This document shows positions 1 through 64,000 of a stretch of DNA of 64,000 nucleotides, piece by piece. The position numbers were made by a program, and so were the translations under genes. Numbering within the stretch: position 1 is the stretch's first letter; every line of letters starts with the position of its first letter. Where the stretch lies: positions 17,021 through 81,020 of the forward strand of contig JBEKQZ010000001.1 of NCBI GenBank assembly GCA_049519175.1. The letters are read 5' to 3'. The notes under the pieces are model-generated. The model had not been told where the DNA came from. It did no database searches and saw only the letters and a list, made by a program, of their open reading frames with translations. The DNA is from Candidatus Levyibacteriota bacterium. Its GTDB lineage: Bacteria > Patescibacteriota > Microgenomatia > Levybacterales > UBA12049.

Positions 1-1050
1 TATAAAACCGCCAGCGTTTACCCGTTTCTCTTTCAGCTGGTCTTTAACCGCGGCATAAATCTTAAGCAGACGACCGACAACCGGATTAATATCCTGCTTC
101 TTGGTATTGGGGGAGGGAGTCATGACGGCCCTAATTTGACCGATACAATAATTCTTGCAAGTTTGGATCAAAAGAATGATAAAGTAACTCTTGTTTCCAT
201 TCCCAGAGATCTTTGGTTTCCGGATATTAGTCAAAAAGTTAACGCAGCCTATGCAAATGGAGAAGCACGAAAAAAAGGAGACGGGTTAATAGAAGCTGAA
301 GCCGCGATGGAAAAAGTAACAGGGCAAAATATTGATTATGGGATAAGATTAGATTTTTCCGGTTTTGTTAAGTCAGTAGATATTGTTGGGGGTTTGGATA
401 TTAATGTAGATAATACTTTTGACGATTATCAATATCCGATTGACGGAAAAGAAGATGATTCCTGCGGACATACCCCGGCAGAATTACAGTCTTTAGCTAA
501 CACTCCCGAAGATCAACTTCCTCAAGTATTTCCTTGTAGATATCTACATGTCCATTTCAATAAAGGACTAAACCATATGGACGGACAGACTGCTCTTGAA
601 TTTGTCAGATCCAGGCATGCATCTCAAGCAATTGAAGCCAGCGATTTTGCTAGAAGTAAAAGACAGGAAAAAGTAATTAAGGCATTTAAAGACAAAGTGT
701 TATCGACGCAAACTTTAATCAACCCCGGGAAATTAATTGGCCTCTATAATACTTTGCAAACTAGTATCGACACCGATATTAAACAAGATGAATTCGACGA
801 CTTTATTCGGTTGGCCGAAAAAATGAGGAATGCCAAAATCCAAAGCGTCGTAATCGACCAGGGAGACGATACCGTTGGGCGTCCTGGTCTTTTAATCAAT
901 CCACCAATGACCAGCGACTATAATTATTTATGGACGTTGATTCCAAGAACGGGAAACGGAAATTTTGCCGAAATCCAAAACTATATCTCCTGCGAGATCG
1001 TCAAGGGAAATTGTGTAGTCTCTAAATCCCCCTCAGCGGCTTTCAAATAG
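1..1050 (+). CDS. LytR-CpsA-Psr (LCP) family cell-envelope glycopolymer phosphotransferase; 5' end lies upstream of the window
   Basis: Frame 1 is open from nt 1. Translation ...NRINILLLGIGGGSHDGPNLTDTIILASLD...VSIPRDLWF... carries the LCP core motifs, so the ORF-track Met at 136 is internal. Stop at 1050. Confidence 0.8.
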   Translation, partial: YKTASVYPFLFQLVFNRGINLKQTTDNRINILLLGIGGGSHDGPNLTDTIILASLDQKNDKVTLVSIPRDLWFPDISQKVNAAYANGEARKKGDGLIEAEAAMEKVTGQNIDYGIRLDFSGFVKSVDIVGGLDINVDNTFDDYQYPIDGKEDDSCGHTPAELQSLANTPEDQLPQVFPCRYLHVHFNKGLNHMDGQTALEFVRSRHASQAIEASDFARSKRQEKVIKAFKDKVLSTQTLINPGKLIGLYNTLQTSIDTDIKQDEFDDFIRLAEKMRNAKIQSVVIDQGDDTVGRPGLLINPPMTSDYNYLWTLIPRTGNGNFAEIQNYISCEIVKGNCVVSKSPSAAFK

Positions 1051-3172
1051 TGATTTTGTAAAGTCTTGTTTGCCCGCTTTCAAAAATAATTTTGCCAAGT
1101 TTTGCAAAAGTTTGTTCATTTAGATTAGGATATTTTTCTCTCTCCAGTTCGGAAACAACCACATAGGAAACATTATATTTTTTAAGCAAACTCTTTGCGA
1201 CAGAAAGATTTTGAGTAGTATATAAAGTTTGCACGTCGGCGATTCTTGGCGCGACAATGTCATAAGTTCCCCGCCAAAGCCATTCATGGACAGACCAACC
1301 GATGACTGTCGGCAGTCCGGTGTTGGCGGAAATTCTGGCGTAATCGGTATATGAGTCTCCGCTTGCTTCCAGAATCACGGGTTGCCCCTGGATATTTGCA
1401 TTTAGCCAATTTATCAGTTTATAGTCATTCGGATACAAAGTGGAGAGATAGGTTATCCCGTCCAGACTTTTATTTTTGGTTTGCAAGTTGTTGTAGTACG
1501 AGTTAATGGCAAAAACCGGATAAAGTATTAAAACCAAAGAAAGAAGCATTAAACTTACTAGAGAAAAGGGGATTAAAATTCTCTTTCTTTTTATGCCGGA
1601 AATTAATTTTACTAAGATATATCCGGAGGATAAAGAAAGCAAGATAAACGCTTCGTAAACCAGTTTAAACATTGTATTAGCGCGGTAATAATCCGGATAG
1701 ATATCTTTAACATAAATAAATTCGGGAATTAAAATTAAGATTGTCGATAAGGAAATTAACATTAAAACGAAGATATCATTTCTGGTGAATGTGTATTTTT
1801 TCTTAAATTTAAGGAAAAATAAAAATGAAACAACAAAGAAGTAGAAAAAACCATAGAGTAGAACAAATTGCCAAAAAGGCGTTCTCTGACAATGGTTGGT
1901 TTCAAAAAGAAAAGGTCCAAGTCTGCCGATGTTAGTTAGAAATGACGGAGCGCACAAAACGCCGATGCCCGAAACAAAAGGTTTAAAGTTAAGGCTAAAA
2001 GGTAAGGAGAAAACTATAAATCCGAAAAATATGATTAAGCTTTGTTTTAACAGCTGGTAAAAGGAATGCTGCGAAAAAAGCCAACGCTGTTCTTTGTAAA
2101 AATTGGAGACAAAAAGAAGCATCAATGTCAGTAAGAAATAGATCGGACCATCCCAAGCGTTAGTCATATACATTATGGCAAAAAGAAAGGCCAGAAGAAT
2201 TAAATTCCAGGTAAATATCTTTTTATTATTCAAAAGGACAAAAATAACCAAAATTGTTAAAAGAACAAAAGGAATGTCTAGGACATGTCCGTGCAAATCG
2301 GAGACAACAAAAGAATAAATGGGGAATTCGTGAATAGTATGGTAGATAAATCTGGTAGCGTTAGGATACCAGTAGCTATTCGGAAAGCTGAAAGGTAAAA
2401 AGGGCAATTGCCAAAAAGGAATTGGGCTATCCGCGGGAGTGTATGGCTTAAAAAAAGCGTAAATGGTGGTGAGGTTTCCGCCTAAGGTTACCAAAAGCGC
2501 GGGGATTAAACCGGCAATAACAGACTTGATAGAAACATTAATCTTCGCAAACAGGTTTGTACCGATCGAAAATGCGGCGGTAAACGTCAGAGCAAAAAGA
2601 GTAGCCAACATCAAATTATAGGTAATAAAGGAAGGAAGAAAACTCAACTTTGTCAAAACGGCAGTAACCAAATGCCCAAAGAAATAATAGTTAATGGCCA
2701 AAGGGGCATACCACATATCTTTAGGAGGGAAGTAGCTACTGCGAAGAATGGAATTTAAAAATCCAAAATCCATAAACTTTTCCAGTCCATGAATGTCGGG
2801 ATTATTAGCTCTAACATATGACCAACAAATGAGTCCTGCTAAAAAGATTACTTCTTCGAGTAAAAACATTCTGACATTTTTTTTCAAGATTGGCAGCAAA
2901 TGTTTTTTCTTCATAATAAAGACGCCGTAATTTATCAAGAAAAAGATAATTACAGATAAGAACACCGAAAATTCGGAGAACGGAAGAATTTTTAGAGTCC
3001 CCATCAAGAAGACAAAATAAGAAACTATTGCAATGCCGATTATTTTTGCAAAAATATAACCTTTATCTTTAAGCTCTGCAAAAACCGAAAACGTTAATGG
3101 AAGAAATGCCGTTCCGACCAAAAAGAAAACCAAGAACCATTTTAAAACATCTGTAATATCCGAAACTGACAT
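1043..3172 (-). CDS. Large polytopic membrane protein with >12 TM helices and a C-terminal extracytoplasmic domain; DUF2298/YYY-like putative polyprenyl-phosphate-dependent glycosyltransferase
   Basis: 709 aa. N-terminal half is almost entirely hydrophobic helices. C-terminal soluble domain ...QPVILEASGDSYTDYARISANTGLPTVIGWSVHEWLWRG... resembles the DUF2298 family. 17-nt gap to the downstream GT-C gene, same strand. Confidence 0.55.
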   Translation of the reverse strand: MSVSDITDVLKWFLVFFLVGTAFLPLTFSVFAELKDKGYIFAKIIGIAIVSYFVFLMGTLKILPFSEFSVFLSVIIFFLINYGVFIMKKKHLLPILKKNVRMFLLEEVIFLAGLICWSYVRANNPDIHGLEKFMDFGFLNSILRSSYFPPKDMWYAPLAINYYFFGHLVTAVLTKLSFLPSFITYNLMLATLFALTFTAAFSIGTNLFAKINVSIKSVIAGLIPALLVTLGGNLTTIYAFFKPYTPADSPIPFWQLPFLPFSFPNSYWYPNATRFIYHTIHEFPIYSFVVSDLHGHVLDIPFVLLTILVIFVLLNNKKIFTWNLILLAFLFAIMYMTNAWDGPIYFLLTLMLLFVSNFYKEQRWLFSQHSFYQLLKQSLIIFFGFIVFSLPFSLNFKPFVSGIGVLCAPSFLTNIGRLGPFLFETNHCQRTPFWQFVLLYGFFYFFVVSFLFFLKFKKKYTFTRNDIFVLMLISLSTILILIPEFIYVKDIYPDYYRANTMFKLVYEAFILLSLSSGYILVKLISGIKRKRILIPFSLVSLMLLSLVLILYPVFAINSYYNNLQTKNKSLDGITYLSTLYPNDYKLINWLNANIQGQPVILEASGDSYTDYARISANTGLPTVIGWSVHEWLWRGTYDIVAPRIADVQTLYTTQNLSVAKSLLKKYNVSYVVVSELEREKYPNLNEQTFAKLGKIIFESGQTRLYKITI

Positions 3173-3189
3173 AAGCTATTTTAGCAATT

Positions 3190-4848
3190 TTACTCTTTAT
3201 TTAAAATTTGTGTCAATTGCTGTGCGTTAAAATGCCCAATGTTTTTAAAAATTATAACTTTTGGATGATCGTAAACTTGGAATGTTTCCTCACTGGCGTC
3301 ATCATTAATTGTTAAACCGAAAATAGCAGGATAAGAAGTAAATTGCGCTACTTCCCGATAGCCTAATTTACCGGCAAATAATAATTTATAATATTTGCTG
3401 GTAATCGGATATTTATCGGTAAGATGAATTAAAGTTCCGTAAAGACGGCGACTATTAAAAATCAAATAACTGGAGCTACTTAAGTTTGCCGCTAAATATT
3501 CAACTTTTGCTGCATTATCGGCATCATACATTGCCAGCGACGTAATTTGGTATTGGCTAGGACTAAATTCCGCGATTGGAATCGGTAAACCATCATCCCA
3601 CTGCTCATTCAAAATTTTTGTCCCATAAGGAATAGTTTGGTAGATCCATTCGGATGCCAGGATTCTGGTCTGGGGTCTGGTATAAATTGAAAAAAATGCC
3701 AGGGCCCAAACTACAGTGGCCGTAACCGTGCCGAAAATTAATAAGTTTCCCAATAATTTCAGTTTCAATCTTATTCTCATTAGTAAAATTGCCGCTGAAA
3801 CCAAAAGGAACGGAATTATGGGAATCATATAGCGAACAAATTTGGTATGCCAAGAGCCGACGTAGAGAAAATAAATCAAAGGAAGCACTAAAAATACTAA
3901 AAGTTGTTTATCGCGCTTTTGAAGCGCTTCAAAGATAACAAAAACAAAACCGAAAATACAAAAAATTGCCGCTAGGCCGATTTGCCAGAAGAAATTATAA
4001 ATTTGAAAAAGATAGGGAATAGTATGGTCAAACTGCAAAGTATAAACGACCGGCAAAGAGCCGGTGGCAACTCCGGATTCATAGACCATTGATTCCATAA
4101 ATTTGCCAAAGTCAAGAAAGGTAAAGGGAGAAAAGATTGCAAAGACTGTAAAAGAGATTAACAAAAAGGCAATAATGTGAAGAATGATTTTTTTGAATTC
4201 ATGTTTTTTCCCAATCGTTGTCAGTAAATAAGCAAGGATTGGCATGACAATAAAAATTATCGCCGATGTTTTTGAAGCAATTCCTATCCCAAAAATAATG
4301 CCCAAAATTAATGTTATCAACCAACGGGATTTCTCTAAAAACAAAATTGAAAGAAGACAGAGTAAAACTCCAATCAAAGTGATTAAGCTTTCGGTGACTC
4401 CGAAATGAGCAGTTTGGATAGAAGTGACGGTAAAAGCGTATAAAATAATTGACAAGAAAGCAGTTTTCTTATCCGAAATTTTTTTGGCAAGAAAATATAA
4501 GGGAATTATTGTCAGCGTTGAAAATAGAGCGGAAAAAAATCGACCAATAAGATTAATGTTGGCCCAATTAGTTGTCCAACCGGCGTTTTTGGTTATAAAA
4601 GAAAGCGAATCTCCCGCCAGACGATAGAGATAAATGGAAAAACCGCCATAAGCAAAAAAATGCGGATTTAATTGCGAAAAAAAATGTATCTGTGAAACTG
4701 CGTTGGCGATATTTCTTTCGTCCGGATGGAAATAATTTCCCATGTCCCAGTTCAAATTATAAAAACGGAAAATTCCCGCCAAAAATGTTAAAGCAAGGAA
4801 GAAAAATAAGGTATTAAATTTTTTATCCAGGATTATTCTTTTAAACAT
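3190..4848 (-). CDS. GT-C fold membrane glycosyltransferase (ArnT/PMT-like, family 39/83 type)
   Basis: 552 aa, multi-TM. FHPDE acidic motif in the first extracytoplasmic loop. C-terminal soluble domain. Overlaps the upstream gene by 8 nt. Confidence 0.6.
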   Translation of the reverse strand: MFKRIILDKKFNTLFFFLALTFLAGIFRFYNLNWDMGNYFHPDERNIANAVSQIHFFSQLNPHFFAYGGFSIYLYRLAGDSLSFITKNAGWTTNWANINLIGRFFSALFSTLTIIPLYFLAKKISDKKTAFLSIILYAFTVTSIQTAHFGVTESLITLIGVLLCLLSILFLEKSRWLITLILGIIFGIGIASKTSAIIFIVMPILAYLLTTIGKKHEFKKIILHIIAFLLISFTVFAIFSPFTFLDFGKFMESMVYESGVATGSLPVVYTLQFDHTIPYLFQIYNFFWQIGLAAIFCIFGFVFVIFEALQKRDKQLLVFLVLPLIYFLYVGSWHTKFVRYMIPIIPFLLVSAAILLMRIRLKLKLLGNLLIFGTVTATVVWALAFFSIYTRPQTRILASEWIYQTIPYGTKILNEQWDDGLPIPIAEFSPSQYQITSLAMYDADNAAKVEYLAANLSSSSYLIFNSRRLYGTLIHLTDKYPITSKYYKLLFAGKLGYREVAQFTSYPAIFGLTINDDASEETFQVYDHPKVIIFKNIGHFNAQQLTQILNKE

Positions 4849-6127
4849 CTGTAAAAATTTCCCTCACAACTTTTTGTCCGTATTCAACAGCGTAATTTGT
4901 ACCTCTGTCCCAAGGATAAACTTGTTCCATGTTGGCCAAAAAAACATTTTTCATGGGAGTTCTAAATGGAGGAACTAACTTCGAATAATTGGTTAGAATA
5001 ATTGACTGGGCAAAAGGTGTCTTAAAAAGAGAATAGTCTATTAAGTTTTTTTTGTAGTTGGGATTCATTTTTAACAGGAATGGATGAAATAGTTTTAGAG
5101 TTTCCTCTTTTGTCATGGAGAAACGTTTTGAATCTTGGGGTAAATAATTGCCAAGATAGAGAAGGGACTCATTGTTATAATTTTTTTTGTCCATAAAATT
5201 TGTGTGTTCAACGACAGCCATAATGGGATTATTTGGGTCACAGATATTAAGCCAATATGTGTTGTCTGTTAAAAAAGGTTTGGTAAGTCTTAAAATCAGA
5301 TTTGTGGCTCCGAGACTTTTTAAATTTCCCAGACTTTTCCTATAATCTTTTGGAAGACTTGGCGCTATCTGCAAGAAGATAGTAGAGGGAACGGTGACGA
5401 TAACTTTATCGAACAATCCTTTTTTAGTTTTCCCGTTTTTGTTTTTAATTGTTAATAATATTTTGTCATCTTCTTCAAGTTCGGTAATTTCCGTCTCAAG
5501 CAAAACTTTACCGCCCTTTTTTTCTATTTCGTTTGTTATTTTTTTTGCAAAGTTTAAAAAACCTCCCTCGGGGTAAGCAAGAGTTGGGGTTCTTTTTATA
5601 ATTCTGGCCCAAAACCAAGCAAGAGAAATATTATTAGAATAAGGGCCGAATTTATTTTTAAAAAGAGGTTCCCAGATCATCCGGTATCCTTTTTCCCCCA
5701 TAGCTTTAGGTAAAAAACTTGCGGCATTAATCTTTTCAAGGGGTTTCCAAATAGGATTATAACGAAGAAATCCAACTGCAAGCCCCATACGCATGCGTTC
5801 TATTAAAGAAAGCTTAGGGAACAAAAGCACGCTCTTTGGAGAATCAAACTGAAAACTTTTTCCATTTACATATACAGAAGTTTTAGGCCGTTTAATTAAT
5901 ACATTTTGTCCAACTGCTTTAGCCAAATTCAAGATGAACTTATCATTTGTAAACCAATGATGATAGTGTTGTTCTAAGTTCCAATCCCATCCTGACTCTT
6001 TAAACCCGAGCACAAGACCACCGGGTATTTTTTCTTTCTCAAATACAATAACTTCATGGTCTTTTTTTAAGAGTTCAAGAGTAGCCGAGAGGCCGGTAAA
6101 GCCGGCGCCGATTATTGCAATTTTCAT
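4841..6127 (-). CDS. FAD-dependent flavoenzyme of the UDP-galactopyranose mutase (Glf/UGM) family
   Basis: N-terminal Rossmann motif MKIAIIGAGFTGL...EKEKIPGG. ...HHWFTNDKFILNL... matches the UGM HIFHTNDKYIW block, ...AVVEHTNF... matches RIIEHKHF, and there is a C-terminal Y/W-rich block. 4-nt overlaps on both sides. Confidence 0.5.
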   Translation of the reverse strand: MKIAIIGAGFTGLSATLELLKKDHEVIVFEKEKIPGGLVLGFKESGWDWNLEQHYHHWFTNDKFILNLAKAVGQNVLIKRPKTSVYVNGKSFQFDSPKSVLLFPKLSLIERMRMGLAVGFLRYNPIWKPLEKINAASFLPKAMGEKGYRMIWEPLFKNKFGPYSNNISLAWFWARIIKRTPTLAYPEGGFLNFAKKITNEIEKKGGKVLLETEITELEEDDKILLTIKNKNGKTKKGLFDKVIVTVPSTIFLQIAPSLPKDYRKSLGNLKSLGATNLILRLTKPFLTDNTYWLNICDPNNPIMAVVEHTNFMDKKNYNNESLLYLGNYLPQDSKRFSMTKEETLKLFHPFLLKMNPNYKKNLIDYSLFKTPFAQSIILTNYSKLVPPFRTPMKNVFLANMEQVYPWDRGTNYAVEYGQKVVREIFTDV

Positions 6128-7548
6128 AGAGCGGAAATGCCGCCGTGGGACAGAAGAAAAAGAAGTCCACCTGTTAATGTGACTATAACGCCGACAATTC
6201 CAACTGTGATTATAGAAGGATTCCCGGTTGGGGGCAATAGTTTACCGGTTGGGCTAATTATAATCCCCCCTTTAGTTTCTGTTTGAGCAGGCGAAATCGT
6301 TGGCGTCGTGGTCTTAAATGGCGCGGAAGTTACTGTTGGCGTTACGGTTGGAGACAAAATTACCGTTGGCGTGACCTTTGGCGTTAGTGTTGGACTTGGT
6401 GTTAAGATAACGCTTGGTGTTGGTGTCACGGATGGCGCTGGCGGATTAGTTTGTTGCCCCGCGGCATAAACCACAAAGGACTGAGTAATAGTTTGTAAAA
6501 TTCCAGAAGCATTTTTGGTAGTAATGGCAATGGTATGATTCCCGGGCGTTAGCGGAGTGGTTGGCCGATAACTCCAATCTCCGTTGCTGTCGGTGGTGAC
6601 ACTGGTTTCTACCGGAGTGTCCGAGTGGATGACAATGTCAACATTTTGTTCGGGTAAGCCGGTGCCTTTAAATAAAGGTTGTTGGTCGGTAAAGCTCTGG
6701 TTTTCTTTGGGCGTCAGTATCTCAGGAGCTGGTGATTGCGCCGAAGCAGTACTTTCAAATGACGGAAAACTCTCCAAACTTACAGGAACAGTAATTGGGG
6801 ACTGGCCGGTTGTAAAATCGTAGTTTTTAGAAAGCGTAATTGTCGGTACAGGATGAATTTGGCTAAATGACAGCGAAGCATTGGATGAAAGTGAATTGCC
6901 TATCGCCAGAATTTTTACGCCGGCATCTTGGGGGAAAGCATAGTAAGTAGAATTATCACCGGTTCTTAAAGAATTAAGCGGTAAAATGTAGCTCCCGTCA
7001 GATTTAACTAAAGTCGAAATTACTTGTGCGCCATCCATAGTGACATACACTAGCGCTTCGCTTGGCGCTGTTCCGTCGGGAAGAATTATGTTGCCCGTTA
7101 TCGGTGCCTGGCCCGGCGGATTTGCTAAGGCCGGACCCGTCGTAACCGTAAAAGGCTGACCGTTGTTTGAGTAGCTATCTTGTCCGCTGGTAATTGTAAA
7201 AAAGTATTGCGTCTGTTGGGACAAACGCTGGACGGTAATGTTATGAATATTATAATTTGCCAAATTGCCGCTTTGTTGGTCCCTGTCATCTAATGCCGAT
7301 TGTCCAAGACTCTGGTCTTTTCCGTAATTTAGAGAACCCGGCACCTGAGTATTTGTTGAATAAGAAACGGTAAAAGAAGTGTCGGTAATGTTAGTGATAC
7401 GGACATCGTTGGGCTGGTTGGAAAGGCTGGCATTTGATTTAAAGAGCGTACTTTGATTAGCCAAAAAAGTGGTTACGCCAACGCCAATAACGATAATAAG
7501 AATACCTAAAATGGTCGGAATTTTTTTGTTCCAAAAACTTTCTCTCAT
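6124..7548 (-). CDS. Secreted multi-domain surface protein (FN3-like, carboxypeptidase-regulatory-like and Ig-like domains, Pro/Thr linker) ending in an LPPTG sortase-type sorting signal plus TM segment
   Basis: N-terminal signal anchor. ITNITDTSFTVSYST (FN3-like). ITGNIILPDGTAPSEALVYVTMDG...SDGSYILPL (CarboxypepD_reg-like). TPTPSVILTPSPTLTPKVTPT linker. C-terminus ...KLLPPTGNPSIITVGIVGVIVTLTGGLLFLLSHGGISAL. Confidence 0.75.
   Translation of the reverse strand: MRESFWNKKIPTILGILIIVIGVGVTTFLANQSTLFKSNASLSNQPNDVRITNITDTSFTVSYSTNTQVPGSLNYGKDQSLGQSALDDRDQQSGNLANYNIHNITVQRLSQQTQYFFTITSGQDSYSNNGQPFTVTTGPALANPPGQAPITGNIILPDGTAPSEALVYVTMDGAQVISTLVKSDGSYILPLNSLRTGDNSTYYAFPQDAGVKILAIGNSLSSNASLSFSQIHPVPTITLSKNYDFTTGQSPITVPVSLESFPSFESTASAQSPAPEILTPKENQSFTDQQPLFKGTGLPEQNVDIVIHSDTPVETSVTTDSNGDWSYRPTTPLTPGNHTIAITTKNASGILQTITQSFVVYAAGQQTNPPAPSVTPTPSVILTPSPTLTPKVTPTVILSPTVTPTVTSAPFKTTTPTISPAQTETKGGIIISPTGKLLPPTGNPSIITVGIVGVIVTLTGGLLFLLSHGGISAL
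6290..6450 (-). repeat. Imperfect short tandem repeats (GTTGGCGT-like units) encoding the Pro/Thr linker of the LPPTG surface protein (approximate bounds)
   Basis: Reiterated gttggcgt(t/g)ac / ggtgttgg units on the plus strand, encoding TPT(V/L)-type repeats on the minus strand. Confidence 0.5.
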
Positions 7549-7886
7549 GGTGTTAAGCTCCCTTCGGTTGTTGCTTGTAGATTGCTTGTCGAATTTCCAC
7601 TTGGAACAGGTGTTGGTGTAACGATTACCGGACTGGCGGACGGTGAAGCGGGAACAGTAACATTTTGCACTGGGACACTTAATTCATAAATTGGCGAAAC
7701 TTTTTCTCTGTTTTTTAAGCTATCAATAACACCGGTGTCAAAGTTTGGCGTTATCGGTTCAATCTGCACGCTTAAAGGGACAGAAATGGTCGAGGTAATA
7801 ATATTATGATAAATACTAAAGCCAATCCAAAGAATGGCAAAAATAAACAATGGGACAAGAATTAATAAAATATCATTTCGTTTCAT
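7545..7886 (-). CDS. Small single-TM protein with a Pro/Ser/Thr-rich tail, in the pilN-pilO operon (possible PilP-like accessory)
   Basis: 113 aa. N-terminal TM LLILVPLFIFAILWIGFSI. ATGA-type 4-nt overlap with the downstream LPPTG protein gene, and directly abuts pilO. Confidence 0.5.
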   Translation of the reverse strand: MKRNDILLILVPLFIFAILWIGFSIYHNIITSTISVPLSVQIEPITPNFDTGVIDSLKNREKVSPIYELSVPVQNVTVPASPSASPVIVTPTPVPSGNSTSNLQATTEGSLTP

Positions 7887-7887
7887 T

Positions 7888-8487
7888 TTATTGTTTAAAG
7901 AAAACTGTGCCGTTAAGACTTAATTGCAAATTGCCATTTTCGGTTGACAAAATTATCGCTTTTAAAGCCACCACTCTTTGAAAATTGGCGATTTGACTCA
8001 AAAAATTGAGAATATTTGGATAGGTTCCTGTAGCGGTGATCGTAAAATCAAAAGAAGATTGTTTTTGAGAGGATGATTGTAAAAGGGTAACTTCCGAGAT
8101 TTGGAAACTGGTAAGTGTCAAAGATGTGCTGTTGGCGATAGATTGCGCTTCCGCCACGAAAAGTGGGATTTGTGTTGTGGTGGGGACTGCGTCATTAACA
8201 ATTGGGAGATCGGGCGAAAGATTAGTATATTGCTGTTGCAAGATAGCTAGGTCGTTTATTTTTTGCTGCAGCTTTTGCTGGACAAAATTACTGTCATCAA
8301 TTTGTTTTTGCAGATTAGCAATGGTCGAAAAAGTCGGATTAATGGCAAAAAGACCAAGTATAATGGCCGTAACTAGAGTTAGAACAATGGTGATATATTT
8401 TTGCGTCTTTTCCTGTTTAAGATCCGGAATTAACGCCAAATATTTTTCATATTGTTCTTTTTTTATGGCTTTAATTTGCAGACGCAT
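7888..8487 (-). CDS. pilO: Type IV pilus assembly protein PilO-like
   Basis: 199 aa. Short cytoplasmic N-terminus, one TM (ITIVLTLVTAIILGLFAI), a Q-rich coiled coil, then a ferredoxin-like periplasmic region. Overlaps pilN by 17 nt. Confidence 0.55.
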   Translation of the reverse strand: MRLQIKAIKKEQYEKYLALIPDLKQEKTQKYITIVLTLVTAIILGLFAINPTFSTIANLQKQIDDSNFVQQKLQQKINDLAILQQQYTNLSPDLPIVNDAVPTTTQIPLFVAEAQSIANSTSLTLTSFQISEVTLLQSSSQKQSSFDFTITATGTYPNILNFLSQIANFQRVVALKAIILSTENGNLQLSLNGTVFFKQ

Positions 8488-9031
8488 TTATTCCTCCTTG
8501 TCCTTTAAGATTAGCTGTAATTCCAACGGTAATAGTCGCTTTGGCGGTATCGTTTTGGATTTTGTCTAGACTGACACTATCAATGGCAGGATAGGCTTTT
8601 AATTTATCGATAAAATCAGAAAGGGCAGTAACCGAATTAACGGTGGCGGCGATTTGCGCTTGAGTTGGAGATAAATCAAGGGTTGTATAGGTAACTCCGC
8701 TTGGTGTCAAAGCAACAATGTCCTTAAATACTTTCAAGTTTTGCGTGGAAGCTTTGGAAACGGAAGAAATTAACGCTAACCGGTCTTGTAAATTTCGGTA
8801 TTTGCTTTCGCTAGCGCTTTGATAGGCAACAATTGCCTGCTCTTGTTTTACTTTTGTGCGTAAATCCTGGAGCTGGTTGTCAAGCGAAAAACGGTATAAA
8901 AAAGCGCCAAGCGCCACCAGTTCGACAAGAATTACTAGGGCCCGGCCAATAGTTAATACCCAGGAAACAATCAAATCTAGCGTTTTATTCTTATTTTCCA
9001 ATAAATTAATAGAGGCAGAAAACTTCGCCAT
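8471..9031 (-). CDS. pilN: Type IV pilus assembly protein PilN
   Basis: 186 aa. N-terminal SINLLE (the conserved PilM-binding INLLP-type motif), a single TM, then a coiled coil. Confidence 0.65.
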   Translation of the reverse strand: MAKFSASINLLENKNKTLDLIVSWVLTIGRALVILVELVALGAFLYRFSLDNQLQDLRTKVKQEQAIVAYQSASESKYRNLQDRLALISSVSKASTQNLKVFKDIVALTPSGVTYTTLDLSPTQAQIAATVNSVTALSDFIDKLKAYPAIDSVSLDKIQNDTAKATITVGITANLKGQGGINASAN

Positions 9032-9040
9032 ACTAACTTT

Positions 9041-9069
9041 AGTCTATTGGTTTTTGAGGCTTTTGTCAA
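9041..9069 (-). promoter_or_regulatory. Sigma70-type promoter for the pilN-pilO-surface-glycan operon (TTGACA-17-TAGACT on the minus strand)
   Basis: On the minus strand: cTTGACAaaagcctcaaaaaccaaTAGACTaaagttagt ATG(pilN). Lies between the rpsT stop and the pilN start. Confidence 0.45.
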
Positions 9070-9081
9070 AGAAGAAATGAG

Positions 9082-9381
9082 CTATTTTTTGGTTTTGAGC
9101 TGTTTCTTTTTCACGACTGTCTTTTTAACAACTTTGGCTTTTGTGGTCGATTTGGATAGCTTACTAAGTCTTGATTTAATTCTGGCGGCTTTGTTTTTGT
9201 GGATTAAGCCTTTTTTAACCGCCTTATCAACCAAAGAAACGGCTCGCCTGACTTTTTCTGCGGTTTTGCTTTTTACCGCTTCTTTAACAGCGTCTTTAAA
9301 GGTTTCCCTTTGAAAATCATTTCTTTTTCGCCTTTTTTTATCCTGTCTCAATTTCTTTTTGGCTGATTTTATTACTGGCAT
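9082..9381 (-). CDS. rpsT: 30S ribosomal protein S20
   Basis: MPVIKSAKKKLRQ... with the ...GLIHKNKAAR... block typical of S20. Lys-rich C-terminal extension. Confidence 0.8.
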   Translation of the reverse strand: MPVIKSAKKKLRQDKKRRKRNDFQRETFKDAVKEAVKSKTAEKVRRAVSLVDKAVKKGLIHKNKAARIKSRLSKLSKSTTKAKVVKKTVVKKKQLKTKK

Positions 9382-9420
9382 GCGGGTATTTTAGCATGCT
9401 ATACTGTAAAAAACAACAAT

Positions 9421-11088
9421 ATGCCTAAAGATCTTTTCAAAAGGGGTCTTAGCCTTCTTTTTAAACGTCAAAATAATATTTTATCCGCCGCCTTTGTCAT
9501 AATGGCAACGATTATTTTTTCACAGGTGTTGGGGCTAATTGGACAAAGGTTGTTGGTTTCTATTTTCGGCGCCTCAAACACCTTAGGTATTTTCCTCGCT
9601 TCTACCAGGCTACCGGATTTTTTATTCCAGATTTTAATTGCCGGGGCACTGGCTTCTGCCTTTATCCCGGTTTTTTCGGAGTATATCGTTAAGGGCAAAG
9701 AACAGGAAGGTCATCAAGTCGCTTCAACTCTGCTTTTTTTAAGTTTGGGAATTTTTGCTTTTTTTTCACTCATCCTTTTTATTTTCGCCAAACAACTCTC
9801 CACCTTGATGGCGCCCGGTTTTTCCAACGCCGAGTTGGATTTATTAACCAATCTAACCAGGATTGTTATTTTTGGAGAAATACTGTTTATTATCGGTAGC
9901 TTTTTGTCGGCAATTTTGCAATCTTATAACCGCTTTTTTATTCCCGGTTTTGCGGCTGCCCTTTATAACCTTGGAATTATCATCGGTATCCTGTTGTTTT
10001 CCTCTTTCTTGGGAATTTATGCCGCCGCCTACGGCGTGGTGATTGGCGCTTTGCTGTTTGTTCTGGCGCAAATTCCACTGGCTCACAAAATGGGTTTTTC
10101 CTTTAAGCCTTCGCTTTCTCTAGAATCAATTAAATCTTCGGGAGTATTGAGTGTTTTAAAGTTAATTTGGCCACGCACAATTTCCATCGCCGTTTTTCAG
10201 CTCGGAACAATTATTACCGTCACCATTGTTTCCTTTCTGCAAGACCCGGGCAGAAATTATGTCATTTTTGATTACGCCCAAACCTTGGCTTTTGCCCCGG
10301 TCGCTTTGTTTGGTCAGGCAATAGCCCAAGCCGCTTTCCCGGTTTTGTCAAAAGAAAAAGACCGACTCGAAGATTTTAAGGTGACTTTTATCACCAGTTT
10401 TAACCAAATGCTTTATTTGGTTTTGCCGATTTCGGTTTTGCTGTTGGTTTTAAGAATTCCTATCGTCAGGCTTATTTTCGGTGCCGGGCAATTTGACTGG
10501 GCGGCGACCGTTTTAACCGGCCGGACGCTGGCTTTTTTCAGCGTTTCAATTTTTGCCCAAGCCTTAGTTTATTTGGTTGCCAGAGGTTTTTACGCTTTGC
10601 ACGATACCCGGACGCCTCTAATTATCGGCGCGGTCACAACGGTACTAATGGTAGCAATGGCAGCTTGTTTTATCTTTTTTTACCACGCCGGAGTGGAAAG
10701 TATCGCCATTGCTTATTCGGTAGCGTCAATTCTAAATTTCCTCGTTTTGTTCATTTTTCTAGACAGGAAAGTTGGCGGTTTTGCTAAACTTTCTCTTTTA
10801 AAGACAGTGACAAAAATTTTCGTAGCCACTTTTTTTACCGCTTTTGCACTGTATGTCCCGATAAAACTTTTAGACCAGTTGGTTTTCGATACCACCAAAA
10901 CTATCAATCTAATTTTACTGACCGGAATTTCCAGTAGCATCGGATTGCTGTTATACCTTTTCTTAACTTGGCTGTTTGACGTCAAAGAGGCAACGATGTT
11001 TATCATGCTGTTCAAAAAACTGGGAGATTGGAGACAAATTTTACAAGGCAGTGAAGAGACAATTGACGCGACCCAATTTAATCCCTAA
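9421..11088 (+). CDS. murJ: Lipid II flippase MurJ (MviN)
   Basis: 555 aa, 14 predicted TM helices. N-terminal block ...LLVSIFGASNTLGIFLASTRLPDFLFQILIAGALASAFIPVFSEY matches the MurJ signature. Confidence 0.85.
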   Translation: MPKDLFKRGLSLLFKRQNNILSAAFVIMATIIFSQVLGLIGQRLLVSIFGASNTLGIFLASTRLPDFLFQILIAGALASAFIPVFSEYIVKGKEQEGHQVASTLLFLSLGIFAFFSLILFIFAKQLSTLMAPGFSNAELDLLTNLTRIVIFGEILFIIGSFLSAILQSYNRFFIPGFAAALYNLGIIIGILLFSSFLGIYAAAYGVVIGALLFVLAQIPLAHKMGFSFKPSLSLESIKSSGVLSVLKLIWPRTISIAVFQLGTIITVTIVSFLQDPGRNYVIFDYAQTLAFAPVALFGQAIAQAAFPVLSKEKDRLEDFKVTFITSFNQMLYLVLPISVLLLVLRIPIVRLIFGAGQFDWAATVLTGRTLAFFSVSIFAQALVYLVARGFYALHDTRTPLIIGAVTTVLMVAMAACFIFFYHAGVESIAIAYSVASILNFLVLFIFLDRKVGGFAKLSLLKTVTKIFVATFFTAFALYVPIKLLDQLVFDTTKTINLILLTGISSSIGLLLYLFLTWLFDVKEATMFIMLFKKLGDWRQILQGSEETIDATQFNP

Positions 11089-11105
11089 AATACTCTCATC
11101 ATTTT

Positions 11106-12851
11106 ATGTCTTTTAGTAACATCCGTAATTTTGCCATCATCGCTCACGTTGACCATGGAAAATCGACGTTGGCCGACCGCTTTTTGGAAATCACCAACAC
11201 AATTCAAAAGGATAAATTAAAAGAACAATTCTTGGATCAAAACCCGATTTCTAGAGAACGTGGCATCACCATTAAATTGGCACCGGTTCGGATGAAATAT
11301 GCAGTTGATGGACAGGAATATATCCTAAATTTAATTGACACTCCTGGGCACATGGATTTTTCCTACGAAGTCTCCCGGACTCTGGCGGCTTGCGAAGGAG
11401 CAATCCTTTTGGTTGATGCCACCAAGGGAATTCAGGCCCAGACGGTAGCGCATTTCAACGCGGCCAAGAAAGAAAACTTAACCATTATTCCGGCAATTAA
11501 TAAAATCGACCTTCCCACCGCCAACACGGAAGAAGTCACTAAAGATTTAATTGAGACTTTCGGGTTTAAACAGGAAGAAATTTATTATGTTTCGGCTAAA
11601 ACCGGAGAAAACACCAGACAGCTTTTGCAGGCGGTGGTGAAAAAAATTCCAGCTCCTAAAGTAAATGACAACGCGCCTCTGCGCGGCTTAGTGTTTGACG
11701 CGGTTTTCGATGAACACCGAGGCGTAGTTATTTTTACCAAATTATTTGATGGTAGTGTTAAAAAACAAGATAAACTGGAATTTATCCAGAATAAAACTAA
11801 AGTTGACGTGTCGGAAGTAGGATTTTTCTCGCCCTTTTTAATGTCCAAAGAGGAATTAACCGCCGGAGAAATCGGCTATATTGTCACCGGCTTAAAAGAT
11901 ATCCGCAGAACCCGGGTCGGAGACACAATCACAGCCCAAAATTTAAAAGGCAAAATGCAAAACTTAAATGTTCAGCCGTTGCCTGGATACGCAACGCCAA
12001 AGCCAATGGTCTTTTTTGGCGTTTACCCGCAAACTTCCAACGAATATGTTCACTTACGGGAAGCGCTGAATAAGCTATCACTCAATGACGGCTCATTAAC
12101 TATTTCCAATGAGTATTCGGCGTTTTTGGGCAGTGGCTTTCGGGTGGGATTTTTGGGACTTTTACACGCGGAAATTGTCAAAGAAAGATTAACCAAGGAA
12201 GAAGGCGTGGAGCCGATTTTAACGATGCCCAAAGTTTTATATGAAGAAAAAGATGGAAAGATGCTGGAGCCCTACATGATCTTAACGATTTTTGTTCCTG
12301 CCAGTTTTGTCGGCGCAGTGATGACAGTGGCACAAAATAAAAAAGGCACTCTTTTAGGCATCTCTTATCATAAAAACAACGCTATTTTGCAATATGAGAT
12401 GCCTTACTCGATGTTTATCCGCGGACTTTCGCCGGATTTAAAAAGCGCCACCCAAGGTTTTGCCAGTCTAGATTATGAAATCACCGGTTACAAAGAGGCG
12501 AGGTTGGTAAAAATGGACGTTCTTATTAACGGTAGCCCGATTGATGTTTTGTCAGAGCTGGTTTACGAAGATGAAATGAGTTCTGTCGCCCGCGAAAAAA
12601 CGGAAAAATTAAAAGAACATCTGCCAAAACAACAATTTAAGCAAATCATTCAGGCGGTGGTTGGGGCAAAAATCTTGGCCAGAACGGAAATTTCTCCTTA
12701 CCGCAAAGATGTGTTAGCCAAAATGTCCGGCGGAGACAGAACTCGGAAAGATAAATTACTGGAGGCGCAGAAAAAAGGAAAGAAAAAGATGGTTAATGTT
12801 TCAAAAGTACAGATTCCCCAGAAGGCATTGCTGTCGATGCTCAGAAGCTAG
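11106..12851 (+). CDS. lepA: Elongation factor 4 (LepA)
   Basis: NFAIIAHVDHGKSTLADRFLE G-domain. 581 aa, with the LepA-specific C-terminal domain. Confidence 0.95.
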   Translation: MSFSNIRNFAIIAHVDHGKSTLADRFLEITNTIQKDKLKEQFLDQNPISRERGITIKLAPVRMKYAVDGQEYILNLIDTPGHMDFSYEVSRTLAACEGAILLVDATKGIQAQTVAHFNAAKKENLTIIPAINKIDLPTANTEEVTKDLIETFGFKQEEIYYVSAKTGENTRQLLQAVVKKIPAPKVNDNAPLRGLVFDAVFDEHRGVVIFTKLFDGSVKKQDKLEFIQNKTKVDVSEVGFFSPFLMSKEELTAGEIGYIVTGLKDIRRTRVGDTITAQNLKGKMQNLNVQPLPGYATPKPMVFFGVYPQTSNEYVHLREALNKLSLNDGSLTISNEYSAFLGSGFRVGFLGLLHAEIVKERLTKEEGVEPILTMPKVLYEEKDGKMLEPYMILTIFVPASFVGAVMTVAQNKKGTLLGISYHKNNAILQYEMPYSMFIRGLSPDLKSATQGFASLDYEITGYKEARLVKMDVLINGSPIDVLSELVYEDEMSSVAREKTEKLKEHLPKQQFKQIIQAVVGAKILARTEISPYRKDVLAKMSGGDRTRKDKLLEAQKKGKKKMVNVSKVQIPQKALLSMLRS

Positions 12852-13993
12852 AGAGCGAATAAAAGAACAGCTCCGATTAGTGTGATAACAGCTCCGATAG
12901 TCCCAACTTGCACAAGATTAGTCGGACCGGTTGGCGGAAGTGGACTGACCTGCGCAATTACCGGAGTAGGTGTCGGTGTAGGCGTTGCGGTCGGAGCAGC
13001 CACAACGGTTGTAGTTCCTCCACCGGCGGTAATAGTGACAGAGCAATTAGCAGAACTACTCACGGCATTGTTGGCGTCGGTTAAGGTTGCGGTAGCAGTA
13101 TATGTGCCGGCGGTTGTATAGGAATGAGATTGTAAAACGCTGACGGAATTTGTACCTATTCCACCGGAGCCTGTAATATCTTGAGATTGACTGTCACCAA
13201 AATTAAAAGTAACTTTACTAATAGTGGAATTGCTACTTGAACCGGTAACGGTTAAATTCGTAGCCAAAGGCACTGCCCCGGAAGTGTTGTCGGCTGTCAG
13301 ACTTGAACAGGTTGGGGCGGCGCTAGACTGTGTCGAGGTCGGTGTCGGCGTTAAGGTCTCCGTAGGCGTCAACGTTTCTGTCGGCGTAGTTGTCACATTT
13401 GTGCCGGCAATTATCGTTAAAGCGGCTGGATTCGCGCTGGCCAAAACATTTTCGCTGGACTGGTCACTTGTGCCCAAAGATAAGACCTGTGTATCGTTGC
13501 CAAAGGTAATTTGAGTTGGACCAGAATCTGTCGTCGCAATCGCTTTAAAAGTAATAGTACCAATAGTCGTTGTCTGTTGCACTACTTGAGAGGGATCCCC
13601 GCCGGCAGAAAGAGTAATGGAAATTGTTCCGTTTCCGTAGGTTGGCCCCTGTAAAATATCCGGTAAAACATGCGTTGGGTTGACGGTAGTATTGGTGACG
13701 ATAAGACCCGCTCCGTCCGTTGCCAATTTTGTGCTGTCATACATGATTGTAAATTTGACGTAAGAAACCAGATTAGAGGTGGTAGCGGTAGCCGGATCAA
13801 CTTGAATGTTGAGATTGACATCGTCGCCAACGTGAATTGGCGCTTGCGATGCCGGAAGAATGCTGATCGTCGTCGCTGCCACGGCCGAGCTCTTAGTTTT
13901 TTGTTGTTGTTGGACCAAGAAGACGGTGACCGGAATTGCAACGAGCAAAACTACAATAAAGCCAATTAAAAGAATTTTCTTCATTGAAGACAT
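12848..13993 (-). CDS. Secreted surface protein (cohesin-like domain, Pro/Thr linker, PKD domain) ending in an LPPTG sorting signal plus TM segment
   Basis: Signal anchor MSSMKKILLIGFIVVLLVAIPV. Cohesin-like N-domain. TPTETLTPTETLTPTPTS linker. PKD-like ...HSYTTAGTYTATATLTDANNAV.... C-terminus ...VSPLPPTGPTNLVQVGTIGAVITLIGAVLLFAL. Convergent 4-nt overlap with lepA. Confidence 0.7.
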   Translation of the reverse strand: MSSMKKILLIGFIVVLLVAIPVTVFLVQQQQKTKSSAVAATTISILPASQAPIHVGDDVNLNIQVDPATATTSNLVSYVKFTIMYDSTKLATDGAGLIVTNTTVNPTHVLPDILQGPTYGNGTISITLSAGGDPSQVVQQTTTIGTITFKAIATTDSGPTQITFGNDTQVLSLGTSDQSSENVLASANPAALTIIAGTNVTTTPTETLTPTETLTPTPTSTQSSAAPTCSSLTADNTSGAVPLATNLTVTGSSSNSTISKVTFNFGDSQSQDITGSGGIGTNSVSVLQSHSYTTAGTYTATATLTDANNAVSSSANCSVTITAGGGTTTVVAAPTATPTPTPTPVIAQVSPLPPTGPTNLVQVGTIGAVITLIGAVLLFAL

Positions 13994-14046
13994 AATATTA
14001 TAAGTAAATCGTATCTTACCTGATGATAAGTGTCAAGTGAAAAGTA

Positions 14047-14102
14047 TTGACACTAAATCCTATTTGATGTATAAATGAGCAGTCACTTTAAGAGAGTGAT
14101 AT
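14047..14102 (+). promoter_or_regulatory. groES-groEL promoter (TTGACA-17-TATAAA) followed immediately by a CIRCE-like 9-9-9 inverted repeat (probable HrcA operator)
   Basis: TTGACA 14047-14052 and TATAAA 14070-14075. TGAGCAGTC-actttaaga-GAGTGATAT at 14076-14102, compared with the CIRCE consensus TTAGCACTC-N9-GAGTGCTAA (7/9 per arm). Confidence 0.55.
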
Positions 14103-14113
14103 TTTTTGAGCTT

Positions 14114-16089
<1,976 letters not shown>

Positions 16090-16096
16090 TCCTCAA

Positions 16097-16122
16097 AAAC
16101 CGCCAAGAGGCGGTTTGTTTAT
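16097..16122 (+). terminator. Rho-independent terminator after groEL
   Basis: AAACCGCC-aaga-GGCGGTTT hairpin (8-bp GC-rich stem) followed by gTTTaT, 8 nt after the groEL stop. Confidence 0.7.
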
Positions 16123-16157
16123 CGGAATTTTTACGCTATAATTAACAATACGATTCT

Positions 16158-16988
16158 ATGAAAAAAGTATTTTACATTCTTTCCCCAGTTGTTTTAGTCG
16201 TTTTAATTTTTGCCGCGATTTTACTTTTTCTAGCACAAAACAAAGGTAAAGGTGCTTTACAAGTAACCTCTGTACCGGTGGCCAATGTTTATTTAGACGG
16301 GAAATTATTGGGACAAACTCCGCTTTGTCAGTGTGAATTAAAAGATATGTTAACGGTTGGCGATTACACTTTAAGATTAGTGCCAACTCAAGGAGGATTT
16401 GAACCGTTTGAGCAAAAAATTACCATTGCGCCAAAAGTGCTAACAGTAGTTGACCAAACTTTTGCTGGACAGGGACTAGGTAGCGGCAGCGTTATCAATC
16501 TAACTCCGCTTACGGATGCTAAAGATATGCAGCTTTCAATTGTTTCGTTTCCGGGCAACGCGCAGGTTTTTCTGGATGATAATCCGGTGGGACAAACACC
16601 GCTTCTTTTGCAAAATATTACCGAGTCGGACCATGAATTAAAACTTTCGAAAGTTGGTTATAAAGATAAAATTATCAGAATCAAAACTACGCCCGGTTAT
16701 AAACTGGAAGCCTTAGTTTTTTTAGGCATTAATCCGGACGTTGCCGCCGCCACCGCTTCTGCTGCTTCGGCTTCAGCCAATTTACCGGTGGCCAAAGTTC
16801 TCATCTTACAAACTCCGACGGGTTTTTTAAGAGTGAGAGACCAGCCGTCTTTAGGTGGAAACGAAATAACCCAGGTAAAACCGGGGGAAACTTATCAACT
16901 GCTCGACGAGCGGACGGATTGGTATCAAATAAAACTCACCAATGGGCAAACTGGTTGGATTAGCTCCGAATATGCCCAAAAACAATAG
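16158..16988 (+). CDS. Secreted protein with two PEGA-like repeats and a C-terminal bacterial SH3 (SH3b) domain
   Basis: Signal anchor. VTSVPVANVYLDGKLLGQTP and IVSFPGNAQVFLDDNPVGQTP (PEGA-like). C-terminal ...RVRDQPSLGGNEITQVKPGETYQLLDERTDWYQIKLTNGQTGWISSEY (SH3b-like). Confidence 0.6.
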   Translation: MKKVFYILSPVVLVVLIFAAILLFLAQNKGKGALQVTSVPVANVYLDGKLLGQTPLCQCELKDMLTVGDYTLRLVPTQGGFEPFEQKITIAPKVLTVVDQTFAGQGLGSGSVINLTPLTDAKDMQLSIVSFPGNAQVFLDDNPVGQTPLLLQNITESDHELKLSKVGYKDKIIRIKTTPGYKLEALVFLGINPDVAAATASAASASANLPVAKVLILQTPTGFLRVRDQPSLGGNEITQVKPGETYQLLDERTDWYQIKLTNGQTGWISSEYAQKQ

Positions 16989-16990
16989 GA

Positions 16991-17938
16991 TTAACTGGGG
17001 TTGATGAAGTAAACTAAAGCAATTACCAAAATAGTCCAAATTACAACAGTGACCAATAATGGTCGGTCGGATAAAAGCACTTTCTCCGGACTTTCACCCT
17101 CATTTTTTTCATAAATATCCTGTAAATAACGCATTAGCCCATAAACGACCGGAATAATAGTTATCATCAACCATTTTCTTTGGAAAAAAGCCGGCAAGAA
17201 ATCCGGCATTAAAACGCCGATTGAAAGTTTAAACCCGGTCGGATTTTCCAAAAAAGTAAACAGCGCATAAGAAATAAAAGTCGAGGTGGCAAAAATAGAA
17301 GCATAAACATCCAACAGCCTTTCGGAATAATGAGATAAAGATTGTCTGGTAGCGGCAAGATCAAAATTTTTGGTGCCCGATAAAAGGGTGAGTTCGCTTC
17401 TTCGTTTACCAATTGCCAAGAAAAGCGAAATCGAAATTGTCGTTAACAAAAGCCAGACCGAAATATGGTAACCGCTGGCAAATTCTCCGGCATAAACCCG
17501 CAAAATATAGCCGGCGGCAATTAAAAGGATGTCAATAACCGCCACACTTTTTAAGAATGAGGAGTACAAAAATTGCATGACAAGATAGACTATTACTAAA
17601 ATGAAAAACGCGGGAGTAATCACTGCTGCCACGGAAAGAGAAACTATTATCAAGAAAGCGGCGATGATGATTGCCAGAAGAACCGGAACGTCCCCGTGAG
17701 CGATTGGTCGAAATCTTTTAAACGGGTGCAGTTTATCTTTTTTCGCATCAAAAATATCATTAATGACATAAGTGGCGCTGGATAATCCGCAAAACACAAA
17801 AAAGCCCAAGATTACTTTGGGCAGAACTGTTGGATCAAAAAGCTCGCCGGTAAAAGTTATGGCGGCAAAGATAGCCAAATTTTTAATCCATTGTCTTGGC
17901 CGCAAGAGCCGAAATATGTTATATGCTAGTTTCATCAT
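16991..17938 (-). CDS. UbiA-family prenyl-phosphate phosphoribosyltransferase (decaprenyl-phosphate 5-phosphoribosyltransferase-like, Rv3806c type)
   Basis: 315 aa, 8-9 TM. LRPRQWIKNLAIFAAITFTGELFDP...YVINDIFDAKKDKLHPFKRFRPIAHGDV (NDxxDxxxD motif plus the downstream RPIAxG block typical of DPPR synthase homologues). Confidence 0.6.
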   Translation of the reverse strand: MMKLAYNIFRLLRPRQWIKNLAIFAAITFTGELFDPTVLPKVILGFFVFCGLSSATYVINDIFDAKKDKLHPFKRFRPIAHGDVPVLLAIIIAAFLIIVSLSVAAVITPAFFILVIVYLVMQFLYSSFLKSVAVIDILLIAAGYILRVYAGEFASGYHISVWLLLTTISISLFLAIGKRRSELTLLSGTKNFDLAATRQSLSHYSERLLDVYASIFATSTFISYALFTFLENPTGFKLSIGVLMPDFLPAFFQRKWLMITIIPVVYGLMRYLQDIYEKNEGESPEKVLLSDRPLLVTVVIWTILVIALVYFINPS

Positions 17939-18995
17939 CGACGCGTTTTAGTAAAAATTGTAAGAAAAGTATAGTACCTCCGGCTAGAATTACCAGCATG
18001 ATAATTGCGAACAACTTTCCTTTGCTAGATAAGACTAGCGATAATGCGCCTAATATAGCAGAAATAGTCCAATAAAACAACGCAATCCGCCTTTGCCCAA
18101 AACCAAGGCTCAACAAGAGATGATGAAGATGTTTTTTGTCATGCCAAAAAGGAGATTTGCCGGATAAAATTCTTCTGGCAATTGTTATAAAACCGTCGGT
18201 CATCGGCACTCCCATTACCAAAATTGCCGTGGCCAATTTTGCGCCGGAAAGAATTGAAGCAACTGCCAAGATTAAATAAATGGCGGTTGCGCCGTAGCCG
18301 GGGAAAATTTTTGCCGGGTAAAAATTGTAGATCAAAAAACCTAAAGACGCGCCGGCAACAATAAAAGACAGCGCCGCCGCTGTGGCACTGGTTTGGTCAA
18401 GATGAGAAAAGCGAAGACTTAAGATGCCGATCACAATCGCCGAAATGGCCACAATTCCCGGCATCTGTCCGTCAACGCCTTTACTCCAATTTAACATATT
18501 CATGACCCAAACAATCCAAAGAACAGCGATTAAATCACCAGCAAAACTAATCACGGCGCCGTTAAGAAAGGGAAGTTGTAAATGACTAAAATTCAAAATC
18601 CCACCTAAAGGATTGGTAATAAAAGGAACGTTGGCGCCCATAAAAACGACGAAAACAGCGCAACAAATATTAATGACAAATCTTAAATATGGGGAAAGGT
18701 CGTATTTATCATCGACAACGCCGATTAGAAGCGAAGCGAAAGCCGCAATTAAAGTCGCAATAATTACTTTTGTCATTGGCAAAAAGAAAATACTGGCGAC
18801 TAACACTCCTATAAAAAGCGGAATTCCTCCGCCCCTCGGGATTATTTTTTCATGAATTATCGCGGGGTGCTGGTGCTTTTTAGGATCGTCAACAATATCC
18901 AGTTTTTTAAGAGCAACAAGACTTAAGGGCGTTGCGATAGCTGTGATTAGAAAAGAGAAAATTAAAGGGAAAATTGTAATATTTAAATTAAACAT
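17919..18995 (-). CDS. GT4-family polyprenyl-phosphate N-acetylhexosamine-1-phosphate transferase (WecA/TagO-like; MraY superfamily)
   Basis: 358 aa, about 10 TM. ...IPRGGGIPLFIGVL..., ...VGVVDDKYDLSPYLRF..., ...NMLNWSKGVDGQMPG.... Lacks the MraY-specific KxGTPTMGG block. Confidence 0.65.
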   Translation of the reverse strand: MFNLNITIFPLIFSFLITAIATPLSLVALKKLDIVDDPKKHQHPAIIHEKIIPRGGGIPLFIGVLVASIFFLPMTKVIIATLIAAFASLLIGVVDDKYDLSPYLRFVINICCAVFVVFMGANVPFITNPLGGILNFSHLQLPFLNGAVISFAGDLIAVLWIVWVMNMLNWSKGVDGQMPGIVAISAIVIGILSLRFSHLDQTSATAAALSFIVAGASLGFLIYNFYPAKIFPGYGATAIYLILAVASILSGAKLATAILVMGVPMTDGFITIARRILSGKSPFWHDKKHLHHLLLSLGFGQRRIALFYWTISAILGALSLVLSSKGKLFAIIMLVILAGGTILFLQFLLKRVDDETSI

Positions 18996-19348
18996 TAACT
19001 AATTTGCAGGATGATTTTAATAATAAAAAGAAAATTCATAAATGCCAAAATAAGCGTCACTGCGGCTACCATTCTGGCGATTAACGGACTTTTATTATAA
19101 ACAATTGAGGTAAAAATAAGGTTAAAAATAAATATCAAACCAAAGATAATGGTCGGAATAAAAATTCCCGGTGTTGCCGTAAGCCGGTCATTGCCCCAGG
19201 GAAGTTGGTTAAAGATGGGAATAAATGGAGGAAGGTTATGGTAACTTAGCAATATATATACAACAGTAAAAAGTGTTAACAGAAAACTAATCAAAAACCC
19301 ACGTAGTGCCAATTTATCGGAAGCGATATTATTAATAAAGTTTTTCAT
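18995..19348 (-). CDS. Small 3-4 TM membrane protein (possible GtrA-like flippase accessory)
   Basis: 117 aa, hydrophobic. Sits between the WecA-like and GT-C genes with 1-nt and 17-nt overlaps. Confidence 0.45.
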   Translation of the reverse strand: MKNFINNIASDKLALRGFLISFLLTLFTVVYILLSYHNLPPFIPIFNQLPWGNDRLTATPGIFIPTIIFGLIFIFNLIFTSIVYNKSPLIARMVAAVTLILAFMNFLFIIKIILQIS

Positions 19349-20816
19349 AAATATTTACTCCCTCAATATTTATTCGCCTGTCGTATCCGGCCAGCGAAAA
19401 GGGAAACTTGGAAACATTTGGCATTACCACAATAAATTTAGGTTTCGCCGTATCCAGTCCTGCCTTCGTGTTGCTATAACCGTCTTTGTAACTGGTGATA
19501 TGATAAGCCACCGTATACTTGCCCGGAGGAAGTTTATTTGTTAGCTTATAAACTTGTGCATTATTGCCCCAAATAAATAGATTATCGGAAGTTTTGGCAG
19601 ACAGATTGATAAAGTTGGCAATTTCGTAATCGCGGGGAGTACTTTGGTCAAAGAAGCTTTCATATGCGGTAACGCTTTGCTTATTCAATATAAACGCCGC
19701 AAAATTTTGATAGTAAAAAATAGTCTTAAAATAGAAGGAAAAACTTAGTAAAACTGCGATAAACGTAGCTAACATTAGCACTCCGGCCAGTTTGGAAAAG
19801 TGTTTGTTTAACATAAAAAGTCCGATGGTCAAACAAAAAGCGGGAAGTAAAACCAAAACATAATGCGTATAAGATCTTTGCGAAAAGTAGGCATTAAAAA
19901 GTGAAAAGGAAAGCCAAAGAGTAACAAAAGCAAAAGGCAGTCCGTAAATTTTCCTTTTCCAAAAAATAAAGAGCGAGAAGCTTCCTAAAAGTATTAATTT
20001 AAAAATTAGAAACCCCTGGGGAATAATAAATTGGTTGCCGTAACTGACATAGCCGATGTTAGAAAATAGAGTGGCGGTTAAAAAATCTTTAAAGGCGTGA
20101 GTAAAAAGAAAATAACAAGCCGTAATTGTAATGGGGATAATAAAGCCAATAGTAAAAGGCGCCAGATTTTTGATTTCATTTACTAAATTCTCAACTTTAA
20201 AAATATCTAAGAACCTTTTGGAATAATTGGCAAAGAATAAAAATCCGGCAAAAGCGGCAAAATCAAAAACTGCGACGATTTTAAACAGAAAAGACAACCC
20301 CAAGACTATGCCGGCTGATAACAGTATCAAGTATCTAGTATTTAGTATTTTGGTGTCTAGAGATCGCAGGACTAAGTATCCGGCGGAAATATTCAAAAGC
20401 AACATAAAATTTTCCGCGTTGGCGATATTGCCTTCGATTAAAGGCAGACCGAATAAAATAGCAAAGAGAAGTGTTATTACGAAACTAACCTTAGGATTGG
20501 CAAATAATCTTTTGCAAAGATAATAAAAGACGATAACCGATAATAGTCCGAAGATTAAAGACAAAAGCCGAATCATAAACTGGTCTGAATTAACGAAGCT
20601 ATAGAGAAGATAAAGTAGCGGTGGTTTGTTATCAAAAATGTCGCGGTATAAAAGCCGACCGGCTCTAATTGCGATTCCCAAGGTTTGATAGACCCCTTCG
20701 TCTCCATACCAGTCGGGCTCAAAAAGCGAGGGAAGCCGCAGGATAAAGAAAACTAAAGAAGCAGCGATTAAAAACCAGATGTCCCGGCTCTTTTCCAATT
20801 TTGCCAATAATTTCAT
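19332..20816 (-). CDS. GT-C fold membrane glycosyltransferase (ArnT/PMT-like, family 39 type)
   Basis: 494 aa, multi-TM. YGDEGVY acidic motif after TM1 (the DE motif of GT-C polyprenyl-P-sugar-dependent transferases). Confidence 0.6.
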   Translation of the reverse strand: MKLLAKLEKSRDIWFLIAASLVFFILRLPSLFEPDWYGDEGVYQTLGIAIRAGRLLYRDIFDNKPPLLYLLYSFVNSDQFMIRLLSLIFGLLSVIVFYYLCKRLFANPKVSFVITLLFAILFGLPLIEGNIANAENFMLLLNISAGYLVLRSLDTKILNTRYLILLSAGIVLGLSFLFKIVAVFDFAAFAGFLFFANYSKRFLDIFKVENLVNEIKNLAPFTIGFIIPITITACYFLFTHAFKDFLTATLFSNIGYVSYGNQFIIPQGFLIFKLILLGSFSLFIFWKRKIYGLPFAFVTLWLSFSLFNAYFSQRSYTHYVLVLLPAFCLTIGLFMLNKHFSKLAGVLMLATFIAVLLSFSFYFKTIFYYQNFAAFILNKQSVTAYESFFDQSTPRDYEIANFINLSAKTSDNLFIWGNNAQVYKLTNKLPPGKYTVAYHITSYKDGYSNTKAGLDTAKPKFIVVMPNVSKFPFSLAGYDRRINIEGVNIYEKLY

Positions 20817-20818
20817 AA

Positions 20819-22315
20819 TTACAGTTTTTCGGTAACCTTATATTCCAAACGTTTACCCAGCATTAATTGCGTGTGTGAAATCAGCGCCGGTAGCGCGGAG
20901 AGAAAAAAGCCAACGAGCGGAAGAAGCAAAAATTCCAACGGAAATAATAGTTGCCTTGTTTTTGAATGTTTCATAATATGTTTTGGTCTTTGCCGGTAGT
21001 CAATAATAAACATCATCAGTATTGCGACCAGGCAAAGCGTTAAGATAAAACCCGCCAATCTTGGTAAGTTGTAGCCAAGGGTGGTTCGGGAGAATACCGG
21101 ATTGACGAAAGGCATAATATTAGCTGCTATCGTTATTATGAACCAGTTAACCGGCCAAAGGAAGTGGTCGAGCAAAACATTAAAAAGCATCATAGTTTTT
21201 CTGACAAAAGGAACTCCCGGAACGGTAAACCACCATTTTATAAATAGAGCATCGTCGGAGGCACCCCAGCTCCAGCGTCTTTCCTGTTGATATTTATTTT
21301 TCAGTGATTTGATGTAAGAAGAAGAAAGAGGCGCATCCATTGAAGTTTTCAAAAATATCGGTTCCATATCCACTTGCCCTTGTTTTTGAAAAAAGGCTTT
21401 AAAGAAAATCCGGTAATCTTCCGGAATAACGTCGGTATCCCAGTAACCAATTTCACGCAACAGCTTAAATGATAAAGAATATGTGGAATTGGAAACCAAC
21501 CTGTCTTTTTGCACCAAAAGGCCGGTTCGCCAAAGACTGCCGAAAAAGGCTACAATCCTAACCGCCGCCGGCACATTCCAGAAATTATTATAATTTACAT
21601 TGGCGGATTGCCAAAATTTGCTATACTTTTTCTCATCCTTTAAGAAACTGGCAGTAAGATAGGCAAAATATTGAGGGTCAAAGATGGAATCGGCATCAAC
21701 AGATGAAATCGTGGCGTAATCCAGGTCGATAATGCCGGCTTTTACTAATTTTTTATAAGCCAGTTTTCCGCCAAACGCTTCATTGGAAGATTTACCTTTG
21801 ACTTCGCCTTCAATGTCCGGATGGAAACTCGCCATCACAATCCCGAATTTCTTTCCAAACTCGGCCATTAATTTTTCCGCCCTATCTTTGGCTTCCATTT
21901 CTCTTTTTTCCATTGCCAGAACAACGTAAATTCTTTTAGTGGGGAAAGTTTGATTACTTAAGCTTTGAAGGGTTTGTCTTAATTTTTCTAAGCTTTCCTT
22001 GTAGTTGGGTATAACGACGACGTGGGATATTTTTTCAAAATTTTCCAGCGGCTTTGTTAATTTTAGCCAATCTTGTTTTTCCGCTTGCTTAATTTTTCGG
22101 GAAGCAATGAAGGCAGTAATGGCCAACGAAAAAGATTTATAGAACCAATAAACATCAAAAAATAAAATGAAATAGGCGACGGCCAGAGGAATTAAGAAAG
22201 AACCCCAAACCGGAAATAAAATTAAAAACCAAGAGACAAAACCGGGTAATATTTCCAGCGCCCGTCTGGTTTTTACGGGATAACGGGTGAAAACGGTGTT
22301 AAAAAAACTTGTCAT
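20819..22315 (-). CDS. Membrane-embedded family 2 glycosyltransferase (processive GT2-like)
   Basis: 498 aa. N-terminal TMs, HVVVIPNYKESLEKL GT-A domain, SSVDADSIFD (DxD), and C-terminal TM bundle. Confidence 0.65.
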   Translation of the reverse strand: MTSFFNTVFTRYPVKTRRALEILPGFVSWFLILFPVWGSFLIPLAVAYFILFFDVYWFYKSFSLAITAFIASRKIKQAEKQDWLKLTKPLENFEKISHVVVIPNYKESLEKLRQTLQSLSNQTFPTKRIYVVLAMEKREMEAKDRAEKLMAEFGKKFGIVMASFHPDIEGEVKGKSSNEAFGGKLAYKKLVKAGIIDLDYATISSVDADSIFDPQYFAYLTASFLKDEKKYSKFWQSANVNYNNFWNVPAAVRIVAFFGSLWRTGLLVQKDRLVSNSTYSLSFKLLREIGYWDTDVIPEDYRIFFKAFFQKQGQVDMEPIFLKTSMDAPLSSSYIKSLKNKYQQERRWSWGASDDALFIKWWFTVPGVPFVRKTMMLFNVLLDHFLWPVNWFIITIAANIMPFVNPVFSRTTLGYNLPRLAGFILTLCLVAILMMFIIDYRQRPKHIMKHSKTRQLLFPLEFLLLPLVGFFLSALPALISHTQLMLGKRLEYKVTEKL

Positions 22316-23106
22316 AATTTAAAAACTCTTTTGGCGTTAGCAGATGTGATTTCGTTAACCACATCAAAAGCAGTGTTTTTAATTTTTGCTATGGAATTAC
22401 CCACAATTATAACATAGCCAGGTTCGTTTCGGCTACCGCGGTGGGGATCGGGCGTTAAATAAGGGGAATCGGTTTCGGTTATAATTTTTCCAAGCGGCGC
22501 CTTGGCGACCAAATCGGAAAGCAAAGTATCTTCTCCCGGTGCTAATCCTTTATAGGTAATGTTGCCGTCAAAACCAACGTAAAATCCCAGCGCCAAAACT
22601 TTTTCCAAATACTCTATATTTCCCGCAAAGCAATGAAACATGCCGGGAATTTCCAGCAGCTCATTTTTATACTGTGAAACAATTTTCAAAATATCAATGC
22701 CTGCGTGGCGTCCGTGAATTTGTAGAGGCAGTTTGTTTTCGATTGAAATCTCAACTTGTCTTTTAAAAATTTCCCGTTGCAATTTTGGATCGGTAATCCC
22801 ATTTGACTTATAACTGTAATAATCCATGCCGACTTCGCCAATGCCAACCACTTTTGGCATTTTGGCCAAAGCGTCAATTTGTTTATCCCAACCCTTGGTA
22901 ACCTTATCGGCATGGTGCGGATGAATACCAACAACTGCATATAAATTTTCATATTTTTGCGCCAGCTCAACTGCTTTCTGACTTGACTCAAGTGAAGTGC
23001 CAGCGTTAATAATGATTTCGACTCCTTGCTCAGAAGCTCTCTTTATCGCTTCGTCGTAGTTTTTAGCAAAAGCCTGAAAATTTAAGTGGCAATGCGCATC
23101 AATCAT
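22312..23106 (-). CDS. TatD-family metal-dependent hydrolase/DNase
   Basis: MIDAHCHLNFQAF...GVEIIINAGT.... The canonical TatD start is at the ATG at 23106; the ORF-track start at 23133 adds 9 non-conserved residues. Confidence 0.8.
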   Translation of the reverse strand: MIDAHCHLNFQAFAKNYDEAIKRASEQGVEIIINAGTSLESSQKAVELAQKYENLYAVVGIHPHHADKVTKGWDKQIDALAKMPKVVGIGEVGMDYYSYKSNGITDPKLQREIFKRQVEISIENKLPLQIHGRHAGIDILKIVSQYKNELLEIPGMFHCFAGNIEYLEKVLALGFYVGFDGNITYKGLAPGEDTLLSDLVAKAPLGKIITETDSPYLTPDPHRGSRNEPGYVIIVGNSIAKIKNTAFDVVNEITSANAKRVFKL

Positions 23107-23165
23107 CAGTTTTATTATACGCCAAAATGACAATTTAAGGAGCGTAATAAAAGTTTAGCTAGAGG

Positions 23166-23852
23166 TTATTGTCCAGAGGATTGCATGGCGTTTTGGCAAG
23201 CTGTTCTGGCCGGTCCGACCGGAACTTGGTCGCAAGGAGAAGTGCCGGTTTGTGTTCCGGTTTGCGGTTGGGCTGGCTGGAAAAGTTGCGACATGTCTCT
23301 AAATGTAACATCCGTAGGAACGGTAAATTTAGAGGCATCGGCTATCCAAGCTCCACATTGCATATTAACATTTTGATTAATATTTATGCTTTGATTAACC
23401 TGGGCATTGTTGGCTGCACTTCTGGCAGCTGCGAGACTTATTTTCATACCTGTCGAGAGACCAGATGACCACATATACATATACGTTCCGTCTGAAATTA
23501 TGTGTCCGTTGGTTTCTTTTCCGTCCGTGCCTTTCATGGTAAAGTCTCCGGCAAATTTTTTATCAGCAACAAAAACAGTACCGGTGCCTTTATTGTTAGG
23601 ATAGGTGATTGTGCAAGTAAGGGTTTTTCCACCCGACAAAAGACCGACAATTGTTCCGGTCACAGAATTTGTTTTAAGAGCTTGTGCGGGAGCAGTAGTA
23701 ATAGTTGGTTTAGGCATTGTTGGTGCTTTAGAAGCTTTTAAAAAGAACATTCCGCCGACAGCAACGACCAAAATTATAATAACGGCGGCAATTACGACCC
23801 CAACATTTTTCATTAAGGCGAGTATATGACGATTTTCGTGCGCTGTCAACAA
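23166..23852 (-). CDS. Hypothetical secreted protein (signal anchor, S/T/Q-rich, Cys-containing C-terminus)
   Basis: 228-aa ORF. Likely real start at the internal MKNVGVVIAAVIIILVVAVGGMFFLK (about 23813). Abuts the metK stop. Confidence 0.5.
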   Translation of the reverse strand: MLTAHENRHILALMKNVGVVIAAVIIILVVAVGGMFFLKASKAPTMPKPTITTAPAQALKTNSVTGTIVGLLSGGKTLTCTITYPNNKGTGTVFVADKKFAGDFTMKGTDGKETNGHIISDGTYMYMWSSGLSTGMKISLAAARSAANNAQVNQSININQNVNMQCGAWIADASKFTVPTDVTFRDMSQLFQPAQPQTGTQTGTSPCDQVPVGPARTACQNAMQSSGQ

Positions 23853-24947
23853 CTATTTTTCCCAGGAAAATTCGGGGCGTCCAAAGTGTCCGTAGACCGA
23901 TGTAGCAAGATAAATTGGTCTTTGCAAATCTAGCTCATCAATTATACCCTGGACAGAAGTATCTAAAATTTCCGACATAAATTTTTTGATTACGCTAACC
24001 GGCGCCTTTTCGGTCCCAAAAGTTTCAATGTCTAACATCACCGGTTTTTTGGCACCGATAAAATAAGCCAGCCGGACTTCGGCTTTATCGGCTAATTTTT
24101 CTTTGACTACGTGTTTGGCCAAAAATCTTGCCGCATAAGCGCCGCTCCGGTCAACCTTGGTTGGATCTTTACCCGAAAATGCTCCGCCGCCGACTCTGGC
24201 ATAACCCCCGTAAGTGTCCACAATAATTTTCCGACCGGTCAATCCGGAATCACTGGCGGGTCCGGGCATGTGCCAAATTCCCGTCCCATTCACTATTAGA
24301 TTTTTTTCATTGATTTTAAAACCAAATTCGTCCAAAACTTTTTTAACCACTTCTTTATAAACAGCATGCTTAACTTGCGCGAGTGTCTTTTTTTCATCAT
24401 GTGGAACAGCAATAACAACTTGCAATACTTTGTAAGGAATGCCATTTTTGTATTCAATAGTAACTTGAGTTTTTCCGTCGGGGCGTAAAAAGGGGAGAGT
24501 TTTCTTTTTAACTTCATCCAGCTTTTGCGCCAACCGGTGCGCCATCATTATGGGTAGCGGCATCAAGCTTTTCGTTTCTTTACAGGCAAAACCATACATC
24601 ATTCCCTGGTCGCCGGCACCTTTAACCTTAACGCCTTTGGAAATTTCCGGTGATTGTTCATGAATATCAATTTCAATAGGGGATTGGTCGGTAAAATTAA
24701 AAAGAGGATTAGTATAACCTAAATCCCGAATTCTTTTTCTGGCAATTTTTTCGTAATCTACTTTGGCATTTGCGGTAATCTCACCGACAATAAGAACCTT
24801 GTTGAAAGCCACTAACGTTTCAACTCCAACTCTGCCTTGCGGATCTTGCTTTAAAACATCATCTAAAATAGCATCGCTAATGGAGTCGCAAATTTTGTCC
24901 GGATGTCCGGCGCAAACAGATTCGGATGTAAAAACAAAGTCGTTCAT
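23853..24947 (-). CDS. metK: S-adenosylmethionine synthetase
   Basis: MNDFVFTSESVCAGHPDKICDSISDAILDDVL...GGGAFSGKDPTKVDRSGAY.... The ORF-track start at 24989 is a TTG inside the riboswitch expression platform; ATG at 24947 is preferred. Confidence 0.93.
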   Translation of the reverse strand: MNDFVFTSESVCAGHPDKICDSISDAILDDVLKQDPQGRVGVETLVAFNKVLIVGEITANAKVDYEKIARKRIRDLGYTNPLFNFTDQSPIEIDIHEQSPEISKGVKVKGAGDQGMMYGFACKETKSLMPLPIMMAHRLAQKLDEVKKKTLPFLRPDGKTQVTIEYKNGIPYKVLQVVIAVPHDEKKTLAQVKHAVYKEVVKKVLDEFGFKINEKNLIVNGTGIWHMPGPASDSGLTGRKIIVDTYGGYARVGGGAFSGKDPTKVDRSGAYAARFLAKHVVKEKLADKAEVRLAYFIGAKKPVMLDIETFGTEKAPVSVIKKFMSEILDTSVQGIIDELDLQRPIYLATSVYGHFGRPEFSWEK

Positions 24948-24971
24948 AAAAAACCTCTCAAGTTCGAGAGG
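24948..24971 (-). terminator. Intrinsic terminator / SD-sequestering hairpin of the riboswitch expression platform
   Basis: CCUCUC-GAACUU-GAGAGG followed by UUUUUU and then AUG(metK). The 3' arm GAGAGG doubles as the only SD-like sequence. An identical GAGAGG inside the aptamer 3' region can alternatively pair with CCUCUC (antiterminator). Confidence 0.5.
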
Positions 24972-25080
24972 TTCTGATTTTCCCTTCAATTAATTCAGGG
25001 CTCATCTTCCTCTCGGAGTTGGCACCGTTATCTTTCGGTTGCCGGTTCGCCTCATCGGCGAAACACTCTTGATGATTGCT
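24948..25080 (-). ncRNA. S-box-like (SAM-I clan) SAM riboswitch candidate in the metK leader, aptamer plus expression platform
   Basis: Minus-strand RNA reads ...AUCAUCAAGAGUGUUUCGCCGAUGAGGCGAACCGGCAACCGAAAGAUAACGGUGCCAACUCCGAGAGGAAGAUGAGCC.... Blocks AUCAAGAG / CCGAUGA / CCGGCAACC / GGUGCCAACUCC / AAGAUGAGCC occur in canonical SAM-I order, with a P1 pairing of UCAUC/GAUGA. The P2 kink-turn block is absent. Confidence 0.55.
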
Positions 25081-25107
25081 CTATTAAACAGGAAATAACT
25101 TTTCTTG

Positions 25108-26562
25108 TCAAGTGATGCGCGGAAAAAGGGAAGCGAAAGATTTAATTTCGGTTTTCGTAAATTGTGCTTTTATTTTTGCGCTAGTTTCCGGCAAAAACGG
25201 TTCTAAAAGTTCTGCAATTTCTTCAATTTCATCAACCGCGTGTCCCAAAATGATATTAATCGGCCGTTTTAAATTTCCGGCGGGAGTTTTTAGCAGTTCC
25301 CAGGGTTTTTCTTCATTGATATATTGATCAACTTTGGTAATTTTTCCCCAAATCAAATTCAGTGTTTCGTTAAAGCGGTACTCGCTCAGCAGTTTTTTGT
25401 ATTTGTCAAAATCATTAATGACGTGGTGATTGTTTTCTGCTGGGCTTTGTCTAAAATTGGCCGTTTCGCAAAGTTTGGCCATTCTGGAAATTAAATTCCC
25501 TAAGCCATTAGCAAGATCGGCATTGTAGACTTCTTTAAATCGCTCAAGCGTAAAATCTCCGTCCGCGTCAATTGGAATTTGTGACAGCAGGAAATAACGT
25601 AGCGCTTCAACGCCGTATTCTTTGGTAAACTCAAACGGGTCAATTACATTACCAATGCTTTTACTCATTTTTTCGCCTTTAGTGTAAACAAATCCGTGAA
25701 TTAAGATTTCCTTTGGTAGCGGCAAGCCGGCCGACAACAGCATGGCCGGCCAGTAAACAGTATGAAAACGGTTAATGTCTTTGCCAATAACGTGCAAATC
25801 GGCGGGCCACCATTTCTGCCATTTTTCCTCATCCCAGCCGTAACCCACCCCGGTCATGTAAATATTCAAAGCGTCAAACCAAACATACATTACCTGATTA
25901 GCATCGCCCGGCACCGGCACGCCGACTCCTTGCGCGCGCTGCTTACTTCTGGAAACGCTAAAATCTTCCAGCCCTTGTTTAATAAAAGACAAAGCTTCTT
26001 CTCTTTTATTGCTTGGAGTAATCTTAAGTTTCCCCGACTCAATTAATTCAGTCAGTTTGTCCTGATAGTTAGATAACTTGAAAAAATAATTTTCTTCCGA
26101 AATTTTTTCCGGAGCTTTTTGATGCGTTGGACAAAGACCATTTATCAATTCTTTTTCGAGTTTAAAACCTTCGCAACCGACACAATACAATCCTGCGTAA
26201 GATTTTTTGTAAATGTCGCCGTTTTTAACACAAAGATTCCAAAATTTTTGTACGCCCGGCCAATGTTTTTGTTGGTCGGAACTTCTTTGAAAAACATCCA
26301 AGTGAACACCTAGTTTCTCATAGGCATTCTGCCAAAGCTTAGAATTGTCATCCAAAAATTGTTTAATCGGTATCCCTTCTTTTTGTGCCGCCTGAACGTT
26401 TTTTAGCGCGTTTTCATCGGCACCGGATAAAAGCAAAGTTTCATCGCCTAAAATCTGATGATATCTTCGGATGACGTCGGCTTGAAAATATTCCAAGGTA
26501 TGCCCGATATGCGGCTTACCGTTAACGTAAGGAATGGCGGTGGTAATATAAAATTTATTCAT
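25108..26562 (-). CDS. metG: Methionine--tRNA ligase
   Basis: ...AIPYVNGKPHIGHTLE... (HIGH) and ...EKMSKSIGNVIDP... (KMSKS). 484 aa. Confidence 0.95.
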   Translation of the reverse strand: MNKFYITTAIPYVNGKPHIGHTLEYFQADVIRRYHQILGDETLLLSGADENALKNVQAAQKEGIPIKQFLDDNSKLWQNAYEKLGVHLDVFQRSSDQQKHWPGVQKFWNLCVKNGDIYKKSYAGLYCVGCEGFKLEKELINGLCPTHQKAPEKISEENYFFKLSNYQDKLTELIESGKLKITPSNKREEALSFIKQGLEDFSVSRSKQRAQGVGVPVPGDANQVMYVWFDALNIYMTGVGYGWDEEKWQKWWPADLHVIGKDINRFHTVYWPAMLLSAGLPLPKEILIHGFVYTKGEKMSKSIGNVIDPFEFTKEYGVEALRYFLLSQIPIDADGDFTLERFKEVYNADLANGLGNLISRMAKLCETANFRQSPAENNHHVINDFDKYKKLLSEYRFNETLNLIWGKITKVDQYINEEKPWELLKTPAGNLKRPINIILGHAVDEIEEIAELLEPFLPETSAKIKAQFTKTEIKSFASLFPRIT

Positions 26563-26583
26563 TGCCTAAAGATTATACCAGAA

Positions 26584-26919
26584 TCACTTGCGCTTAATAA
26601 AAAATAATTCGATTCCGCCGAAAAGTATCAATAATAGAATCGCGAAGAATGGAGAAATCAGTCCATTTAACCTCAATGATAAATAAGCAATTACCAGAAG
26701 GCCCAATAAAAATCCCCGGCGGGAATTGTTCAAAATAAAAGTAAAGAAGGAAAAGATTAATAAAAATAAAAGCGTTAATCCTGAAAGCAAAATTGAAAAT
26801 CGAAAATTATAAATTGAAAATTGATAGACGGGGGAATAGTTCAGAACCAAATACCCAAGAGCTATCAAGCTCAAAATGAAAACAATCAACAGCCAAAACG
26901 GTCGTCTTTTCTTATGCAT
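26584..26919 (-). CDS. Small membrane protein (3 TM), hypothetical
   Basis: 111 aa. Hydrophobic helices. Upstream of metG on the same strand. Confidence 0.45.
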   Translation of the reverse strand: MHKKRRPFWLLIVFILSLIALGYLVLNYSPVYQFSIYNFRFSILLSGLTLLFLLIFSFFTFILNNSRRGFLLGLLVIAYLSLRLNGLISPFFAILLLILFGGIELFFIKRK

Positions 26920-26954
26920 AATTCAAGTTTAGCAGATTTTGTTTAAAATGGGGC

Positions 26955-26991
26955 TTGACAAGGTTTGGCAGTCGTGTTATATTACTGCTAA
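26955..26991 (+). promoter_or_regulatory. hrcA-grpE promoter (TTGACA-17-TATATT) overlapped by a CIRCE-like 9-9-9 inverted repeat
   Basis: TTGACA 26955-26960 and TATATT 26978-26983. TTGGCAGTC-gtgttatat-TACTGCTAA at 26965-26991, compared with CIRCE TTAGCACTC-N9-GAGTGCTAA (right arm 7/9, left arm 7/9). Confidence 0.6.
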
Positions 26992-27011
26992 TCTAAAATT
27001 TATCTGAAATT

Positions 27012-27743
27012 ATGCATGACCTAACAGCCAGACAGGTTGAAATCCTAAAAAGTTTAATTGAAGAGTACATTGAAACGGCCGAACCGGTTGGTTCTGAAAC
27101 GCTTGAGAAAAAACACAATCTAAGCGCCAGTCCGGCCACCATCCGAAACGAAATGGTTCGGCTGACAGATTTAGGCTATTTGAAAAAACCGCATGTCTCA
27201 GCAGGCAGAATCCCGACTCCGGCAGGAATGAAATTCTACGTCAAACAGCTGATGAAGGAAAAAGAGCTGTCAACGGCCGACGAAGTTTCCTTAAAAGAAA
27301 AAGTTTGGGATTTAAGAGAAAAAGAAAGAGATTTCTTAAAGGAAATGACCAGAGCTTTGGCGGAGCGGACAAAAGCTTTGGCAGTGGCAACTACTAACGA
27401 AGGCGACTTATTGGTTTCCGGTTATGCTAACATTTTAGACATGCCGGAATTCTTTGACATCGACTTAACCCGCAATCTTTTGTCGGTAATCGAAGAAGCA
27501 GGATATTTAGAGGGTTTGTGCACGGGGCAAGCAGATGATGACGAAATTCATATTCTTTTAGGCGAAGAATTGGGGCCAAGGCTATCAGGACCATATGGAT
27601 TTGTCTATACCAAGTTTCATACGCCAATGAAGTTAACCGGCGAAATCGGAGTGCTGGGGCCGTCTAGACTGAATTATACTTTCGTTGTCCCAACTGTTAG
27701 ATATTTCGGAGATTTAATCGGTGAAATTGCGCAGGGATGGTAG
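27012..27743 (+). CDS. hrcA: Heat-inducible transcription repressor HrcA (short form)
   Basis: MHDLTARQVEILKSLIEEYIETAEPVGSETL...ATIRNEMVRLTDLGYLKKPHVSAGRIPT.... 243 aa. Confidence 0.9.
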   Translation: MHDLTARQVEILKSLIEEYIETAEPVGSETLEKKHNLSASPATIRNEMVRLTDLGYLKKPHVSAGRIPTPAGMKFYVKQLMKEKELSTADEVSLKEKVWDLREKERDFLKEMTRALAERTKALAVATTNEGDLLVSGYANILDMPEFFDIDLTRNLLSVIEEAGYLEGLCTGQADDDEIHILLGEELGPRLSGPYGFVYTKFHTPMKLTGEIGVLGPSRLNYTFVVPTVRYFGDLIGEIAQGW

Positions 27744-27774
27744 TAGTAGAAACTAGAAACTTGAAATTTGAAAA

Positions 27775-28209
27775 ATGAAAAAGAATGAAAAGAAAATTGA
27801 ACAAGAAGAAAAAGAATTTGCGAACCTTGAAAGTCAGTTAAAAAGAGCCTTGGCCGACTATCAAAATTTGGAAAAAAGGATAGCGGAAGAAAAAAGTTCG
27901 TGGATAAAAGCGTCAAACAAAAATTTGCTTTTGCAGCTTTTGCCGGGGCTAGACAGCCTACTTTTAGCCGAAAAACATACGCAGGATGAAGGCGTAAAAA
28001 TTTCGATAAAACATTTTTTGGATATCCTGGAGAATGAAGGGGTTAAGAAAATCGAAACGGTTGGAAAAACTTTTGACCCCAAATTAATGGAAGCGGTCAC
28101 AACCCAGGCAGGCGAGGAAGGAAAAGTTTTAGAAGAAGTGCGTTCAGGATACATGCTTTACGATTCAATTTTAAGGCCGGCGCAAGTGATTGTCGGGAAA
28201 AGTGCTTAA
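27775..28209 (+). CDS. grpE: Nucleotide exchange factor GrpE
   Basis: ...LKRALADYQNLEKRIAEEK... coiled coil plus the C-terminal beta domain. 144 aa. Confidence 0.85.
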   Translation: MKKNEKKIEQEEKEFANLESQLKRALADYQNLEKRIAEEKSSWIKASNKNLLLQLLPGLDSLLLAEKHTQDEGVKISIKHFLDILENEGVKKIETVGKTFDPKLMEAVTTQAGEEGKVLEEVRSGYMLYDSILRPAQVIVGKSA

Positions 28210-28271
28210 TTTTTAATTTTTGAGTCCAAAGGGACTTGAAAATTAGAGATTAAAAATTCTAGAATATAAAT

Positions 28272-30170
28272 ATGGGAAAAATAATTGGAATTGATTTAGG
28301 AACAACCAACTCATGCGTCGCCGTAATGGAAGGTGGATCACCAAAAGTTATCCACTCGGCAGAAGGACGAAACGTTATTCCTTCGGTCGTTGACCCGGTG
28401 ACTCATGTCGTGGGAGATGTGGCCAAAAGGCAAATCGTTTTAAAACCGAAGGAAACCATTTTCTCAATCAAAAGATTAATGGGGCGAAAATACACGGATG
28501 CTTCGGTGCAAAGTGATATTAAATGGCTTCCCTACACGATTAAATCCGGTCGCGACGGAATGGCCGATGTTGAAGTCAGCGGTAAAACCTATACTCCCCA
28601 AGAAATTTCCGCCATGATTTTACAAAAAATTAAAGCCGACGCCGAAGCCTATTTGGGCGGAAAAGTGACACAAGCGGTGATTACGGTTCCGGCCTATTTT
28701 GACGATTCACAAAGGCAAGCGACCAAACAAGCCGGAGAGATCGCCGGTTTGGAGGTAATGCGCATTATCAATGAGCCAACCGCCGCAGCCCTGGCTTATG
28801 GTTTGGATAAGAAAAACGCCCACACGATTGCGGTCTATGACTTGGGCGGCGGTACTTTTGATATCTCGATTTTGGAATTGGGCGAAGGAGTTTACGAAGT
28901 CAAATCGACCAACGGCGACACGCATTTGGGCGGAGACGATTTTGATCAGGAAATCCTAAATTATATTGCCGACGAATTTAAAAAGGAAAATAATGTCGAT
29001 TTAAGAAAAGATCCACAGGCTTTGCAACGTTTAAGAGAAGCGGCGGAAAAAGCCAAGATTGAATTATCCACTTCTCAGGAAGCACAGATTAACCAACCGT
29101 TTATCACTCAAGGTGCCAACGGACCGCTGCATTTGACCATGACTTTAACTCGTGCTAACTTAGAAAAAATTGTTGATCCGCTGATTCAAAAAACCATCAA
29201 GCCGGTCGAGCAGGCTTTGAAAGATGCCAAAGACACAATTAAAGATATTGACGAAGTGGTTTTGGTCGGCGGAATGACCAGGATGCCAAAAGTGGTTGAA
29301 GTGGTCACCAAATTCTTCGGTAAAGAAGCGAATAAATCGGTCAATCCGGACGAGGTCGTGGCGGTCGGAGCAGCCATCCAGGGCGGAGTTTTAGGCGGAG
29401 AAGTGAAAGACGTTTTACTTTTGGATGTGACGCCGTTAACTTTAGGATTGGAAACTCTGGGAAGTGTTTCAACTCCCTTAATTTCCAAAAATTCGACTAT
29501 CCCAACGAGTAAGTCGCAAGTTTTTTCAACCGCGGCGGATAACCAAACCCAAGTTGAAATAAATGTTTTGCAGGGCGAAAGACCGATGGCGGCAGACAAT
29601 AAGTCTCTCGGCAGATTTGTCTTGGACGGAATTCCGCCGGCGCCCCGTGGCGTGCCGCAAATCGAAGTCACTTTTGACATCGACGCCAACGGCATTTTAA
29701 ATGTTAAGGCAGTTGATAAAGCCACCGGTAAAGAGCAAAGCATTAAAATTACCGGCTCAACCGGTCTTACCAAAGAAGAAGTCGAGCGAATGACCAAAGA
29801 AGCGGAAGCCCACGCCGCCGAAGACGCCGAGAAGAAAGAGAAAGTTGAAGCCAGAAATCAAGCCGACTCGCTCATTTTCACTGCCGAAAAATCGCTTAAA
29901 GACGCCGGCGATAAAGTTGCCGAAGAGGTTAAAAAAGAAGTCGAAGAAAAAGTGGCCGCGCTCAAAGGCATTTTAGACAGCGGTTCAAAAGAAGAGCTGG
30001 AATTAAAAACCAAAGAACTGTCAGAAGTTTTACAAAAAATCGGTCAAAATATGTATCAACAGCCAACCAATGAACAACCGGCGGAAGGTCAAGCCTCAGA
30101 AGCCAACGGTGAAGCAAAACCGGACGAGGCAAAAACAGATGAACCCGTGGAGGGCGAAGTGGTCAACTAA
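28272..30170 (+). CDS. dnaK: Chaperone DnaK (Hsp70)
   Basis: [22 protein letters not shown]...[12 protein letters not shown].... 632 aa. Confidence 0.98.
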
Positions 30171-30200
30171 TTTTAGATTTAGAATCAAAATTTATGAATA

Positions 30201-30223
30201 AGGCGCAATAGTGCGCCTTTTGT
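30201..30223 (+). terminator. Terminator-like hairpin after dnaK
   Basis: AGGCGCA-atag-TGCGCCT followed by TTTgT. Precedes a TATAAT box (about 30226-30231) for glmS. Confidence 0.45.
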
Positions 30224-30240
30224 AATATAATAGTTGTCTT

Positions 30241-32001
30241 ATGTGCGGAATATACGGTTTTGTTTCAAACGAAGAACATTCGGCCAATGAAATCCTGGAA
30301 GGATTAAAACTTTTGGAATACAGAGGCTATGATTCTTGGGGAGTAGCGGTAAAAAGCGGTAAGCAAATTTTCGTTGACAAAAACATCGGCAAAATCGGCA
30401 GCGCCAAACTAAAACCCCGGAAAAGCAATCTTGGCATCGGTCATACGCGTTGGGCCACTCACGGTGGAGTAACTATTAAAAACGCTCATCCTCATCTCGA
30501 TTGTAAACAAAATATCGCCGTGGTTCACAATGGCATCATCGAAAACTATCAGGAGCTAAAGCAAGATTTAATTAAAAAAGGTCACAGGTTCGTTTCCGAA
30601 ACCGACACCGAAGTTTTCGCGCACTTGGTGGAAGAGTTTTTGAAAAAAGACGGCTTTGCAACCGCCGTTAGAAAAGCTTTCAACGTAATTCAAGGACTAA
30701 ATGCGATAGTAGTAATGAGCTCTGTTTCATCCGAAATTGTAGCCGCCAAAACGGGATCACCTTTAATCGTCGGTGTTGGGAATAATGGATTTTTTATCTC
30801 TTCCGATGCGGTAGGAATTTACGGACATGCTACAAAAGCACTTTTCTTAAAAGATAATGAAATGGTGGTTTTAGGAAAAAACTTACAACTAATTTCTTTA
30901 CCAAGAGGGAATAAATTAACGCCGGAATTTGAAAAAATAGAATCTAAAGCGGCGGATAAAGGTAAAGGTGAATATAAACATTTTATGCTGAAAGAAATTA
31001 TGGAGCAGCCGGCGATTTTGCAAAATATCGCCGAAAATTATCAGGATATCATCGCTGATTTAAGCGGTAAAATTAAAAACGCCTACGGCACCTATTTTGT
31101 CGGAGCGGGAACCGCTTTCTATGCCTGTTTGGCCGGAACATATCTTTTTTCCAAAATTGCCAAACTGCATGTCAATACCGCGCCGGCTTCGGAATTTAAT
31201 TATTTGGAAGATTTTTTAACGCCAAAAAGTTTAGTGATTGGTTTATCGCAAAGCGGTGAAACAATCGACGTAATAGAACCATTGCAAATCGCCAAAAAAA
31301 GCAGAGCCAAGATTATTGCCATCACTAACACGAAAGGTTCAACGATTTATCGGATGGCGGATGAAAAAATTCTCCTGGGCGCGGGAACGGAAAAAGCGGT
31401 GGCATCAACTAAAGCCTATTTGGCAAAGCTGTCAATTCTTTTAATGTTGGCGTTTGCGATGAAAGGACAAATTGGGAAAGCCCAGAATCTTTTAGGACAA
31501 GCAGCGAAAGAGATTCAGAGTATTTTTTCTCCGCGGTATCTTAAGCAAATTCAAATGTTGGCTAAAGTTATGCAGTCAAAAGAACATATTTTTATTATCG
31601 GACGCGGAATGTCGTATCCATCGGCTTTGGAAGGCGCTTTAAAAATTCGGGAAGTTAGTTATTTGCACGCCGAGGGGATTGCCGGCGGGGAATTAAAACA
31701 CGGACCAATCGCTTTAATTGAAAAAGGAACGCCCTGCATAGTTTTTGCGCCAAACGATGAAACCTACGCGGCAATTATGTCAAACGCGATGGAAATTAAG
31801 GCCCGCGGCGGAGTAATTATCGGAATTAGCTACAAAAATAGCGAAGTATTTGATTATTTTTTGCAAGTTTTAGATTTACAGGATGCAACGATTCTAACGC
31901 AAATCGTTCCACTGCAGCTACTGGCTTATTACATTGCGGTTAATAAAGGCTTTGATCCGGACAAACCCAGAAATTTAGCTAAAAGCGTCACGGTTAAATA
32001 G
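30241..32001 (+). CDS. glmS: Glutamine--fructose-6-phosphate aminotransferase
   Basis: MCGIYGF... N-terminal Cys nucleophile and two SIS domains. Ends ...SVTVK. Confidence 0.95.
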   Translation: MCGIYGFVSNEEHSANEILEGLKLLEYRGYDSWGVAVKSGKQIFVDKNIGKIGSAKLKPRKSNLGIGHTRWATHGGVTIKNAHPHLDCKQNIAVVHNGIIENYQELKQDLIKKGHRFVSETDTEVFAHLVEEFLKKDGFATAVRKAFNVIQGLNAIVVMSSVSSEIVAAKTGSPLIVGVGNNGFFISSDAVGIYGHATKALFLKDNEMVVLGKNLQLISLPRGNKLTPEFEKIESKAADKGKGEYKHFMLKEIMEQPAILQNIAENYQDIIADLSGKIKNAYGTYFVGAGTAFYACLAGTYLFSKIAKLHVNTAPASEFNYLEDFLTPKSLVIGLSQSGETIDVIEPLQIAKKSRAKIIAITNTKGSTIYRMADEKILLGAGTEKAVASTKAYLAKLSILLMLAFAMKGQIGKAQNLLGQAAKEIQSIFSPRYLKQIQMLAKVMQSKEHIFIIGRGMSYPSALEGALKIREVSYLHAEGIAGGELKHGPIALIEKGTPCIVFAPNDETYAAIMSNAMEIKARGGVIIGISYKNSEVFDYFLQVLDLQDATILTQIVPLQLLAYYIAVNKGFDPDKPRNLAKSVTVK

Positions 32002-32016
32002 TGGTAAAATTAAATT

Positions 32017-32904
32017 ATGGCAAGTAGTGATTATTATCAAATTTTAGGAATTTCCAAAAACGCAACGGAAGCGGAAATAAAAAGAGCTTACCGCAAATTA
32101 GCTCTGCAATATCATCCGGATAGGAATAAAGGTAAGGAAGCGGAGGAAAAATTCAAGGAAGTGAACAAAGCTTACGAAGTTTTGTCCGACACGCAAAAAA
32201 GACAAACTTACGACCAGTTTGGCGCGGCGGCGTTTGAGCAAGGTGGCCCAACCGGGCAAGGAGCCGGCGGACCATTCGGCGGGTTCGGAGGACAACAAGG
32301 TCCGTTCACTTATACCTACTCAACCAGTGGTGGAAATCCGCAGGGGTTTGATTTCGGTGGAGGATTTTCTGACCCGTTTGAAATTTTCGAGCAATTTTTT
32401 GGTGGTGCGTCACCATTTGGCCGGGCGCAAAGACGCTCTACTTATTCACTAACCATTTCCTTTATGGATGCAGTGAAAGGCGCAACTAAAAGAGTGCAAT
32501 TGGAAGGGAAAACGCAGACGATTAAAATTCCTGCCGGAGTTGATAACGGCTCTAGAATTCGCTTTGGTGATTATGACGTAGTGATTGATGTGACGTCGGA
32601 CAGAAAATTCAGGCGGCAGGGCTATGATATTATTTCGGATGAGGAAATTAGTTTTCCGCAGGCTGCACTAGGCGATACGGTTGAAGTCCAAACGGTTCAG
32701 GGTTTGGTCAAAATAAGAGTTCCCTCTGGCACTCAACCGGAAACTCTAATCCGACTGCGGGGCAAAGGTGTAAAAATGTTAAGAGGTTCCGGGCACGGTG
32801 ACCATTACGTCAGAATAAAAGTCACAGTTCCAAAAAATCTTTCCGGACACCAAAAAGAATTGTTAAAAGAATTCGACGACTCCAAAAAACACGGCTGGTT
32901 CTAA
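32017..32904 (+). CDS. dnaJ: DnaJ-class co-chaperone without Zn-finger domain (type II / CbpA-like)
   Basis: J-domain ...[35 protein letters not shown].... Gly/Phe-rich region. C-terminal substrate-binding domains. No CxxCxGxG repeats. Confidence 0.85.
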
Positions 32905-32905
32905 T
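32868..32905 (+). repeat. Direct repeat copy 1: the last 11 codons plus stop of dnaJ
   Basis: AGAATTCGACGACTCCAAAAAACACGGCTGGTTCTAAT is about 82% identical (31/38) to the 33755-33792 copy. Confidence 0.8.
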
Positions 32906-32943
32906 CCTCTTAATCAATTTTCATGTAATGCTTAGAATGTGGC

Positions 32944-33744
32944 TTGACATATATATATATGCTGTGCTTAGATGTATTTATGTTAGGATTTGGTGAACCA
33001 CCAGCGGGAGCAACGCCACAACAAGCTACGGAAACTGTTCCGCCATCAACGCCAGCGGCAACAGAAAATCAGGATAATGAAACTCTGCAGCCCCCCAAAA
33101 AAGGATTAGCGGAAAGACTCCAAGCAGTAAGAGCAGAGTCAGATTTAGTAGAAGATGAAGCTAGAGAAAGTTTGGCAAAGATATTAAAAGATATAAGAGG
33201 CGTCATGGAGATTGTTGCTACAACATTGCCAATAGATCCCCAAAAATCATCTAGGGACAAACCAAGAGATTCAGCGCTACAATTACCTGATGGAAGATAT
33301 GTTAGGACAACAACAGCTTTTGGTGAAGAGTTTAGAGAAGGTATTTTTGTTGGTGCAGATGGGGAAAAAGCGAAAGTTAGCTTGGAGACTAGAGGGTCAT
33401 ATGATCGGGCATTGGACCCTAATGATCAAGCAGCAGTTGAAAAAATGCATGATTTCGATAAATTTATTAACATTCAAGACCCAGAAGATCCTAGCTTAAC
33501 AGTGGGAATGAGCACAATGTTCCCAGGGAGATTTTATATTGAGCAGTTGGATAAAAAAGATGACACAGTGTTCGTAGAAAAAAGTTATAGGGATGATAAA
33601 GTGTACATGGGAAAACTTGAAAATGGAGGAGATCCCCTTGAAATAGCCAGAAGAACTATAGACTTTGCGACAGCAGCAAGGCTACAACAGGCGGAAGTGC
33701 CGGTAGCAACAGCCACTCCTCAGCCGATGTCAACAGTAGCTTAG
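32944..33744 (+). CDS. Hypothetical acidic soluble protein encoded on an ~850-bp insert with atypical codon usage
   Basis: The ORF-track start is a TTG that coincides with a TTGACA -35-like hexamer. Alternative ATG starts at about 32959 and 32980. Enriched in ATA/CCA/GCA/ACA/GTA/AGA codons relative to neighbouring genes. No TM segment and no recognisable domain. Confidence 0.5.
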   Translation: MTYIYMLCLDVFMLGFGEPPAGATPQQATETVPPSTPAATENQDNETLQPPKKGLAERLQAVRAESDLVEDEARESLAKILKDIRGVMEIVATTLPIDPQKSSRDKPRDSALQLPDGRYVRTTTAFGEEFREGIFVGADGEKAKVSLETRGSYDRALDPNDQAAVEKMHDFDKFINIQDPEDPSLTVGMSTMFPGRFYIEQLDKKDDTVFVEKSYRDDKVYMGKLENGGDPLEIARRTIDFATAARLQQAEVPVATATPQPMSTVA

Positions 33745-33754
33745 TTCCGCGAAG

Positions 33755-33792
33755 AGAATTCGATAACTCCAAATCCCACGGCTGGTTTTGAT
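33755..33792 (+). repeat. Direct repeat copy 2: degenerate duplicate of the dnaJ 3' end including a stop codon
   Basis: AGAATTCGATAACTCCAAATCCCACGGCTGGTTTTGAT translates in the dnaJ-equivalent frame as EFDNSKSHGWF*, versus the dnaJ ending [11 protein letters not shown]. Confidence 0.8.
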
Positions 33793-33824
33793 TGCAAAAA
33801 TAACCTCAATCTTCTACACTTGAA

Positions 33825-34154
33825 TTGATGCTTAAACTGCCCGTTCAAATTCTCAAATTTTGGTATCTGGAAGCACCAAGTAATATCCTCAAGTTTTTTG
33901 CTTCACTAAATTCAGCTTTTTTTGGTGTCTTTTCGCTTCCTCTAATGGTTAAAACTTTCTTCAAACCCTGGAAAAATGAATATAGAGAAGGTTTAGTTGG
34001 TTTCTCAATAATTATGGGAATGATAATAAAGAGTTTATTTATTTTTGCCGATTTGTTTCTGTTCGTCGGTCTTTTAATTTGCGAAATAGCAATGTTTTTA
34101 ATCTTTTTAATTTTACCAATTGCGGTGTTTATTTTGCCGTTTATTAAACTATGA
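33825..34154 (+). CDS. Small 3-TM membrane protein translationally coupled to the Clp-like ATPase
   Basis: 109 aa, hydrophobic. ATGA 4-nt overlap with the downstream gene. Confidence 0.5.
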   Translation: MMLKLPVQILKFWYLEAPSNILKFFASLNSAFFGVFSLPLMVKTFFKPWKNEYREGLVGFSIIMGMIIKSLFIFADLFLFVGLLICEIAMFLIFLILPIAVFILPFIKL

Positions 34155-36523
34155 AAGGCTTTGCAAAATTTTATTTTTACTACACCAGTTCAATTATAAT
34201 TTTAGCCCGGCTTTTACTGTTCATCCTCTTTGCGGTTGGATCTGCGTTTCTCATTATCAACAAATTTACTCCGAATATATTTTTACTGTTGCTTGGTTTA
34301 ATGTTAGTATTTGAAATTTTCTTTAAATATAAAATTGCCAAAACAAATCCAAAAGTCGAAGTCTTGCAAAATACCGGTGATCCGCTTGATTCATTCTCGC
34401 TAGAATTATTGGGTATTCTGGAAACACAAAAGACCGTTTCGCAAATCATTAAACAATTGATCAATCTCCCACAAATGCAATTCATAATTCTGAAAGCGGA
34501 TTTAAAACCCGAAGGAATTATTTTAGTTGATGGAGACAAACAAACACTAATCCAATCCACATTCAATTTAGCAAAAGAAGCCAAAGGTAAATACGTCACA
34601 GCGATGGATTATTTCATCGCTTATTTGCTGTTAATCGAGCCGTCGGCAAAAATTTTGTTCAACCATAAATTAAAAGAAGAAGATCTCAAAAATATTTTAG
34701 CGTGGGCCAGACACGTTCACACGGAGGAAGAGTCGCCGAAACAAACTATTGTTAATTTTGCCGGAGAGGGCATTGCCGAAGAGTGGGTTTACGGGTGGAC
34801 GCTGGAAACCAAGAAATACATGCTTGACTTAAGCCACGAATTTTTAAGCGGCAGAATCGAACCGATGCGTCGGGTCAACGAATTCCAGCAATTGACGGAA
34901 GCGCTTTTCAAAGGCGACAGCGTAATTTTGGTTGGCGATGCGGGCAGCGGCAAAGAAGCAACTGTTAAAGAATTGGCGATCGAAAGTTTTATGGGCAGAC
35001 TAAAAAATAATCTATATCATCAAAAAATTTATCAATTGATGGTCGATGCGTTTATGGCCGGCGCACAAAATCAGGGTGAAATTGAAGCTAGAATTAATGC
35101 TTTAATTACGGAAATTGCCCACTCCGGCGATACGATAATTTATATTCCGGAATTCCAAAATACTTTGGGCAGTTCCACGTTTCATTTGGATATTTCCGGC
35201 GCTTTAATTCCCTATTTGCAGAAAAAAGAAATCCGAATTATTGCGACAGTAACACCTGGTGCTTATAAAACTTTTCTTGAACCAATGAAAACACTTTTAG
35301 ATAACTTCACAGTAATCAATTTCTCCGAGCCTTCAAAAGAAGAAGTGTTACAAATGCTGTTTCAGAAAGCGGCGGTAATTGAAGAAAAAGATAATGCCGT
35401 CATTACTTACAAAGCGGTACTGGCGGCCTGTAATTTTGCCGATAGATACTCAAAGGAAAAAGTTTTGCCGGGGAGTGCAGTGACGCTTTTGGAAGATACG
35501 GCTAACGCCGATAAAGTTTCCGGTAAGCGCATCGTAGAAGAACAGGATATTTTGAGTCAAATCGAGAAAAAAATTCGAGTCCCCGTAGGAGAGCCAAAAC
35601 CAATTGAAAAAACGCTACTTTTAAATTTAGAGAATGAAATTCACAAAAGAGTAGTAGATCAGGAAGAGGCTGTGTTTGCAATCTCGGAAGCAATTAGAAG
35701 GCTTAGAACCGGTCTTAATGTGGCCGAAAAGCCGATCTCGTTTCTATTTTTGGGCCCCACCGGCGTTGGCAAAACCGAAACCGCCAAAGCGCTGGCTGCT
35801 GTTTATTTTGGGCAAGGTGCCAGAATGATTAGATTGGATATGAGCGAATTTGTGGGAGAGGAGGGAATAAAGAAACTTTTGGGCTCCGCTCCCGGCGAAG
35901 GAAGTGAAAAAGGTGAATTGGAAATGGTTTATGACAATCCCAATTCGTTAGTGCTTTTGGATGAGTTTGAAAAAGCCGACCAGCAAATTTTAAATTTATT
36001 TTTGCAGGTTTTAGATGATGGTAGACTGACCGATGATAAGGGCAAAACTGTTTCGTTTGCCAATTGCATTATCATTGCCACTTCTAACGCCGCCTCGGAA
36101 TTTATCAGGGAAGAAGTTGGTAAAGGCGTTCAAGTTAACAAACAGTTCCAACAAAACCTCATCAACTATTTGGAAACTAAAGGCATTTTTAAGCCCGAAC
36201 TTTTAAACCGTTTTGACGACATCATTACTTTCAAACCGCTCGGGCAAACGGAAATAACGCAAATAGTAAAATTAATGCTCATCGGCGTTGCCAAGGAGTT
36301 GGCGGCCAAAGATATTACAGTTTATTTTGATGAAAAAATCATCGTCAAAATTGTCAATGAGGGATTTGATAAAGATTTTGGTGCCAGACCTTTGCGAAGA
36401 TTTATCCAAGACAAAATAGAAGATTTAATTGCGCAAGCAATCCTTAAAGATGAAATCAAACGCGGTGACAAAATCCAAGTCTCCGTTGATTCCACAAATA
36501 ATATCTCCGTAAATAAACCTTAA
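34151..36523 (+). CDS. Membrane-anchored Hsp100/Clp-family AAA+ ATPase with degenerate D1 module and canonical D2 module
   Basis: Two N-terminal TM helices. D1 ...VILVGDAGSGKEATVKELA... (Walker A Thr replaced by Glu) and ...TIIYIPEFQN... (Walker B Asp replaced by Pro). D2 ...FLFLGPTGVGKTETAKALA..., ...LVLLDEFEKA..., sensor-2 GARPLRRFIQ. No long M-domain and no IGF/IGL ClpP-docking tripeptide seen. Confidence 0.7.
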   Translation: MKGFAKFYFYYTSSIIILARLLLFILFAVGSAFLIINKFTPNIFLLLLGLMLVFEIFFKYKIAKTNPKVEVLQNTGDPLDSFSLELLGILETQKTVSQIIKQLINLPQMQFIILKADLKPEGIILVDGDKQTLIQSTFNLAKEAKGKYVTAMDYFIAYLLLIEPSAKILFNHKLKEEDLKNILAWARHVHTEEESPKQTIVNFAGEGIAEEWVYGWTLETKKYMLDLSHEFLSGRIEPMRRVNEFQQLTEALFKGDSVILVGDAGSGKEATVKELAIESFMGRLKNNLYHQKIYQLMVDAFMAGAQNQGEIEARINALITEIAHSGDTIIYIPEFQNTLGSSTFHLDISGALIPYLQKKEIRIIATVTPGAYKTFLEPMKTLLDNFTVINFSEPSKEEVLQMLFQKAAVIEEKDNAVITYKAVLAACNFADRYSKEKVLPGSAVTLLEDTANADKVSGKRIVEEQDILSQIEKKIRVPVGEPKPIEKTLLLNLENEIHKRVVDQEEAVFAISEAIRRLRTGLNVAEKPISFLFLGPTGVGKTETAKALAAVYFGQGARMIRLDMSEFVGEEGIKKLLGSAPGEGSEKGELEMVYDNPNSLVLLDEFEKADQQILNLFLQVLDDGRLTDDKGKTVSFANCIIIATSNAASEFIREEVGKGVQVNKQFQQNLINYLETKGIFKPELLNRFDDIITFKPLGQTEITQIVKLMLIGVAKELAAKDITVYFDEKIIVKIVNEGFDKDFGARPLRRFIQDKIEDLIAQAILKDEIKRGDKIQVSVDSTNNISVNKP

Positions 36524-36531
36524 TCGGCGTA

Positions 36532-37779
36532 TTGAAGCCAAGCACAAATAATGATATACTAAAGCACATTATGCCAGCGATACAGAGAAGTGAATTCGCA
36601 CTAGCTTTGAATCAGGTCTCAAACGAAAGAGGCCTTGATCCGGCTATTGTTTTAGACACGGTTAAGAATGCTATTCTAGCCGCTTATCGAAAAGATCATC
36701 CGGGAACGGAAATCGAAGAATTCACCGCCACGCTAGACCCGAATACCGGGGAGGCAAAGATTTTCCTCGACGATAAAGACGTCACTCCGCCGGGTTTTGG
36801 CAGAATCGCCGCCCAAACCGCCAAACAGGTCATCTTACAAAAAATTAGAGAAAAAGAAAAAGAGGCAGTCATCTCCGACTTTAGATTAAGAATTGGCACC
36901 ATTGTCAACGGAATGGTGTTAAGATTTGCCGGACCAAACGTGATCGTCGATATCGGCAAAGCCGAAGCGATTATGCCGCCCGAAGAACAAATTCCCAACG
37001 AAAAATACCACCTTAATCAAAGACTGGTAGTTTACGTTTTGGAAATCAAAGAGGGACTAAAAGGCGAAGAAGTCGTTGTTTCTCGAGCTAACAACGGTTT
37101 ATTGGAAGGTTTGTTCAAGCGCGAAGTGCCAGAAGTGGCGCAGGGCGCGGTGGAGATTAAAGCGATAGAAAGAGAGCCGGGAAATCGCAGTAAAATTGCG
37201 GTCGCTTCAAACCAGTCGGGAATTGATCCGGTAGGAAGTTGTGTCGGACAAAAAGGCGTCCGGGTTCAGGCCATCATTCAGGAGTTTAGCGGCATTGAAA
37301 AAATCGATATTATCCAGTGGCAGGAAGACCCGAAAAATTATGTCACGCAAGCCTTATCGCCGGCCAAACAGTTGCAGGTCGAGATTGACGAAAAAGAAAA
37401 AACCGCTAAAGTTTTTGTGGCTCCCGAAGAATTGTCTTTAGCGATTGGCAGAGACGGACAAAATGTGCGGCTGGCGTCTAAATTAACCGGATACAGGATT
37501 GAAATTGAAGGCAAAGACGAACTGTCGCAACTTCCGCCGGAAGCCAAAGAAAAACCGGCAGAAGAAGCTGCGGCCAAAGTCGTTAAAGAAATAGTTAAAG
37601 AAGGGGTAAAAGACCAAACTAAAGACAAAATTGTGGCCAAAGAAGAAGCCGCGATAGACCAAGTACTCAAAACGGCAAAAGAAGAAAAACAGGTTGAGGA
37701 CGCACAGGCTTCTCTCGCCCAAAAAACTGAAGGAAAACCAGAAGAAACTAAAACAGAAGTGCCCGACAAGACTAGCTAA
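36532..37779 (+). CDS. nusA: Transcription termination/antitermination factor NusA
   Basis: ...SEFALALNQVSNERGLDPAIVLDTVKNAILAAYRK..., S1 and KH domains, and a K/E-rich tail. Real start possibly at the internal Met at 36571. Confidence 0.9.
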   Translation: MKPSTNNDILKHIMPAIQRSEFALALNQVSNERGLDPAIVLDTVKNAILAAYRKDHPGTEIEEFTATLDPNTGEAKIFLDDKDVTPPGFGRIAAQTAKQVILQKIREKEKEAVISDFRLRIGTIVNGMVLRFAGPNVIVDIGKAEAIMPPEEQIPNEKYHLNQRLVVYVLEIKEGLKGEEVVVSRANNGLLEGLFKREVPEVAQGAVEIKAIEREPGNRSKIAVASNQSGIDPVGSCVGQKGVRVQAIIQEFSGIEKIDIIQWQEDPKNYVTQALSPAKQLQVEIDEKEKTAKVFVAPEELSLAIGRDGQNVRLASKLTGYRIEIEGKDELSQLPPEAKEKPAEEAAAKVVKEIVKEGVKDQTKDKIVAKEEAAIDQVLKTAKEEKQVEDAQASLAQKTEGKPEETKTEVPDKTS

Positions 37780-37836
37780 TATGAGAGCGAATATTTTTTC
37801 TAAAAATATCAACTTGTCGAAAAATTTATTTAATTT

Positions 37837-39315
37837 ATGGATATTAAAAATAAAAAAAATGCTACAGAAGAATTCTATCCCCCGGTAGTCGCGGTTTTGG
37901 GTCACGTTGACCACGGGAAAACCACACTTTTGGATGCCATTAGAAAAACCAATGTTGCCGCCGGGGAACACGGTGGAATTACACAAAAAATCGGCGCCTC
38001 GGAAATCGAAATAATGCACGACGGCGTCAAGCGCAAAATCACTTTCATCGACACTCCCGGTCATGAAGCTTTTTCGCAGATGCGCGGCCGCGGCGCGCAA
38101 GCCGCAGACGTAGGGCTATTAATAGTCTCCAGTGTGGACGGGGTAATGCCGCAAACCAAAGAAAGCATCCAGCTTTTAAAAAATTCAAAAATTCCCTACA
38201 TTGCCGTTTTGACCAAAAGCGACGACCCAAACAAACAAGTTGAAAAAACCAAACAGCAATTGCTAAAAGAAGAAGTTCTACTTGAAGGTTACGGCGGGGA
38301 TGTGCCGGTGATTGAGGTGTCCGGAAAAACCGGCGACCACGTCAAAGAGTTATTAGAGTTAATTCTATTAGTTTATGAAATGAAAAAAGAGGCCAATTTT
38401 TATCCTTTTAAAAAGACAGGAACGCTCATGGGAATTGTCATTGAGTCTAAACTGGATAAAAATTCCGGGCCACGCGCGACGGTTGTCGTCAAGAATGGAA
38501 TTCTCAAGGTTAAAAGCGAAATTTTCGCCGGAGACATCCGGGGAAAAGTGCGAGGTTTAATTTCGGACACCGGTAAAAATTTACAGGAAGTCAGCGTCGG
38601 TGAGGCAATCGAAGTGCTGGGCTTTGAAAAAGTGCCAGCTGTCGGAAGCGTGGTTACCGATACACCAAAAATAGCTGAAGCTTTCGCCTACAAAGAAGAA
38701 ATTTCGGTGAATAAACTTCCCGAATCGCCGTTTGCAGTGGAAAACCAAAATGTGCTTTCCATCGTTCTTTGCGCCGATTCGGCCGGTTCTTTGGAAGCAA
38801 TCATAAACGCTGTTCCTAAAGGTAATTTACAATTTGTAATTCAAAAAACCGGCGATGTCGACGTCTCCGACATTTTATTTGCTAAATCAACCGGCTCGAT
38901 AGTTTTAAGCTTCAACGTTAAAATAAAGCCGGAAATTGCCAAGTTGGCGAAAACGGAAAAAGTGCTGGTTAAAAATTACACCATCATTTACGAAATGATC
39001 GATGAAGTCAGCGATTTTGTGCAAGGGAAACTGGAATCTTTGCAGGAGGAAATTATGGGCATTGCCAAGATTCTGGCCAGTTTTCCTTATGAAAAAACCA
39101 AAGTCATGGGAATTAAAGTGAGTGAGGGAAGAATCGCCAAAGGAGACAAAATAAGACTGCTGCGGGATGAAGCGGTGATTGGCGAAACCCGCGTTTCTTC
39201 GGTTAGACAAGGCAAGGAACAAGCCTCCAAAATCGAGGCCGGACAAGAAGGCGGCGTTATCGTGTCGCCCTTTCTTGACTTCGCAATAGACGATGTGCTA
39301 ATATCCCATAGCTAA
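37837..39315 (+). CDS. infB: Translation initiation factor IF-2 (short form lacking the N-terminal region)
   Basis: ...VVAVLGHVDHGKTTLLDAIRKTNVAAGEHGGITQKIGA.... 492 aa. Confidence 0.93.
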   Translation: MDIKNKKNATEEFYPPVVAVLGHVDHGKTTLLDAIRKTNVAAGEHGGITQKIGASEIEIMHDGVKRKITFIDTPGHEAFSQMRGRGAQAADVGLLIVSSVDGVMPQTKESIQLLKNSKIPYIAVLTKSDDPNKQVEKTKQQLLKEEVLLEGYGGDVPVIEVSGKTGDHVKELLELILLVYEMKKEANFYPFKKTGTLMGIVIESKLDKNSGPRATVVVKNGILKVKSEIFAGDIRGKVRGLISDTGKNLQEVSVGEAIEVLGFEKVPAVGSVVTDTPKIAEAFAYKEEISVNKLPESPFAVENQNVLSIVLCADSAGSLEAIINAVPKGNLQFVIQKTGDVDVSDILFAKSTGSIVLSFNVKIKPEIAKLAKTEKVLVKNYTIIYEMIDEVSDFVQGKLESLQEEIMGIAKILASFPYEKTKVMGIKVSEGRIAKGDKIRLLRDEAVIGETRVSSVRQGKEQASKIEAGQEGGVIVSPFLDFAIDDVLISHS

Positions 39316-39324
39316 TCAAGTTCT

Positions 39325-40362
39325 ATGGATAATTTGACCTTCGATAAAATAAAAGAAACCCTGTCCAAATACAATAATGTGGCTGTGGCGGTGCCGATCG
39401 ATCCGACGGTAGACGAAATGGGCGCGGCGCTTGGTTTATATCTGTCGCTAAAAGATATGGGCAAAGCAATGAGCATTGCCACCCCGAATACTCCTTTGGT
39501 TGAAGTTTCCGCTTTGGTTGGAATTGATGAAGTTAGAACGACTTTGGGCGAAGAATCAGGCGATTTAGTTGTTTCCTTTCCCTACCGGGAGGGCGAAATT
39601 GAAAAAGTTTCTTACACCAGAGACGATAACTATCTAAATATCGTAGTTAAAGCCGGAGAGAAAGGCTTAAATTTTACCCAACAAGACGTTAGATTCTCGC
39701 GTGGTTCAAAAGCACCGGAAATGCTATTCATTGTCGGCGCGGCCAGAATTTCAGACTTGGGGAAATTATTTGACCCGGCAGTTTTAAAAGATACGGTAGT
39801 TGTAAACATTGACAACAAGCCAGATAACCAGGGTTATGGTGATATCGTAATGGTCTCAAATCGATTTTCTTCAATCTCGGAAGCAATCGCCAATTTAATT
39901 TTAACCATTGGCGCAAAAATGGATTTGGATATTGCCGAGAATTTAATGTTGGGGATTACCACCGCCACCAATAATTTCCAGGATCCAAAAACCAGCTCTT
40001 TGGCTTTTGAAATGGCGGGAATTTTAATGCGCAACGGCGCGTTAAGACCAGCTTCCAGTCAACCTAAAAATACTCCGCTGGATTTTCCGGATGAGCAATT
40101 TTCAATGCCACAACCGGCCTTTCCTAAAAAAACTTTTAATGCTGGGCCGCCAAGACTGGTTCAGCCAAAACCTTTCAATCAGCAACCAAGACCGGTACAA
40201 TCCTTTCAACCAAAAGTCGTTCAAAGACCGCAGCAAACTAGAGAGCAGCTAAAACAAACTCCAATTAGTGCGGTTGAAGGAAAAGAAGCAACAGGCGTTG
40301 GAGAAAATCCGCCCGACGATTGGCTAACGCCAAAAATCTACAAAGGCTCAACCAACTTCTAA
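39325..40362 (+). CDS. NrnA/DHH-family phosphoesterase homologue with substituted catalytic motifs (predicted inactive) and a Pro/Gln-rich tail
   Basis: Collinear with NrnA: ...VAVAVPIDPTVDEMGAALGLYLSL... aligns to the (H)RHVRPDPDAYGS block, and ...NIDNKPDNQGYGDIVMV... aligns to the (K)IDHHPNEDPYGDLLWV block (DHH replaced by DNK). Sits in the conserved post-infB position. Confidence 0.5.
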   Translation: MDNLTFDKIKETLSKYNNVAVAVPIDPTVDEMGAALGLYLSLKDMGKAMSIATPNTPLVEVSALVGIDEVRTTLGEESGDLVVSFPYREGEIEKVSYTRDDNYLNIVVKAGEKGLNFTQQDVRFSRGSKAPEMLFIVGAARISDLGKLFDPAVLKDTVVVNIDNKPDNQGYGDIVMVSNRFSSISEAIANLILTIGAKMDLDIAENLMLGITTATNNFQDPKTSSLAFEMAGILMRNGALRPASSQPKNTPLDFPDEQFSMPQPAFPKKTFNAGPPRLVQPKPFNQQPRPVQSFQPKVVQRPQQTREQLKQTPISAVEGKEATGVGENPPDDWLTPKIYKGSTNF

Positions 40363-40369
40363 TAGACCA

Positions 40370-40398
40370 TTGCGAATGATTTTTAAAACTGCTATAAT
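40370..40398 (+). promoter_or_regulatory. rpsO promoter (TTGCGA-17-TATAAT)
   Basis: cattgcgaatgatttttaaaactgcTATAATtac, 18 nt upstream of the rpsO ATG. Confidence 0.5.
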
Positions 40399-40416
40399 TA
40401 CAAAAGTTAGTTTAAT

Positions 40417-40686
40417 ATGCCACTTAGTACTTCGGTAAAACAAGACATTATTAAAGAGTTTCAAACCGTTAAAGGAGATACGGGTAGTCCTGAGGTGCAA
40501 GTCGCGCTTTTGACTCACAGAATCGAAAGATTAACGGAACATTTAAAAGCGCACATGCACGATAACCATTCAAGACGAGGGTTATTGTCAATGATTGCCA
40601 AACGCAGAAGACTGATTAACTTTTTAGAAAAAGTGGATAAGTTAAGAGCCTCGGGAATCGCGAAAAGAGTAGGCCTTAAAGACTAA
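40417..40686 (+). CDS. rpsO: 30S ribosomal protein S15
   Basis: ...GDTGSPEVQVALLTHRIERLTEHLKAHMHDNHSRRGLLSMIAKRRRL.... Confidence 0.93.
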   Translation: MPLSTSVKQDIIKEFQTVKGDTGSPEVQVALLTHRIERLTEHLKAHMHDNHSRRGLLSMIAKRRRLINFLEKVDKLRASGIAKRVGLKD

Positions 40687-40708
40687 GATTGTTAGAAAGA
40701 ATTATTTA

Positions 40709-43015
40709 ATGAAAAAAACCTCGGTAAGTTTAGAATTAGCAGGGAAGAAATTGACCTTTGAAACCGGTGAATTAGCAGAGCAAGCGACAGCCTCGATTTT
40801 GGCTAGACTTGGTGATACGGTTGTGTTAGTCACGGTGGTTGAAGGCGGCCCAACCCAATTAGATTATTTTCCATTGTCGGTTGATTATGTCGAGCGTCTT
40901 TATGCCGGCGGAAAAATCAAAGGCTCGCGTTGGGTAAAAAGGGAAGGGCGACCCTCCGATGAAGCCATTTTAGCCGGAAGATTAATTGACCGTTCAATCC
41001 GCCCGCTATTCCCCAAAAGTTTTAAAAACGAAGTCCAGATTATCGTCACAGTTCTTTCTGTTGACGGAGAAAACGAACCGGACATTCTAGCTTTAAACGC
41101 GGTTTCGGCCGCACTGGCAATTTCGCGGATTCCCTGGAATGGACCAGTGGCAGCTGTAAGGATGGGACACGTTAAAGAAAACGGAACTGCAGCCGAATTT
41201 TTAATTAACCCGTCAGCCGCAGAACGGGAATTGTCGCAATTGGATATTGTCGCCTCGCAGCTAAAAGATAAAACCGTCATGATCGAAGCCGGAGCTTTGC
41301 AGGTAACGGAAGATGTTCTGGTCGAATCAATCGAAAGAGCCCACGTTGAAACCAAGAAAATAATCGGGTTAATTGAAGATTTAGTTAAAGAAGTCGGTCA
41401 GAAAAAATTGGCAGTTGTTGAGGATCCGCTCTTGCATGAATTGGCGGCTCTAATTGAAAAATCCTACGCCACCGAAGTGCAGGCTTTGATTAAAGCCAGA
41501 GTCGATAAGGACTCGGATCAGGATGACACTGATGCCTTAATCGGCAAAATTTACGAAGATTATAAAGTCGGAAATCCAAAAACAGAACTTGATAAAAAAG
41601 TCGTGCTTAACGCGCTGGAAAAAGTAATGTATCAGCTGGTTCGCACTAATGTTTTGAAAAACGGTAAAAGAGTGGACGGCCGGAAAATGGATGAAATCCG
41701 CACAATTCAGGCTTCGGTCGGAATTCTACCCAGAACCCACGGTAGCGCAATTTTCCAAAGAGGCATTACGCAGGCTTTATCAATTGTCACTTTAGGTAGT
41801 CCAAGGATGGAGCAACTAATCGAATCCGCCGAAGGCGAAGAAACAAAAAGATATATTCATCACTATTCGGGTTTGCCATATTCATTCGGGCAGACAGGTC
41901 GTGTTGGAACTCCTTCACGCAGAGAAATCGGACACGGAGCGTTGGCGGAAAGAGCACTTTTAGCCGTTATTCCAAAACAAGAAGTTTTTCCTTATACCAT
42001 CCGGGTAGTTTCGGAAGTTTTGTCACAAAACGGTTCCAGTTCGATGGCTTCAACTTGCGGTTCGACGCTGGCTTTAATGGATGCCGGCGTACCGATTACA
42101 AAACCGGTGGCCGGAATTTCCATTGGGATGATGTCGGATGAGAAAAAATATGAACTTTTGACCGACATTATCGGCTTGGAAGATTTTTCGGGCGACATGG
42201 ATTTCAAGGTTGCCGGAACCGACAGCGGCGTTACGGCAATCCAATTAGACGTTAAGATTCCGGGCTTGACAGTGGAACAAGTAAAAGCAATTTTGGAAAG
42301 AGCTAAAACTGCCAGACTTGCGATCTTAGAAAAAATCAAAGCCGTCATGCCAACGCCACGAGCTTCAATTTCGCAATACGCGCCAAAGATTGAGCAGGTC
42401 AAGATTCCGGTTGATAAAATTGGTGAAGTTATCGGGCCTGGCGGAAAGGTCATCAAAAATATCATCGCTACCACCGGAGCGCAAGTTGACGTTGAGGACG
42501 ACGGAACAGTGGCAATTTCGGGAACCGACGACGAAGCGGTCAAAAAGGCAGTCGAATGGGTAAAGGGTCTAGTTAGGGAAGTGCAACCGGGAGAAACTTT
42601 TGAAGGCGAAGTCAAAAGAATTTTACCTTTCGGGGCATTTGTCGAAATTTTGCCGGGTAAAGAGGGAATGGTGCATGTTTCCAAAATGTCGACGGAATTT
42701 GTCAACGACCCGAATGATGTCGTAAAAATCGGACAAAAAGTGAAAGTGCGAGTGGTGGAAATCGATGATCAGGGTAGAGTAAATCTATCAATGTTGTTCG
42801 GTGAAGATGCCGATAAGCCAAAAGCGCCAAGGCCAATGGGGACGCCGGTAGCCGGAGGAACTTATCAGTCTAGAACACCAAGTGAGCATCCACTAGCAAT
42901 GCAATTTAGAAGAGAAAGAGGCAGGACTTCAGGAGGCTCGGGAGACTGGAGAAGCAGGAGTTCAAGGCCAGGTTCAAGACCTAGTTTCAACAAAGATCGA
43001 AAACCACGCTATTAA
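40709..43015 (+). CDS. pnp: Polyribonucleotide nucleotidyltransferase (PNPase)
   Basis: Two RNase PH domains (...GGKIKGSRWVKREGRPSDEAILAGRLIDRSIRPLFP...), KH and S1 domains, and an Arg/Gly/Ser-rich tail. 768 aa. Confidence 0.95.
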   Translation: MKKTSVSLELAGKKLTFETGELAEQATASILARLGDTVVLVTVVEGGPTQLDYFPLSVDYVERLYAGGKIKGSRWVKREGRPSDEAILAGRLIDRSIRPLFPKSFKNEVQIIVTVLSVDGENEPDILALNAVSAALAISRIPWNGPVAAVRMGHVKENGTAAEFLINPSAAERELSQLDIVASQLKDKTVMIEAGALQVTEDVLVESIERAHVETKKIIGLIEDLVKEVGQKKLAVVEDPLLHELAALIEKSYATEVQALIKARVDKDSDQDDTDALIGKIYEDYKVGNPKTELDKKVVLNALEKVMYQLVRTNVLKNGKRVDGRKMDEIRTIQASVGILPRTHGSAIFQRGITQALSIVTLGSPRMEQLIESAEGEETKRYIHHYSGLPYSFGQTGRVGTPSRREIGHGALAERALLAVIPKQEVFPYTIRVVSEVLSQNGSSSMASTCGSTLALMDAGVPITKPVAGISIGMMSDEKKYELLTDIIGLEDFSGDMDFKVAGTDSGVTAIQLDVKIPGLTVEQVKAILERAKTARLAILEKIKAVMPTPRASISQYAPKIEQVKIPVDKIGEVIGPGGKVIKNIIATTGAQVDVEDDGTVAISGTDDEAVKKAVEWVKGLVREVQPGETFEGEVKRILPFGAFVEILPGKEGMVHVSKMSTEFVNDPNDVVKIGQKVKVRVVEIDDQGRVNLSMLFGEDADKPKAPRPMGTPVAGGTYQSRTPSEHPLAMQFRRERGRTSGGSGDWRSRSSRPGSRPSFNKDRKPRY

Positions 43016-43080
43016 ATTTAATTCCGCGTTTCTAGTTTTATTGTTAGTCATTAATCATTGGTATCTGTTATTATTAAAGT

Positions 43081-44733
43081 ATGGAAAATAATTTATCCTT
43101 AATTCCCATTGGCGGCGTCGGTGACGTTACCAAAAACATGTATCTTTACGAGTACAAAAACGAAATCCTAATTGTCGATTGCGGTTTGGGATTTGCCGAT
43201 GAAACCATGCTTGGCGTCGACCTTTTAATTCCCGACGTATCCTATCTTAAAAATTTGCAAGGCAAAAAAATTGTCGGCATGGCTTTAACCCATGGACACG
43301 AAGATCATATTGGTGGACTGCCGTATATTTTGCCCGACCTTCCCGGTCAGTTCCCAATTTACGCTACACCTTTAACGGCGGAGTTGGCCAACGCTAAGCT
43401 TAAAGATTATGGCCTAACTCCTCGGGTGCAAAAAGTCAATTTTGACGGAGGAGAAATTAGGATTGGTCCGTTTACGCTCAATTTCATCCGGGTAACGCAT
43501 TCGGTTCTGGACAGCTCGAATATTTTCATCAAAACTCCGGCCGGAAATTTTTATCACGGTAGCGACTATAAAATTGATTTAACGCCTTTTGACGGCAAGA
43601 AAACCGATTTTAAAAAAATTGCTCAAGTTTCCAAAGAAGGCGTTTTATGCATGCTGTCGGATTGTCTGGGTTCGGAACGCAAAGGCCACACGCCGTCGGA
43701 ATTTAAGCTGACCGCCGCTTTTGAAGAGGAGCTGGAAAACTGTAAAGGCAAATTTATTGTCACCACTTATTCTTCCAATATTTCCCGGGTTAACCAGGTT
43801 TTAAAAGTGGCGGAAAAGGCAGGCCGAAAAGTTTGTTTTGTCGGCCGGTCGGTGATTAAAGCCAAAGAAATCGCCCAAAATCTAGGCTACATCAGGATGC
43901 CAAGGGGAATGGAAATTGGTACGGAGCAACTGAAAAATTACAAGGATTCAGACATTGTTTTATTAGTCGCGGGCAGTCAAGGTCAGGGAAATTCGGCGCT
44001 GACAAGAATTGTTGACGGGCAGTTTAAAGAAATTCATTTAACACCCAATGACGTCGTGATTTTTTCGGCCGATCCAATCCCCGGCAATGAAGTTTCGGTA
44101 TACGCTTTAGTTGATGACATTGCCAGAATTGGTTCAAGGGTAATCTATTCGGAGCTCTCCGATGCATTTCATGTTTCCGGACATGCCTCGTCCGAAGATT
44201 TGACGTTGATGATGAATTTAGTCAACCCCAAAATAGTTTTACCGATTGGCGGAACGTTTCGACAAATGGTGCAATACCGAAGTTTGGCGGAGAAACAGGG
44301 TTTTGAGCCAAAAAATATTCTGCTTTTGGAAGATGGACAGGAAGTTATTTTTAACCAAAACGGCGCCAGACTGGGCCGGAAATTAAATTTGGAAAATGTT
44401 TATGTCGACCAAATTTCCGGCGAAGAAGTCGAAGGCTTTGTGCTTCGGGACAGGCAAAGATTGGCAACAGACGGAGTAGTGGTGATACTCTCGGAAATTG
44501 CTTTAAGCGGCAGGATTGACAATTTGGACATTATCGTCAAAGGACTTTCTCAGCAAGAAACAGTTGATATTCAAACTAGCCTAGCTAAAGAAATTAAAGA
44601 GAAAATGACGCAAAGGCAAGGTATCAGAGACAGATTCTTAATGCGTAAAGCCATCAGCGACATCGCAGAAAAATTCATCTTTAGGAAACTGCGCAAACAC
44701 CCGTTAATTCTTCCGGTAGCGATAGAAGTTTAA
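43081..44733 (+). CDS. rnj: Ribonuclease J (metallo-beta-lactamase / beta-CASP)
   Basis: ...VGMALTHGHEDHIGGLPYIL..., with beta-CASP and C-terminal domains. 550 aa. Confidence 0.92.
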   Translation: MENNLSLIPIGGVGDVTKNMYLYEYKNEILIVDCGLGFADETMLGVDLLIPDVSYLKNLQGKKIVGMALTHGHEDHIGGLPYILPDLPGQFPIYATPLTAELANAKLKDYGLTPRVQKVNFDGGEIRIGPFTLNFIRVTHSVLDSSNIFIKTPAGNFYHGSDYKIDLTPFDGKKTDFKKIAQVSKEGVLCMLSDCLGSERKGHTPSEFKLTAAFEEELENCKGKFIVTTYSSNISRVNQVLKVAEKAGRKVCFVGRSVIKAKEIAQNLGYIRMPRGMEIGTEQLKNYKDSDIVLLVAGSQGQGNSALTRIVDGQFKEIHLTPNDVVIFSADPIPGNEVSVYALVDDIARIGSRVIYSELSDAFHVSGHASSEDLTLMMNLVNPKIVLPIGGTFRQMVQYRSLAEKQGFEPKNILLLEDGQEVIFNQNGARLGRKLNLENVYVDQISGEEVEGFVLRDRQRLATDGVVVILSEIALSGRIDNLDIIVKGLSQQETVDIQTSLAKEIKEKMTQRQGIRDRFLMRKAISDIAEKFIFRKLRKHPLILPVAIEV

Positions 44734-44768
44734 GCTGTTTCTCAGAAATCTAGTCTAATATTTAATTG

Positions 44769-44804
44769 AGCGCTTCGAGGGGCAACTTGAAGCGCTTTTT
44801 TTTT
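44769..44804 (+). terminator. Strong rho-independent terminator after rnj
   Basis: AGCGCTTC-(12-nt loop)-GAAGCGCT followed by an 8-9 T run. Confidence 0.75.
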
Positions 44805-44832
44805 GCAAAATTAAGGATTGAACTTGTAGTCC

Positions 44833-46962
44833 TTGGGTAAAATATCTATAATGTTTTATATGGCCAGAAGGCATTATCAAAAACATAAATTAAAGATTAA
44901 GCTTAAGAAAAACACGGTTTATTCAATTGTGGCTTTTTTGGTTATCCTGGGAGGGTTTTTATTGGGGCTGTCTTATACCCGCAATGGTTCGTCTTTTACT
45001 TCTCTAAACGATTACGTAATTGCTTATTTTGGCATGCTTGGACTTTTACTCCCGGTGCTTTTAGTGCTTTTCGGTTTCTTCTTTTTAAAACTGAAATTTT
45101 TTCTTTCCAAGCCTAACGTGGCCATCGGCTTTTTAATTTTCTTCGTTTCGCTGTTGGGACTGGCCAAAGCCGGTTCGTCCGGACTGTATCTAAACCAGTT
45201 GCTGTCGGAGATAATTACCGGAACGGGCGCATTTTTGGTTTATCTGGCCGGCGTGTTTGTCGGAGCGGTGGTTTTTTTTGACACTTCGGTAGACGAAGTG
45301 GTAGCGTTTTTCGGTTCGATTCTGAAACTTTTACAAAAACTTGTTCCAAGTCGTGCTTTATCTTTTTTCAAGAAAAAACCCTCCGGTTTGGAAAAACAGA
45401 TGGTGATTAAAGGGATGGGCAATAAAGAAGTGCCAATGCCTAAAGAAGTTAAAATCAATGCCGGCGCGCCGCTTAAAAAAGGCGAGGCGCCTTTAATTTC
45501 GGACAAACTGGTGATGAACGCGCCGGGTAGAACCGGGATTTGGCATTTGCCGCCTTTGGATTTATTGTCGAATGAATCAACGCAAAAAGCCGATCGTGGA
45601 GACGTTAAAAAAGTGGCCGCTAAAATTGAAGAAACGCTCAAAAGTTTTGGTATCGGAGCCAGAGTGGTCGAAGTCAATCTTGGCCCGGCAGTTACCCAAT
45701 ACGCTTTACAAATTCCGCTGGGGACAAAAGTTTCCAAAATTACCAATTTAGCTAACGACCTGGCGTTAAATACCGAAGCGCCGACCGGTCAAATCAGAAT
45801 TGAAGCGCCGATTCCCGGCCGGAATTTGGTCGGCATCGAAATTCCGAACCGCAGTTTGGAAATCGTTACTTTGCGGACCATGCTTTCTTCGGATTTGATG
45901 CGTAAACACAAATCAAAATTGGCGGTGTCGCTTGGCTTGGATGTTTCGGGCAATCCTTTAATGGCCGATATCGGCAAAATGCCGCATGTGCTGATTGCCG
46001 GAACGACCGGCTCGGGAAAATCGGTGCTCATCAATTCTTTTATCGCCTCGCTTTTATTCCGCGCCACTCCCGACGAATTAAAACTCATCCTTGTTGATCC
46101 GAAACGGGTCGAACTCACCGGTTATAATGGCATTCCGCATTTGATGACGCCGGTAATTGTGGAAGTCGATCAGATTTTGGCGTCGCTCAAATGGGCGTTG
46201 GGAGAAATGGACAGGCGCTATAAAACTTTTGCCGAACACGGCGTCCGCAATATCGACGGTTATAATGAGCTAGCCGGTTTCCAAACTTTGCCGTATATCG
46301 TCGTTTTCATTGACGAGCTGGCGGACTTGATGGCTTACGCGCCGGTTGAGGTTGAGGATGCCATTGCCAGGCTCGCCCAGATGGCCAGAGCCACCGGAAT
46401 CCATTTAGTGGTTTCTACTCAGCGTCCGTCGGTAGATGTTATTACCGGTTTAATTAAAGCCAATATCCCTTGCCGAATTGCCTTTAACGTTTCTTCGATG
46501 ATTGATTCCAGGGTTATTATCGATATGCCGGGGGCAGAAAAATTATTGGGACGGGGAGACATGTTGTATATTCCACCGGAACAGGCCAAACCAACCCGTA
46601 TTCAGGGTGCCTTTGTTTCGGAAAAGGAAGTAAAAAGACTGGTCGATTTTCTCAAGAACGAAAATCCGCCGGTTGAATATACCGAAGAAGTGCTGGCCGA
46701 GCCGCTGGTGGTTAAAAGGGGTATGGCCTCAACCGGTGAAGGTGGCCGTGATGCTTTATTCGCCGAGTCAATCCGGGTAATTTGCCAGCATGATAAAGCC
46801 TCGGCCTCACTTTTACAAAGAAGGTTGTCAATTGGTTATTCCAGGGCTGCCAGAATTTTAGATCAGTTGGAAGCTGTGGGAGTGGTTGGGCGGGCTGAAG
46901 GCAGTAAGCCGCGCGACGTTTTAATTCGTGACGCCGAAGAGTTTATCCAAACCCTAGAATAA
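44833..46962 (+). CDS. ftsK: DNA translocase FtsK/SpoIIIE
   Basis: N-terminal 4-TM domain, ...VLIAGTTGSGKSVLINSFIASLL... Walker A, and a gamma domain at the C-terminus. Alternative start at MARRHYQ (about 44860). Confidence 0.93.
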   Translation: MGKISIMFYMARRHYQKHKLKIKLKKNTVYSIVAFLVILGGFLLGLSYTRNGSSFTSLNDYVIAYFGMLGLLLPVLLVLFGFFFLKLKFFLSKPNVAIGFLIFFVSLLGLAKAGSSGLYLNQLLSEIITGTGAFLVYLAGVFVGAVVFFDTSVDEVVAFFGSILKLLQKLVPSRALSFFKKKPSGLEKQMVIKGMGNKEVPMPKEVKINAGAPLKKGEAPLISDKLVMNAPGRTGIWHLPPLDLLSNESTQKADRGDVKKVAAKIEETLKSFGIGARVVEVNLGPAVTQYALQIPLGTKVSKITNLANDLALNTEAPTGQIRIEAPIPGRNLVGIEIPNRSLEIVTLRTMLSSDLMRKHKSKLAVSLGLDVSGNPLMADIGKMPHVLIAGTTGSGKSVLINSFIASLLFRATPDELKLILVDPKRVELTGYNGIPHLMTPVIVEVDQILASLKWALGEMDRRYKTFAEHGVRNIDGYNELAGFQTLPYIVVFIDELADLMAYAPVEVEDAIARLAQMARATGIHLVVSTQRPSVDVITGLIKANIPCRIAFNVSSMIDSRVIIDMPGAEKLLGRGDMLYIPPEQAKPTRIQGAFVSEKEVKRLVDFLKNENPPVEYTEEVLAEPLVVKRGMASTGEGGRDALFAESIRVICQHDKASASLLQRRLSIGYSRAARILDQLEAVGVVGRAEGSKPRDVLIRDAEEFIQTLE

Positions 46963-46972
46963 CCCCCAATTT

Positions 46973-47614
46973 ATGATTAAATCCGGAGAGAAATTACAAC
47001 AGGCAAGGATTGAAAAAGGTTTAAACTTGGAAGATGTTGCCAAGGCAACCAAAATTAAAAGTCAATTTTTGTCTTATATTGAAGAGGGTAATTATCAAAA
47101 ACTTCCCTCGGCTTCCTATGCTTATGGTTTTGTCCGCAATTATGCCCGTTATCTTGGGCTTTCCGATCAGGAAATCTTGGCGCTTTTTAGACGTGAATTT
47201 GATGAAGATAAGGCTTATCGCGTGTTGCCTAAAGGATTGGAAGAACGCACCGAATTTCCAATTGTCAGATTTAAAGCAAAACAGACAATTTTTCTCTGTG
47301 CGATAGCCTTTATTCTATTGGCCGGATATCTATTATTTCAGTACCGCGATGCGTTTTTAAATCCGCCGTTAACCATCTCTTCTCCTAAAAACATGAGTAG
47401 TATTACTTCATCTCAAGTCACCGTTTCCGGACAGACCGATCCTAACGCTACGGTTTATGTCGAAAAAAATGCGGTTTCGGTCGATGAAAATGGTAATTTC
47501 CAAAAAGTAATTACGGTTTTTCCGGGAATAACGACGATAACAGTCAGAGTGGTTAACCGTTTTTCTAAAGAAACAGATAAAAAGATCCAAATTGATGTAA
47601 AGACAGGGACTTGA
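46973..47614 (+). CDS. rodZ: RodZ-like cytoskeleton protein (HTH_XRE N-domain, TM, C-terminal beta domain)
   Basis: ...GEKLQQARIEKGLNLEDVAKATKIKSQFLSYIEEGNYQKLPSASYAYGFVRNYARYLGL..., then a TM (IFLCAIAFILLAGYLLF). Confidence 0.75.
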   Translation: MIKSGEKLQQARIEKGLNLEDVAKATKIKSQFLSYIEEGNYQKLPSASYAYGFVRNYARYLGLSDQEILALFRREFDEDKAYRVLPKGLEERTEFPIVRFKAKQTIFLCAIAFILLAGYLLFQYRDAFLNPPLTISSPKNMSSITSSQVTVSGQTDPNATVYVEKNAVSVDENGNFQKVITVFPGITTITVRVVNRFSKETDKKIQIDVKTGT

Positions 47615-47650
47615 CATCAGGGCTCAATTAAGATAGTTTTATCTTACGAC

Positions 47651-47926
47651 ATGATAGATCCTGCCCAAACAGCTTTGTTTATCGTTATCATTATCCTAAC
47701 GGTTCTGTTAGTGATATTAGGCGTTCAAGTTTTTTTCATTCTCCGCGAGCTTCGAAAGACCATTGGCAAAGTCAATAAAGTTTTGGATGATACTAGTTTA
47801 ATTACCGAAAGCGTTTCCAAGCCAATAGCATCTTTATCAACTTTAACAATGGGGTTAAAAACTGGTGCCACTATTGCCCGAATTCTTAATGGCGGTAAGC
47901 ATCATAAGGAGAAAAAGGATGAATGA
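47651..47926 (+). CDS. DUF948-like small membrane protein
   Basis: N-terminal TM followed by a coiled-coil segment. 91 aa. Confidence 0.5.
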   Translation: MIDPAQTALFIVIIILTVLLVILGVQVFFILRELRKTIGKVNKVLDDTSLITESVSKPIASLSTLTMGLKTGATIARILNGGKHHKEKKDE

Positions 47927-48227
47927 TAATAAATTTACCACAGGTTTATTGTTGGGATTGATTTTAGGCGGAGGCGCCGTTTTTTTATTGGGAACCAGGA
48001 CCGGCAAAAACCTGTTGAAAATTGTTTCCGAACGGGGCATGGATGGATTGGTGGAGCTTTTGGAAGAATATAATTTTGATGATTTAGAAGAGGAAGAAAT
48101 GGCAGATGAAGGTGAAATTCCGGCGGAAGAAGTTCAACCGGAGTCAAAAGAAGAAACATCGAGTCATCAATCCGAGAAAAAGGATTCGTCCCCAAAAAAG
48201 CACTTCTTCAAAAGAATCAGGAAATAA
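47919..48227 (+). CDS. YtxH-like small membrane protein with acidic tail
   Basis: MNDNKFTTGLLLGLILGGGAVFLLGTRTGKNLLK... matches the YtxH N-terminal pattern. The start was moved to the ATG at 47919 (AAGGA SD upstream, 8-nt overlap with the previous gene) instead of the ORF-track start at 47865. Confidence 0.5.
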   Translation: MNDNKFTTGLLLGLILGGGAVFLLGTRTGKNLLKIVSERGMDGLVELLEEYNFDDLEEEEMADEGEIPAEEVQPESKEETSSHQSEKKDSSPKKHFFKRIRK

Positions 48228-48228
48228 T

Positions 48229-49188
48229 TTATTGGCCGTATTTGGCAATGTTGGCTTCGTGCCCCTGAAGAGTAGTGGCAAAATGTAAGTGCCCTTGTTT
48301 GTCGGCAAAGAAGTACAGATAATCGGTTTTGGCCGGATTCAAAGCAGCTTCAATTGCGGACAAGCCCGGATTACTAATCGGTCCTGGCGGAAGGCCGGGA
48401 TTTTTCCTGGTATTGTACGGAGAGTCAATCTCTAGATCGGCAGCGGTTAAATCTTTTTTCCACCAGGTCTTGGTATCCGGCTGATAACCCAAAGCATACA
48501 TGACGGTTGGATCGGAGCCCAAAGCCATTCCAATGTTTAGCCTGTTGATAAACACCGAAGCGACTAATGGCCGGTCCTGGGCAAACATTGCTTCTCTTTC
48601 GATAATAGAAGCAAGGATAATTGTTTGAGCATCAGTTAAGTTAGTTGTCTTCTCGTTTCTAACGCTATCGTATTTGGTTTGGAAATTATTTTTCATCAGC
48701 GTTATGACCGTATTCACATCGGCGTCCCGCGGGATTAAATAAGTATCGGGGAATAGGTATCCCTCGTTGGCGTCTAATGCGGCGCGCCAGGATTCATTAT
48801 AACTGGGAAGTTTCTCTTTGAATAGGTCGGCAATTTCGTCTGCCCGGTATCCTTCCGGAATCGTTACCCAAATATCTAATGTTCCATGGGTCAGGTCACT
48901 GGCTACCTCACTCATCGTCATTGCCGGGTTTAGGCGGAAATCCCCCGCCTGGATTTGCTTATCCAAGCCGTTAATTCTGGCGTATAAGAAGAAAACAATC
49001 GGGTCGCGGATTAATCCGGCGGTTTTTAAATTATTGGCAATTTCCCTGACACCCTCACTTTTATCAATCACAAATATTTTGGGAGCTTTGTCGCTACTAT
49101 TGGCTGCCAATAGCCCATTTTGCCACCAGAGGAAAATTCCGACTGCCAGAACTACTAAAATCGTAATTAAAGCAACTAACCTTTTCAT
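48229..49188 (-). CDS. mltG: Endolytic murein transglycosylase MltG (YceG family)
   Basis: N-terminal TM. ...DYLYFFADKQGHLHFATTLQGHEANIAKY C-terminal signature. Confidence 0.85.
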   Translation of the reverse strand: MKRLVALITILVVLAVGIFLWWQNGLLAANSSDKAPKIFVIDKSEGVREIANNLKTAGLIRDPIVFFLYARINGLDKQIQAGDFRLNPAMTMSEVASDLTHGTLDIWVTIPEGYRADEIADLFKEKLPSYNESWRAALDANEGYLFPDTYLIPRDADVNTVITLMKNNFQTKYDSVRNEKTTNLTDAQTIILASIIEREAMFAQDRPLVASVFINRLNIGMALGSDPTVMYALGYQPDTKTWWKKDLTAADLEIDSPYNTRKNPGLPPGPISNPGLSAIEAALNPAKTDYLYFFADKQGHLHFATTLQGHEANIAKYGQ

Positions 49189-50462
49189 GTGTATTTAACA
49201 ATTGGGAAGTTCACTAGTGAGTCTTTCCCTTCCTTAAGATTATACACATTTTCGCTAAAAAGTGTATAGATGGTTTCATTTTTCAAAACCTTATCGCCGA
49301 TTTTTTTGTTTAAGTAAATTCCGGCGCCTTTCTGTTTTGGGGCGCCTAAAATTTTAGCAATGGCGGTGATGTTTTTACAATTTAATTCCTTAACAACTCC
49401 GCTTTTATCGGCTTTTTCTTCAAAGGCATTTTTACCCAGGCGTAATTTATCACTTTTAACATTTGGATTTCCTCCCTGTGCTTCAACAATTTGTTTAAAT
49501 TTTTCCAGAGCTCTGCCTGACTGTAAAATATCCAAAGCCCAGCCGTAAGTATTGCCGTAAATTTCTTTTATTGATTTGCGCAGCTCTTGAGGACTATCTT
49601 CAAGACATAGCTCCAGAAGGTTACTGGCTAAATTAATCGCTCTGACTTCCAAATCCAAAGGCCTATCTTTAGTTTGCTCTAACACTTTTAATGATTCCCT
49701 AATCTCCAGAACCGGTCCAATGCCGCGTCCTGCCGGCTCTTCGGTGTGGTGAATTAGCACTTTGAGCCTAATTTTAAATTTCTTGGCCAAAAAGTTAAAT
49801 TTTGCTTGGATTCGTTGAGCATCTTTTAAGCTGTGTGCCTTAACAGTTCTGCCATAAGGGAGATCAATCACAACATGGTTACTGCCGAAAGCAATTTTTT
49901 TGGCCATAATTGACACCAGAATTTTATCGAAGCTTTCAAACACTAACGGTTTTTCAACTTGGATAATAAGGTCGTCGGCCGGGGCAATTTTAAAACTGCC
50001 TCCCCAAACAATGCAACCGTTAGTCTTGTTAACAACGTCGTAAATCTGTTTTTCGGTTAGCTCCACCGGAGCTAAAACTTCCATGTCATCGGCAGTTCCG
50101 TCGGGAGTGGTAATTGCGCGAGAAGAACTTTTAGGAATTTTAAAACCTGCGGCGGCCACAATAGCAACAACTATGGGTGTCGTTCTGGTTCCCGGGACTC
50201 CGCCGATAGAATGCTTGTCGGCAATAATTCCTTTAAATTGTAATTTGTGTCCGGTTTCAACCATGGCTTTGGTTAAGTAGTAAAGTTCTTGATTACTAAA
50301 GCCTTCGGAGTACCCGGAAGCGGCAAAATAAGTAGTTAAAATCTCTCCGAGTCTTTGCCGAGAGATTTGGTCCATGATGGCATAGATTTCTTTGTAAGTT
50401 AAATTTTTGCCTAAAATCTTTTTACGGATAGCATTAACTGCTTGTTCTTTCTCGTCTATCAT
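49185..50462 (-). CDS. deoA: Thymidine/AMP phosphorylase family enzyme (glycosyl transferase family 3 fold)
   Basis: ...DKHSIGGVPGTRTTPIVVAIVAAAG...GGSFKIAPADDLI.... 425 aa. Confidence 0.8.
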   Translation of the reverse strand: MIDEKEQAVNAIRKKILGKNLTYKEIYAIMDQISRQRLGEILTTYFAASGYSEGFSNQELYYLTKAMVETGHKLQFKGIIADKHSIGGVPGTRTTPIVVAIVAAAGFKIPKSSSRAITTPDGTADDMEVLAPVELTEKQIYDVVNKTNGCIVWGGSFKIAPADDLIIQVEKPLVFESFDKILVSIMAKKIAFGSNHVVIDLPYGRTVKAHSLKDAQRIQAKFNFLAKKFKIRLKVLIHHTEEPAGRGIGPVLEIRESLKVLEQTKDRPLDLEVRAINLASNLLELCLEDSPQELRKSIKEIYGNTYGWALDILQSGRALEKFKQIVEAQGGNPNVKSDKLRLGKNAFEEKADKSGVVKELNCKNITAIAKILGAPKQKGAGIYLNKKIGDKVLKNETIYTLFSENVYNLKEGKDSLVNFPIVKYT

Positions 50463-50507
50463 ACTTGCCGGGAGACAGTTCTAATAAAAGATTTAATTAT
50501 TGTTTCC

Positions 50508-50537
50508 AAGAAGAAAAGGGTGTCATTAATCACCCTT
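50508..50537 (-). terminator. Terminator-like hairpin downstream of the sortase gene
   Basis: On the minus strand, AAGGGTG-attaatga-CACCCTT followed by UUCUUCUU. Confidence 0.35.
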
Positions 50538-50589
50538 CTGATAGTTGGCCAAATTTGGATTAAGATGCGTAATAAGAAAGGTTTTTCGT

Positions 50590-51321
50590 TCATATTTTTT
50601 CCACTTTCGTTTTAACCACCAATCTTTTCCAAGTTGTGCCGGGCGGTGTGCAAGTGACCAGAGTTAAATAACTATCGTCAAAGCTTTGTTCCAAAATAGA
50701 AGTGTTCTCCGGGTCAACGACGGTAATATTTTGCACTTGATATTTGTAAGTAGATTTACCGACATTAACGATAATTTCATCGCCGGGGGATAACTCATAC
50801 AGATAAGTAAAAACGGTTTTGTAACTTTTGGCATCGTAGAGTTGAGGTAGGGTGGAATGTCCAAAAACTACCGCATTACCTTTCTCGCCGGGAATAGCGG
50901 TCCCACCATAATTTACCAAATGACTGGCTAAATCATTATCAACCGTTGATACGACAGCATTGACTATGTTTAATTTAGGGATTGATAAGGAGTAAGTTGT
51001 TACTTGCTGTTTTGTATTCGATTGCCTTTTAAAATTAGGAAACCAATTATCAGCATTATTATAGTCAACGCCGCTAAGCGTGTTTGAGGCTTCGGCCAAA
51101 AGAGTTTGAAAAGTTGAGCTATTTACAATAGTGCTTTGCGGGATCGGGGAGCTAATATTTTGACTGGCAAATACCGGCGCAAAATAGATTTGCCAAGAAA
51201 TTAACGGTAGAAAAACGTAAGCCGTGATTACTAGTCCTATCGCAAAAATTCCTAACCCGATTAAGCGGGTGAATTTCTTCTTTCTATTTCCTTGGGCTTT
51301 TTTGTAATAAACTTTTGGCAT
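50590..51321 (-). CDS. Sortase-family transpeptidase
   Basis: N-terminal TM (LIGLGIFAIGLVITAYVFLPL), catalytic His in ...NAVVFGHSTLP..., catalytic Cys in ...YLTLVTCTPPGT..., and a downstream Arg (WKRLVV). 1-nt overlap with the upstream gene. Confidence 0.75.
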   Translation of the reverse strand: MPKVYYKKAQGNRKKKFTRLIGLGIFAIGLVITAYVFLPLISWQIYFAPVFASQNISSPIPQSTIVNSSTFQTLLAEASNTLSGVDYNNADNWFPNFKRQSNTKQQVTTYSLSIPKLNIVNAVVSTVDNDLASHLVNYGGTAIPGEKGNAVVFGHSTLPQLYDAKSYKTVFTYLYELSPGDEIIVNVGKSTYKYQVQNITVVDPENTSILEQSFDDSYLTLVTCTPPGTTWKRLVVKTKVEKI

Positions 51322-53672
51322 TATTTGGCAGTGATTTGGATTGTGATATTTTTAGGATTACCCGGCAGGTTGGTGGATAAGAAAGGAAGGCTTGGTTTTA
51401 GCTCAATGCCGACGTTTTCAACTTGAGAAAGACTGGAGAGTATGCTTCTGGCTTTGGTTAGCGAAGTCCCGGCAATTTGTTTGGCTATTTGGTTATTATC
51501 GAATTTGGGCAAAAGATTAGCACTAATTGCTAAATCTGCGGAGACGTCCCCGTTGTCGGCAACCGTAATATTTTTGGCGTTAACCGAAAGATTGTTTTTG
51601 CTAAGTTGAGTATTGCCACTGCTAAAAAGCGAATTGGCAACGGATAACATATCCGAAGCGTTGTAAGTTAAGCTTTGAAAATCGACCGTACCTTTTAGCG
51701 TTACACTGCTGGCCTGGTCCCCGGCATTTTTATCGAAGCTTTTATTGCTAATTGTTTCGCTGGTAAAACCGGACAATAAGACATTATCTCCCGTAACTTT
51801 GCTTTGCAGGTCGTTTTTAGCCTTGCTTTCAAGCTGTTTAGGCAATCCGTCTAAAAGTTTTTGAATGTCGTCTTTAGAGACAACCGTGACGGTTTTTTTG
51901 GCTCCGCCGGAAAACGCATTATCGTTTTTGGCGGCCACATCCCCAAGTGAATAATCGCCGACGCTGAATTTAGTTCCGGACGGTAAATTATAGTTTTGGC
52001 CGATATCGGAAGCCGTTATATTCACCGTGGCAGTCCCGGGGGTTTGATTAGAAGCATCTCCGGACGCCGAAGCCACTGAGGTGTCGCTGTCCAGAGTAAA
52101 ACTTAAATTATCTGGAGAAGTAATAGTTGTTCCGGAGGGCAAATCGATTGGGTTACTGGTGGCGTTAAAAATGGTTACGGAACCCTTAGCGGCAGTGCCG
52201 ATATCTTTTGTGCCACTGGAATTAACAGACATACTGCCGTCTTCGGAAACGGAAACCGGTTGCGAAGCAATAACACTGCTGGCAATATCCGTGGCTTTAT
52301 TTGAAGAAAAAGTAACCGAGGTAGTTTTCTGGTCGGATTTAGGATTAACCAAAAGCGTTACGGTTGCTTGGGCGTTGAAAATTAAGAAGAATGCTCCCAG
52401 CAAAAGTAGAATCACAATTGCGGCAGGAATAATTAGCACGGCATTTCGTTTTGATTTTCCGGCCGGATTGAATTTTTTGAAGAAGTTTATTATTGATACT
52501 CTAGCTTTAGCAGCTGTTAGGAGAGCAGTTCGTACCAATCCTGTTTTTGTTTCTTCTTCGATTTTTTCTTCTTCGGGAATTTCATTGAATTCCTCTTTAA
52601 TTACTTCGTCCGGCACTTTTTTCATTACCGGTTCGGGCTCCGGTTTTGCGCTTTTAGCGATATCGACTCCTTCGGCAAAGCCGAAATAAGCCAGTGAGTC
52701 GTCGGGGCTAATATAATCAGGTTTGTTGGTTGCGTTGACTGTTGCTCCTTCACTAGTTCCTACCGATTCGCCCGTTGCTTTTTCCCTTTCCTTGGCTTCC
52801 GACGCTGCAACCTTAGCGTTTATTTCCTCAAATTCTTTCGGTGTTTGGACCGGTTCGAAATTTGAAAATTCCTCAGGAGAGATCTTTTTTGGTTGTTCAT
52901 CGAAATCCACATTTTGCGAATCATAGATTAGTTGGGCGCCCATTTGAGTAGCGGCGCCTAAAAGCATGGCCTTAATTGATGCATCTTTGGGTAGGGTGGT
53001 AATTTGCGGCAGGTGCAGAAACGGTAAGCTTTTGCTCCATGGATGCCCGATAAACTCTTGGGTTATTTCTTCGTCATCAGCTCCGTAGATAACCACCCGG
53101 GATGGCATTGCTTCAGTAGCCTGAAAATGTTTTAGAAGCGTGTCAACCGTAAATGGAGCAGATTCGTGGATTTCCGAAGATTTGGTCTCGATAATTTTAC
53201 CGCTTTTAACCAAGGAAACGGTAATAAATTTTGTTCCCATATCCACCAAAACTGCGGTAACTGGTGCGCCTTCCTCCTGCTGTAAGAGATTAATAACGCT
53301 TTCGCTGGAAACCAAAAAACCAATCGGCTCAAGCGCCAATTCGTCGCTAGCTTTTTTTAGTTTTTCCAAATACTCCTTTTTAATTTTATTGTCTTCAATC
53401 CAATTTTCTTTTAATCCGAAGATGGTTTTGTGGCTTTCGACATTATCCGGTAGGACATTTTCCGCCTGGCTAATCGATTTATCCAAAACCTCCAGAAATT
53501 GTTCGGTCGTAGCGTCTTCAATCGTATTGTCAAAATCTTCTTCCCCATGTCCCAGGTATTTGATGACATTGCCCGATTTGGCAAATAAGATTGAGGTGGC
53601 TCGTTCATTCCTTAGCACCAGAGCCATATAGTATTCCGGTTTAACCTTACTGTCTAAAAAAGGCAACTTCAT
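51321..53672 (-). CDS. Bitopic fusion protein: N-terminal PilM/FtsA-like actin-fold domain, one TM, and a large Ser/Thr-rich extracellular domain
   Basis: ...YYMALVLRNERATSILFAKSG... and ...AVLVDMGTKFITVSLVKSGKI... (actin-like phosphate-1/-2-type motifs). TM AVLIIPAAIVILLLLGAFFLIF at about aa 400. C-terminal about 350 aa has low complexity with beta-rich repeats and no LPXTG. Confidence 0.5.
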   Translation of the reverse strand: MKLPFLDSKVKPEYYMALVLRNERATSILFAKSGNVIKYLGHGEEDFDNTIEDATTEQFLEVLDKSISQAENVLPDNVESHKTIFGLKENWIEDNKIKKEYLEKLKKASDELALEPIGFLVSSESVINLLQQEEGAPVTAVLVDMGTKFITVSLVKSGKIIETKSSEIHESAPFTVDTLLKHFQATEAMPSRVVIYGADDEEITQEFIGHPWSKSLPFLHLPQITTLPKDASIKAMLLGAATQMGAQLIYDSQNVDFDEQPKKISPEEFSNFEPVQTPKEFEEINAKVAASEAKEREKATGESVGTSEGATVNATNKPDYISPDDSLAYFGFAEGVDIAKSAKPEPEPVMKKVPDEVIKEEFNEIPEEEKIEEETKTGLVRTALLTAAKARVSIINFFKKFNPAGKSKRNAVLIIPAAIVILLLLGAFFLIFNAQATVTLLVNPKSDQKTTSVTFSSNKATDIASSVIASQPVSVSEDGSMSVNSSGTKDIGTAAKGSVTIFNATSNPIDLPSGTTITSPDNLSFTLDSDTSVASASGDASNQTPGTATVNITASDIGQNYNLPSGTKFSVGDYSLGDVAAKNDNAFSGGAKKTVTVVSKDDIQKLLDGLPKQLESKAKNDLQSKVTGDNVLLSGFTSETISNKSFDKNAGDQASSVTLKGTVDFQSLTYNASDMLSVANSLFSSGNTQLSKNNLSVNAKNITVADNGDVSADLAISANLLPKFDNNQIAKQIAGTSLTKARSILSSLSQVENVGIELKPSLPFLSTNLPGNPKNITIQITAK

Positions 53673-53674
53673 AA

Positions 53675-55447
53675 TTAGCCGACAACGGCATAGATTCGGC
53701 GCTGTCCGTGGCCGATATTCTCCTGCTTTATTATTTTAAACTTTTTAATTTCACCTGTAAAATTTACATGAGGTCCTCCGCAGAATTCTTTGGAGTAGTC
53801 GCCGACAAAATAAACCTTAACATTGTCAGCGTATTTTTCGTCAAACAAGCCGATTGCCCCCAGTTGTTTGGCTTTGGCAAGCGGTAGAATTTCGAAATGT
53901 ACGGGTAAATTCTCTTTAATTTTTTCGTTGACGGTGGCCTCAATTTGAGTAATTTCGTTATCCTCTAGCTTCCGATCGAAGTTGAAATCAAATCTTACCC
54001 GTTCACTTGTTATGTTCGAACCTGTTTGATGGAGTTGTTCTCCAAACATGTCTCGTAAGGCTTTATGTAAAAGGTGAGTAGCGGTATGTCCCATGATAGT
54101 TTTTTCGGCATGGTCGGCTAAACCGCCTTTGAATTTTTGTTCGGCGCCGGCTCTGGATAATTTTTGGTGTTCTTCCATCTTTTTGGCAAATTCCTGCTCG
54201 TTAAAAACATAACCTAATCCTCTGATTTGAGTTGGAGAAAGACCATGTGTTGTATACATTCTAAAGGCATCATCGGCAGAAATTTCTTTAGTATTTTTCG
54301 TTCCTCCTGTAGTTTTTAGTAGCTTTTCCGCTTCACTAATTGTTCTTTGGTAGTTTTGTAGTTCTTCTAAAATGACATTTTTTATTTCCTCATATTTTTC
54401 TTTTAAATCTTCGTCAGTCGTTGAGTATTGTTCAACAATTTTTTCTATTACTGTTGTAATATTCTCGCCGTCCAAGATGCGGAAATTATCGAGTGCACGC
54501 CTAATTAGTCTTCGTAAAATATACCCTTGCTCGGTCTTCGCTGGTTTGATGCTGGCAGCAGCAATAAACGTCGATGCTACTAGATGGTCGGCGATAATCT
54601 GCATTTCCTTTTTGTTTTGGTCATAAGTCTTACCACTTTCGTCCTCAATAGTTTTTATTATCGAGGCAAAAAGGGAAGTCTGGAAAACGTCGGACTTATT
54701 TTCAACCGCCGCCAATAATCTCTCGACGCCCCCGCCATAATCAACATTTTTTTGCGGTAGTTCTTCGAAACTTTGCTCCGTTTTTCGATATTGCATAAAA
54801 ACAGAATTCGCAATTTCCATAAACTTACCGCATTTGCAGTCAATCGGATTGTCCTTGCATTCGGGTTGATGTTCGACTTCGTCAAAACGATAATAAACTT
54901 CGGTGTCAGGTCCGCCGATTTCGCCGACTGGCATATTTTTAGGAAGACCACTACGTGACCACCAATCTGTATCGTCAAAAGTTATTTTTTCTTTCGGATT
55001 AAATCCGTCTTTTTTCAGGATTTCCGCCCAAATTCCATATGCTTCTTCGTCTTTTTGAATATTTCCGTAGCCGTTAAAAACAGTAATAAACAGTTTCTCC
55101 TTGGGGAGTCCGAACTCTTTTATCAAAAGCTCCCATAGCCAGGGAATTTCTTCGTTTTTAAAATAATCTCCAAGAGACCAATTGCCAAGCATTCGGAAAA
55201 ATGTCTCGTGACGGTTGTCTCCGACTTCCTCGATATCAACCGCCCGGAAACAATTCTGAACATCAACCAATCTTTTTCCGGCAGGATGTTGTTCGCCCAT
55301 TAGATAGGAGACTAAAGGTTGCATCCCCGCGGATGTGAAAAGCGTAGTTGGGTCGTTTTCCGGAATCAGCGGAGAATTAGCAATGCGTTTGTGCCCGCGT
55401 TTTTCAAAAAAACTAATGTAGATATCAATAATTTCTCTAGCTGTCAT
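53675..55447 (-). CDS. alaS: Alanine--tRNA ligase (short form)
   Basis: ...FFEKRGHKRIANSPLIPENDPTTLFTSAGMQPL... class II core and the editing-domain HxxxH/CGG.HV motifs. 590 aa. Confidence 0.9.
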   Translation of the reverse strand: MTAREIIDIYISFFEKRGHKRIANSPLIPENDPTTLFTSAGMQPLVSYLMGEQHPAGKRLVDVQNCFRAVDIEEVGDNRHETFFRMLGNWSLGDYFKNEEIPWLWELLIKEFGLPKEKLFITVFNGYGNIQKDEEAYGIWAEILKKDGFNPKEKITFDDTDWWSRSGLPKNMPVGEIGGPDTEVYYRFDEVEHQPECKDNPIDCKCGKFMEIANSVFMQYRKTEQSFEELPQKNVDYGGGVERLLAAVENKSDVFQTSLFASIIKTIEDESGKTYDQNKKEMQIIADHLVASTFIAAASIKPAKTEQGYILRRLIRRALDNFRILDGENITTVIEKIVEQYSTTDEDLKEKYEEIKNVILEELQNYQRTISEAEKLLKTTGGTKNTKEISADDAFRMYTTHGLSPTQIRGLGYVFNEQEFAKKMEEHQKLSRAGAEQKFKGGLADHAEKTIMGHTATHLLHKALRDMFGEQLHQTGSNITSERVRFDFNFDRKLEDNEITQIEATVNEKIKENLPVHFEILPLAKAKQLGAIGLFDEKYADNVKVYFVGDYSKEFCGGPHVNFTGEIKKFKIIKQENIGHGQRRIYAVVG

Positions 55448-55487
55448 TACTACTCATTATATCAGTCTAAAGCGAATTTAAACAAAC

Positions 55488-55530
55488 AAAAAATAGAGGC
55501 CCCGCATGTTTGCCCAAGCAAGGCCTCCGC
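55488..55530 (-). promoter_or_regulatory. Attenuator-like terminator hairpin in the alaS leader, directly downstream of a TTGACT-16-TATAAT promoter (about 55536-55563, minus strand)
   Basis: Minus-strand RNA GCGGAGGCC-uugcuugggcaaacaugcgg-GGCCUC followed by UAUUUUUUGUUUGUUU, about 50 nt upstream of the alaS AUG. No T-box specifier/antiterminator sequence seen. Confidence 0.4.
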
Positions 55531-55593
55531 GCAAAATTATAAACTTTCATTTCAGAAAGTCAATCCTCGAAAAGTTTCTAGAACATTTACCCC

Positions 55594-55678
55594 TTGACAC
55601 AAACTCAAGATGTATGATATAAAAACAATCACTCTATAGGAATCAATGGAAAAGGTGAAAAACCTTTCCCATTTTTTT
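55594..55678 (+). promoter_or_regulatory. rpoB promoter (TTGACA-18-TATAAA) with a weak leader hairpin plus U-run
   Basis: TTGACA 55594-55599 and TATAAA 55618-55623. AAAGGT-gaaaa-ACCTTT followed by cccaTTTTTTT at 55651-55678. Confidence 0.4.
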
Positions 55679-55736
55679 GGCATCTGCCATCTTTCTATAA
55701 GACGGATTTATAAATTAGTTTTGGGGAATTTATCTA

Positions 55737-58700
55737 ATGGCAAAAAAAAGCAACAACGACAATACGAATCAACCAAGAACTAACTGGGGAAAAGACTTTT
55801 CTTTACTTCCGAATTTAGATCTTCTTGCTATTCAAAAGCAATCTTATAAGTGGTTTTTGGAGCAAGGTATTAAGGAAGTCCTCCAAGAAATTTCCCCGAT
55901 TGATGACTTCACCGAAAAGAACTGGACCCTCGAACTAAAAGACTACAGAATCGGAAAAACAACCAACACACCGGAGATTGCACTCTCCAAAGGTGTGACT
56001 TTTGATGCTCCTTTATACGTTAATGCGACCTTAACCAATAAAAAAACCGGAGCTACCTATGACCAGGAAGTTTTCTTGGGTGACATTCCGCAAATGACCG
56101 AGCGCGCAACTTTTGTTATCAACGGGATCGAAAGAGCGGTTGTTAATCAATTGGTTAGAAGTCCAGGAGTTTTCTTTACCGCCACTCAGGATAATGTTAC
56201 CGGAAAAACTCTTTATAACGCCGAAATTAGACCCGTGCACGGCAGCTGGCTGGAATTCATCACTACCCGTCACGAAACCGTGATGGTCAAAATTGACCGG
56301 CGCCGAAAGTTTTTGGTCACCACCTTTCTTCGAGCTTTAGGCATTTCTTCAAACGATGACATTAAAAACAGATTTAGAGACGTTGAGACCGACGGTAAAA
56401 CCCAATTTATCGAAAATACCTTGCTTAAAGATGAAACTACCGATGCGCAAGAAGCTCTAATTGAAATTTTCCGCAAAATGCACCCCGGTGAGCCGGTTGT
56501 TTTGGATAAAGTCCGGGAAAATTTCCTCGGGATGTTTTTTAATAATAGAAGATATGATTTGGGAGCGGTCGGACGATACAAAATCAATAAGAAATTAGAC
56601 GGCACCGCCGGATTCCACGCGCCAAATTTAGACACCAAGATTTTAACCGTTGAAGATATTATCGGTACCATTTCCTTTCTCATTAAATTGGCCCAAGGCA
56701 CAGAAGGCATCGACGACATCGATTCCTTAGCTAACCGCAGAGTCAGATGTGTCGGCGAATTAGTTGCCACGACCGCTTTCCGCATCGGCGCGTTAAGGCT
56801 CGAGAGAAGCGTTAAAGAAAGAATGAGTTTAATCCAGCCCGACGTGCCGGTTTCCATCGGTGGACTAATTAACGCCCGGCCGATTATGGCGGCCATTAAC
56901 GAATTCTTCCGCACTTCACAGCTATCAACTATTTTGGACCAGACTAATCCGTTGTCCGAAATCGATAATTTAAACCGCTTAACGGTGATGGGAACCGGCG
57001 GAATCAGTAGGGAACGCGCGGCCTTTTCCATCCGCGATATCAACAGCTCGCAGTATTCCCGGATTTGTCCGATCCGAAGCCCTGAAGGCCCAAACATCGG
57101 CTTGGTCACGTATTTGGCTTTATACGCTAAAGTCAACGAATTTGGCTTTTTGGAAGCGCCCTACCGCAAAGTCGTGCATGAAAAACGCGGCAAGGACATT
57201 AAATCCATCGCCACCAACGAAATAGTTTATCTTTCGGCCGACGACGAAAGAAAACATTACATCACCGACGCCCAAGTAGTGACAGCGGATAATAAAATTA
57301 TTGACGAAAGAGTTCCGGTCAGGTTTAACGGCGAATTTATGGAGTCGGCCAAAGAAGCAGTCGAATATGTTGATTTGGTGCCGCGCCAAGTAGTTGGCAG
57401 CGCCGCCTCTTTAATTCCGTTTGTCAGTCATGATGAGGCCAACCGTGCTTTGATGGGCACGCATATGCAGTGTCAGGCAGTGCCTTTAATTTCTCCACAA
57501 AGCCCGGTGGTGGGAACCGGTATGGAAGGGTTAATTTCGCAGATGATGGGCCGGGTTATTTACGTACCTTATGACGCCCAAGTAACGTATGCCGATGCAC
57601 AAAAAATTATCATCAAGGGCAAGGGTCAAAAAGAAGAAACTTTTAAAGTCTTTTCTTTCCAGAGAACTTCCCAAGCCACCGCCTACACGCAAAGAACCAT
57701 GGTTAAAACCGGACAGAAAGTTAAAAAAGGCGACCTTTTAATCGACGGACCGGCTTCACAAAACGGGGAACTGGCTTTAGGCCAAAATCTGTTAATCGCT
57801 TACACTTCTTTGGACGGCTTGGGTTATGAAGACGGTATTGTTATTTCGGACAGAATGGTTAAAGAAGATTTGCTGTCTTCAATTCACATTGAAAGATACG
57901 AATCGGCAGTGGTGGAAACCAAATTGGGGCCGGAAGAAACCACCCGCGATATCCCCAATGTTTCGGAAGAGGATTTGGCCAATTTGGACGAAGAGGGAAT
58001 TGTGGTTATCGGTTCGGAAGTTTCGCCGGGCGATATTTTGGTCGGAAAAATCGCGCCCAAAGGCGAAACCGAGCTTTCCGCCGAAGAAAGATTGTTACGC
58101 GCTATTTTTGGCGAGCAAGCCAGGGAGGTCCGGGATACTTCGCTTCGTATGCCGCACGGCGAAAGAGGCACGGTTATCGATGTGCAGATTCTGGACCGAA
58201 AAAAAGGCGACGAACTGGAGCCGGGCACGATGCGCAAGATTTTGGTGGAAGTGGCACAACTTCGCCACGTGGTTATCGGCGACAAACTGGCCGGACGACA
58301 CGGCAACAAAGGCGTTATCTCCAAAATTCTGCCGGAAGTGGATATGCCGCATTTGGCGGACGGCACGCCGGTTGATATCATTATTTCTCCGATTTCCGTT
58401 TTGGCTCGTATGAATTTGGGCCAGCTGTTGGAAGCGCATCTGGGCTGGGCGGAAATCAATTTGGGCGAAAAAATTTCGGCGCCGGTTTTTGAAGAAATCA
58501 ACGAAGATAAAATTATTTCCGAACTCAAAAAAGCCGGGCTGCCGGTGGAGGGTAAAACCATTCTTTACGACGGACGAACCGGCGAGCCCTACGAAAATCC
58601 GGCGGCGGTCGGAATTGAATACATGATGAAATTAATCCACATGGTTGAGGATAAGACGCATGCCCGCTCGACCGGACCATACTCATTAGTTACCCAACAG

Positions 58701-59156
58701 CCTTTGGGCGGAAAAGCGCAAATGGGCGGACAGCGTTTGGGAGAAATGGAAGTCTGGGCACTGGAAGCGCACCGGGCCAGATACACTTTGCAGGAAATGC
58801 TGACGACCAAATCTGACGATGTAGTCGGAAGGGCCAAAGCTTTTGAAGCCATCGTCAAAGGAATGGATATTCCCACGCCAAAAGTGCCGGAGTCATTTAA
58901 AGTTTTAATTAAAGAACTTAACGCTTTGGGTTTAAATGTAGTGCCGGTCGGGGCGACAGTGGTTAAAGCGCCCGTCGACGCACCTGTAGAGTCAATTGAA
59001 GTGGAAAAAGAACAAGAGGCAGTGGCGGGCGAAGCCAAAGAGCTGGAAAAAGAGTTAGGCGGGACAGACGTGGTTGAAGAAGGCAGCGTTTCCGCCGGCA
59101 CGCCGCTTCAAGAAGCAGGGACTCAAGCAGAAACGGAGGCAGGAACAAATGAATAA
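55737..59156 (+). CDS. rpoB: DNA-directed RNA polymerase subunit beta
   Basis: 1139 aa with canonical blocks throughout, e.g. ...GDKLAGRHGNKGVISKILP.... Confidence 0.98.
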   Translation: MAKKSNNDNTNQPRTNWGKDFSLLPNLDLLAIQKQSYKWFLEQGIKEVLQEISPIDDFTEKNWTLELKDYRIGKTTNTPEIALSKGVTFDAPLYVNATLTNKKTGATYDQEVFLGDIPQMTERATFVINGIERAVVNQLVRSPGVFFTATQDNVTGKTLYNAEIRPVHGSWLEFITTRHETVMVKIDRRRKFLVTTFLRALGISSNDDIKNRFRDVETDGKTQFIENTLLKDETTDAQEALIEIFRKMHPGEPVVLDKVRENFLGMFFNNRRYDLGAVGRYKINKKLDGTAGFHAPNLDTKILTVEDIIGTISFLIKLAQGTEGIDDIDSLANRRVRCVGELVATTAFRIGALRLERSVKERMSLIQPDVPVSIGGLINARPIMAAINEFFRTSQLSTILDQTNPLSEIDNLNRLTVMGTGGISRERAAFSIRDINSSQYSRICPIRSPEGPNIGLVTYLALYAKVNEFGFLEAPYRKVVHEKRGKDIKSIATNEIVYLSADDERKHYITDAQVVTADNKIIDERVPVRFNGEFMESAKEAVEYVDLVPRQVVGSAASLIPFVSHDEANRALMGTHMQCQAVPLISPQSPVVGTGMEGLISQMMGRVIYVPYDAQVTYADAQKIIIKGKGQKEETFKVFSFQRTSQATAYTQRTMVKTGQKVKKGDLLIDGPASQNGELALGQNLLIAYTSLDGLGYEDGIVISDRMVKEDLLSSIHIERYESAVVETKLGPEETTRDIPNVSEEDLANLDEEGIVVIGSEVSPGDILVGKIAPKGETELSAEERLLRAIFGEQAREVRDTSLRMPHGERGTVIDVQILDRKKGDELEPGTMRKILVEVAQLRHVVIGDKLAGRHGNKGVISKILPEVDMPHLADGTPVDIIISPISVLARMNLGQLLEAHLGWAEINLGEKISAPVFEEINEDKIISELKKAGLPVEGKTILYDGRTGEPYENPAAVGIEYMMKLIHMVEDKTHARSTGPYSLVTQQPLGGKAQMGGQRLGEMEVWALEAHRARYTLQEMLTTKSDDVVGRAKAFEAIVKGMDIPTPKVPESFKVLIKELNALGLNVVPVGATVVKAPVDAPVESIEVEKEQEAVAGEAKELEKELGGTDVVEEGSVSAGTPLQEAGTQAETEAGTNE

Positions 59157-62100
59157 CGATAAGAAAAATAAAGATATTACCATTTTGGATTTTAAATCGC
59201 TAAAGCTTTTGTTAGCCGCCAAAGAGGATATTCTGAATTGGTCTTACGGTGAAATTACCAAGCCGGAAACCATCAATTACCGCACTTTAAAGCCGGAAAA
59301 AGACGGGCTGTTTGACGAAAGAATTTTTGGACCGACCAAAGACTGGGAATGTTACTGCGGAAAATACAAAAGAATTAGAAATAGAGGCATTATTTGCGAT
59401 AAGTGCGGCGTTGAAGTGACACTCTCAAGAGTCAGACGCGAAAGAATGGGACACATTACACTCGCTTCTCCGGTGGCGCATGTTTGGTTCTTTAAAGGTT
59501 CGTCTTCGCCGTTGTCGCTGATTTTGGATATGTCGCAAAAAAGTTTGGAAGGCGTCATTTATTACGCTTCATATTTAGTAACCGAGTTGGACGAAGAAAA
59601 GAAAAAGAAAGGCTTGGAAGAGTTGGGTAAAACTATTGAACAAAGAAAAGCGGCGCAACAAAAAGAAATCGAGACCGAAGAAAAAACGATTGAAAAGGAA
59701 TTGCAGGATAAATTAAAAGACGCTTCCAAAATCAAAGTTAAGGGCGAGCAAAAACAATTAATGAGCCAGGAGTTTGAGTTGCAAAGAAGACAAAGAATCG
59801 CCCGTTTGGAAGAAAGAGCTGCAGGTGAAGCGAAGAAACTCGATGAAATTCAGGACGCTTTGACCAAACTGATCAGAAGTCTTAAAGTCGGCAGCGTTTT
59901 ATCGGAAGACGAATATTTCAAACTTTTGGAATACGATATTCCGGTTTTTTTCACCATTAAAACCGGCGCCGAAGGTTTAATGGAGTTAGTGAATAAGATT
60001 GATTTGGCGGCCCTGATTGTAACACTGCGCGAGGAAACAGCCAAATCCAAAGGGCAAAGATATTTCAAATTAATCAAAAGATTAAGACTGTTGGAATCGA
60101 TGCGCAAAGCCGGAGTTAGTCCGATTTCCATGGTGCTTTCGGTCTTACCGGTGATTCCTCCGGACCTTCGACCGATGGTGCAGTTGGCCGGCGGAAGATT
60201 TGCCACTTCGGATTTAAACGATTTATATAGAAGGGTAATTAACAGAAATAATCGATTAAAGCACTTAATTTCCTTGGGTGCGCCGGAAATAATTTTGCGA
60301 AACGAAAAAAGAATGCTGCAGGAGTCGGTCGATTCCTTAATTGACGCGTCACAACGCTCCAGCCAGGTTGTCGCGTCGCCGCTTCGCTCACTTTCCGATA
60401 TGTTAAGAGGAAAACAGGGAAGATTCAGACAAAATTTATTGGGTAAAAGAGTTGATTATTCCGGCCGCAGTGTTATCGTTGTCGGACCGGAACTGACTCT
60501 TTCGCAATGCGGATTGCCAAAAGAAATGGCTTTGGAAATGTTTAAGCCGTTTGTTTTAAGGGAAGTAATTGTTCGGGGATATGCTCCAAATATCAAATCC
60601 GCCAAGCGGTTTATCGAAAAAAGAAGCCCGGAAGTGTTCGACATTTTGGAAGAAATCACCCGCAACCATCCGGTGCTTTTAAACCGTGCGCCAACGCTGC
60701 ATAAGCTCGGCATTCAAGCTTTTTATCCAGTTCTAATTGAAGGTAGCGCAATCTCTTTGCATCCTTGCGTTTGTGCCGGTTACAACGCGGATTTTGACGG
60801 CGACCAGATGGCGGTGCATATTCCGTTGTCCGCCAAAGCGCAGGAAGAAGCGATAACTCTGATGATGCCAAGACAAAATTTGTTAAAGCCGGCCGACGGC
60901 AGCCCGATTACTTTGCCCAATAAAGAAATGGCAGTCGGGGTTTTCTATTTAACGACCATCGACGAGTCTTCCCGCAAGGAAGAATTACCGACTTTTGGGC
61001 AGCTCAATGAAGCCCATCTTTCTTTTTCTTTAGGCAAAATTAAATTAAGAGAACCAATTAATGTCCGAATCGACAAAGAATTAACCGAAACGACCGTCGG
61101 GAGATTAATGTTCAACGAACGCTTGCCAAAAGAATTCGGTTTTATTAACGAGCCGATTAAAGCCTCGGGAATTAAAAGATTAATTACCAGCGCCATCAAA
61201 AAATACAGTTCGGAAGAAGTCGAACTGATGATTGATAGCATTAAAGCGCTTGGATTTTACGGTTCGACCGTTTCGGGAATTTCGGTTTCGGTTTTTGACA
61301 ACAAAATGGTACCGGAGAAAAATAGTTTAATCGCCGAAGCGGAAGGAAAAGTCGCCAGCGTGCAAGCAAATTATCAGGAAGGACTGATTACCGGAGAAGA
61401 AAGAAAACGACTTTCGAATGACATTTGGTTGGCTACCACCGATAAGATTGCCGATTTAACTTGGAATAATCTCCAGCCCGATAATATGATTAAAGTGATT
61501 ATTGATTCCGAAGGAGCCAGAGCCGGAAAAGAACAGTTAAAACAGCTTTCGGCCATGAGAGGTCTTATTTTAGACCCGTTGGGCAAGATTGTTGAGCTGC
61601 CGATTAAATCAAATTTTAGAGAAGGACTGTCAATTTTTGAATACGTCGCATCAGCTAGGGGTTCCAGAAAAGGTTTAACCGATTCGGCTCTAAAAACCGC
61701 CAATGCCGGATATTTGACTCGAAGATTGGTGGACGTTTCTCATGATGTAATTACCAGAGCCGAAGATTGCGGCACCAACGAAGGTATCTTGATGTCTGTC
61801 GGCGAACAGGGGAGAACTGCCGCTTTTGCCGACCGGATTTTAGGCAGATTTGTGACTGAAAAAGTCGTTTCCAAGAAAAACAAAAAGGAAATTGTTAAAG
61901 CCGGCGAGGAAATTAACGAAGAAAAAGCTAAGCAAATTGTGGATAACGAAATAACGGAAGTAACCGTTAGAAGCCCCATTACCTGCAAATTGGAATACGG
62001 AATTTGCGCCAAATGCTATGGTTGGGATTTTTCCACCAAGCGAACGGTCAATTTGGGAGTGCCGGTTGGAGTCATCGCCGCCCAATCAATCGGAGAGCCG

Positions 62101-62862
62101 GGCACTCAGTTAACCATGCGGGTTAGACATTTCGGCGGAGTCGTTATGTCAGACGTGACACAAGGCTTACCAAGAGTAGAAGAGCTATTCGAAATGCGCA
62201 CGCCGAAGAATTTGTCGCCGGTTTCGGAGCTGACCGGAAAAGTTGCGGTTGAAACCGGTGAAGACGGCTACGTGGTTACCGTTAAAAGTTCCAAAACCAA
62301 ACCAGCCGACGAAAAAGAATATTTTGTCCCGATGGCGTCAACCTTAAACGTGGCCGACGGCGACGAGATTTTGGCCGGAACTCAGTTGGCGCAGGGCTAT
62401 CTTGATCCAAAAGAAGTTTTAAAAATTAAAGGTCTGGTTGACGGACAACGTTATGTGATCGGCGAAGCGCAAAAAGTTTACGAGTCACAGGGAATCGGTA
62501 TTAATGACAAGCATTTCGAAGTAATTCTTAGAAAGATGTCCGACAAAGTGATCATTGAAACCGTCGGCGATACGGCTTTAATTCCGGGTGACTTTATTAC
62601 CAAAACCAGATTCGAACAAATTAACGCTGAAGTTTTGTCTCAGGGTGGAGAACCGGCTACAGCCAGACAAACTATCTTGGGCATTACCAAATCATCTTTG
62701 TTCTCCGATTCCTGGCTTTCGGCTTCGTCCTTCCAGGAAACAACCAAAGTTTTAACCGACGCCGCCCTTGAGGGAGCGGAAGATAATTTGGTTGGACTGA
62801 AAGAAAATGTTATTATTGGAAGACTGATTCCGGTCGAGGGAAATATTCCCGAAACAGTTTAA
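59149..62862 (+). CDS. rpoC: DNA-directed RNA polymerase subunit beta'
   Basis: Start moved to ATG 59149 ([17 protein letters not shown]...), an 8-nt overlap with rpoB; the ORF-track start at 59074 lies inside rpoB. Zn-finger [20 protein letters not shown] and NADFDGDQM motif. Confidence 0.97.
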
Positions 62863-62866
62863 GCAT

Positions 62867-63364
62867 ATGCCAACACTTTCACAACTTTCCAAACAAGGTA
62901 GACACAAAAAAATTAAAAAAGTCCGCTCAACCGGCTTAAGAAGAATTTATAATGCCAAAGAGCGAAGATATAAAGAATTAAATTCTCCGCAAAAGCGTGG
63001 TGTGGTTACTCTGGTTAAAACAATGACGCCAAAGAAACCAAATTCGGCTCTTCGAAAAGTCGCCAGAGTCAAGCTTTCCAACCGCAGCGAAGTCACCGCA
63101 TATATTCAAGGTGTCGGACACTCTTTGGCGGAACACGGAATTGTTCTGGTCAGAGGCGGAAGAGTCAAGGATTTACCGGGCGTAAAATACCACATCATCA
63201 GAGGCAAGTTTGATTTACAGGGAGTCGAAGGCAGAAAAACTTCCAGAAGTAAATACGGAGCCAAGAAATCGGGCGGTCCAATTAGAGTTGCGGGAGCGGC
63301 TCCCGCGTCAAACGCGGCTTCGCAGGCAGCTCCACAACCGGCGGCGGAGGCGCCAACAACCTAA
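62867..63364 (+). CDS. rpsL: 30S ribosomal protein S12 with an Ala/Pro-rich C-terminal extension of about 30 aa
   Basis: ...[18 protein letters not shown]...[17 protein letters not shown]... then ...[22 protein letters not shown]. Confidence 0.93.
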
Positions 63365-63365
63365 T

Positions 63366-63836
63366 ATGAGACATAAAAAAGCAGAAAAAAGATTAGTTGA
63401 AGACGATAAGATTTATCAAAACAAACTCGTGACCAAATTCATTAACCGCATGATGAAAGACGGTAAAAAGTCAGTGGCGGAAAAAACTTTTTATCAAAGC
63501 TTTGAGCTTTTGAAAAAAGACGGCGACCCGTTAGTGCTTTTTGACACAGCGCTTAATAATGTCGGTCCAAAAATTGAAGTCAAAGCCAAAAGAGTCGGGG
63601 GAGCAAATTATCAAGTTCCGCAGGAAGTCAGAGGCGAAAGAAGATTGAGTTTGGCGATTAGGTGGATTTTGGAGGCGGCCAGAAGCCGCTCAAGCAAAGA
63701 TTATCATACTTTCGCGCAAAAATTGGCAGCGGAAATTCTGGACGCAACTAAAAACGAAGGCGCAGCGATTAAGAAGAGAGATTCGGTTATCCGTATGGCA
63801 GAAGCCAACCGAGCCTTCGGCCACTTCCGATTCTAA
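63366..63836 (+). CDS. rpsG: 30S ribosomal protein S7
   Basis: [46 protein letters not shown].... The ORF-track start at 63210 reads through the rpsL 3' end in another frame and is rejected. Confidence 0.93.
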
Positions 63837-63878
63837 ACTCTATTTTATTTCAGCAAGATTTATCGTATTCTAATACTA

Positions 63879-64000
63879 TGGCACAAGAGATAACAGACAG
63901 ATTAAAGACATTAGACAAAGTTAGAAACATTGGCATTATTGCCCATATTGACGCGGGCAAAACTACTACCACCGAGCGCATCCTTTTTTACACAGGAAAA
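63879..64000 (+). CDS. fusA: Elongation factor G, 5' fragment (continues beyond the window)
   Basis: [41 protein letters not shown]. Not in the ORF track because it is truncated by the window edge. Confidence 0.9.

Follow-up and report, generated by a model that had tools for sequence, protein, structure and literature searches.

We identified a single-gene insertion in a Levybacteria genome exactly where the dnaJ stop codon meets the promoter of an orf109–ClpB-like operon, and found that this dnaJ|orf109 junction is a lineage-wide hotspot of gene flux. The insertion lies in a 64-kb stretch of assembled DNA (hereafter, the window; Table 1). An earlier note on this DNA had proposed an insertion at the dnaJ 3′ end because the gene's terminus recurs 887 bp downstream, and comparison with relatives bears this out. 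When positions 32905–33791 are removed in silico, the remaining sequence matches the empty site of L085, the closest relative, at 105 of 114 positions, with the junction TAA|TTGCAA intact; because of the repeat, 32905–33791 and 32865–33751 are equivalent descriptions of the inserted unit. At least ten Levybacteria loci are empty at this position (L085, L087, L089, L132, L099, L102, L107, L108, L121 and L123), and in at least 15 more the position is occupied by unrelated cargo. This cargo comprises one to four ordinary genes in either orientation, including those for isochorismatase, UPRTase, peptidase S51, APH-like, helicase, MFS, HAD and methyltransferase proteins, unknowns and, as assigned by reading of the sequence, a CspA-like protein. 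The right-hand flank, orf109, is kept in 67 metagenome loci at identities of 40–99%.

Accessory-gene gain and loss in the very small genomes of uncultured Candidate Phyla Radiation (CPR) bacteria is largely unexplained, and recognizable mobile elements are scarce there. The dnaJ|orf109 locus is a repeatedly used insertion point that shows tandem accretion, and it offers a readable scar and clear empty and filled states; the mechanism is therefore directly testable with existing read sets. To our knowledge, a regular stop-codon scar that recurs at one junction across a phylum-level clade has not previously been described. There is also a lesson for annotation: where promoters abut an upstream stop codon, short duplicated gene ends mark horizontally captured genes.

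Table 1. Features of the dnaJ|orf109 locus (positions in the window)
Feature	Position	Strand	Description
dnaJ	32017–32904	+	295 aa; J domain and DnaJ_C (Pfam PF00226, PF01556)
Left repeat copy	32865–32905	+	Functional dnaJ 3′ end, DDSKK allele type; AAAAGAATTCGACGACTCCAAAAAACACGGCTGGTTCTAAT
Insert, 887 nt	32905–33791	+	Absent from the empty sites of relatives
Near-repeat pair	32929–32975	+	TGCTTAGAATGT at 32929–32940 and TGCTTAGATGT at 32965–32975; brackets the −35 and the AT tract
−35 hexamer TTGACA	32944–32949	+	Read from the sequence
(AT)6 tract	32949–32960	+	Inside the promoter spacer; length polymorphic
Candidate extended −10, TGcTTAGAT	32965–32973	+	Architecture conserved in homologues
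ORF254	32980–33744	+	254 aa, acidic (pI 4.7), soluble; rare CPR-only family
Filler TTCCGCG, 7 nt	33745–33751	+	Separates the ORF254 stop from the displaced dnaJ end
Right repeat copy	33752–33792	+	Displaced dnaJ terminus EFDNSKSHGWF*, stop TGA at 33789–33791; AAGAGAATTCGATAACTCCAAATCCCACGGCTGGTTTTGAT
Putative downstream-operon promoter	33792–33820	+	TTGCAA 33792–33797, 17-nt spacer, TACACT 33815–33820
orf109	33828–34154	+	Small membrane protein; conserved right-hand flank of the hotspot

The insert is bounded by a 41-nt direct repeat of the dnaJ end, in which 33 of 41 positions (80%) are identical at a spacing of 887 nt; in the frame used by the earlier note the match is 31 of 38, and the translations are as given there. 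This is the only pair in the whole 64-kb window to reach 31 of 38 within 2 kb, and the binomial chance expectation for such a pair is 1.2e-4. The right copy is non-coding here. Its translation falls in a frame other than that of ORF254, and a fusion of ORF254 with the remnant by readthrough or recoding is thereby ruled out.

The dnaJ gene, whose Levybacteria orthologues are 60–87% identical, ends in TAA at 32902–32904; the Pfam scan gave no match to a zinc-finger domain in it. At empty sites the dnaJ stop codon directly adjoins the TTGCAA hexamer of the orf109–ClpB-like operon promoter, which is the same in L002 and one base off in L085. The orf109 ATG lies 7 nt past the −10 of this promoter, and the orf109 stop overlaps the start of a gene for a membrane-anchored ClpB-like AAA+ protein (34151–36523). 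Synonymous variation is absent from the last dnaJ codons in the nine relatives compared, and this nucleotide-level conservation holds in filled loci too, which hints at a function of the DNA itself, such as an att core or an upstream element of the promoter. The region lies a few kilobases from a strand-switch that resembles an origin, not a terminus; a Xer/dif module was rejected on this ground and because there is no 28-bp dif-like palindrome. An RNA element or tRNA target was likewise rejected, as Rfam gave no credible match and the 64-kb window holds no tRNA.

Scars of the dnaJ end also lie beside other cargos, in L088, L094, L100 (which has three copies) and L104. Remnants occupy the homologous position in L002, L003, L088, L094, L100, L104 and L162, and they separate tandem cassettes in L002, L100 and L104; L002 has a scar on both sides, of which the left copy has no stop codon and no dnaJ before it. 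Other filled loci, including L091, L103, L119 and L128, have no remnant at all. Repeat length ranges from 12 to 41 nt among loci, and the repeat almost always ends exactly at the stop codon; the repeated unit of L100 runs ~35 nt beyond it. The two long remnants (the right copy in the window and the left copy in L002) both begin at GAATTY, and remnants agree with the dnaJ-end type of the local lineage (HGWF versus SGWF). No further gene-end scars emerged from a scan of the window alone, and a survey of gene-end duplications in 1.47 Mb of fetched loci (18 of 20 matches within 6 kb) was noisy, with clear cases only in L151, L088 and L100.

The sequences of the two copies bear on where each came from. 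The DDSKK allele type of the left copy is shared with L087, L088, L089, L132 and the left copy of the L002 cassette; the displaced copy in the window, whose frame and stop are preserved, differs from it in the manner of another allele. Differences between the copies in the window and in L104 include synonymous changes, stop-to-stop changes and one whole-codon change (AAA to TCC). The displaced copy of L104 (ENSKKQGWF*) matches the dnaJ ends of other lineages at 27 of 30 positions and that of its own at 22 of 30. Because the displaced copies at both loci resemble the functional ends of other lineages and keep their frame and stop, the working dnaJ terminus was probably brought in with the incoming DNA, in keeping with the replacement terminus that had been suggested.

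The insert has direct repeats of the target 3′ end, an intact dnaJ and empty sites in relatives, as expected of an integrative element. It encodes no recombinase, in agreement with the earlier note: its single ORF has no match in Pfam, PHROGs or NCBIfam. Its ends carry no terminal inverted repeats and it has no transposase, which sets it apart from insertion sequences, transposons and MITEs. Pfam gave no integrase or transposase match in 20 larger cargo ORFs from 14 filled loci, and no integrase-like ORF was recognized by eye in the 64-kb window.

The most likely history, which we hold with middling confidence, is that cargo was captured through recombination for which the dnaJ 3′ end served as the anchor. 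Incoming DNA that already bore a dnaJ 3′ end beside the cargo would have recombined with the resident dnaJ, possibly by a Campbell-type single crossover of a circularized fragment or by homology-facilitated illegitimate recombination (HFIR) after DNA uptake, both of which are established processes (PMC3240628). The donor terminus would complete dnaJ, and the old terminus of the recipient would be displaced downstream, where it would drift. The inserted unit itself is a self-contained, probably leaderless cassette, in which a promoter of its own precedes the gene for an acidic orphan protein of 254 aa. Repeats would survive only if short or diverged (12–41 nt), because long ones would recombine the insert out again, and cassettes could then spread among relatives through homologous recombination in the conserved flanks.

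Such capture would resemble HFIR and Campbell-type integration in needing no dedicated enzyme or element, in having one junction anchored in a conserved gene, in being open to any cargo and in leaving a duplicated or displaced segment of recipient origin (PMC3240628). Those are low-frequency laboratory phenomena (PMC3240628), unlike the recurrent scar described here. A sliding-identity comparison of dnaJ with eight relatives, in which synonymous sites are saturated, gave no clear breakpoint. Several observations sit uneasily with homology-anchored capture. No recombination intermediate, circle or donor was seen; the ends of the repeats at stop codons and their shared GAATTY start also fit a site-specific enzyme with a fixed crossover; and a repeat of 36–41 nt with 5–8 mismatches is what the tyrosine-integrase prophages of Bifidobacterium leave behind (PMC6109161).

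Site-specific integration by a recombinase of the tyrosine or serine type, whose gene would lie in another part of the genome or on a helper element, is the alternative that we take most seriously, although we consider it unlikely. The dnaJ 3′ end would be attB, the 41-nt repeat would be attL and attR, and the cassette would be an att-flanked, cis-mobilizable (CIME-like) element with no integrase, or a residue of att-site accretion. The scar has the classical geometry, a direct repeat of a 3′ end with the gene reconstituted; the remnants that split tandem cassettes in L002, L100 and L104 are att-like; and both the common GAATTY left boundary and the conservation of the dnaJ end, even in filled loci, would be natural for an attachment site. 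The 35-bp att cores with 5–7 mismatches at the dnaJ2 3′ end of Bifidobacterium provide a precedent (PMC6109161). However, integrases are absent from the scanned cargo ORFs and, by eye, from the window; the cargo is a heterogeneous set of ordinary genes in both orientations; the repeated unit of L100 passes beyond the stop codon; and neither the att-like 20-mer nor a relative of ORF254 (searched by family profile) occurs in 2.9 million viral contigs. The scar that the ORF254 family leaves at ftsH would also need a second specificity. That the dnaJ end might be a private attachment site of this element is not supported by these sequences, as unrelated cargos share the junction and the scar of a homologue lies at ftsH.

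The Bifidobacterium elements at the dnaJ2 3′ end are inducible prophages of 39–43 kb with a tyrosine integrase (PMC6109161). There, as here, a dnaJ 3′ end is targeted and the gene is reconstituted by incoming DNA. The flanking repeat is about 35 bp with 5–7 mismatches in Bifidobacterium, where the mismatches arise from the origin of the element's copy in a different host lineage, and 41 nt with 8 mismatches here (PMC6109161). Unlike those prophages, the insertion described here is 887 nt long, with one non-phage gene and no integrase, and many unrelated small cargos share its junction. Integrase-less, att-flanked elements that grow by tandem accretion are known from the CIMEs of Streptococcus thermophilus, and from the tRNA-flanked islands and tycheposon remnants of Prochlorococcus. 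These resemble the present locus in that gene-3′-end repeats bound the cargo, partial att remnants lie between blocks and there is no internal recombinase. Whereas in CIME-type systems cognate integrase-bearing elements are identifiable in the same populations, here none was found by eye in the 64-kb window, in related loci or in viral contigs, and the targets are the ends of protein genes (dnaJ and ftsH) that abut leaderless promoters.

A second alternative, which we regard as improbable, is that ORF254 is an old resident gene, vertically inherited and fast evolving, that the repeat is kept because the ~20–40 nt in front of the orf109 promoter are functional DNA (a UP-like element or operator) overlapping the coding end of dnaJ, and that the empty sites are secondary deletions between repeats. 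Both the protein and the promoter would then need a copy of their own in any viable arrangement. With the orf109 −35 directly against the dnaJ stop, the locus leaves no intergenic space that could be neutral. The constraint on synonymous sites at the dnaJ end and the near identity of the L002, L003 and L094 remnants to the functional consensus are also consistent with such a role. Family members with 76%, 31% and 23% identity lie at the same type of site with remnants in other lineages, and a dN of 0.6 is compatible with an omega of about 0.3–0.4 given the saturated synonymous divergence of the hosts. Given the saturation of synonymous sites when host lineages are compared (dS about 2.4), an old vertical insertion with later losses is possible for L003 and L162. 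Against a resident gene, the window and L002 remnants differ at 6 of 25 positions, compared with a pS of 0.33, and a remnant that diverges at about the neutral rate is therefore not strongly constrained; the alignment of the two loci has a ~20-nt gap near the filler, so the remnant in L002 is the shorter. Remnants are missing from L091, L103, L119, L128 and other filled loci, and those of local type (HGWF versus SGWF) would need independent insertions or gene conversion. Moreover, the third-position composition of ORF254 is an outlier in its genome, and a close relative (lepA 90% identical) has a family member at an rpsT|pilN-like locus that is empty in the window.

Duplication in situ during insertion, whether through MMBIR-like template switching in replication or when a long staggered break was repaired, would have made two copies that were identical at first, with decay of the right one. 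Insertion-flanking duplications are a known product of template switching; no enzyme gene would be needed, and the L151 repeat is perfect over 21 nt. We nevertheless find this route very hard to credit, as the two copies in the window, like those in L104, differ in the manner of alternative functional alleles and not of random decay, and it leaves the right boundary at the stop codon in most loci unexplained. An assembly artefact or chance similarity, for which nothing speaks beyond the general risk of metagenome assemblies, is already refuted by the chance expectation given above, by homologous scars at independent loci and by five further assemblies drawn from ENA, JGI and Logan (L157, L158, L159, L160 and L001; six in all, from three pipelines), which have the same structure with no mismatch outside the AT tract and so also remove the mis-assembly that had been named as a possible refutation.

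The conserved start of ORF254 is the ATG at 32980; the 266-aa ORF described earlier exists, but its TTG start lies inside the −35 hexamer. The preference for A-ending codons that had been noticed is confirmed by an A3 of 0.45 (z +3.4, rank 1 of the 44 ORFs in the window) and a GC3 of 0.28 (z −2.8, lowest of the 44), with a C3 of 0.087 and an ordinary overall GC of 0.43. The protein is predicted to consist of a disordered stretch (residues 1–38), a long helix (43–82), an antiparallel β-sheet and a C-terminal helix. We found no significant sequence or fold similarity to known families, to anti-phage defence or to phage proteins, a kind of comparison that the earlier note had proposed. PHROGs and PADLOC gave no match to the insert, which has no phage, defence or integrase similarity, and with the viral-contig scans they led us to reject a phage, anti-defence or defence origin. 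Nor is there any sign that the insert is a decayed integrated element, as had been suggested: its single gene is intact and evolves under purifying selection (dN/dS 0.26).

The orthologue in L002 is 76% identical in protein sequence. Between the two loci the cassette, with a dS of 0.44 and ~90% nucleotide identity in its core, is more alike than the adjacent orf109, which has a pS of 0.57 and 65–76% nucleotide identity past its first ~60 nt; this contrast, for which L002 offers only 140 nt of orf109, counts in favour of cassette capture. The homologue in L003 is 31% identical; its treatment as a xenologue was dropped, as a dN/dS calculation showed that vertical divergence suffices. Among distant homologues, L162 has a dnaJ-end scar behind another dnaJ, and L151 has a scar behind ftsH in the form of a perfect 21-nt repeat. 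The earlier note had reasoned that the feature would be ancient and fixed if relatives shared both the gene and the duplicated dnaJ end. Diverged homologues with the scar do occur in other lineages, and that reasoning therefore holds in part: the insertion is not strictly recent.

Distant homologues are also found downstream of rpsT, beside PilO-like genes, and downstream of ftsH, as well as close to a GIY-YIG gene and behind a SAM_HAT_C-like gene. As these are not dnaJ loci, the family has no obligate link to dnaJ, and functional linkage to dnaJ was rejected on this basis. Our guess for ORF254 is that the cell can dispense with it, that selection on it fluctuates and that it may have a part in host interaction or the cell envelope; a link of the family to pili is likewise a guess.

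The promoter of the cassette has the TTGACA hexamer and (AT)6 tract in its spacer to which the earlier note had drawn attention, and TTGAC lies at the same position in L002, L151, L153, L155, L156, L161 and L162. The tract is the sole dinucleotide repeat of at least five units in the 64 kb, and repeats of at least six units arose in 0 of 100 Markov simulations. The suspected length polymorphism is real: the window, L157 and L158 have (AT)6, and L159, L160 and L001 have (AT)5, with 0 mismatches otherwise over up to 3924 + 2930 nt in these six assemblies, which possibly come from as few as two samples. A consensus promoter scan does not call the candidate −10, TGcTTAGAT. Homologue promoters at eight loci have the order −35, 17–19 nt (mostly 18), TATAAT, CATAAT, TTTAAT or TTAGAT, 6–8 nt and ATG; at the window locus the ATG lies 6 nt past the candidate −10, a leaderless layout. 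Measured up to this −10, the spacer behind the −35 is 18 nt long in the (AT)6 form and 16 nt long in the (AT)5 form. Slipped-strand changes in the tract would thus alter the −35/−10 spacing and may modulate expression of the cassette, an effect that is conditional because the −10 assignment is itself putative.

The arrangement recalls hifA/hifB of Haemophilus influenzae, in which a (TA)9–11 tract between −35 and −10 causes phase variation (PMC2651432). Both have a dinucleotide tract between a −35 and a known or candidate −10, a 2-nt length polymorphism in otherwise identical genomes and an accessory gene as the known or putative target. Unlike hifA/hifB, the tract here has 5–6 units, its spacers of 16 and 18 nt are not an optimal and a non-optimal one, and it belongs to an environmental CPR bacterium; with so short a tract, a lower rate of slippage is expected. 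Our literature search found no report of phase variation by simple sequence repeats in the CPR. The length differences of the (AT)n tract are evidence at the population level that a CPR bacterium carries a hypermutable promoter repeat, and they point to bet-hedging as the way in which an orphan protein family is regulated. In pathogens, genes regulated in this way typically serve host interaction or defence.

Taken at its broadest, the locus could represent a mode of gene capture in Levybacteria, integrase-independent or driven by an unrecognized enzyme, that uses dnaJ and ftsH 3′ ends as anchors and builds arrays of leaderless, promoter-bearing single-gene cassettes split by gene-end remnants, an analogue of the integron without attC or IntI in which one cassette encodes an orphan-fold protein phase-varied by an (AT)n tract. 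We offer this composite as a speculation that is improbable as a whole. Integron arrays likewise hold single-gene cassettes at one site with a short repeat at each boundary. Unlike integrons, the cassettes here carry their own promoters and lack attC hairpins, the GTTRRRY core and IntI: there is no inverted repeat at 33745–33792 and, by eye, no integrase-like ORF in the window.

The near-direct repeat reported around the promoter is present, but a role of TGCTTAGA(A)TGT as a protein-binding site is unsupported. The first copy, TGCTTAGAATGT, is not conserved in L002; the second copy, TGCTTAGATGT, holds the candidate −10.

The 887-nt insert between dnaJ and orf109, a small membrane protein gene, is best seen as one cassette of a lineage-wide gene-capture hotspot and not as the decayed integrative element proposed in an earlier note, most of whose interpretation otherwise survives. 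It lies in an ordinary chromosomal stretch of Candidatus Levybacteria (Microgenomates, CPR/Patescibacteria), in the order hrcA–grpE–dnaK–glmS–dnaJ–ORF254–orf109–clpB-like–nusA–infB, in which ORF254 is the inserted gene. The window DnaJ is 60–68% identical to those of Levybacteria MAGs (among GTDB species representatives) and at most 87% identical to those on metagenome contigs.

As the note had reported, the dnaJ 3′ end is duplicated downstream of the insert. The last 41 nt recur at a spacing of 887 nt with 33/41 identity (~1.2e-4 expected by chance), a pair unmatched in quality within 2 kb anywhere in the window. The right copy is an open frame with a stop codon (EFDNSKSHGWF, then TGA) and is out of frame with the preceding ORF. 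Mis-assembly, raised as a possible refutation, is excluded because five other assemblies (ENA, JGI and Logan) match the structure base for base.

Using orf109 as the query of a metagenome scan, we obtained 67 loci (L-numbers, which below also label other compared loci and assemblies) and mapped the neighbouring genes onto them. In at least 10, including the closest relative L085 (DnaJ 87%), orf109 follows the dnaJ stop codon directly or within ~100 nt. The empty junction of close relatives reads ...GGCTGGTTCTAA up to the joint and TTGCAAAAATAACCTCAAT... beyond it, and the orf109 promoter has its −35 box immediately after the dnaJ stop codon. In-silico deletion of the insert from the window gives the L085 junction at 105/114 identity, which bears out the suspected insertion behind dnaJ. 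At least 15 other loci hold 0.3–4.6 kb of differing DNA at this junction, with genes in either orientation: an isochorismatase-family gene with three small ORFs, UPRTase, peptidase S51, an APH-like gene, a 903-aa helicase with a 574-aa protein, an MFS transporter, a HAD hydrolase, a methyltransferase-like gene, several unknowns and a cold-shock-like gene (the last recognized by reading the sequence). Scans of 20 cargo ORFs revealed no recombinase, and no integrase or transposase was recognized by inspection of translations among ORFs of at least 180 aa across the 64 kb, in agreement with the earlier reading. The dnaJ–orf109 junction is a hotspot and not an attachment site private to this element.

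Several filled loci carry a scar, in which a partial dnaJ end and stop codon are followed by the orf109 promoter or the next cassette. In L100, the repeated unit extends from the dnaJ end past the stop codon, where it includes a 16-bp palindrome (AGTATACATGTATACT), perfect except in one degenerate copy, and a −10 box resembling TATAAT; the unit could serve as an operator or as a site of recombination. A remnant was not detectable in other filled loci (L091, L103, L119, L128 and others). The cassettes are modular: the kinase-like gene of L100 stands alone in L119, its APH-like gene recurs in L103, and the small-ORF and upp pair of L104 recurs in L091.

Coordinates of features in the window and in compared loci (nt)
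Locus	Feature	Position	Detail
Window	Two Thr/Pro-rich surface proteins and a sortase-like gene	6124–7548, 12848–13993, 50590–51321	
Window	Counterpart of the L153 rpsT site	8471–9420	
Window	rpsT	~9090–9400	minus strand
Window	Gene orientation switch	~26560–27010	
Window	glmS	30241–32001	
Window	dnaJ end, left copy	32865–32905	
Window	Last dnaJ codons	32880–32904	S-K-K-H
Window	Segment deleted in silico	32905–33791	
Window	(AT)6 tract	32949–32960	
Window	Candidate −10	32968–32973	TTAGAT, TG before it
Window	−10 to ATG	32968–32982, 33815–33830	
Window	ORF254	32980–33744	254 aa
Window	Stretch compared with L084	33059–35183	single SNP at 34984
Window	dnaJ end, right copy	33752–33792	
Window	clpB-like gene	34151–36523	790 aa
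L088	Scar		27 nt
L094	Scar		19 nt
L104	Scar, internal		30 nt
L100	Scar, three copies	4116–4175, 4728–4790, 4915–4975	
L151	ftsH-end direct repeat	7938–7958, 8756–8776	21 nt, perfect
L153	Region with P0006 between rpsT and PilN/PilO-like pair	5666–7546	
L162	P0011 locus	1–160, 968–1010	

The two ends in the window are of different types. The functional dnaJ end is a DDSKK-type terminus (GACGACTCC...), shared with L087, L088, L089, L132 and the left copy in L002; the displaced copy starts GAATTCGAT, as in L085. Its differences (two synonymous changes, D to N, whole-codon AAA to TCC, and TAA to TGA) look allele-like and not like random decay. In L104, the displaced copy (ENSKKQGWF and stop) matches the dnaJ ends of L091 and L108 at 27/30 and its own dnaJ end at 22/30. 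We infer that a dnaJ end arrived with the incoming DNA and displaced the resident end. A conserved tail of (G/S/A/K/T/N/R)WF and stop ends every Levybacteria DnaJ seen in this analysis.

What is established is a fixed-boundary insertion, with the 3′ end of the upstream gene duplicated and the junction reused for many cargos. Homology-anchored capture at the dnaJ end is the explanation we place first, with about an even chance of being correct. A circularized fragment would enter dnaJ by a Campbell-type crossover, or homology-facilitated illegitimate recombination would follow DNA uptake. Such capture would account for any gene serving as cargo, for the donor-like left copy and for the survival of only short or diverged repeats; identity would stop at the stop codon because donor and recipient arrangements are no longer homologous there. 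A site-specific recombinase acting in trans is a tentative and somewhat unlikely alternative. It fits the regular scar geometry, the GAATTY left boundary shared by two long remnants and the invariance of synonymous sites in the final dnaJ codons of nine relatives whose dnaJ is otherwise 75–82% identical (mean pairwise codon difference 0.08 versus 0.49, with a permutation test that has an amino-acid composition bias). It also has a precedent in the Bifidobacterium dnaJ2 prophages, whose cores are 35 bp with 5–7 mismatches (PMC6109161). That ORF254 is an old resident gene, its repeat kept because the promoter upstream region overlaps the dnaJ end, seems improbable, and in-situ template switching would be a very unlikely origin. 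Gene-3′-end integration scars, flexible-genome hotspots and SSR promoter polymorphism are known kinds, here in a variant from a poorly understood group, and the mechanism at this locus is directly testable with public reads.

Relatives of ORF254 are rare: three among 5.8 billion proteins, and, when 1.84 billion representatives were searched with a profile, 12 matches (E ≤ 0.001), eleven of which, of comparable length, constitute the family (P0001, P0003–P0012). The L002 cassette (76% identity) has a dnaJ-end copy at both sides; its left copy (EFDDSKKRGWFQ) has lost the stop codon and lies downstream of an unrelated minus-strand gene, not dnaJ. We interpret this as a newer insertion beside dnaJ that pushed the ORF254 cassette and its dnaJ end downstream, as expected if every insertion regenerates the target on the gene-proximal side. 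Cassette core DNA is ~90% identical between the window and L002, versus 65–76% for orf109 past its first ~60 nt (140 nt of orf109 in L002), which suggests exchange of the cassette by homologous recombination in the flanks. The remnant is 41 nt in the window and 25 nt in L002, a difference that later deletion can explain, because their alignment has a gap of ~20 nt at the remnant. In L003 (31%) and L162 (23%), deeply diverged members are each followed by a dnaJ-end remnant; the left flank of L003 lies beyond the contig end. As host synonymous sites are saturated (dS ~2.4, window versus L085), the 31% could reflect vertical divergence. In L162, P0011 stands right behind dnaJ, its −35 (TTGACA) and the TGA stop of dnaJ overlap, and the remnant after its stop (AAATAATCCGGCTGGTTCTAA) is of the local SGWF type, as opposed to HGWF in the clade of the window.

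Other members occupy other sites. In L151, a different CPR genome, P0012 lies directly behind ftsH, bracketed by a repeat of the ftsH end (GACTGTTCCCGTAAAAGCCTA) whose right copy forms the last codons and stop of P0012 and abuts the TTGACA of the next gene. Further members follow rpsT (beside PilO-like genes) or a SAM_HAT_C-like gene, or lie near a GIY-YIG gene, three settings in which no scar is visible. L153 and L154, close to the window organism (LepA 90%, MurJ 89% and GroEL 97% identical), have a member at the rpsT site, which is empty in the window because rpsT directly adjoins the PilN/PilO-like pair. By this distribution, the family behaves as a movable accessory gene; a link to type IV pilus genes is possible.

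ORF254 itself is shorter than the 266 aa first proposed: the true start is the ATG, conserved in homologues together with the N terminus MLGFGEPPAGATP, and the upstream TTG of the longer reading is a −35 hexamer. The codon-usage anomaly held up, as ORF254 has the most extreme third positions among 44 window ORFs (A3 0.45, z +3.4; GC3 0.28, z −2.8; C3 0.087) at a normal overall GC. Its dS between the window and L002 is 0.44 and its dN/dS is 0.26, compared with 0.04–0.10 for the more constrained dnaJ and orf109. ORF254 is by these ratios a functional gene; as to its role, one can at most propose a dispensable gene under fluctuating selection. An AF2 model (12 sequences; pLDDT 83, pTM 0.72) predicts a disordered, Pro/Thr/Gln-rich segment (residues 1–38), a 40-residue helix, a curved antiparallel sheet and a C-terminal helix. 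The family shares the motifs FVGADGK, IQDPEDP(S/T)L and GDPFEIARRTLDFAKSATLKP...PQPTP and is acidic in every member (pI 4.6–5.4); inspection of the N termini by eye revealed no hydrophobic leader or signal-peptide-like stretch.

The cassette promoter contains the sole dinucleotide repeat of at least five units in the 64 kb. Six assemblies with the same DnaJ, which may represent as few as two samples, agree at all compared bases (as far as 3924 nt on the left and 2930 nt on the right) except in this tract, which reads (AT)6 in the window, L157 (ENA ERZ27250144) and L158 (Logan SRR7028199) and (AT)5 in L159 (ENA ERZ27250043), L160 (JGI 3300017931) and L001 (Logan SRR7028008). Each state comes from more than one pipeline, which places the difference in the samples rather than in an assembler; one random difference in ~4 kb would have a ~0.3% chance of falling in the 12-nt tract. 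Homologous loci share a leaderless layout of −35 (TTGAC), 17–19 nt (mostly 18), a −10-like hexamer, 6–8 nt and ATG. With the candidate −10, the spacer is 18 nt with (AT)6, which is family-typical, and 16 nt with (AT)5. Of the proposed phase variation, the tract and its varying length are observed, whereas the −10 is a candidate taken from homologue alignment and a consensus scan did not call the cassette promoter; the TGCTTAGA(A)TGT near-repeat, put forward as a possible protein-binding site, found no support. In its geometry, the arrangement matches the (TA)n switch of hifA/hifB (PMC2651432), although the window tract is much shorter and known here from sequence. A search of the literature for phase variation among Candidate Phyla Radiation bacteria turned up, judging by title and abstract, no report of a promoter SSR switch; PMC6851277 concerns a coding-repeat gene.

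L084 (Ga0116131_1024846), the same strain in a further sample, starts within ORF254 and differs from the window only inside the clpB-like gene. In the window and relatives, an ATG lies 6–8 nt past the −10, and the −35 often abuts the upstream stop codon, which suggests widespread leaderless mRNAs and hardly any neutral intergenic DNA in these genomes. The clade of the window has glmS between dnaK and dnaJ, which are directly adjacent in many other Levybacteria and Microgenomates loci, making this a second point of rearrangement among the chaperone genes; inspection by eye revealed no duplicated dnaK end there. The ClpB-like AAA+ protein has a hydrophobic N terminus, apparently membrane-spanning, and its start overlaps the orf109 stop (ATGA); the two form an unusual membrane-anchored disaggregase-like pair kept across the clade. 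Large ORFs are mostly on the minus strand left of the orientation switch and on the plus strand to its right from hrcA, and GC skew is positive over 28–38 kb; the switch may mark a replication origin region. In the first of the two surface proteins (6124–7548), a C-terminal hydrophobic tail comes after an LPPTG-like sorting signal.

Follow-up and report, generated by a model that had tools for sequence, protein, structure and literature searches.

A membrane-anchored Clp ATPase and its small membrane partner in Patescibacteria: probably a membrane machine rather than a heat-shock disaggregase

A small membrane protein gene overlapping a membrane-anchored Clp gene

Hsp100/Clp proteins are textbook soluble threading motors. 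In the 64,000-nucleotide stretch of Candidatus Levyibacteriota DNA analysed here (the window), the ORF, Pfam searches, alignment to ClpB, an AlphaFold2 (AF2) model and Foldseek together identified a 790-aa class-I Hsp100/Clp-like ATPase that is anchored in the membrane and encoded on the plus strand at 34151..36523. The gene of a small membrane protein lies immediately upstream on the same strand (33828..34154), as recognized from the ORF, its homologues, conservation and AF2. The ORF spans 33825..34154 and encodes 109 aa if a TTG start is counted, whereas database records begin at the ATG at 33828 and give 108 aa. A database search returned 424 homologues of 108-111 aa, none of which contained a Pfam domain, and the small protein itself had no match in the Pfam, NCBIfam and PADLOC family libraries. 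Its N-terminal helices carry a FWYLEAP motif and are followed by an invariant loop, TFFKPWKNEYREGL, and a C-terminal TM hairpin (AF2 pLDDT 86). Two TM segments are strong (aa 55-79 and 85-105), while aa 20-41 form one weakly hydrophobic helix. The original prediction of a 109-aa protein with three TM helices thus stands in length when counted from TTG, and its third TM helix is unproven. Conserved charged residues occur within the TM segments (K68, D75 and E86), but conservation of the acidic ones is lost in distant lineages. The stop codon of the small gene and the start codon of the Clp gene share an ATGA at 34151..34154 (+), read directly from the junction (...AAA CTA TGA AAG GC...). This arrangement, consistent with the translational coupling that had been proposed, recurs as a -4 overlap in 7 of 15 close loci and in 5 distant loci.

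The Clp ATPase has the tandem AAA+ modules of a class-I Hsp100, the second being AAA_2 (528-691, 3e-42) followed by ClpB_D2-small (697-777, 8e-23). Pfam also matched AAA_lid_9 (395-474, 4e-6). No Pfam match to the D1 AAA domain reached its cut-off, and D1 aligned to ClpB D1 with an E value of 1e-22. The top structural matches of the model in Foldseek were ClpC (E 1e-46), ClpB and ClpA. Alignment with the Clp families, which the original prediction had proposed, placed the protein among class-I Hsp100s, yet under the NCBIfam cut-offs for ClpA (TIGR02639, 371 against 993), ClpB (TIGR03346, 406.5 bits against 1232.1; NF008118, 335 against 1417), ClpV/TssH (311 against 885), ClpK (335 against 1900) and ClpG (334 against 1900).

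The N-terminal TM hairpin (aa 14-36 and 43-62; 34190..34336, +) was recognized from hydropathy, AF2 helices and charge counts, in agreement with the two TM helices originally predicted. Residues 11-60 constitute the single strongly hydrophobic block, with none in the rest of the protein. The K+R counts of 1.85 for the N-tail and 3.7 behind TM2, against 0.75 for the loop, predict an N-in/C-in orientation by the positive-inside rule. The N-terminus is conserved in 110 homologues, and M1, R20, P41, F58, K61 and P67 are invariant in a 15-sequence alignment. A wrong start that would make the TM segments an artefact is excluded, because this conserved N-terminus includes invariant positions. The TM segments also contain two conserved charged residues, E55 and R20.

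Between the hairpin and D1 lies a divergent Clp_N-like helical N-domain (aa 75-190; 34373..34720, +) that the original prediction missed; it was assigned from a family profile, Pfam matches of relatives and AF2. The profile matched the N-domains of ClpA (E 4.9e-6), ClpC (about 1e-5) and ClpB. Pfam Clp_N was matched in 7 of 34 family members and had no match in the Clp ATPase of the window itself, so that the Clp_N domain of class-I Hsp100s is present here in divergent form. The following linker (aa 191-232; 34721..34846, +), which contains FAGEGIAEEWVYGWTLETKKYMLDLS, stood out by column conservation (40% of columns at least 95% conserved), invariant residues and low pLDDT, with aa 203-215 below 50 in the monomer AF2 model. 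Distant members carry an equivalent motif, NRAWTARPTP. The linker is a candidate interface with the small partner, and the partner loop KPWKNEYREG may contact the Clp linker at EGIAEDWVYGWT.

A probably inactive D1 module and a D2 module with intact catalytic motifs

Motif states were read by aligning the protein residue by residue with the ClpB proteins of T. thermophilus and E. coli. The D1 module (aa 233-478; 34847..35584, +), a pseudo-ATPase according to the ClpB alignment, AF2 secondary structure and identity, retains an intact fold in which the motifs are correctly placed by AF2 secondary structure. Its Walker A, GDAGSGKE (aa 262-269; 34934..34957, +; GEPGVGKT in ClpB), carries Glu in place of Thr/Ser after the Lys. 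The P-loop Gly and Lys residues are invariant, and D1 may for this reason still bind nucleotide. In Walker B, IIYIPE (aa 329-334; 35135..35152, +), Pro replaces Asp (IIYIPEF against ILFIDEL in ClpB); the AF2 model puts the motif where strand E329-332 ends. The Arg-finger positions, R331 and R332 in ClpB, are D384 and N385 (35300..35305, +). The D1 pore loop is QNQG (aa 306-309; 35066..35077, +) against KYRG in ClpB, with loss of the tyrosine. The GSGKE and IPEF that had been noted in the Walker motifs therefore survived realignment, which revealed no intact GK[TS] or hhhhDE. Together with the absence of trans Arg fingers (GSGKE, IYIPE, D384/N385 in place of GK[ST], hhhhDE and Arg), these states support a catalytically dead D1. 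With a mean pairwise identity of 0.68 and 25% of its columns conserved at 95% or more, D1 is under constraint and not decaying. An annotation artefact (wrong start, false TM) or a decaying gene with a relic D1 would have the unusual motifs in its favour and nothing further. It is set against the alignment of the N-terminal 62 residues across 110 homologues with their invariant positions, the ATGA coupling, the D1 identity with its invariant P-loop Gly and Lys, and an architecture kept in about 1000 representative clusters. We regard this explanation as refuted by conservation and its probability as negligible.

The D2 module with D2-small (aa 484-790; 35600..36520, +), assigned from Pfam AAA_2, ClpB_D2-small and motif conservation, has motifs that are invariant in 110 homologues, and 54% of the columns of its large subdomain are at least 95% conserved. 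Walker A is GPTGVGKT (aa 535-542; 35753..35776, +) and Walker B is LVLLDE (aa 600-605; 35948..35965, +; LLDEFE in the ClpB alignment). The sensor-1 N is canonical in the ClpB alignment. Motif conservation also located the Arg finger R687 within LLNRFD (36209..36211, +) and sensor-2 GAR (aa 744-746; 36380..36388, +), R687 and R746 both being invariant. Since the trans-acting Arg finger and the sensors are intact, D2 should act in a ring. From these residues, D2 would be the only catalytically competent ring.

Hsp100s use pore-loop tyrosines for gripping and threading substrates. The D2 pore loop, PGEGSEKG (aa 581-588; 35891..35914, +), aligned to PGYVGYEEGG of ClpB, is 2-3 residues shorter and has no aromatic or hydrophobic residue. 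The tyrosine loops of threading Hsp100s (KYRG in D1, GYVG in D2) are thus replaced by QNQG and PGEGSEKG. The description of D2 as fully canonical holds for Walker A and B, the sensors and the Arg finger, and fails for the pore loop, where both aromatics are gone. The original prediction had overlooked three losses, those of the Arg fingers and the pore Tyr in D1 and that of the pore aromatics in D2. Within Levybacteria, the D2 loop without aromatics hardly varies, which suggests that it is functional there and may contact substrate.

The predicted lack of an M-domain and of a ClpP-docking IGF/IGL loop was confirmed by the ClpB alignment and a tripeptide scan. Nothing in the protein corresponds to the ClpB M-domain (about Tth 415-507): in the alignment to 1qvr, no more than 27 query residues separate the positions matched to ClpB 415 and 507, and the AF2 model of the Clp ATPase contains no long coiled coil. 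ClpB-style coupling to DnaK would be impossible without an M-domain. No [ILVM]G[FLM] tripeptide occurs between D2 sensor-1 and the Arg finger, a region that reads SNAASEFIREEVGKGVQVNKQFQQNLINYLETKGIFKPELLNRFD. A docking loop was likewise absent from all 40 loci and from 102 of 105 representatives; the three exceptions were two ordinary soluble Clps and one protein (P0366) with LGL at a different position. Lacking the loop, the machine should be unable to dock ClpP.

The loss of gripping loops from both rings would also suit a non-mechanical, nucleotide-dependent switch or scaffold, in which D2 slowly hydrolyses ATP and regulates the small protein as a channel or assembly platform, much as Torsin-type or MoxR-type AAA+ proteins control their partners. 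The obligate small membrane partner and the conserved charged TM residues of both proteins (Clp E55 and R20; partner K68, D75 and E86) point the same way. However, D2 retains the Walker B Glu, sensor-1, Arg finger and sensor-2 of fast Hsp100 motors, and the intramembrane acidic residues of the partner are unconserved in distant lineages, which leaves such a switch improbable.

Family distribution, gene pairing and genomic context

A family search at E<=1e-30 returned 1049 representatives, and the Clp ATPase family proved to be Patescibacteria-wide with about 1000 clusters at 50% identity. N-terminal TM segments were found in 99 of 107 representatives, and aromatics were absent from the D1 pore loop in about 98 of them. 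Across the family, the D2 pore loop differs widely in length and sequence or has been deleted (for example in L017, P0248, P0325 and P0330), and this includes members whose D1 keeps GKT and DE. Loss of pore-loop aromatics appears to be family-wide and D1 Walker decay lineage-specific: the inactivated D1 Walker motifs stand at the window locus but fail as a family hallmark, as members fused to the small domain keep GKT and DE. The traits proposed to define the family are N-terminal TM segments with a small upstream or fused membrane partner, and a D1 pore loop without aromatics, canonical D2 catalytic residues and no ClpP loop. All are present at the locus and in related loci and representatives as well.

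In all 15 close loci, the small gene immediately preceded the Clp gene on the same strand. For at least 16 of 25 distant loci, the best small-protein HMM match was the ORF whose end meets the Clp start, and the reverse test, started from two other small-protein homologues, found a Clp-like gene following in 5 of 5 places. Furthermore, the small domain is fused to the ATPase N-terminus independently in several lineages, namely in P0325 (1e-20), P0296 (9e-17), P0346, P0342, P0366, P0327 and P0318, and weakly in L035. The survey of CPR genomes suggested at the outset hence recovered the pair throughout Patescibacteria, separate or fused, which supports the small membrane protein as a genuine, conserved partner of the Clp ATPase. 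A simple end-to-end fusion was rejected, because the fused proteins have a single hydrophobic block of about 50-70 aa and not the two expected; the partner's hairpin seems to replace the ATPase's own. The fusions and the trans-acting Arg finger together suggest a hexameric ring and a physical complex of the two proteins.

A literature search found no description of a membrane-anchored CPR Hsp100. One survey recognized a single ClpC/ClpB-type family in CPR, fam03231, labelled cytoplasmic and without TM helices (PMC6744442); this label is misleading for the membrane-anchored branch, as that branch has no ClpP-docking loop. A probable counterpart pair in Saccharibacteria, judged by architecture only, is SEML1_0701 and SEML1_0700, which share the Tn-seq call NE/NE/GD (PMC10633639, Table S1), that is, non-essential, with insertions tolerated and a late growth defect. 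The two coexist with a canonical ClpC (SEML1_0512) and ClpP, indicating a paralogue with its own role.

In the window, the Clp module follows hrcA-grpE-dnaK-glmS-dnaJ on one strand without a strong terminator between, an order from which a heat-shock link had been proposed. This link did not hold up, as the neighbourhood is unconserved beyond close relatives and no CIRCE element (<=3 mismatches) occurs in the whole 64 kb. An upstream dnaJ was found only in the nearer relatives L001-L009, at distances of 342 to 7797 bp, and was absent within 8 kb in L010-L012 and L014. In a promoter and terminator scan, the one strong promoter-like site lay upstream of hrcA, at 26955, and the surroundings of the Clp module gave no decisive signal. 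ORF clustering of 40 loci returned, besides the small gene, nusA, infB and a 345-aa ORF as recurrent neighbours in Levybacteria; those of distant lineages were MFS, PolX, NUDIX, IF3 and L20. All of these are housekeeping genes and give no functional clue, and in many species the pair has a fixed place among such genes, upstream of nusA-infB. An upstream 266-aa ORF (32944..33744) was considered as a third component and rejected, having no Pfam domain and no homologue in related loci.

These observations bear on the disaggregase or extractor mechanism of the original prediction, in which a membrane-tethered, heat-shock-linked unfoldase would thread misfolded or aggregated membrane proteins from D1 to D2 by unconventional pore loops, with the small protein as adaptor or gate. 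The class-I Hsp100 fold with its structural matches to ClpC, ClpB and ClpA, the intact D2 motor with its Arg finger, and an entry face held at the membrane as in the known extractors FtsH and Msp1 all speak for it. An aromatic residue occurs somewhere in the D2 pore-loop region of 33 of 107 representatives (for example PGESYET) and an aliphatic one in others (GKISG), so that some threading capacity is possible. The mechanism is nevertheless weakened by the replacement of the canonical tyrosines in both rings, the hypervariable or deleted D2 loop, the absence of an M-domain for Hsp70 coupling and of a protease partner loop, and the missing CIRCE element; the gene order of the window, which would favour it, is kept only in close relatives. 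We consider an extractor unlikely, though it is the most probable of the alternatives.

PADLOC matches to DolB of the Dodola system (8e-37) and to PDC-M37B (3e-32) raised an anti-phage defence or mobile system with a ClpB-like ATPase. These matches are limited to the D2 AAA core (aa 475-661, aligned to positions 115-290 of a 375-position profile) and thus reflect generic ClpB-type similarity. With no partner defence genes among the housekeeping neighbours, a fixed position upstream of nusA-infB and vertical conservation of the pair phylum-wide, a defence identity was rejected as extremely improbable.

A proposed two-subunit machine and its relation to known systems

Rather than a heat-shock disaggregase, the membrane-anchored Clp pair probably forms a membrane machine that has yet to be characterised. 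As the best explanation, to which we give about an even chance, the two genes would encode two subunits of one inner-membrane AAA+ machine conserved across Patescibacteria, with D2 as sole motor and no canonical threading. The large subunit would be a paralogue of ClpA/B/C-type Hsp100s, tethered by its 2-TM hairpin so that its substrate-entry face (N-domain/D1) lies at the cytoplasmic surface of the membrane. D1 would form a conserved non-hydrolysing ring, probably an assembly scaffold. Because the gripping aromatic pore-loop residues and the ClpP and DnaK links are lost, ATP hydrolysis in D2 would most likely drive a conformational change, with the small subunit and the TM region as its target or its route. 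A client embedded in the membrane would then be remodelled, gated or assembled, in place of a processive unfolding of aggregates.

More tentatively, and at somewhat less than an even chance, the pair may be a so far undescribed membrane AAA+ machine, spread across Patescibacteria, and form a new class of Hsp100 by mechanism, in which threading has been given up and D2 drives the small subunit. If so, it would act on the cell envelope, as mechanotransducer, gate or remodeller, in bacteria from which many conventional envelope systems are missing. Patescibacteria account for a large share of bacterial diversity, and the pair marks a conserved two-gene module in a radiation with very few characterised lineage-specific machines. 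For the AAA+ field, a large, ancient and strongly conserved membrane-anchored Hsp100 branch with one silent ring, no gripping tyrosines in either ring and a constant small membrane companion, separate or fused, would widen the known roles of the fold. The genetic tractability of Southlakia epibionticum makes the question testable through the probable counterpart SEML1_0700/0701.

Among known systems, ClpC and ClpA, class-I unfoldases that supply ClpP with substrate, share the domain order (Clp_N, D1, D2, D2-small), and the ClpA alignment is colinear without an M-domain. The Clp ATPase differs from them by its TM hairpin, its lack of an IGF/IGL loop and of a UVR/M-domain, its dead D1 Walkers and Arg fingers and the absence of a pore Tyr in either ring. 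ClpB/Hsp104 gave the highest sequence scores (1qvr, 1e-98; TIGR03346) and likewise has no ClpP loop, with identical D2 catalytic residues; in contrast, the Clp ATPase has no M-domain for Hsp70 coupling, an inactive D1 and no pore tyrosines, and is membrane-anchored. FtsH, Msp1/ATAD1 and Bcs1 resemble it in the N-terminal TM anchor, in the ring entry face at the membrane and in a plausible action on membrane proteins, and Bcs1 works without classical aromatic threading loops. These are single-ring AAA proteins of the classical clade, whereas the Clp ATPase is a double-ring Hsp100 of the HCLR clade with an extra small subunit, and a Pfam search found no FtsH M41 protease domain (Peptidase_M41) in it.

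Torsin with LAP1/LULL1 is a membrane-associated AAA+ protein of the ClpB-D2 lineage that has no aromatic pore-loop residues and acts together with a membrane-protein partner. It forms one ring, located in the ER lumen, and has no Arg finger of its own, which the partner supplies, whereas D2 of the Clp ATPase carries its own Arg finger (R687) and sensor-2. NSF D2 and p97 D1 provide precedents for a conserved, catalytically silent ring beside a ring that acts as motor, although both proteins are soluble and keep gripping loops in the active ring. This likeness supports the reading of D1 as a scaffold. Finally, in Plasmodium PTEX (HSP101-PTEX150-EXP2; PMC7355975) a class-I Hsp100 acts within a membrane complex with dedicated membrane subunits. 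There, HSP101 is a soluble protein with its pore tyrosines in place, and it is the D2 face that docks onto the pore for protein export, whereas the Clp ATPase is predicted to place its N-terminal/D1 face at the membrane and dispenses with the tyrosines.

Motif states and predicted membrane topology of the Hsp100 protein

The gene pair, from a Candidatus Levyibacteriota (CPR/Patescibacteria) genome, lies on the plus strand and comprises a small ORF at 33825..34154 (108 aa when started at the ATG at 33828, as in database records) and a 790-aa ORF at 34151..36523. ORF calls and the window sequence, in which the two overlap as ATGA, matched the arrangement first described. In a database comparison, the 790-aa product matched a MAG protein in NCBI at 100% identity. 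A Pfam scan identified the domains AAA_2, ClpB_D2-small and AAA_lid_9, with the AAA domain of D1, the first of its two AAA+ modules, below the cut-off and Clp_N not found. All NCBIfam equivalogs scored far under their cut-offs, including ClpB (406 vs 1232), ClpA (371 vs 993), ClpV, ClpK and ClpG. The best Foldseek matches were ClpC, ClpB and ClpA, and the fold is that of a double-ring Hsp100.

Motif states were taken from a residue-level alignment to T. thermophilus and E. coli ClpB, which was unambiguous at the motifs because their flanks were highly conserved. In D1, Walker A was GDAGSGKE where ClpB has GEPGVGKT, and Walker B was IIYIPEF where ClpB has ILFIDEL, so that both substitutions of the original prediction withstood realignment. 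In the AlphaFold model, Walker A follows strand 257-261 and Walker B closes strand 329-332. Three further losses were recognized: the D1 pore loop KYRG was replaced by QNQG, both D1 Arg fingers (ERRF in ClpB) were replaced, by D384 and N385, and the D2 pore loop PGYVGYEEGG was replaced by PGEGSEKG, which is shorter and without any aromatic or hydrophobic residue. The D2 catalytic elements, comprising Walker A, Walker B, sensor-1 N646, Arg finger R687 and sensor-2 GAR, were canonical throughout, as predicted, and essentially invariant in 110 full-length homologues with 58-100% identity. The predicted absence of an M-domain was borne out by the ClpB alignment, which skipped ~90 ClpB residues, and by colinearity with ClpA; likewise, no ClpP-docking tripeptide was found between sensor-1 and the Arg finger. 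D1 is not decaying, since homologues shared a mean pairwise identity of 0.68 across it and the Gly and Lys residues of its P-loop did not vary in their alignment. Judged by these motifs, D1 is incapable of ATP hydrolysis, and D2 has all catalytic elements, including a trans-acting Arg finger.

Residues 11-60 formed the sole strongly hydrophobic region by hydropathy, within which AlphaFold (mean pLDDT 81.6) placed helices 14-36 and 43-62, in agreement with the two N-terminal TM helices originally proposed. Lys+Arg amounted to 1.85 ahead of TM1, 0.75 in the loop and 3.7 past TM2, and this distribution predicts an N-in/C-in TM hairpin with a cytoplasmic ATPase part. A mis-called start producing false TM segments was excluded by N-terminal conservation across homologues, in which M1, R20, P41, F58, K61 and P67 were invariant. 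Residues 75-190 made up a helical domain whose family profile matched the N-domains of ClpA, ClpC and ClpB (E 5e-6 to 2e-4); as Pfam also detected Clp_N in 7 of 34 relatives, it is a divergent Clp_N domain. The following linker (residues 191-232) holds the motif FAGEGIAEEWVYGWTLETKKY and was the most conserved stretch after D2, conservation reaching 95% or more in 40% of its columns, and residues 203-215 had pLDDT <50 in the monomer model. High conservation combined with low monomer-model confidence is a pattern typical of an interface. Because the ATPase is tethered by its N-terminus, the N-domain/D1 face has to lie at the membrane.

Distribution of the family and its small membrane partner

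Genomes were scanned with the first 480 residues of the ATPase, which returned 40 loci; 15 of them contained full-length relatives with 35-84% identity from Levybacteria and their neighbours. The other 25 were distant, with 24-32% identity in D1, and came from Wolfe-, Lipton-, Harrison-, Colwell- and Uhrbacteria, Paceibacterota and bins labelled Saccharibacteria. Since its pattern required GK[ED], the scan was biased to a degenerate Walker A; the other features were not selected for. In nearly all 40 loci, the ATPase had hydrophobic segments near its N-terminus, lacked both the pore Tyr and the Arg fingers in D1, and combined canonical catalytic motifs in D2 with a D2 loop free of aromatics. 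An unbiased HMMER search with the same profile against 1.84 billion representatives gave 1049 matches at E<=1e-30. Among the 107 full-length proteins in the best 150 of these matches, N-terminal TM segments were present in 99 and canonical D2 Walker A and B in 106, GK[ST] was kept in D1 in 42 and DE in 25, and an aromatic residue occurred in the D1 pore loop in 9 and anywhere in the D2 pore-loop region in 33. The few representatives without TM segments were ordinary soluble Clps with YRG, ERRF and GYVGY. The membrane-anchored Clp family is therefore large and not a local oddity. Three distant, Uhrbacteria-like loci (L036, at 7374..10091, L038 and L039) carried a Cys-rich extension N-terminal to the TM segments, …CSACGADSRASASCHMCHGAG…, which by sequence resembles a small zinc-ribbon added to a membrane-anchored Clp.

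The small protein had 424 homologues of ~108-111 aa, none with a Pfam domain, sharing the invariant loop TFFKPWKNEYREGL. Its gene was directly upstream on the same strand in 15/15 close loci, and among the 25 distant loci the ORF ending at the Clp start was the best match of the small-family HMM in at least 16. These distant upstream ORFs encode 113-140 aa in a common arrangement, with an (F/H)WY motif followed by an F-x-P-(W/L)-(K/Y)-(N/Q)-(E/D) loop, a G..G..(K/R) segment and finally a TM region containing W...P. A profile of close and distant small proteins retrieved 592 'hypothetical' proteins in Patescibacteria. In the reverse test, starting from two of these 592 proteins, the next gene encoded an AAA_2 plus D2-small protein of 832-838 aa in 5/5 places. 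Furthermore, the small domain was fused to the ATPase N-terminus in P0325 (E 1e-20), P0296 (9e-17), P0346, P0342, P0366, P0327 and P0318, and the distant locus L035 had a weak fused domain and no separate small gene upstream. Upstream position, reverse test and fusions establish the small membrane protein as a true partner, as anticipated, and as an obligate one, probably a subunit.

The fused forms had a single hydrophobic block instead of the expected two. They mostly kept GKT and DE in D1, yet pore-loop aromatics were still absent and the D2 loop was sometimes deleted. Thus, the family is defined by membrane anchoring, the small partner and the lost gripping loops in combination, and the D1 Walker decay of the window protein is a later, lineage-specific step.

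Gene neighbourhood and the heat-shock proposal

Along the window, hrcA-grpE-dnaK-glmS-dnaJ is followed by a 266-aa orphan ORF, the gene pair with the small gene first, nusA, infB and a 345-aa ORF. Downstream nusA-infB was kept in 14/14 close loci reaching past the Clp gene. Upstream dnaJ occurred only in L001-L009, at 342-7797 bp, and was not found within 8 kb in L010-L012 and L014; distant lineages had unrelated housekeeping neighbours. A search for the CIRCE operator (TTAGCACTC-N9-GAGTGCTAA, <=3 mismatches) found none across the 64 kb, the region ahead of groEL (14467) included. The position at the end of a heat-shock block is therefore local gene order and not functional evidence, and the proposed heat-shock disaggregase was not supported.

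Several features of the neighbourhood were recorded. An hrcA homologue is present at 27012..27743 (+) despite the absence of CIRCE, and its operator may be divergent. The DnaJ homologue (32017..32904, +, 295 aa), the only J-protein of the hrcA-grpE-dnaK block, contains no cysteine in its translation; the CxxCxGxG zinc-finger domain is therefore absent, making it a class-B (CbpA-like) J-protein. The glmS gene (30241..32001, +) between dnaK and dnaJ was inserted likewise in L006 and represents conserved local gene order in some Levybacteria. The 266-aa ORF (32944..33744, +) between dnaJ and the pair is Pro/Thr/Ala-rich at both ends. It is a lineage-specific orphan, for which Pfam gave no domain and tblastn no match in any of the 40 related loci. 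The infB-position ORF (37837..39315, +), named from its position and the GTPase motifs in its translation, has only 492 aa, so a putative IF2 would be without the long N-terminal domains usual in bacteria; this length appears conserved in related loci. Beside a probable metG, read from translation, a very hydrophobic 111-aa ORF without a Pfam domain (26584..26919, -) occupies the same position in L003, L007 and L008. A 783-aa ORF with a Baseplate_J-like domain (51321..53672, -; PF04865, E 1.2e-7) belongs to a run of large minus-strand ORFs (48229..55447) just upstream of probable rpoB/rpoC (1139 and 1262 aa, by size only), and this run in a CPR genome may represent a cluster of the phage-tail or contractile-injection type, or what is left of a prophage.

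Related systems and a possible mechanism

A literature search found no paper describing a family of membrane-anchored Clp with a small partner. A CPR protein-family survey contains a single ClpC/ClpB-type family, fam03231, in 1355 CPR genomes, listed as cytoplasmic with 0 TM helices (PMC6744442); if the membrane-anchored branch falls within it, it was not set apart there. The same survey reported ClpP in 1327 CPR genomes and ClpX in only 33 (PMC6744442). As the membrane-anchored family lacks the ClpP-docking loop, CPR ClpP presumably depends on canonical ClpC. In the saccharibacterium Southlakia epibionticum, SEML1_0701, a 127-aa hypothetical protein described as a helical hairpin, overlaps the upstream end of SEML1_0700, an 860-aa 'AAA family ATPase' in which AAA_2 spans 544-706 and D2-small 713-792 and which lacks Clp_N (PMC10633639, Tables S1/S2). 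Judged by architecture, they are probably the same module as the pair described here. Both genes, which are not discussed in the text of that paper, had Tn-seq calls of NE, NE and GD; normalised reads of SEML1_0700 dropped from 4124 to 1638 and those of SEML1_0701 from 258 to 51 (PMC10633639). The canonical ClpC of this genome, SEML1_0512, has two Clp_N repeats and a UVR motif and adjoins nusA; it and ClpP (SEML1_0493) are both non-essential (PMC10633639). If the module is the same, its two genes share one phenotype, and the machine can be spared in co-culture yet adds to fitness and is a paralogue that exists alongside normal ClpC and ClpP.

The original observation is confirmed and extended, and its interpretation is borne out in part: the membrane-anchored Hsp100, its dead D1 and its real partner stood, and the heat-shock disaggregase was not supported. 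Because D2 has a trans-acting Arg finger, the ATPase would form a ring, in which D1 would serve as a scaffold, possibly still nucleotide-binding. The conserved, presumably cytoplasmic partner loop KPWKNEYREG would contact the conserved ATPase linker EGIAEDWVYGWT, and the work of D2 would act on the membrane part instead of threading a polypeptide. The ATPase lacks a ClpP loop, an M-domain and a conserved gripping loop, and we give an even chance to the pair being such a non-threading membrane machine. Alternatively, the membrane-tethered Clp could pull out membrane proteins. The near-invariance of the D2 loop within Levybacteria and the Tyr or aliphatic residue kept in the loop of some relatives leave room for this extractor, as does a membrane geometry shared with FtsH and Msp1, and we consider it possible but rather unlikely. 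Within the Hsp100 family, the pair is a new, uncharacterised architectural variant that is widespread among Patescibacteria, and probably a new mechanistic variant as well.

Follow-up and report, generated by a model that had tools for sequence, protein, structure and literature searches.

We identified a pair of genes, one encoding a sortase and the other a membrane-spanning protein immediately upstream of it, that is best read as a housekeeping sortase of the Microgenomates together with an obligatory scaffold partner. The pair lies in a 64,000-nucleotide stretch of the genome of a Candidatus Levyibacteriota bacterium, referred to here as the window, and the features given with coordinates below are on its minus strand. 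We put the chances at about even that the sortase and its scaffold partner make up a two-gene surface-protein anchoring module of the Microgenomates, shared by Levybacteria and Roizmanbacteria. Sortases are textbook stand-alone enzymes; if one of them had an obligatory partner throughout a lineage, surface-protein anchoring would be organized there in a new manner.

A sortase outside the curated classes

The 243-aa open reading frame at 50590..51321 matches both Pfam Sortase PF04203 (89.3 bits, E 2e-25; cut-off 26.6) and TIGR01076 (77.3 bits; cut-off 39.35), in each case over the curated threshold. The catalytic histidine, cysteine, and arginine named in the initial annotation are borne out as H155 (FGHS; 50857-50859), C224 (TLVTC; 50650-50652), and R233 (50623-50625), which are at least 99% conserved in 70 orthologs and invariant in a 14-sequence cross-clade alignment. 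A membrane anchor (residues 18-42, nt 51196-51270) follows an N-terminal basic segment, and a linker of ~70 aa with a conserved A-x-x-W-[F/Y]-P motif separates it from the catalytic domain, where the clade motifs FGHSxLPQ and TCxPPGT are conserved as well. These sequence features mark the protein as a putative cysteine transpeptidase of the sortase family that is anchored in the membrane.

Classification by domain models succeeded at the level of the family, through TIGR01076, but not at the level of the class. All NCBIfam models for classes C, D, E, F, and GN scored the protein far below their cut-offs (34-78 bits vs class-specific values of 140-166), with class C at 77.9 bits (cut-off 160), E at 64.7 (160), D at 63 (165), GN at 33.9 (158), and F at 33.7 (166), and by these scores the sortase fits none of the curated classes. 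Among solved structures, its nearest relatives belong to sortase classes C, D, and E (E 7e-12 and weaker). A sortase is near-ubiquitous in Microgenomates (PMC6744442).

Strict pairing with the upstream gene

The upstream 783-aa gene and the sortase gene share 1 nt in a TAATG junction (51319..51323), where stop codon and start codon overlap, as the initial annotation had it; in the sequence ...GCCAAATAATGCCAAAA, the last A of the TAA stop is also the A of the sortase ATG. Overlaps of 1 nt are common in this compact genome. The sortase gene lies directly downstream of the partner gene, on the same strand, in 69/69 species-representative GTDB genomes with downstream DNA, a count that takes in the Roizmanbacteria, where the flanking genes are entirely different. 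Spacing in these 69 loci has a median of -1 nt, is 10 nt or less in 61, and is mostly -8, -4, -1, or 0. The same pairing was found in all 6 loci looked up singly and, in a search begun from the sortase side, in 64/64 metagenome loci, among which there was no unpaired sortase of this clade; that scan returned close Levybacteria orthologs only, so it adds to the count and not to the phylogenetic breadth. Although a single overlap is nothing unusual, adjacency that recurs in 69/69 and 64/64 independent loci points to pairing beyond chance.

The partner and sortase genes are the sole part of the gene block kept in both Levybacteria and Roizmanbacteria. Within Levybacteria, the pairing could partly be plain synteny, since the whole block from alaS to mltG is conserved there. 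A mirror-tree comparison of 38 loci gave no pair-specific co-evolution signal between partner and sortase (r ~0.5, vs 0.8 for the partner and the neighboring phosphorylase), and it is the gene order that suggests their functional coupling. The arrangement had been called undescribed, and we likewise found no description of a sortase with an actin-fold/baseplate J partner in the literature.

A bitopic partner with an actin fold and a baseplate J-like ectodomain

The partner gene (51321..53672) encodes a 783-aa bitopic protein that carries the NCBI name 'baseplate J/gp47 family protein' (MGA2911077.1) and has more than 750 full-length homologs. Their N-terminus, MKLP..., is conserved, which argues that the 783-aa start is right and not the 768-aa call of one database. 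The protein is built of four parts: an actin-fold domain, a disordered acidic linker, a transmembrane helix, and a baseplate J-like ectodomain.

The cytoplasmic domain (residues 1-255, 52908..53672) is a minimal actin fold. Structure prediction, from shallow AlphaFold2 alignments of 25-36 sequences, recovered an actin-like (ASKHA) core made of subdomains IA and IIA, which account for all secondary-structure elements of the 255 residues, so the 1C (SHS2) subdomain is absent. Its best structural matches are FtsA and PilM, the top Foldseek match in the PDB being PilM, and ~215 of the 333-370 residues of these proteins can be aligned with it. The description of the protein as PilM/FtsA-like thus holds for the fold but fails for sequence similarity and for the 1C subdomain. 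No Pfam family of the FtsA/PilM_2 type matched the domain at E 0.1 or better, a trace match to FtsA PF14450 (E 0.19) appeared in one member of the partner family, and a profile of the domain found nothing among PDB sequences at E up to 10 and nothing in Pfam. With these profile searches empty, the sequence gives no ground for claiming homology to FtsA or PilM.

The cytoplasmic half had also been credited with actin-fold ATPase motifs, and here too the fold stands and the motifs do not. In an alignment read against predicted secondary structure, the phosphate-1 DxG is missing, with LRNE/LKEQEG in its place, the adenosine GG motif is absent, and the phosphate-2 DxG occurs in Levybacteria only and is lost in other clades. 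By this reading of the sequences, the domain is probably a pseudo-ATPase. D64, E71, K106, L112, L114, G118, P190, W212, F218, and P222 are invariant throughout the family, and among the best-scoring 150 of 1210 clusters at 50% identity, the domain is essentially confined to this architecture of 700-820 aa.

A disordered acidic linker (residues 256-410, 52443..52907; pLDDT <50 over 267-410) connects the actin-fold domain to the membrane. Residues 326-338 of the linker (roughly nt 52659-52697) form the short conserved motif S-x-E-[F/Y]-F-G-F-x-E-x-x-D-[I/V], whose [F/M]GF...D[I/V] core recurs in Levybacteria, Roizmanbacteria, and further clades. Immediately N-terminal of the membrane helix, the linker has a stretch that is amphipathic or basic. 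The single transmembrane helix (residues 411-433, AVLIIPAAIVILLLLGAFFLIF; 52374..52442) has a hydropathy maximum of 3.08 and corresponds to an AlphaFold2 helix at 410-432. It is preceded by KKFNPAGKSKRN, and since the basic residues lie on the N-terminal side of the helix, the predicted topology is N-in/C-out.

The ectodomain (residues 434-783, 51324..52373) was initially described as Ser/Thr-rich. Serine and threonine do make up ~25% of it, but rather than being of low complexity it is a confidently folded module (pLDDT ~90), with a beta-rich part that includes a 'GlxA/baseplate J barrel', a long helix (600-625), and two alpha/beta subdomains. Pfam Baseplate_J PF04865 matches it at 31.8 bits (cut-off 21.1), and the GlxA barrel PF21110 was found in partner homologs. 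With Foldseek, 340-365 columns align to whole baseplate J proteins of 346-404 aa at probability 1.0, including those of phage XM1, diffocin TRI-2, phi812, and many BFVD entries; the TM-scores are low (0.2) because domain orientations differ. On the predicted model, the ectodomain is equivalent to a complete phage Baseplate J protein. Four of its lysines are invariant (K489, K582, K612, and K740). The conserved C-terminal ...LP-x-N-P-x-N-I... was considered as a sortase site and rejected, as it falls in a folded beta-strand region with no hydrophobic tail after it.

LPPTG proteins with tail-less C-termini

Two proteins in the window carry an LPPTG motif near the C-terminus, and both open reading frames were confirmed, as was the absence of a Lys/Arg tail noted initially. 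The first candidate substrate (12848..13993, 381 aa) combines a signal peptide with PKD/Ig-like domains and a Thr/Pro-rich stalk, and its putative sorting signal (nt 12851-12940) consists of LPPTG and 25 further residues to LLFAL-COOH, without Lys/Arg after the motif (LPPTGPTNLVQVGTIGAVITLIGAVLLFAL). The second (6124..7548, 474 aa) carries FN3/Big_13 Ig-like domains, again with a Thr/Pro-rich stalk, and an anchor or signal at its N-terminus; LPPTG is followed by 32 residues, none of them Lys/Arg (nt 6127-6237; LPPTGNPSIITVGIVGVIVTLTGGLLFLLSHGGISAL). It is the final gene of a pilN-pilO-113aa-LPPTG operon.

The suggestion that such tail-less LPPTG ends are a lineage variant stood up across the lineage. 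In 120 homologs of the 12848-13993 protein, the signal takes the form L-[P/A/E]-P-T-G-P, followed by 25-26 residues that end in LLFAL. None of the 120 has Lys/Arg within the last 18 residues, so the positively charged tail of the canonical sorting signal is lacking throughout, and this recurrence in 120/120 places the tail-less signal beyond chance. The T-G core is kept, with T in 107/120 and G in 120/120, as is the very end of the chain, L[L/F][F/L]AL, and proline is retained more at P2 and P2' than at the canonical P3 position. The logic of the motif is what links the sortase to the two LPPTG proteins, which makes them putative substrates.

Genomic context and alternative explanations

Upstream of the pair lies alaS (53675..55447, a 590-aa AlaRS), whose stop codon is 2 nt ahead of the partner gene start. 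It occupies this position in nearly all Levybacteria loci, where it is probably co-transcribed with the pair, and is absent in Roizmanbacteria. The best promoter-like site of the region, TTGACT-16-TATAAT (55536..55563), is a consensus match upstream of alaS, and terminator-like sites in the region are no commoner than in shuffled sequence. The gene order is alaS-partner-sortase-phosphorylase-mltG in Levybacteria and vanW / SBP-partner-sortase-class A PBP in Roizmanbacteria, and two femAB genes adjoin the pair at one locus (L064). Peptidoglycan genes thus recur as flanks (MltG, class A PBP, FemAB, and VanW), with a RodZ-like gene and ftsK nearby. NCBIfam PamR gave only a weak match on the RodZ-like neighbor, and the Pam pilus of CPR bacteria, described as a donor-strand-exchange pilus without a sortase, was set aside as irrelevant. 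No LPXTG-type substrate gene adjoins the pair in any of 155 loci, which fits a housekeeping sortase and not a pilus-specific one.

Such surroundings also suit a different reading, in which the 783-aa protein is a RodZ- or FtsA-like scaffold of the elongasome or divisome that works independently of the sortase, the two genes being together merely through a conserved envelope neighborhood. The recurrent peptidoglycan flanks, the RodZ-like gene and ftsK, a partner fold closest to FtsA, the synteny of the whole block in Levybacteria, and the mirror-tree result all speak for it. Against this, only the pair is kept in both Levybacteria and Roizmanbacteria, usually with overlapping genes, and none of the 64 metagenome loci has an unpaired sortase of the clade; we consider this reading unlikely, and it is compatible with the best explanation in that wall synthesis and the sortase could be coupled through just such a scaffold. 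Baseplate J proteins are fiber attachment platforms in phage tails, and the ectodomain might instead be the acceptor or base for sortase products, with LPPTG proteins joined to one of its lysines or assembled as a fiber base and not joined to lipid II. Strict one-to-one gene coupling, the structural matches to baseplate J proteins, and the four invariant lysines are in keeping with such a role. It nevertheless appears improbable: the lysines occur in motifs common to phage homologs (such as AKND...F-x-GG) and so look structural, no pilin-type motif was recognized, and a conventional acceptor is at hand in the lipid II machinery, with MurJ present in the genome and FemAB-type genes in relatives.

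Two further possibilities concern the LPPTG proteins. Their C-termini may not be sortase signals at all, serving as permanent C-terminal membrane anchors or being handled by another enzyme. A charged tail is normally needed to retain a sortase substrate (PMC5569036), the canonical NCBIfam LPXTG-anchor model gave no match at E up to 1, and the weaker P3 proline is accompanied by variants such as NEQTG among the homologs. We regard this as rather improbable, however, given the invariant or nearly invariant T-G core, an architecture that otherwise matches sortase substrates, and the almost universal presence of a sortase in the lineage (PMC6744442). Exosortase, archaeosortase, and rhombosortase were rejected as alternative processing enzymes, as none is encoded within the 64-kb window; further sortases or other processing enzymes may be encoded in the rest of the genome. 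The other possibility is that the partner is the missing PilM-equivalent of a type IV pilus machine, with the sortase processing pilus-associated LPPTG proteins. PilM is the top Foldseek match, the window has pilN, with a PilM-binding-type motif (INLLE) at its N-terminus, and pilO, with no pilM beside them, and one LPPTG protein ends that operon. Yet the partner domain lacks the 1C subdomain that PilM has, it shows no PilM/FtsA Pfam match past the trace at E 0.19, and its gene is never beside pilus genes in ~140 loci. A conventional PilM, usual in CPR genomes (PMC6744442), may lie outside the 64-kb window, and we find the PilM reading very improbable.

Proposed mechanism and significance

For the preferred reading, a housekeeping sortase with an obligatory scaffold partner, we propose that the sortase most likely cuts dispersed surface proteins between T and G and would go on to transfer them to the cell wall. 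The substrate signal would be L-[P/A/E]-P-T-G-P with a spacer of ~6 residues, an 18-residue hydrophobic end, and no basic tail. Through a putative physical interaction, the partner would act as a bitopic scaffold, holding or placing the sortase at the membrane's outer face and linking it to a cytoplasmic partner where peptidoglycan is synthesized. On its cytoplasmic side, the scaffold would offer an actin-fold domain devoid of nucleotide motifs and the [F/M]GF linear motif. In this explanation, the partner would be translated as a unit with the sortase. Domains of the baseplate J kind build oligomeric wedges and rings. A more speculative idea, and on the whole an unlikely one, would make both oddities one mechanism, with basic-tail retention replaced in Microgenomates by a dedicated receptor-scaffold. 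An oligomeric actin-fold/baseplate J membrane platform would capture tail-less C-termini of fixed length (...TGP-x6-hydrophobic-FAL), hand them on to the co-translated sortase, and link anchoring with the cytoplasmic side where the wall is synthesized, forming a sortase 'holoenzyme' around a domesticated phage-baseplate module.

We know of no other protein in which an actin-fold pseudo-ATPase, a transmembrane link, and a baseplate J module occur together, nor of any other baseplate J module outside phage tails and contractile injection systems. The Microgenomates are uncultivated bacteria of ultrasmall size that probably live attached to hosts, and their surface proteins are likely attachment tools. 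Standard LPXTG models miss these tail-less proteins; knowledge of the anchoring module and of its signal, which is L-x-P-T-G-P at a fixed length and without a basic tail, would allow surface proteomes to be predicted from Microgenomates genomes. The signal also raises the question of why the basic tail is dispensable here.

Comparison with known systems

The sortase shares with class C, D, and E sortases the fold family, the His-Cys-Arg triad, an N-terminal membrane anchor, and an LPXTG-type motif that is cleaved, here by prediction, between T and G. It differs from them in its clade motifs (A-x-x-W-[F/Y]-P, FGHSxLPQ, and TCxPPGT), in its obligatory upstream partner gene, and in substrates without a basic tail. 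Like the class A and E housekeeping sortases, it is not clustered with its putative substrates.

Compared with FtsA and PilM, actin-like proteins that belong to the divisome and to the alignment complex of the type IV pilus, respectively, the partner's N-domain has no detectable sequence similarity, retains only IA and IIA (~255 aa) without 1C/SHS2 or 2B, and has degenerate nucleotide-binding motifs. FtsA is anchored by an amphipathic helix and PilM by binding PilN, whereas the partner has a true transmembrane helix of its own, fused to a large ectodomain. Its layout is that of the GspL and PilM-PilN type, in which a single transmembrane helix joins an actin-like, ATP-independent domain in the cytoplasm to an extracytoplasmic domain; bitopic proteins of this type are scaffolds that couple both sides of the membrane. 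The outside domain is ferredoxin-like there and a baseplate J module here, and the genomic partner is a secretion ATPase there and a sortase here. No GspL (T2SSL), GspL_C, PilN, or PilO family in Pfam or NCBIfam matched the partner, and at the loci inspected gene by gene, the flanks contained no GspE/PilB-type ATPase.

Baseplate J proteins are known from phages and contractile injection systems (P2 gpJ, Mu gp47, T4 gp6, diffocin TRI-2, and T6SS TssF). The ectodomain passes the Pfam threshold for this family and aligns structurally with complete baseplate J proteins of 346-404 aa. The partner's module differs from these in its fusion to an actin-fold domain and a membrane helix that precede it, and its gene sits in a housekeeping operon that is vertically conserved in a bacterial lineage. 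No tail, sheath, spike, or TssG/gpI-like genes lie near it, the neighbors being alaS/sortase/phosphorylase/mltG or SBP/sortase/PBP. With the canonical Gram-positive sorting signal, the C-termini share the LPPTG motif, a hydrophobic segment after it, and a Thr/Pro-rich stalk before it; they differ in having no Lys/Arg after the hydrophobic segment (0/120) and in a length fixed at 25-26 residues past the glycine. In form, with a cleavage site, a spacer, and a tail-less hydrophobic end, they resemble the eukaryotic GPI-attachment signal.

A conserved sortase gene pair

The 243-aa protein encoded at 50590-51321 (-), directly 3' of a 783-aa open reading frame, is a sortase, as the initial annotation had proposed from its His, Cys and Arg residues. 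Its Pfam match is Sortase (E 2e-25), it passes the NCBIfam threshold of TIGR01076, and among 70 orthologues H155, C224 and R233 are each conserved at 99% or more. The database entry for the exact protein, MGA2911076.1 from a Candidatus Levyibacteriota metagenome-assembled genome, is titled 'sortase'. HMM classification supported the family and gave no class: every class-specific NCBIfam model remained far under its cut-off (class C, 78 bits vs 160; E, 65 vs 160; D, 63 vs 165; F and GN lower), and among solved structures the closest belong to classes C, D and E (E 7e-12 or weaker). Motifs particular to the clade are A-x-x-W-[F/Y]-P, in the linker from membrane anchor to catalytic domain, FGHSxLPQ and TCxPPGT. 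Judged by its sequence, the enzyme belongs to the sortase family but to none of the curated classes. Its basic N-terminus and hydrophobic segment (18-42) in topology prediction place the catalytic domain outside the membrane.

The 783-aa partner gene (51321-53672, -) lies 5' of the sortase gene, and the junction reads TAATG, the partner stop and sortase start sharing one base, in agreement with the overlap first described. Searching from the partner, we found the sortase to be the following gene, in the same orientation, in 69/69 species-representative genomes with DNA 3' of the partner, at a median spacing of -1 nt (10 nt or less in 61 of the 69); searching from the sortase, the partner was directly 5' in 64/64 metagenome loci with enough upstream DNA. 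The tight coupling to a bitopic membrane protein holds across these loci. Synteny alone could account for part of the pairing, since Levybacteria conserve a wider block, alaS-partner-sortase-nucleoside phosphorylase-mltG. The most divergent partner members (25-30% identity) occur in Roizmanbacteria and other Microgenomates, where the flanks are entirely different (vanW / solute-binding protein-partner-sortase-class A PBP) and the pair is intact in every inspected locus, so it is the pair that forms the conserved unit. Its inspected neighbours are repeatedly peptidoglycan enzymes: two femAB genes adjoin the pair in one relative's locus (L064, 4289-5925), and a class A PBP gene lies directly beside it, downstream of the sortase, in others (L068, L072-L075). 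FemAB family proteins build peptidoglycan cross-bridges, and these neighbours hint that anchoring acceptor chemistry is encoded beside the pair in some lineages. No LPXTG-type substrate gene adjoined the pair in any locus scanned, as expected for a housekeeping sortase.

Other features of the neighbourhood deserve mention. The partner start is 2 nt downstream of the stop codon of alaS (53675-55447, -), a coupling found in Levybacteria; the AlaRS has just 590 aa, with catalytic and second additional (SAD) domains and nothing thereafter. Between sortase and mltG in Levybacteria lies a thymidine/AMP phosphorylase-family gene (49185-50462, -) with Pfam scores low for the family, which is missing from the most divergent loci and Roizmanbacteria. 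The 46973-48227 region (+) encodes a RodZ-like protein with HTH_25 and a membrane helix (NCBIfam RodZ, E 7e-17; C-terminus weakly matching the CPR pilus protein PamR, E 0.003), followed by small membrane proteins of 91 and 120 aa (overlapping ORF calls). These genes accompany mltG in most Levybacteria loci, their side or orientation shifting in divergent ones. Many clearly Levybacteria-type loci (L007, L008, L017, L018, L026, L027, L029, L039 and others) carry other GTDB titles ('uncultured Gammaproteobacteria', 'Methylomirabilota', 'Lysobacterales', 'Limnocylindrales', 'Sulfotelmatobacter'), and the submitted taxonomy of metagenome-assembled genomes with such titles looks wrong or generic.

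Architecture of the partner protein

The N-termini of more than 750 full-length homologues align, confirming the 783-aa start; the exact protein is MGA2911077.1, 'baseplate J/gp47 family protein', also from a Candidatus Levyibacteriota metagenome-assembled genome. AlphaFold2 modelled residues 1-255 confidently (pLDDT 84, pTM 0.83), and the order beta-beta-beta-alpha-beta-alpha-beta-alpha, present twice, indicates the two RNase-H-like halves of the actin/ASKHA fold. Foldseek with the full model ranked PilM first (E 2e-8), the highest target TM-scores coming from the size-matched minimal proteins EutJ and BT_3980. The proposed actin fold is thus upheld. What does not survive is membership of FtsA/PilM, and with it the suggested ATPase motifs: the domain had no Pfam or NCBIfam match, its family profile retrieved nothing from the PDB at E up to 10, the modelled secondary structure leaves no space for a 1C or 2B subdomain, and the phosphate-1, phosphate-2 and adenosine motifs are unconserved in an alignment across several clades. 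The invariant residues (D64, E71, K106, G118, P190, W212, F218 and P222) all lie outside the nucleotide motifs, and this pattern suggests a pseudo-ATPase scaffold domain. A search of 1.84 billion representative proteins gave 1210 clusters at 50% identity; almost all of the best 150 are 700-820 aa long and carry it as residues 1-255, and the domain is thus essentially confined to the partner architecture.

The linker (256-410) is acidic and predicted to be disordered. Residues 326-338 (window 52659-52697) hold [F/M]-G-F-x-x-x-x-D-[I/V], kept in every clade examined, which looks like a candidate short linear interaction motif. The rest of the linker is unconserved. The membrane helix (411-433) follows KKFNPAGKSKRN, which predicts an N-in, C-out topology. 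Beyond it, the ectodomain (434-783) is confidently folded (AlphaFold2 pLDDT ~90) and passes the Pfam Baseplate_J threshold, and Foldseek aligned 340-365 of its columns to whole baseplate J proteins of 346-404 aa with probability 1.0, the targets including phage XM1, diffocin TRI-2, phi812 and dozens of predicted phage proteins; TM-scores were low because relative domain orientations differ. The ectodomain had been called Ser/Thr-rich, and Ser/Thr do make up 25% of it, yet this richness belongs to a folded domain.

Tail-less sorting signals and candidate substrates

Both LPPTG proteins in the window, of 381 aa (12848-13993, -) and 474 aa (6124-7548, -), start with a signal peptide or an anchor segment, continue with Ig/PKD/FN3-type domains and a stalk rich in Thr and Pro, and finish with LPPTG and a hydrophobic end; the lack of Lys or Arg in that end agrees with the initial observation. 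In all 120 homologues of the 381-aa protein the last 18 residues are free of Lys/Arg and of Asp/Glu. Their signals follow the pattern L(93)-[P82/A21/E11]-P(97)-T(107)-G(120)-P(115), with exactly 25 or 26 residues after the Gly and the C-terminus L[L/F][F/L]AL; any Lys lies between motif and hydrophobic segment. Where sorting has been characterised, it is the hydrophobic segment together with the charged tail that keeps the precursor back for sortase to act on (PMC5569036). The missing tail is therefore a real, lineage-wide departure, in line with the suggestion of a lineage-specific variant.

The 474-aa protein is the last product of an operon (6124-9031, -) with overlapping stops and starts, preceded by pilN (8471-9031), pilO (7888-8487) and a 113-aa membrane protein gene (7545-7886). 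Platform operons of type IV pili do not usually include a sortase-type substrate. Envelope and glycosylation genes are dense at 136-6127 and 16991-22315, encoding an LCP (LytR_cpsA_psr) ligase, a DUF2298 membrane protein, two PMT_2-type protein-mannosyltransferase-like proteins, a GT4 (MraY-like) protein, a UbiA prenyltransferase and a GT2 protein; the Thr/Pro-rich stalks are plausible O-glycosylation targets. A 276-aa protein (16158-16988, +) that carries a pair of PEGA domains and, at its C-terminus, a bacterial SH3 domain, but no LPXTG signal, is probably another cell-surface or wall-binding protein.

A possible sortase platform

The anatomy and conservation of the pair are solid, and we infer that the system operates like a sortase anchoring pathway. 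The sortase would cleave the tail-less signals at T-G and join the proteins to the wall, with the partner as its scaffold. In phage tails, Baseplate J proteins assemble into wedge- and ring-shaped oligomers; close to the membrane, actin-fold domains such as PilM and the cytoplasmic part of GspL serve as scaffolds that form rings or filaments. A bitopic fusion of both is therefore a plausible platform, which could position the sortase at sites of wall synthesis and tie it to a cytoplasmic partner, perhaps via the [F/M]GF motif. On the boldest reading, which we consider rather unlikely, the platform would also take over the missing basic-tail retention step.

A mirror-tree test found no pair-specific co-evolution signal, so the functional link between partner and sortase is drawn from gene order and coupling only. 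The partner might instead be a division or elongation scaffold independent of the sortase, a reading we consider rather unlikely beside a pair that stays together when its flanks change. The termini might also not be sortase signals, in favour of which NCBIfam LPXTG-anchor models matched neither the 381-aa nor the 474-aa protein; against it, the 64-kb window holds no exosortase, archaeosortase or rhombosortase gene and the T-G core is nearly invariant among homologues, and we find this reading quite unlikely. That the ectodomain is itself the acceptor for sortase products seems improbable; lipid II machinery (MurJ) and the FemAB-type genes of relatives provide a conventional acceptor. Finally, PilN begins with MAKFSASINLLE, a PilM-binding-type motif, and no pilM adjoins its operon (390 nt upstream, then divergent murJ), so the partner could be pictured as standing in for PilM beside the orphan pilN and pilO; the partner, which has no 1C subdomain, adjoined no pilus genes in about 140 loci, and this reading is highly improbable.

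Sortases are near-ubiquitous in Microgenomates (PMC6744442). In our literature search the partner did not appear, and neither did tail-less sorting signals in Microgenomates or any pairing of a sortase with an actin-fold or baseplate-J protein, in keeping with the initial view of the arrangement as undescribed. Canonical sorting signals have a charged tail, whereas the LPPTG-type signals described here do without one. The partner's ectodomain resembles Baseplate J, although the protein is not a member of a Baseplate J system, and its layout resembles those of GspL and PilM-PilN, yet it belongs to neither system.
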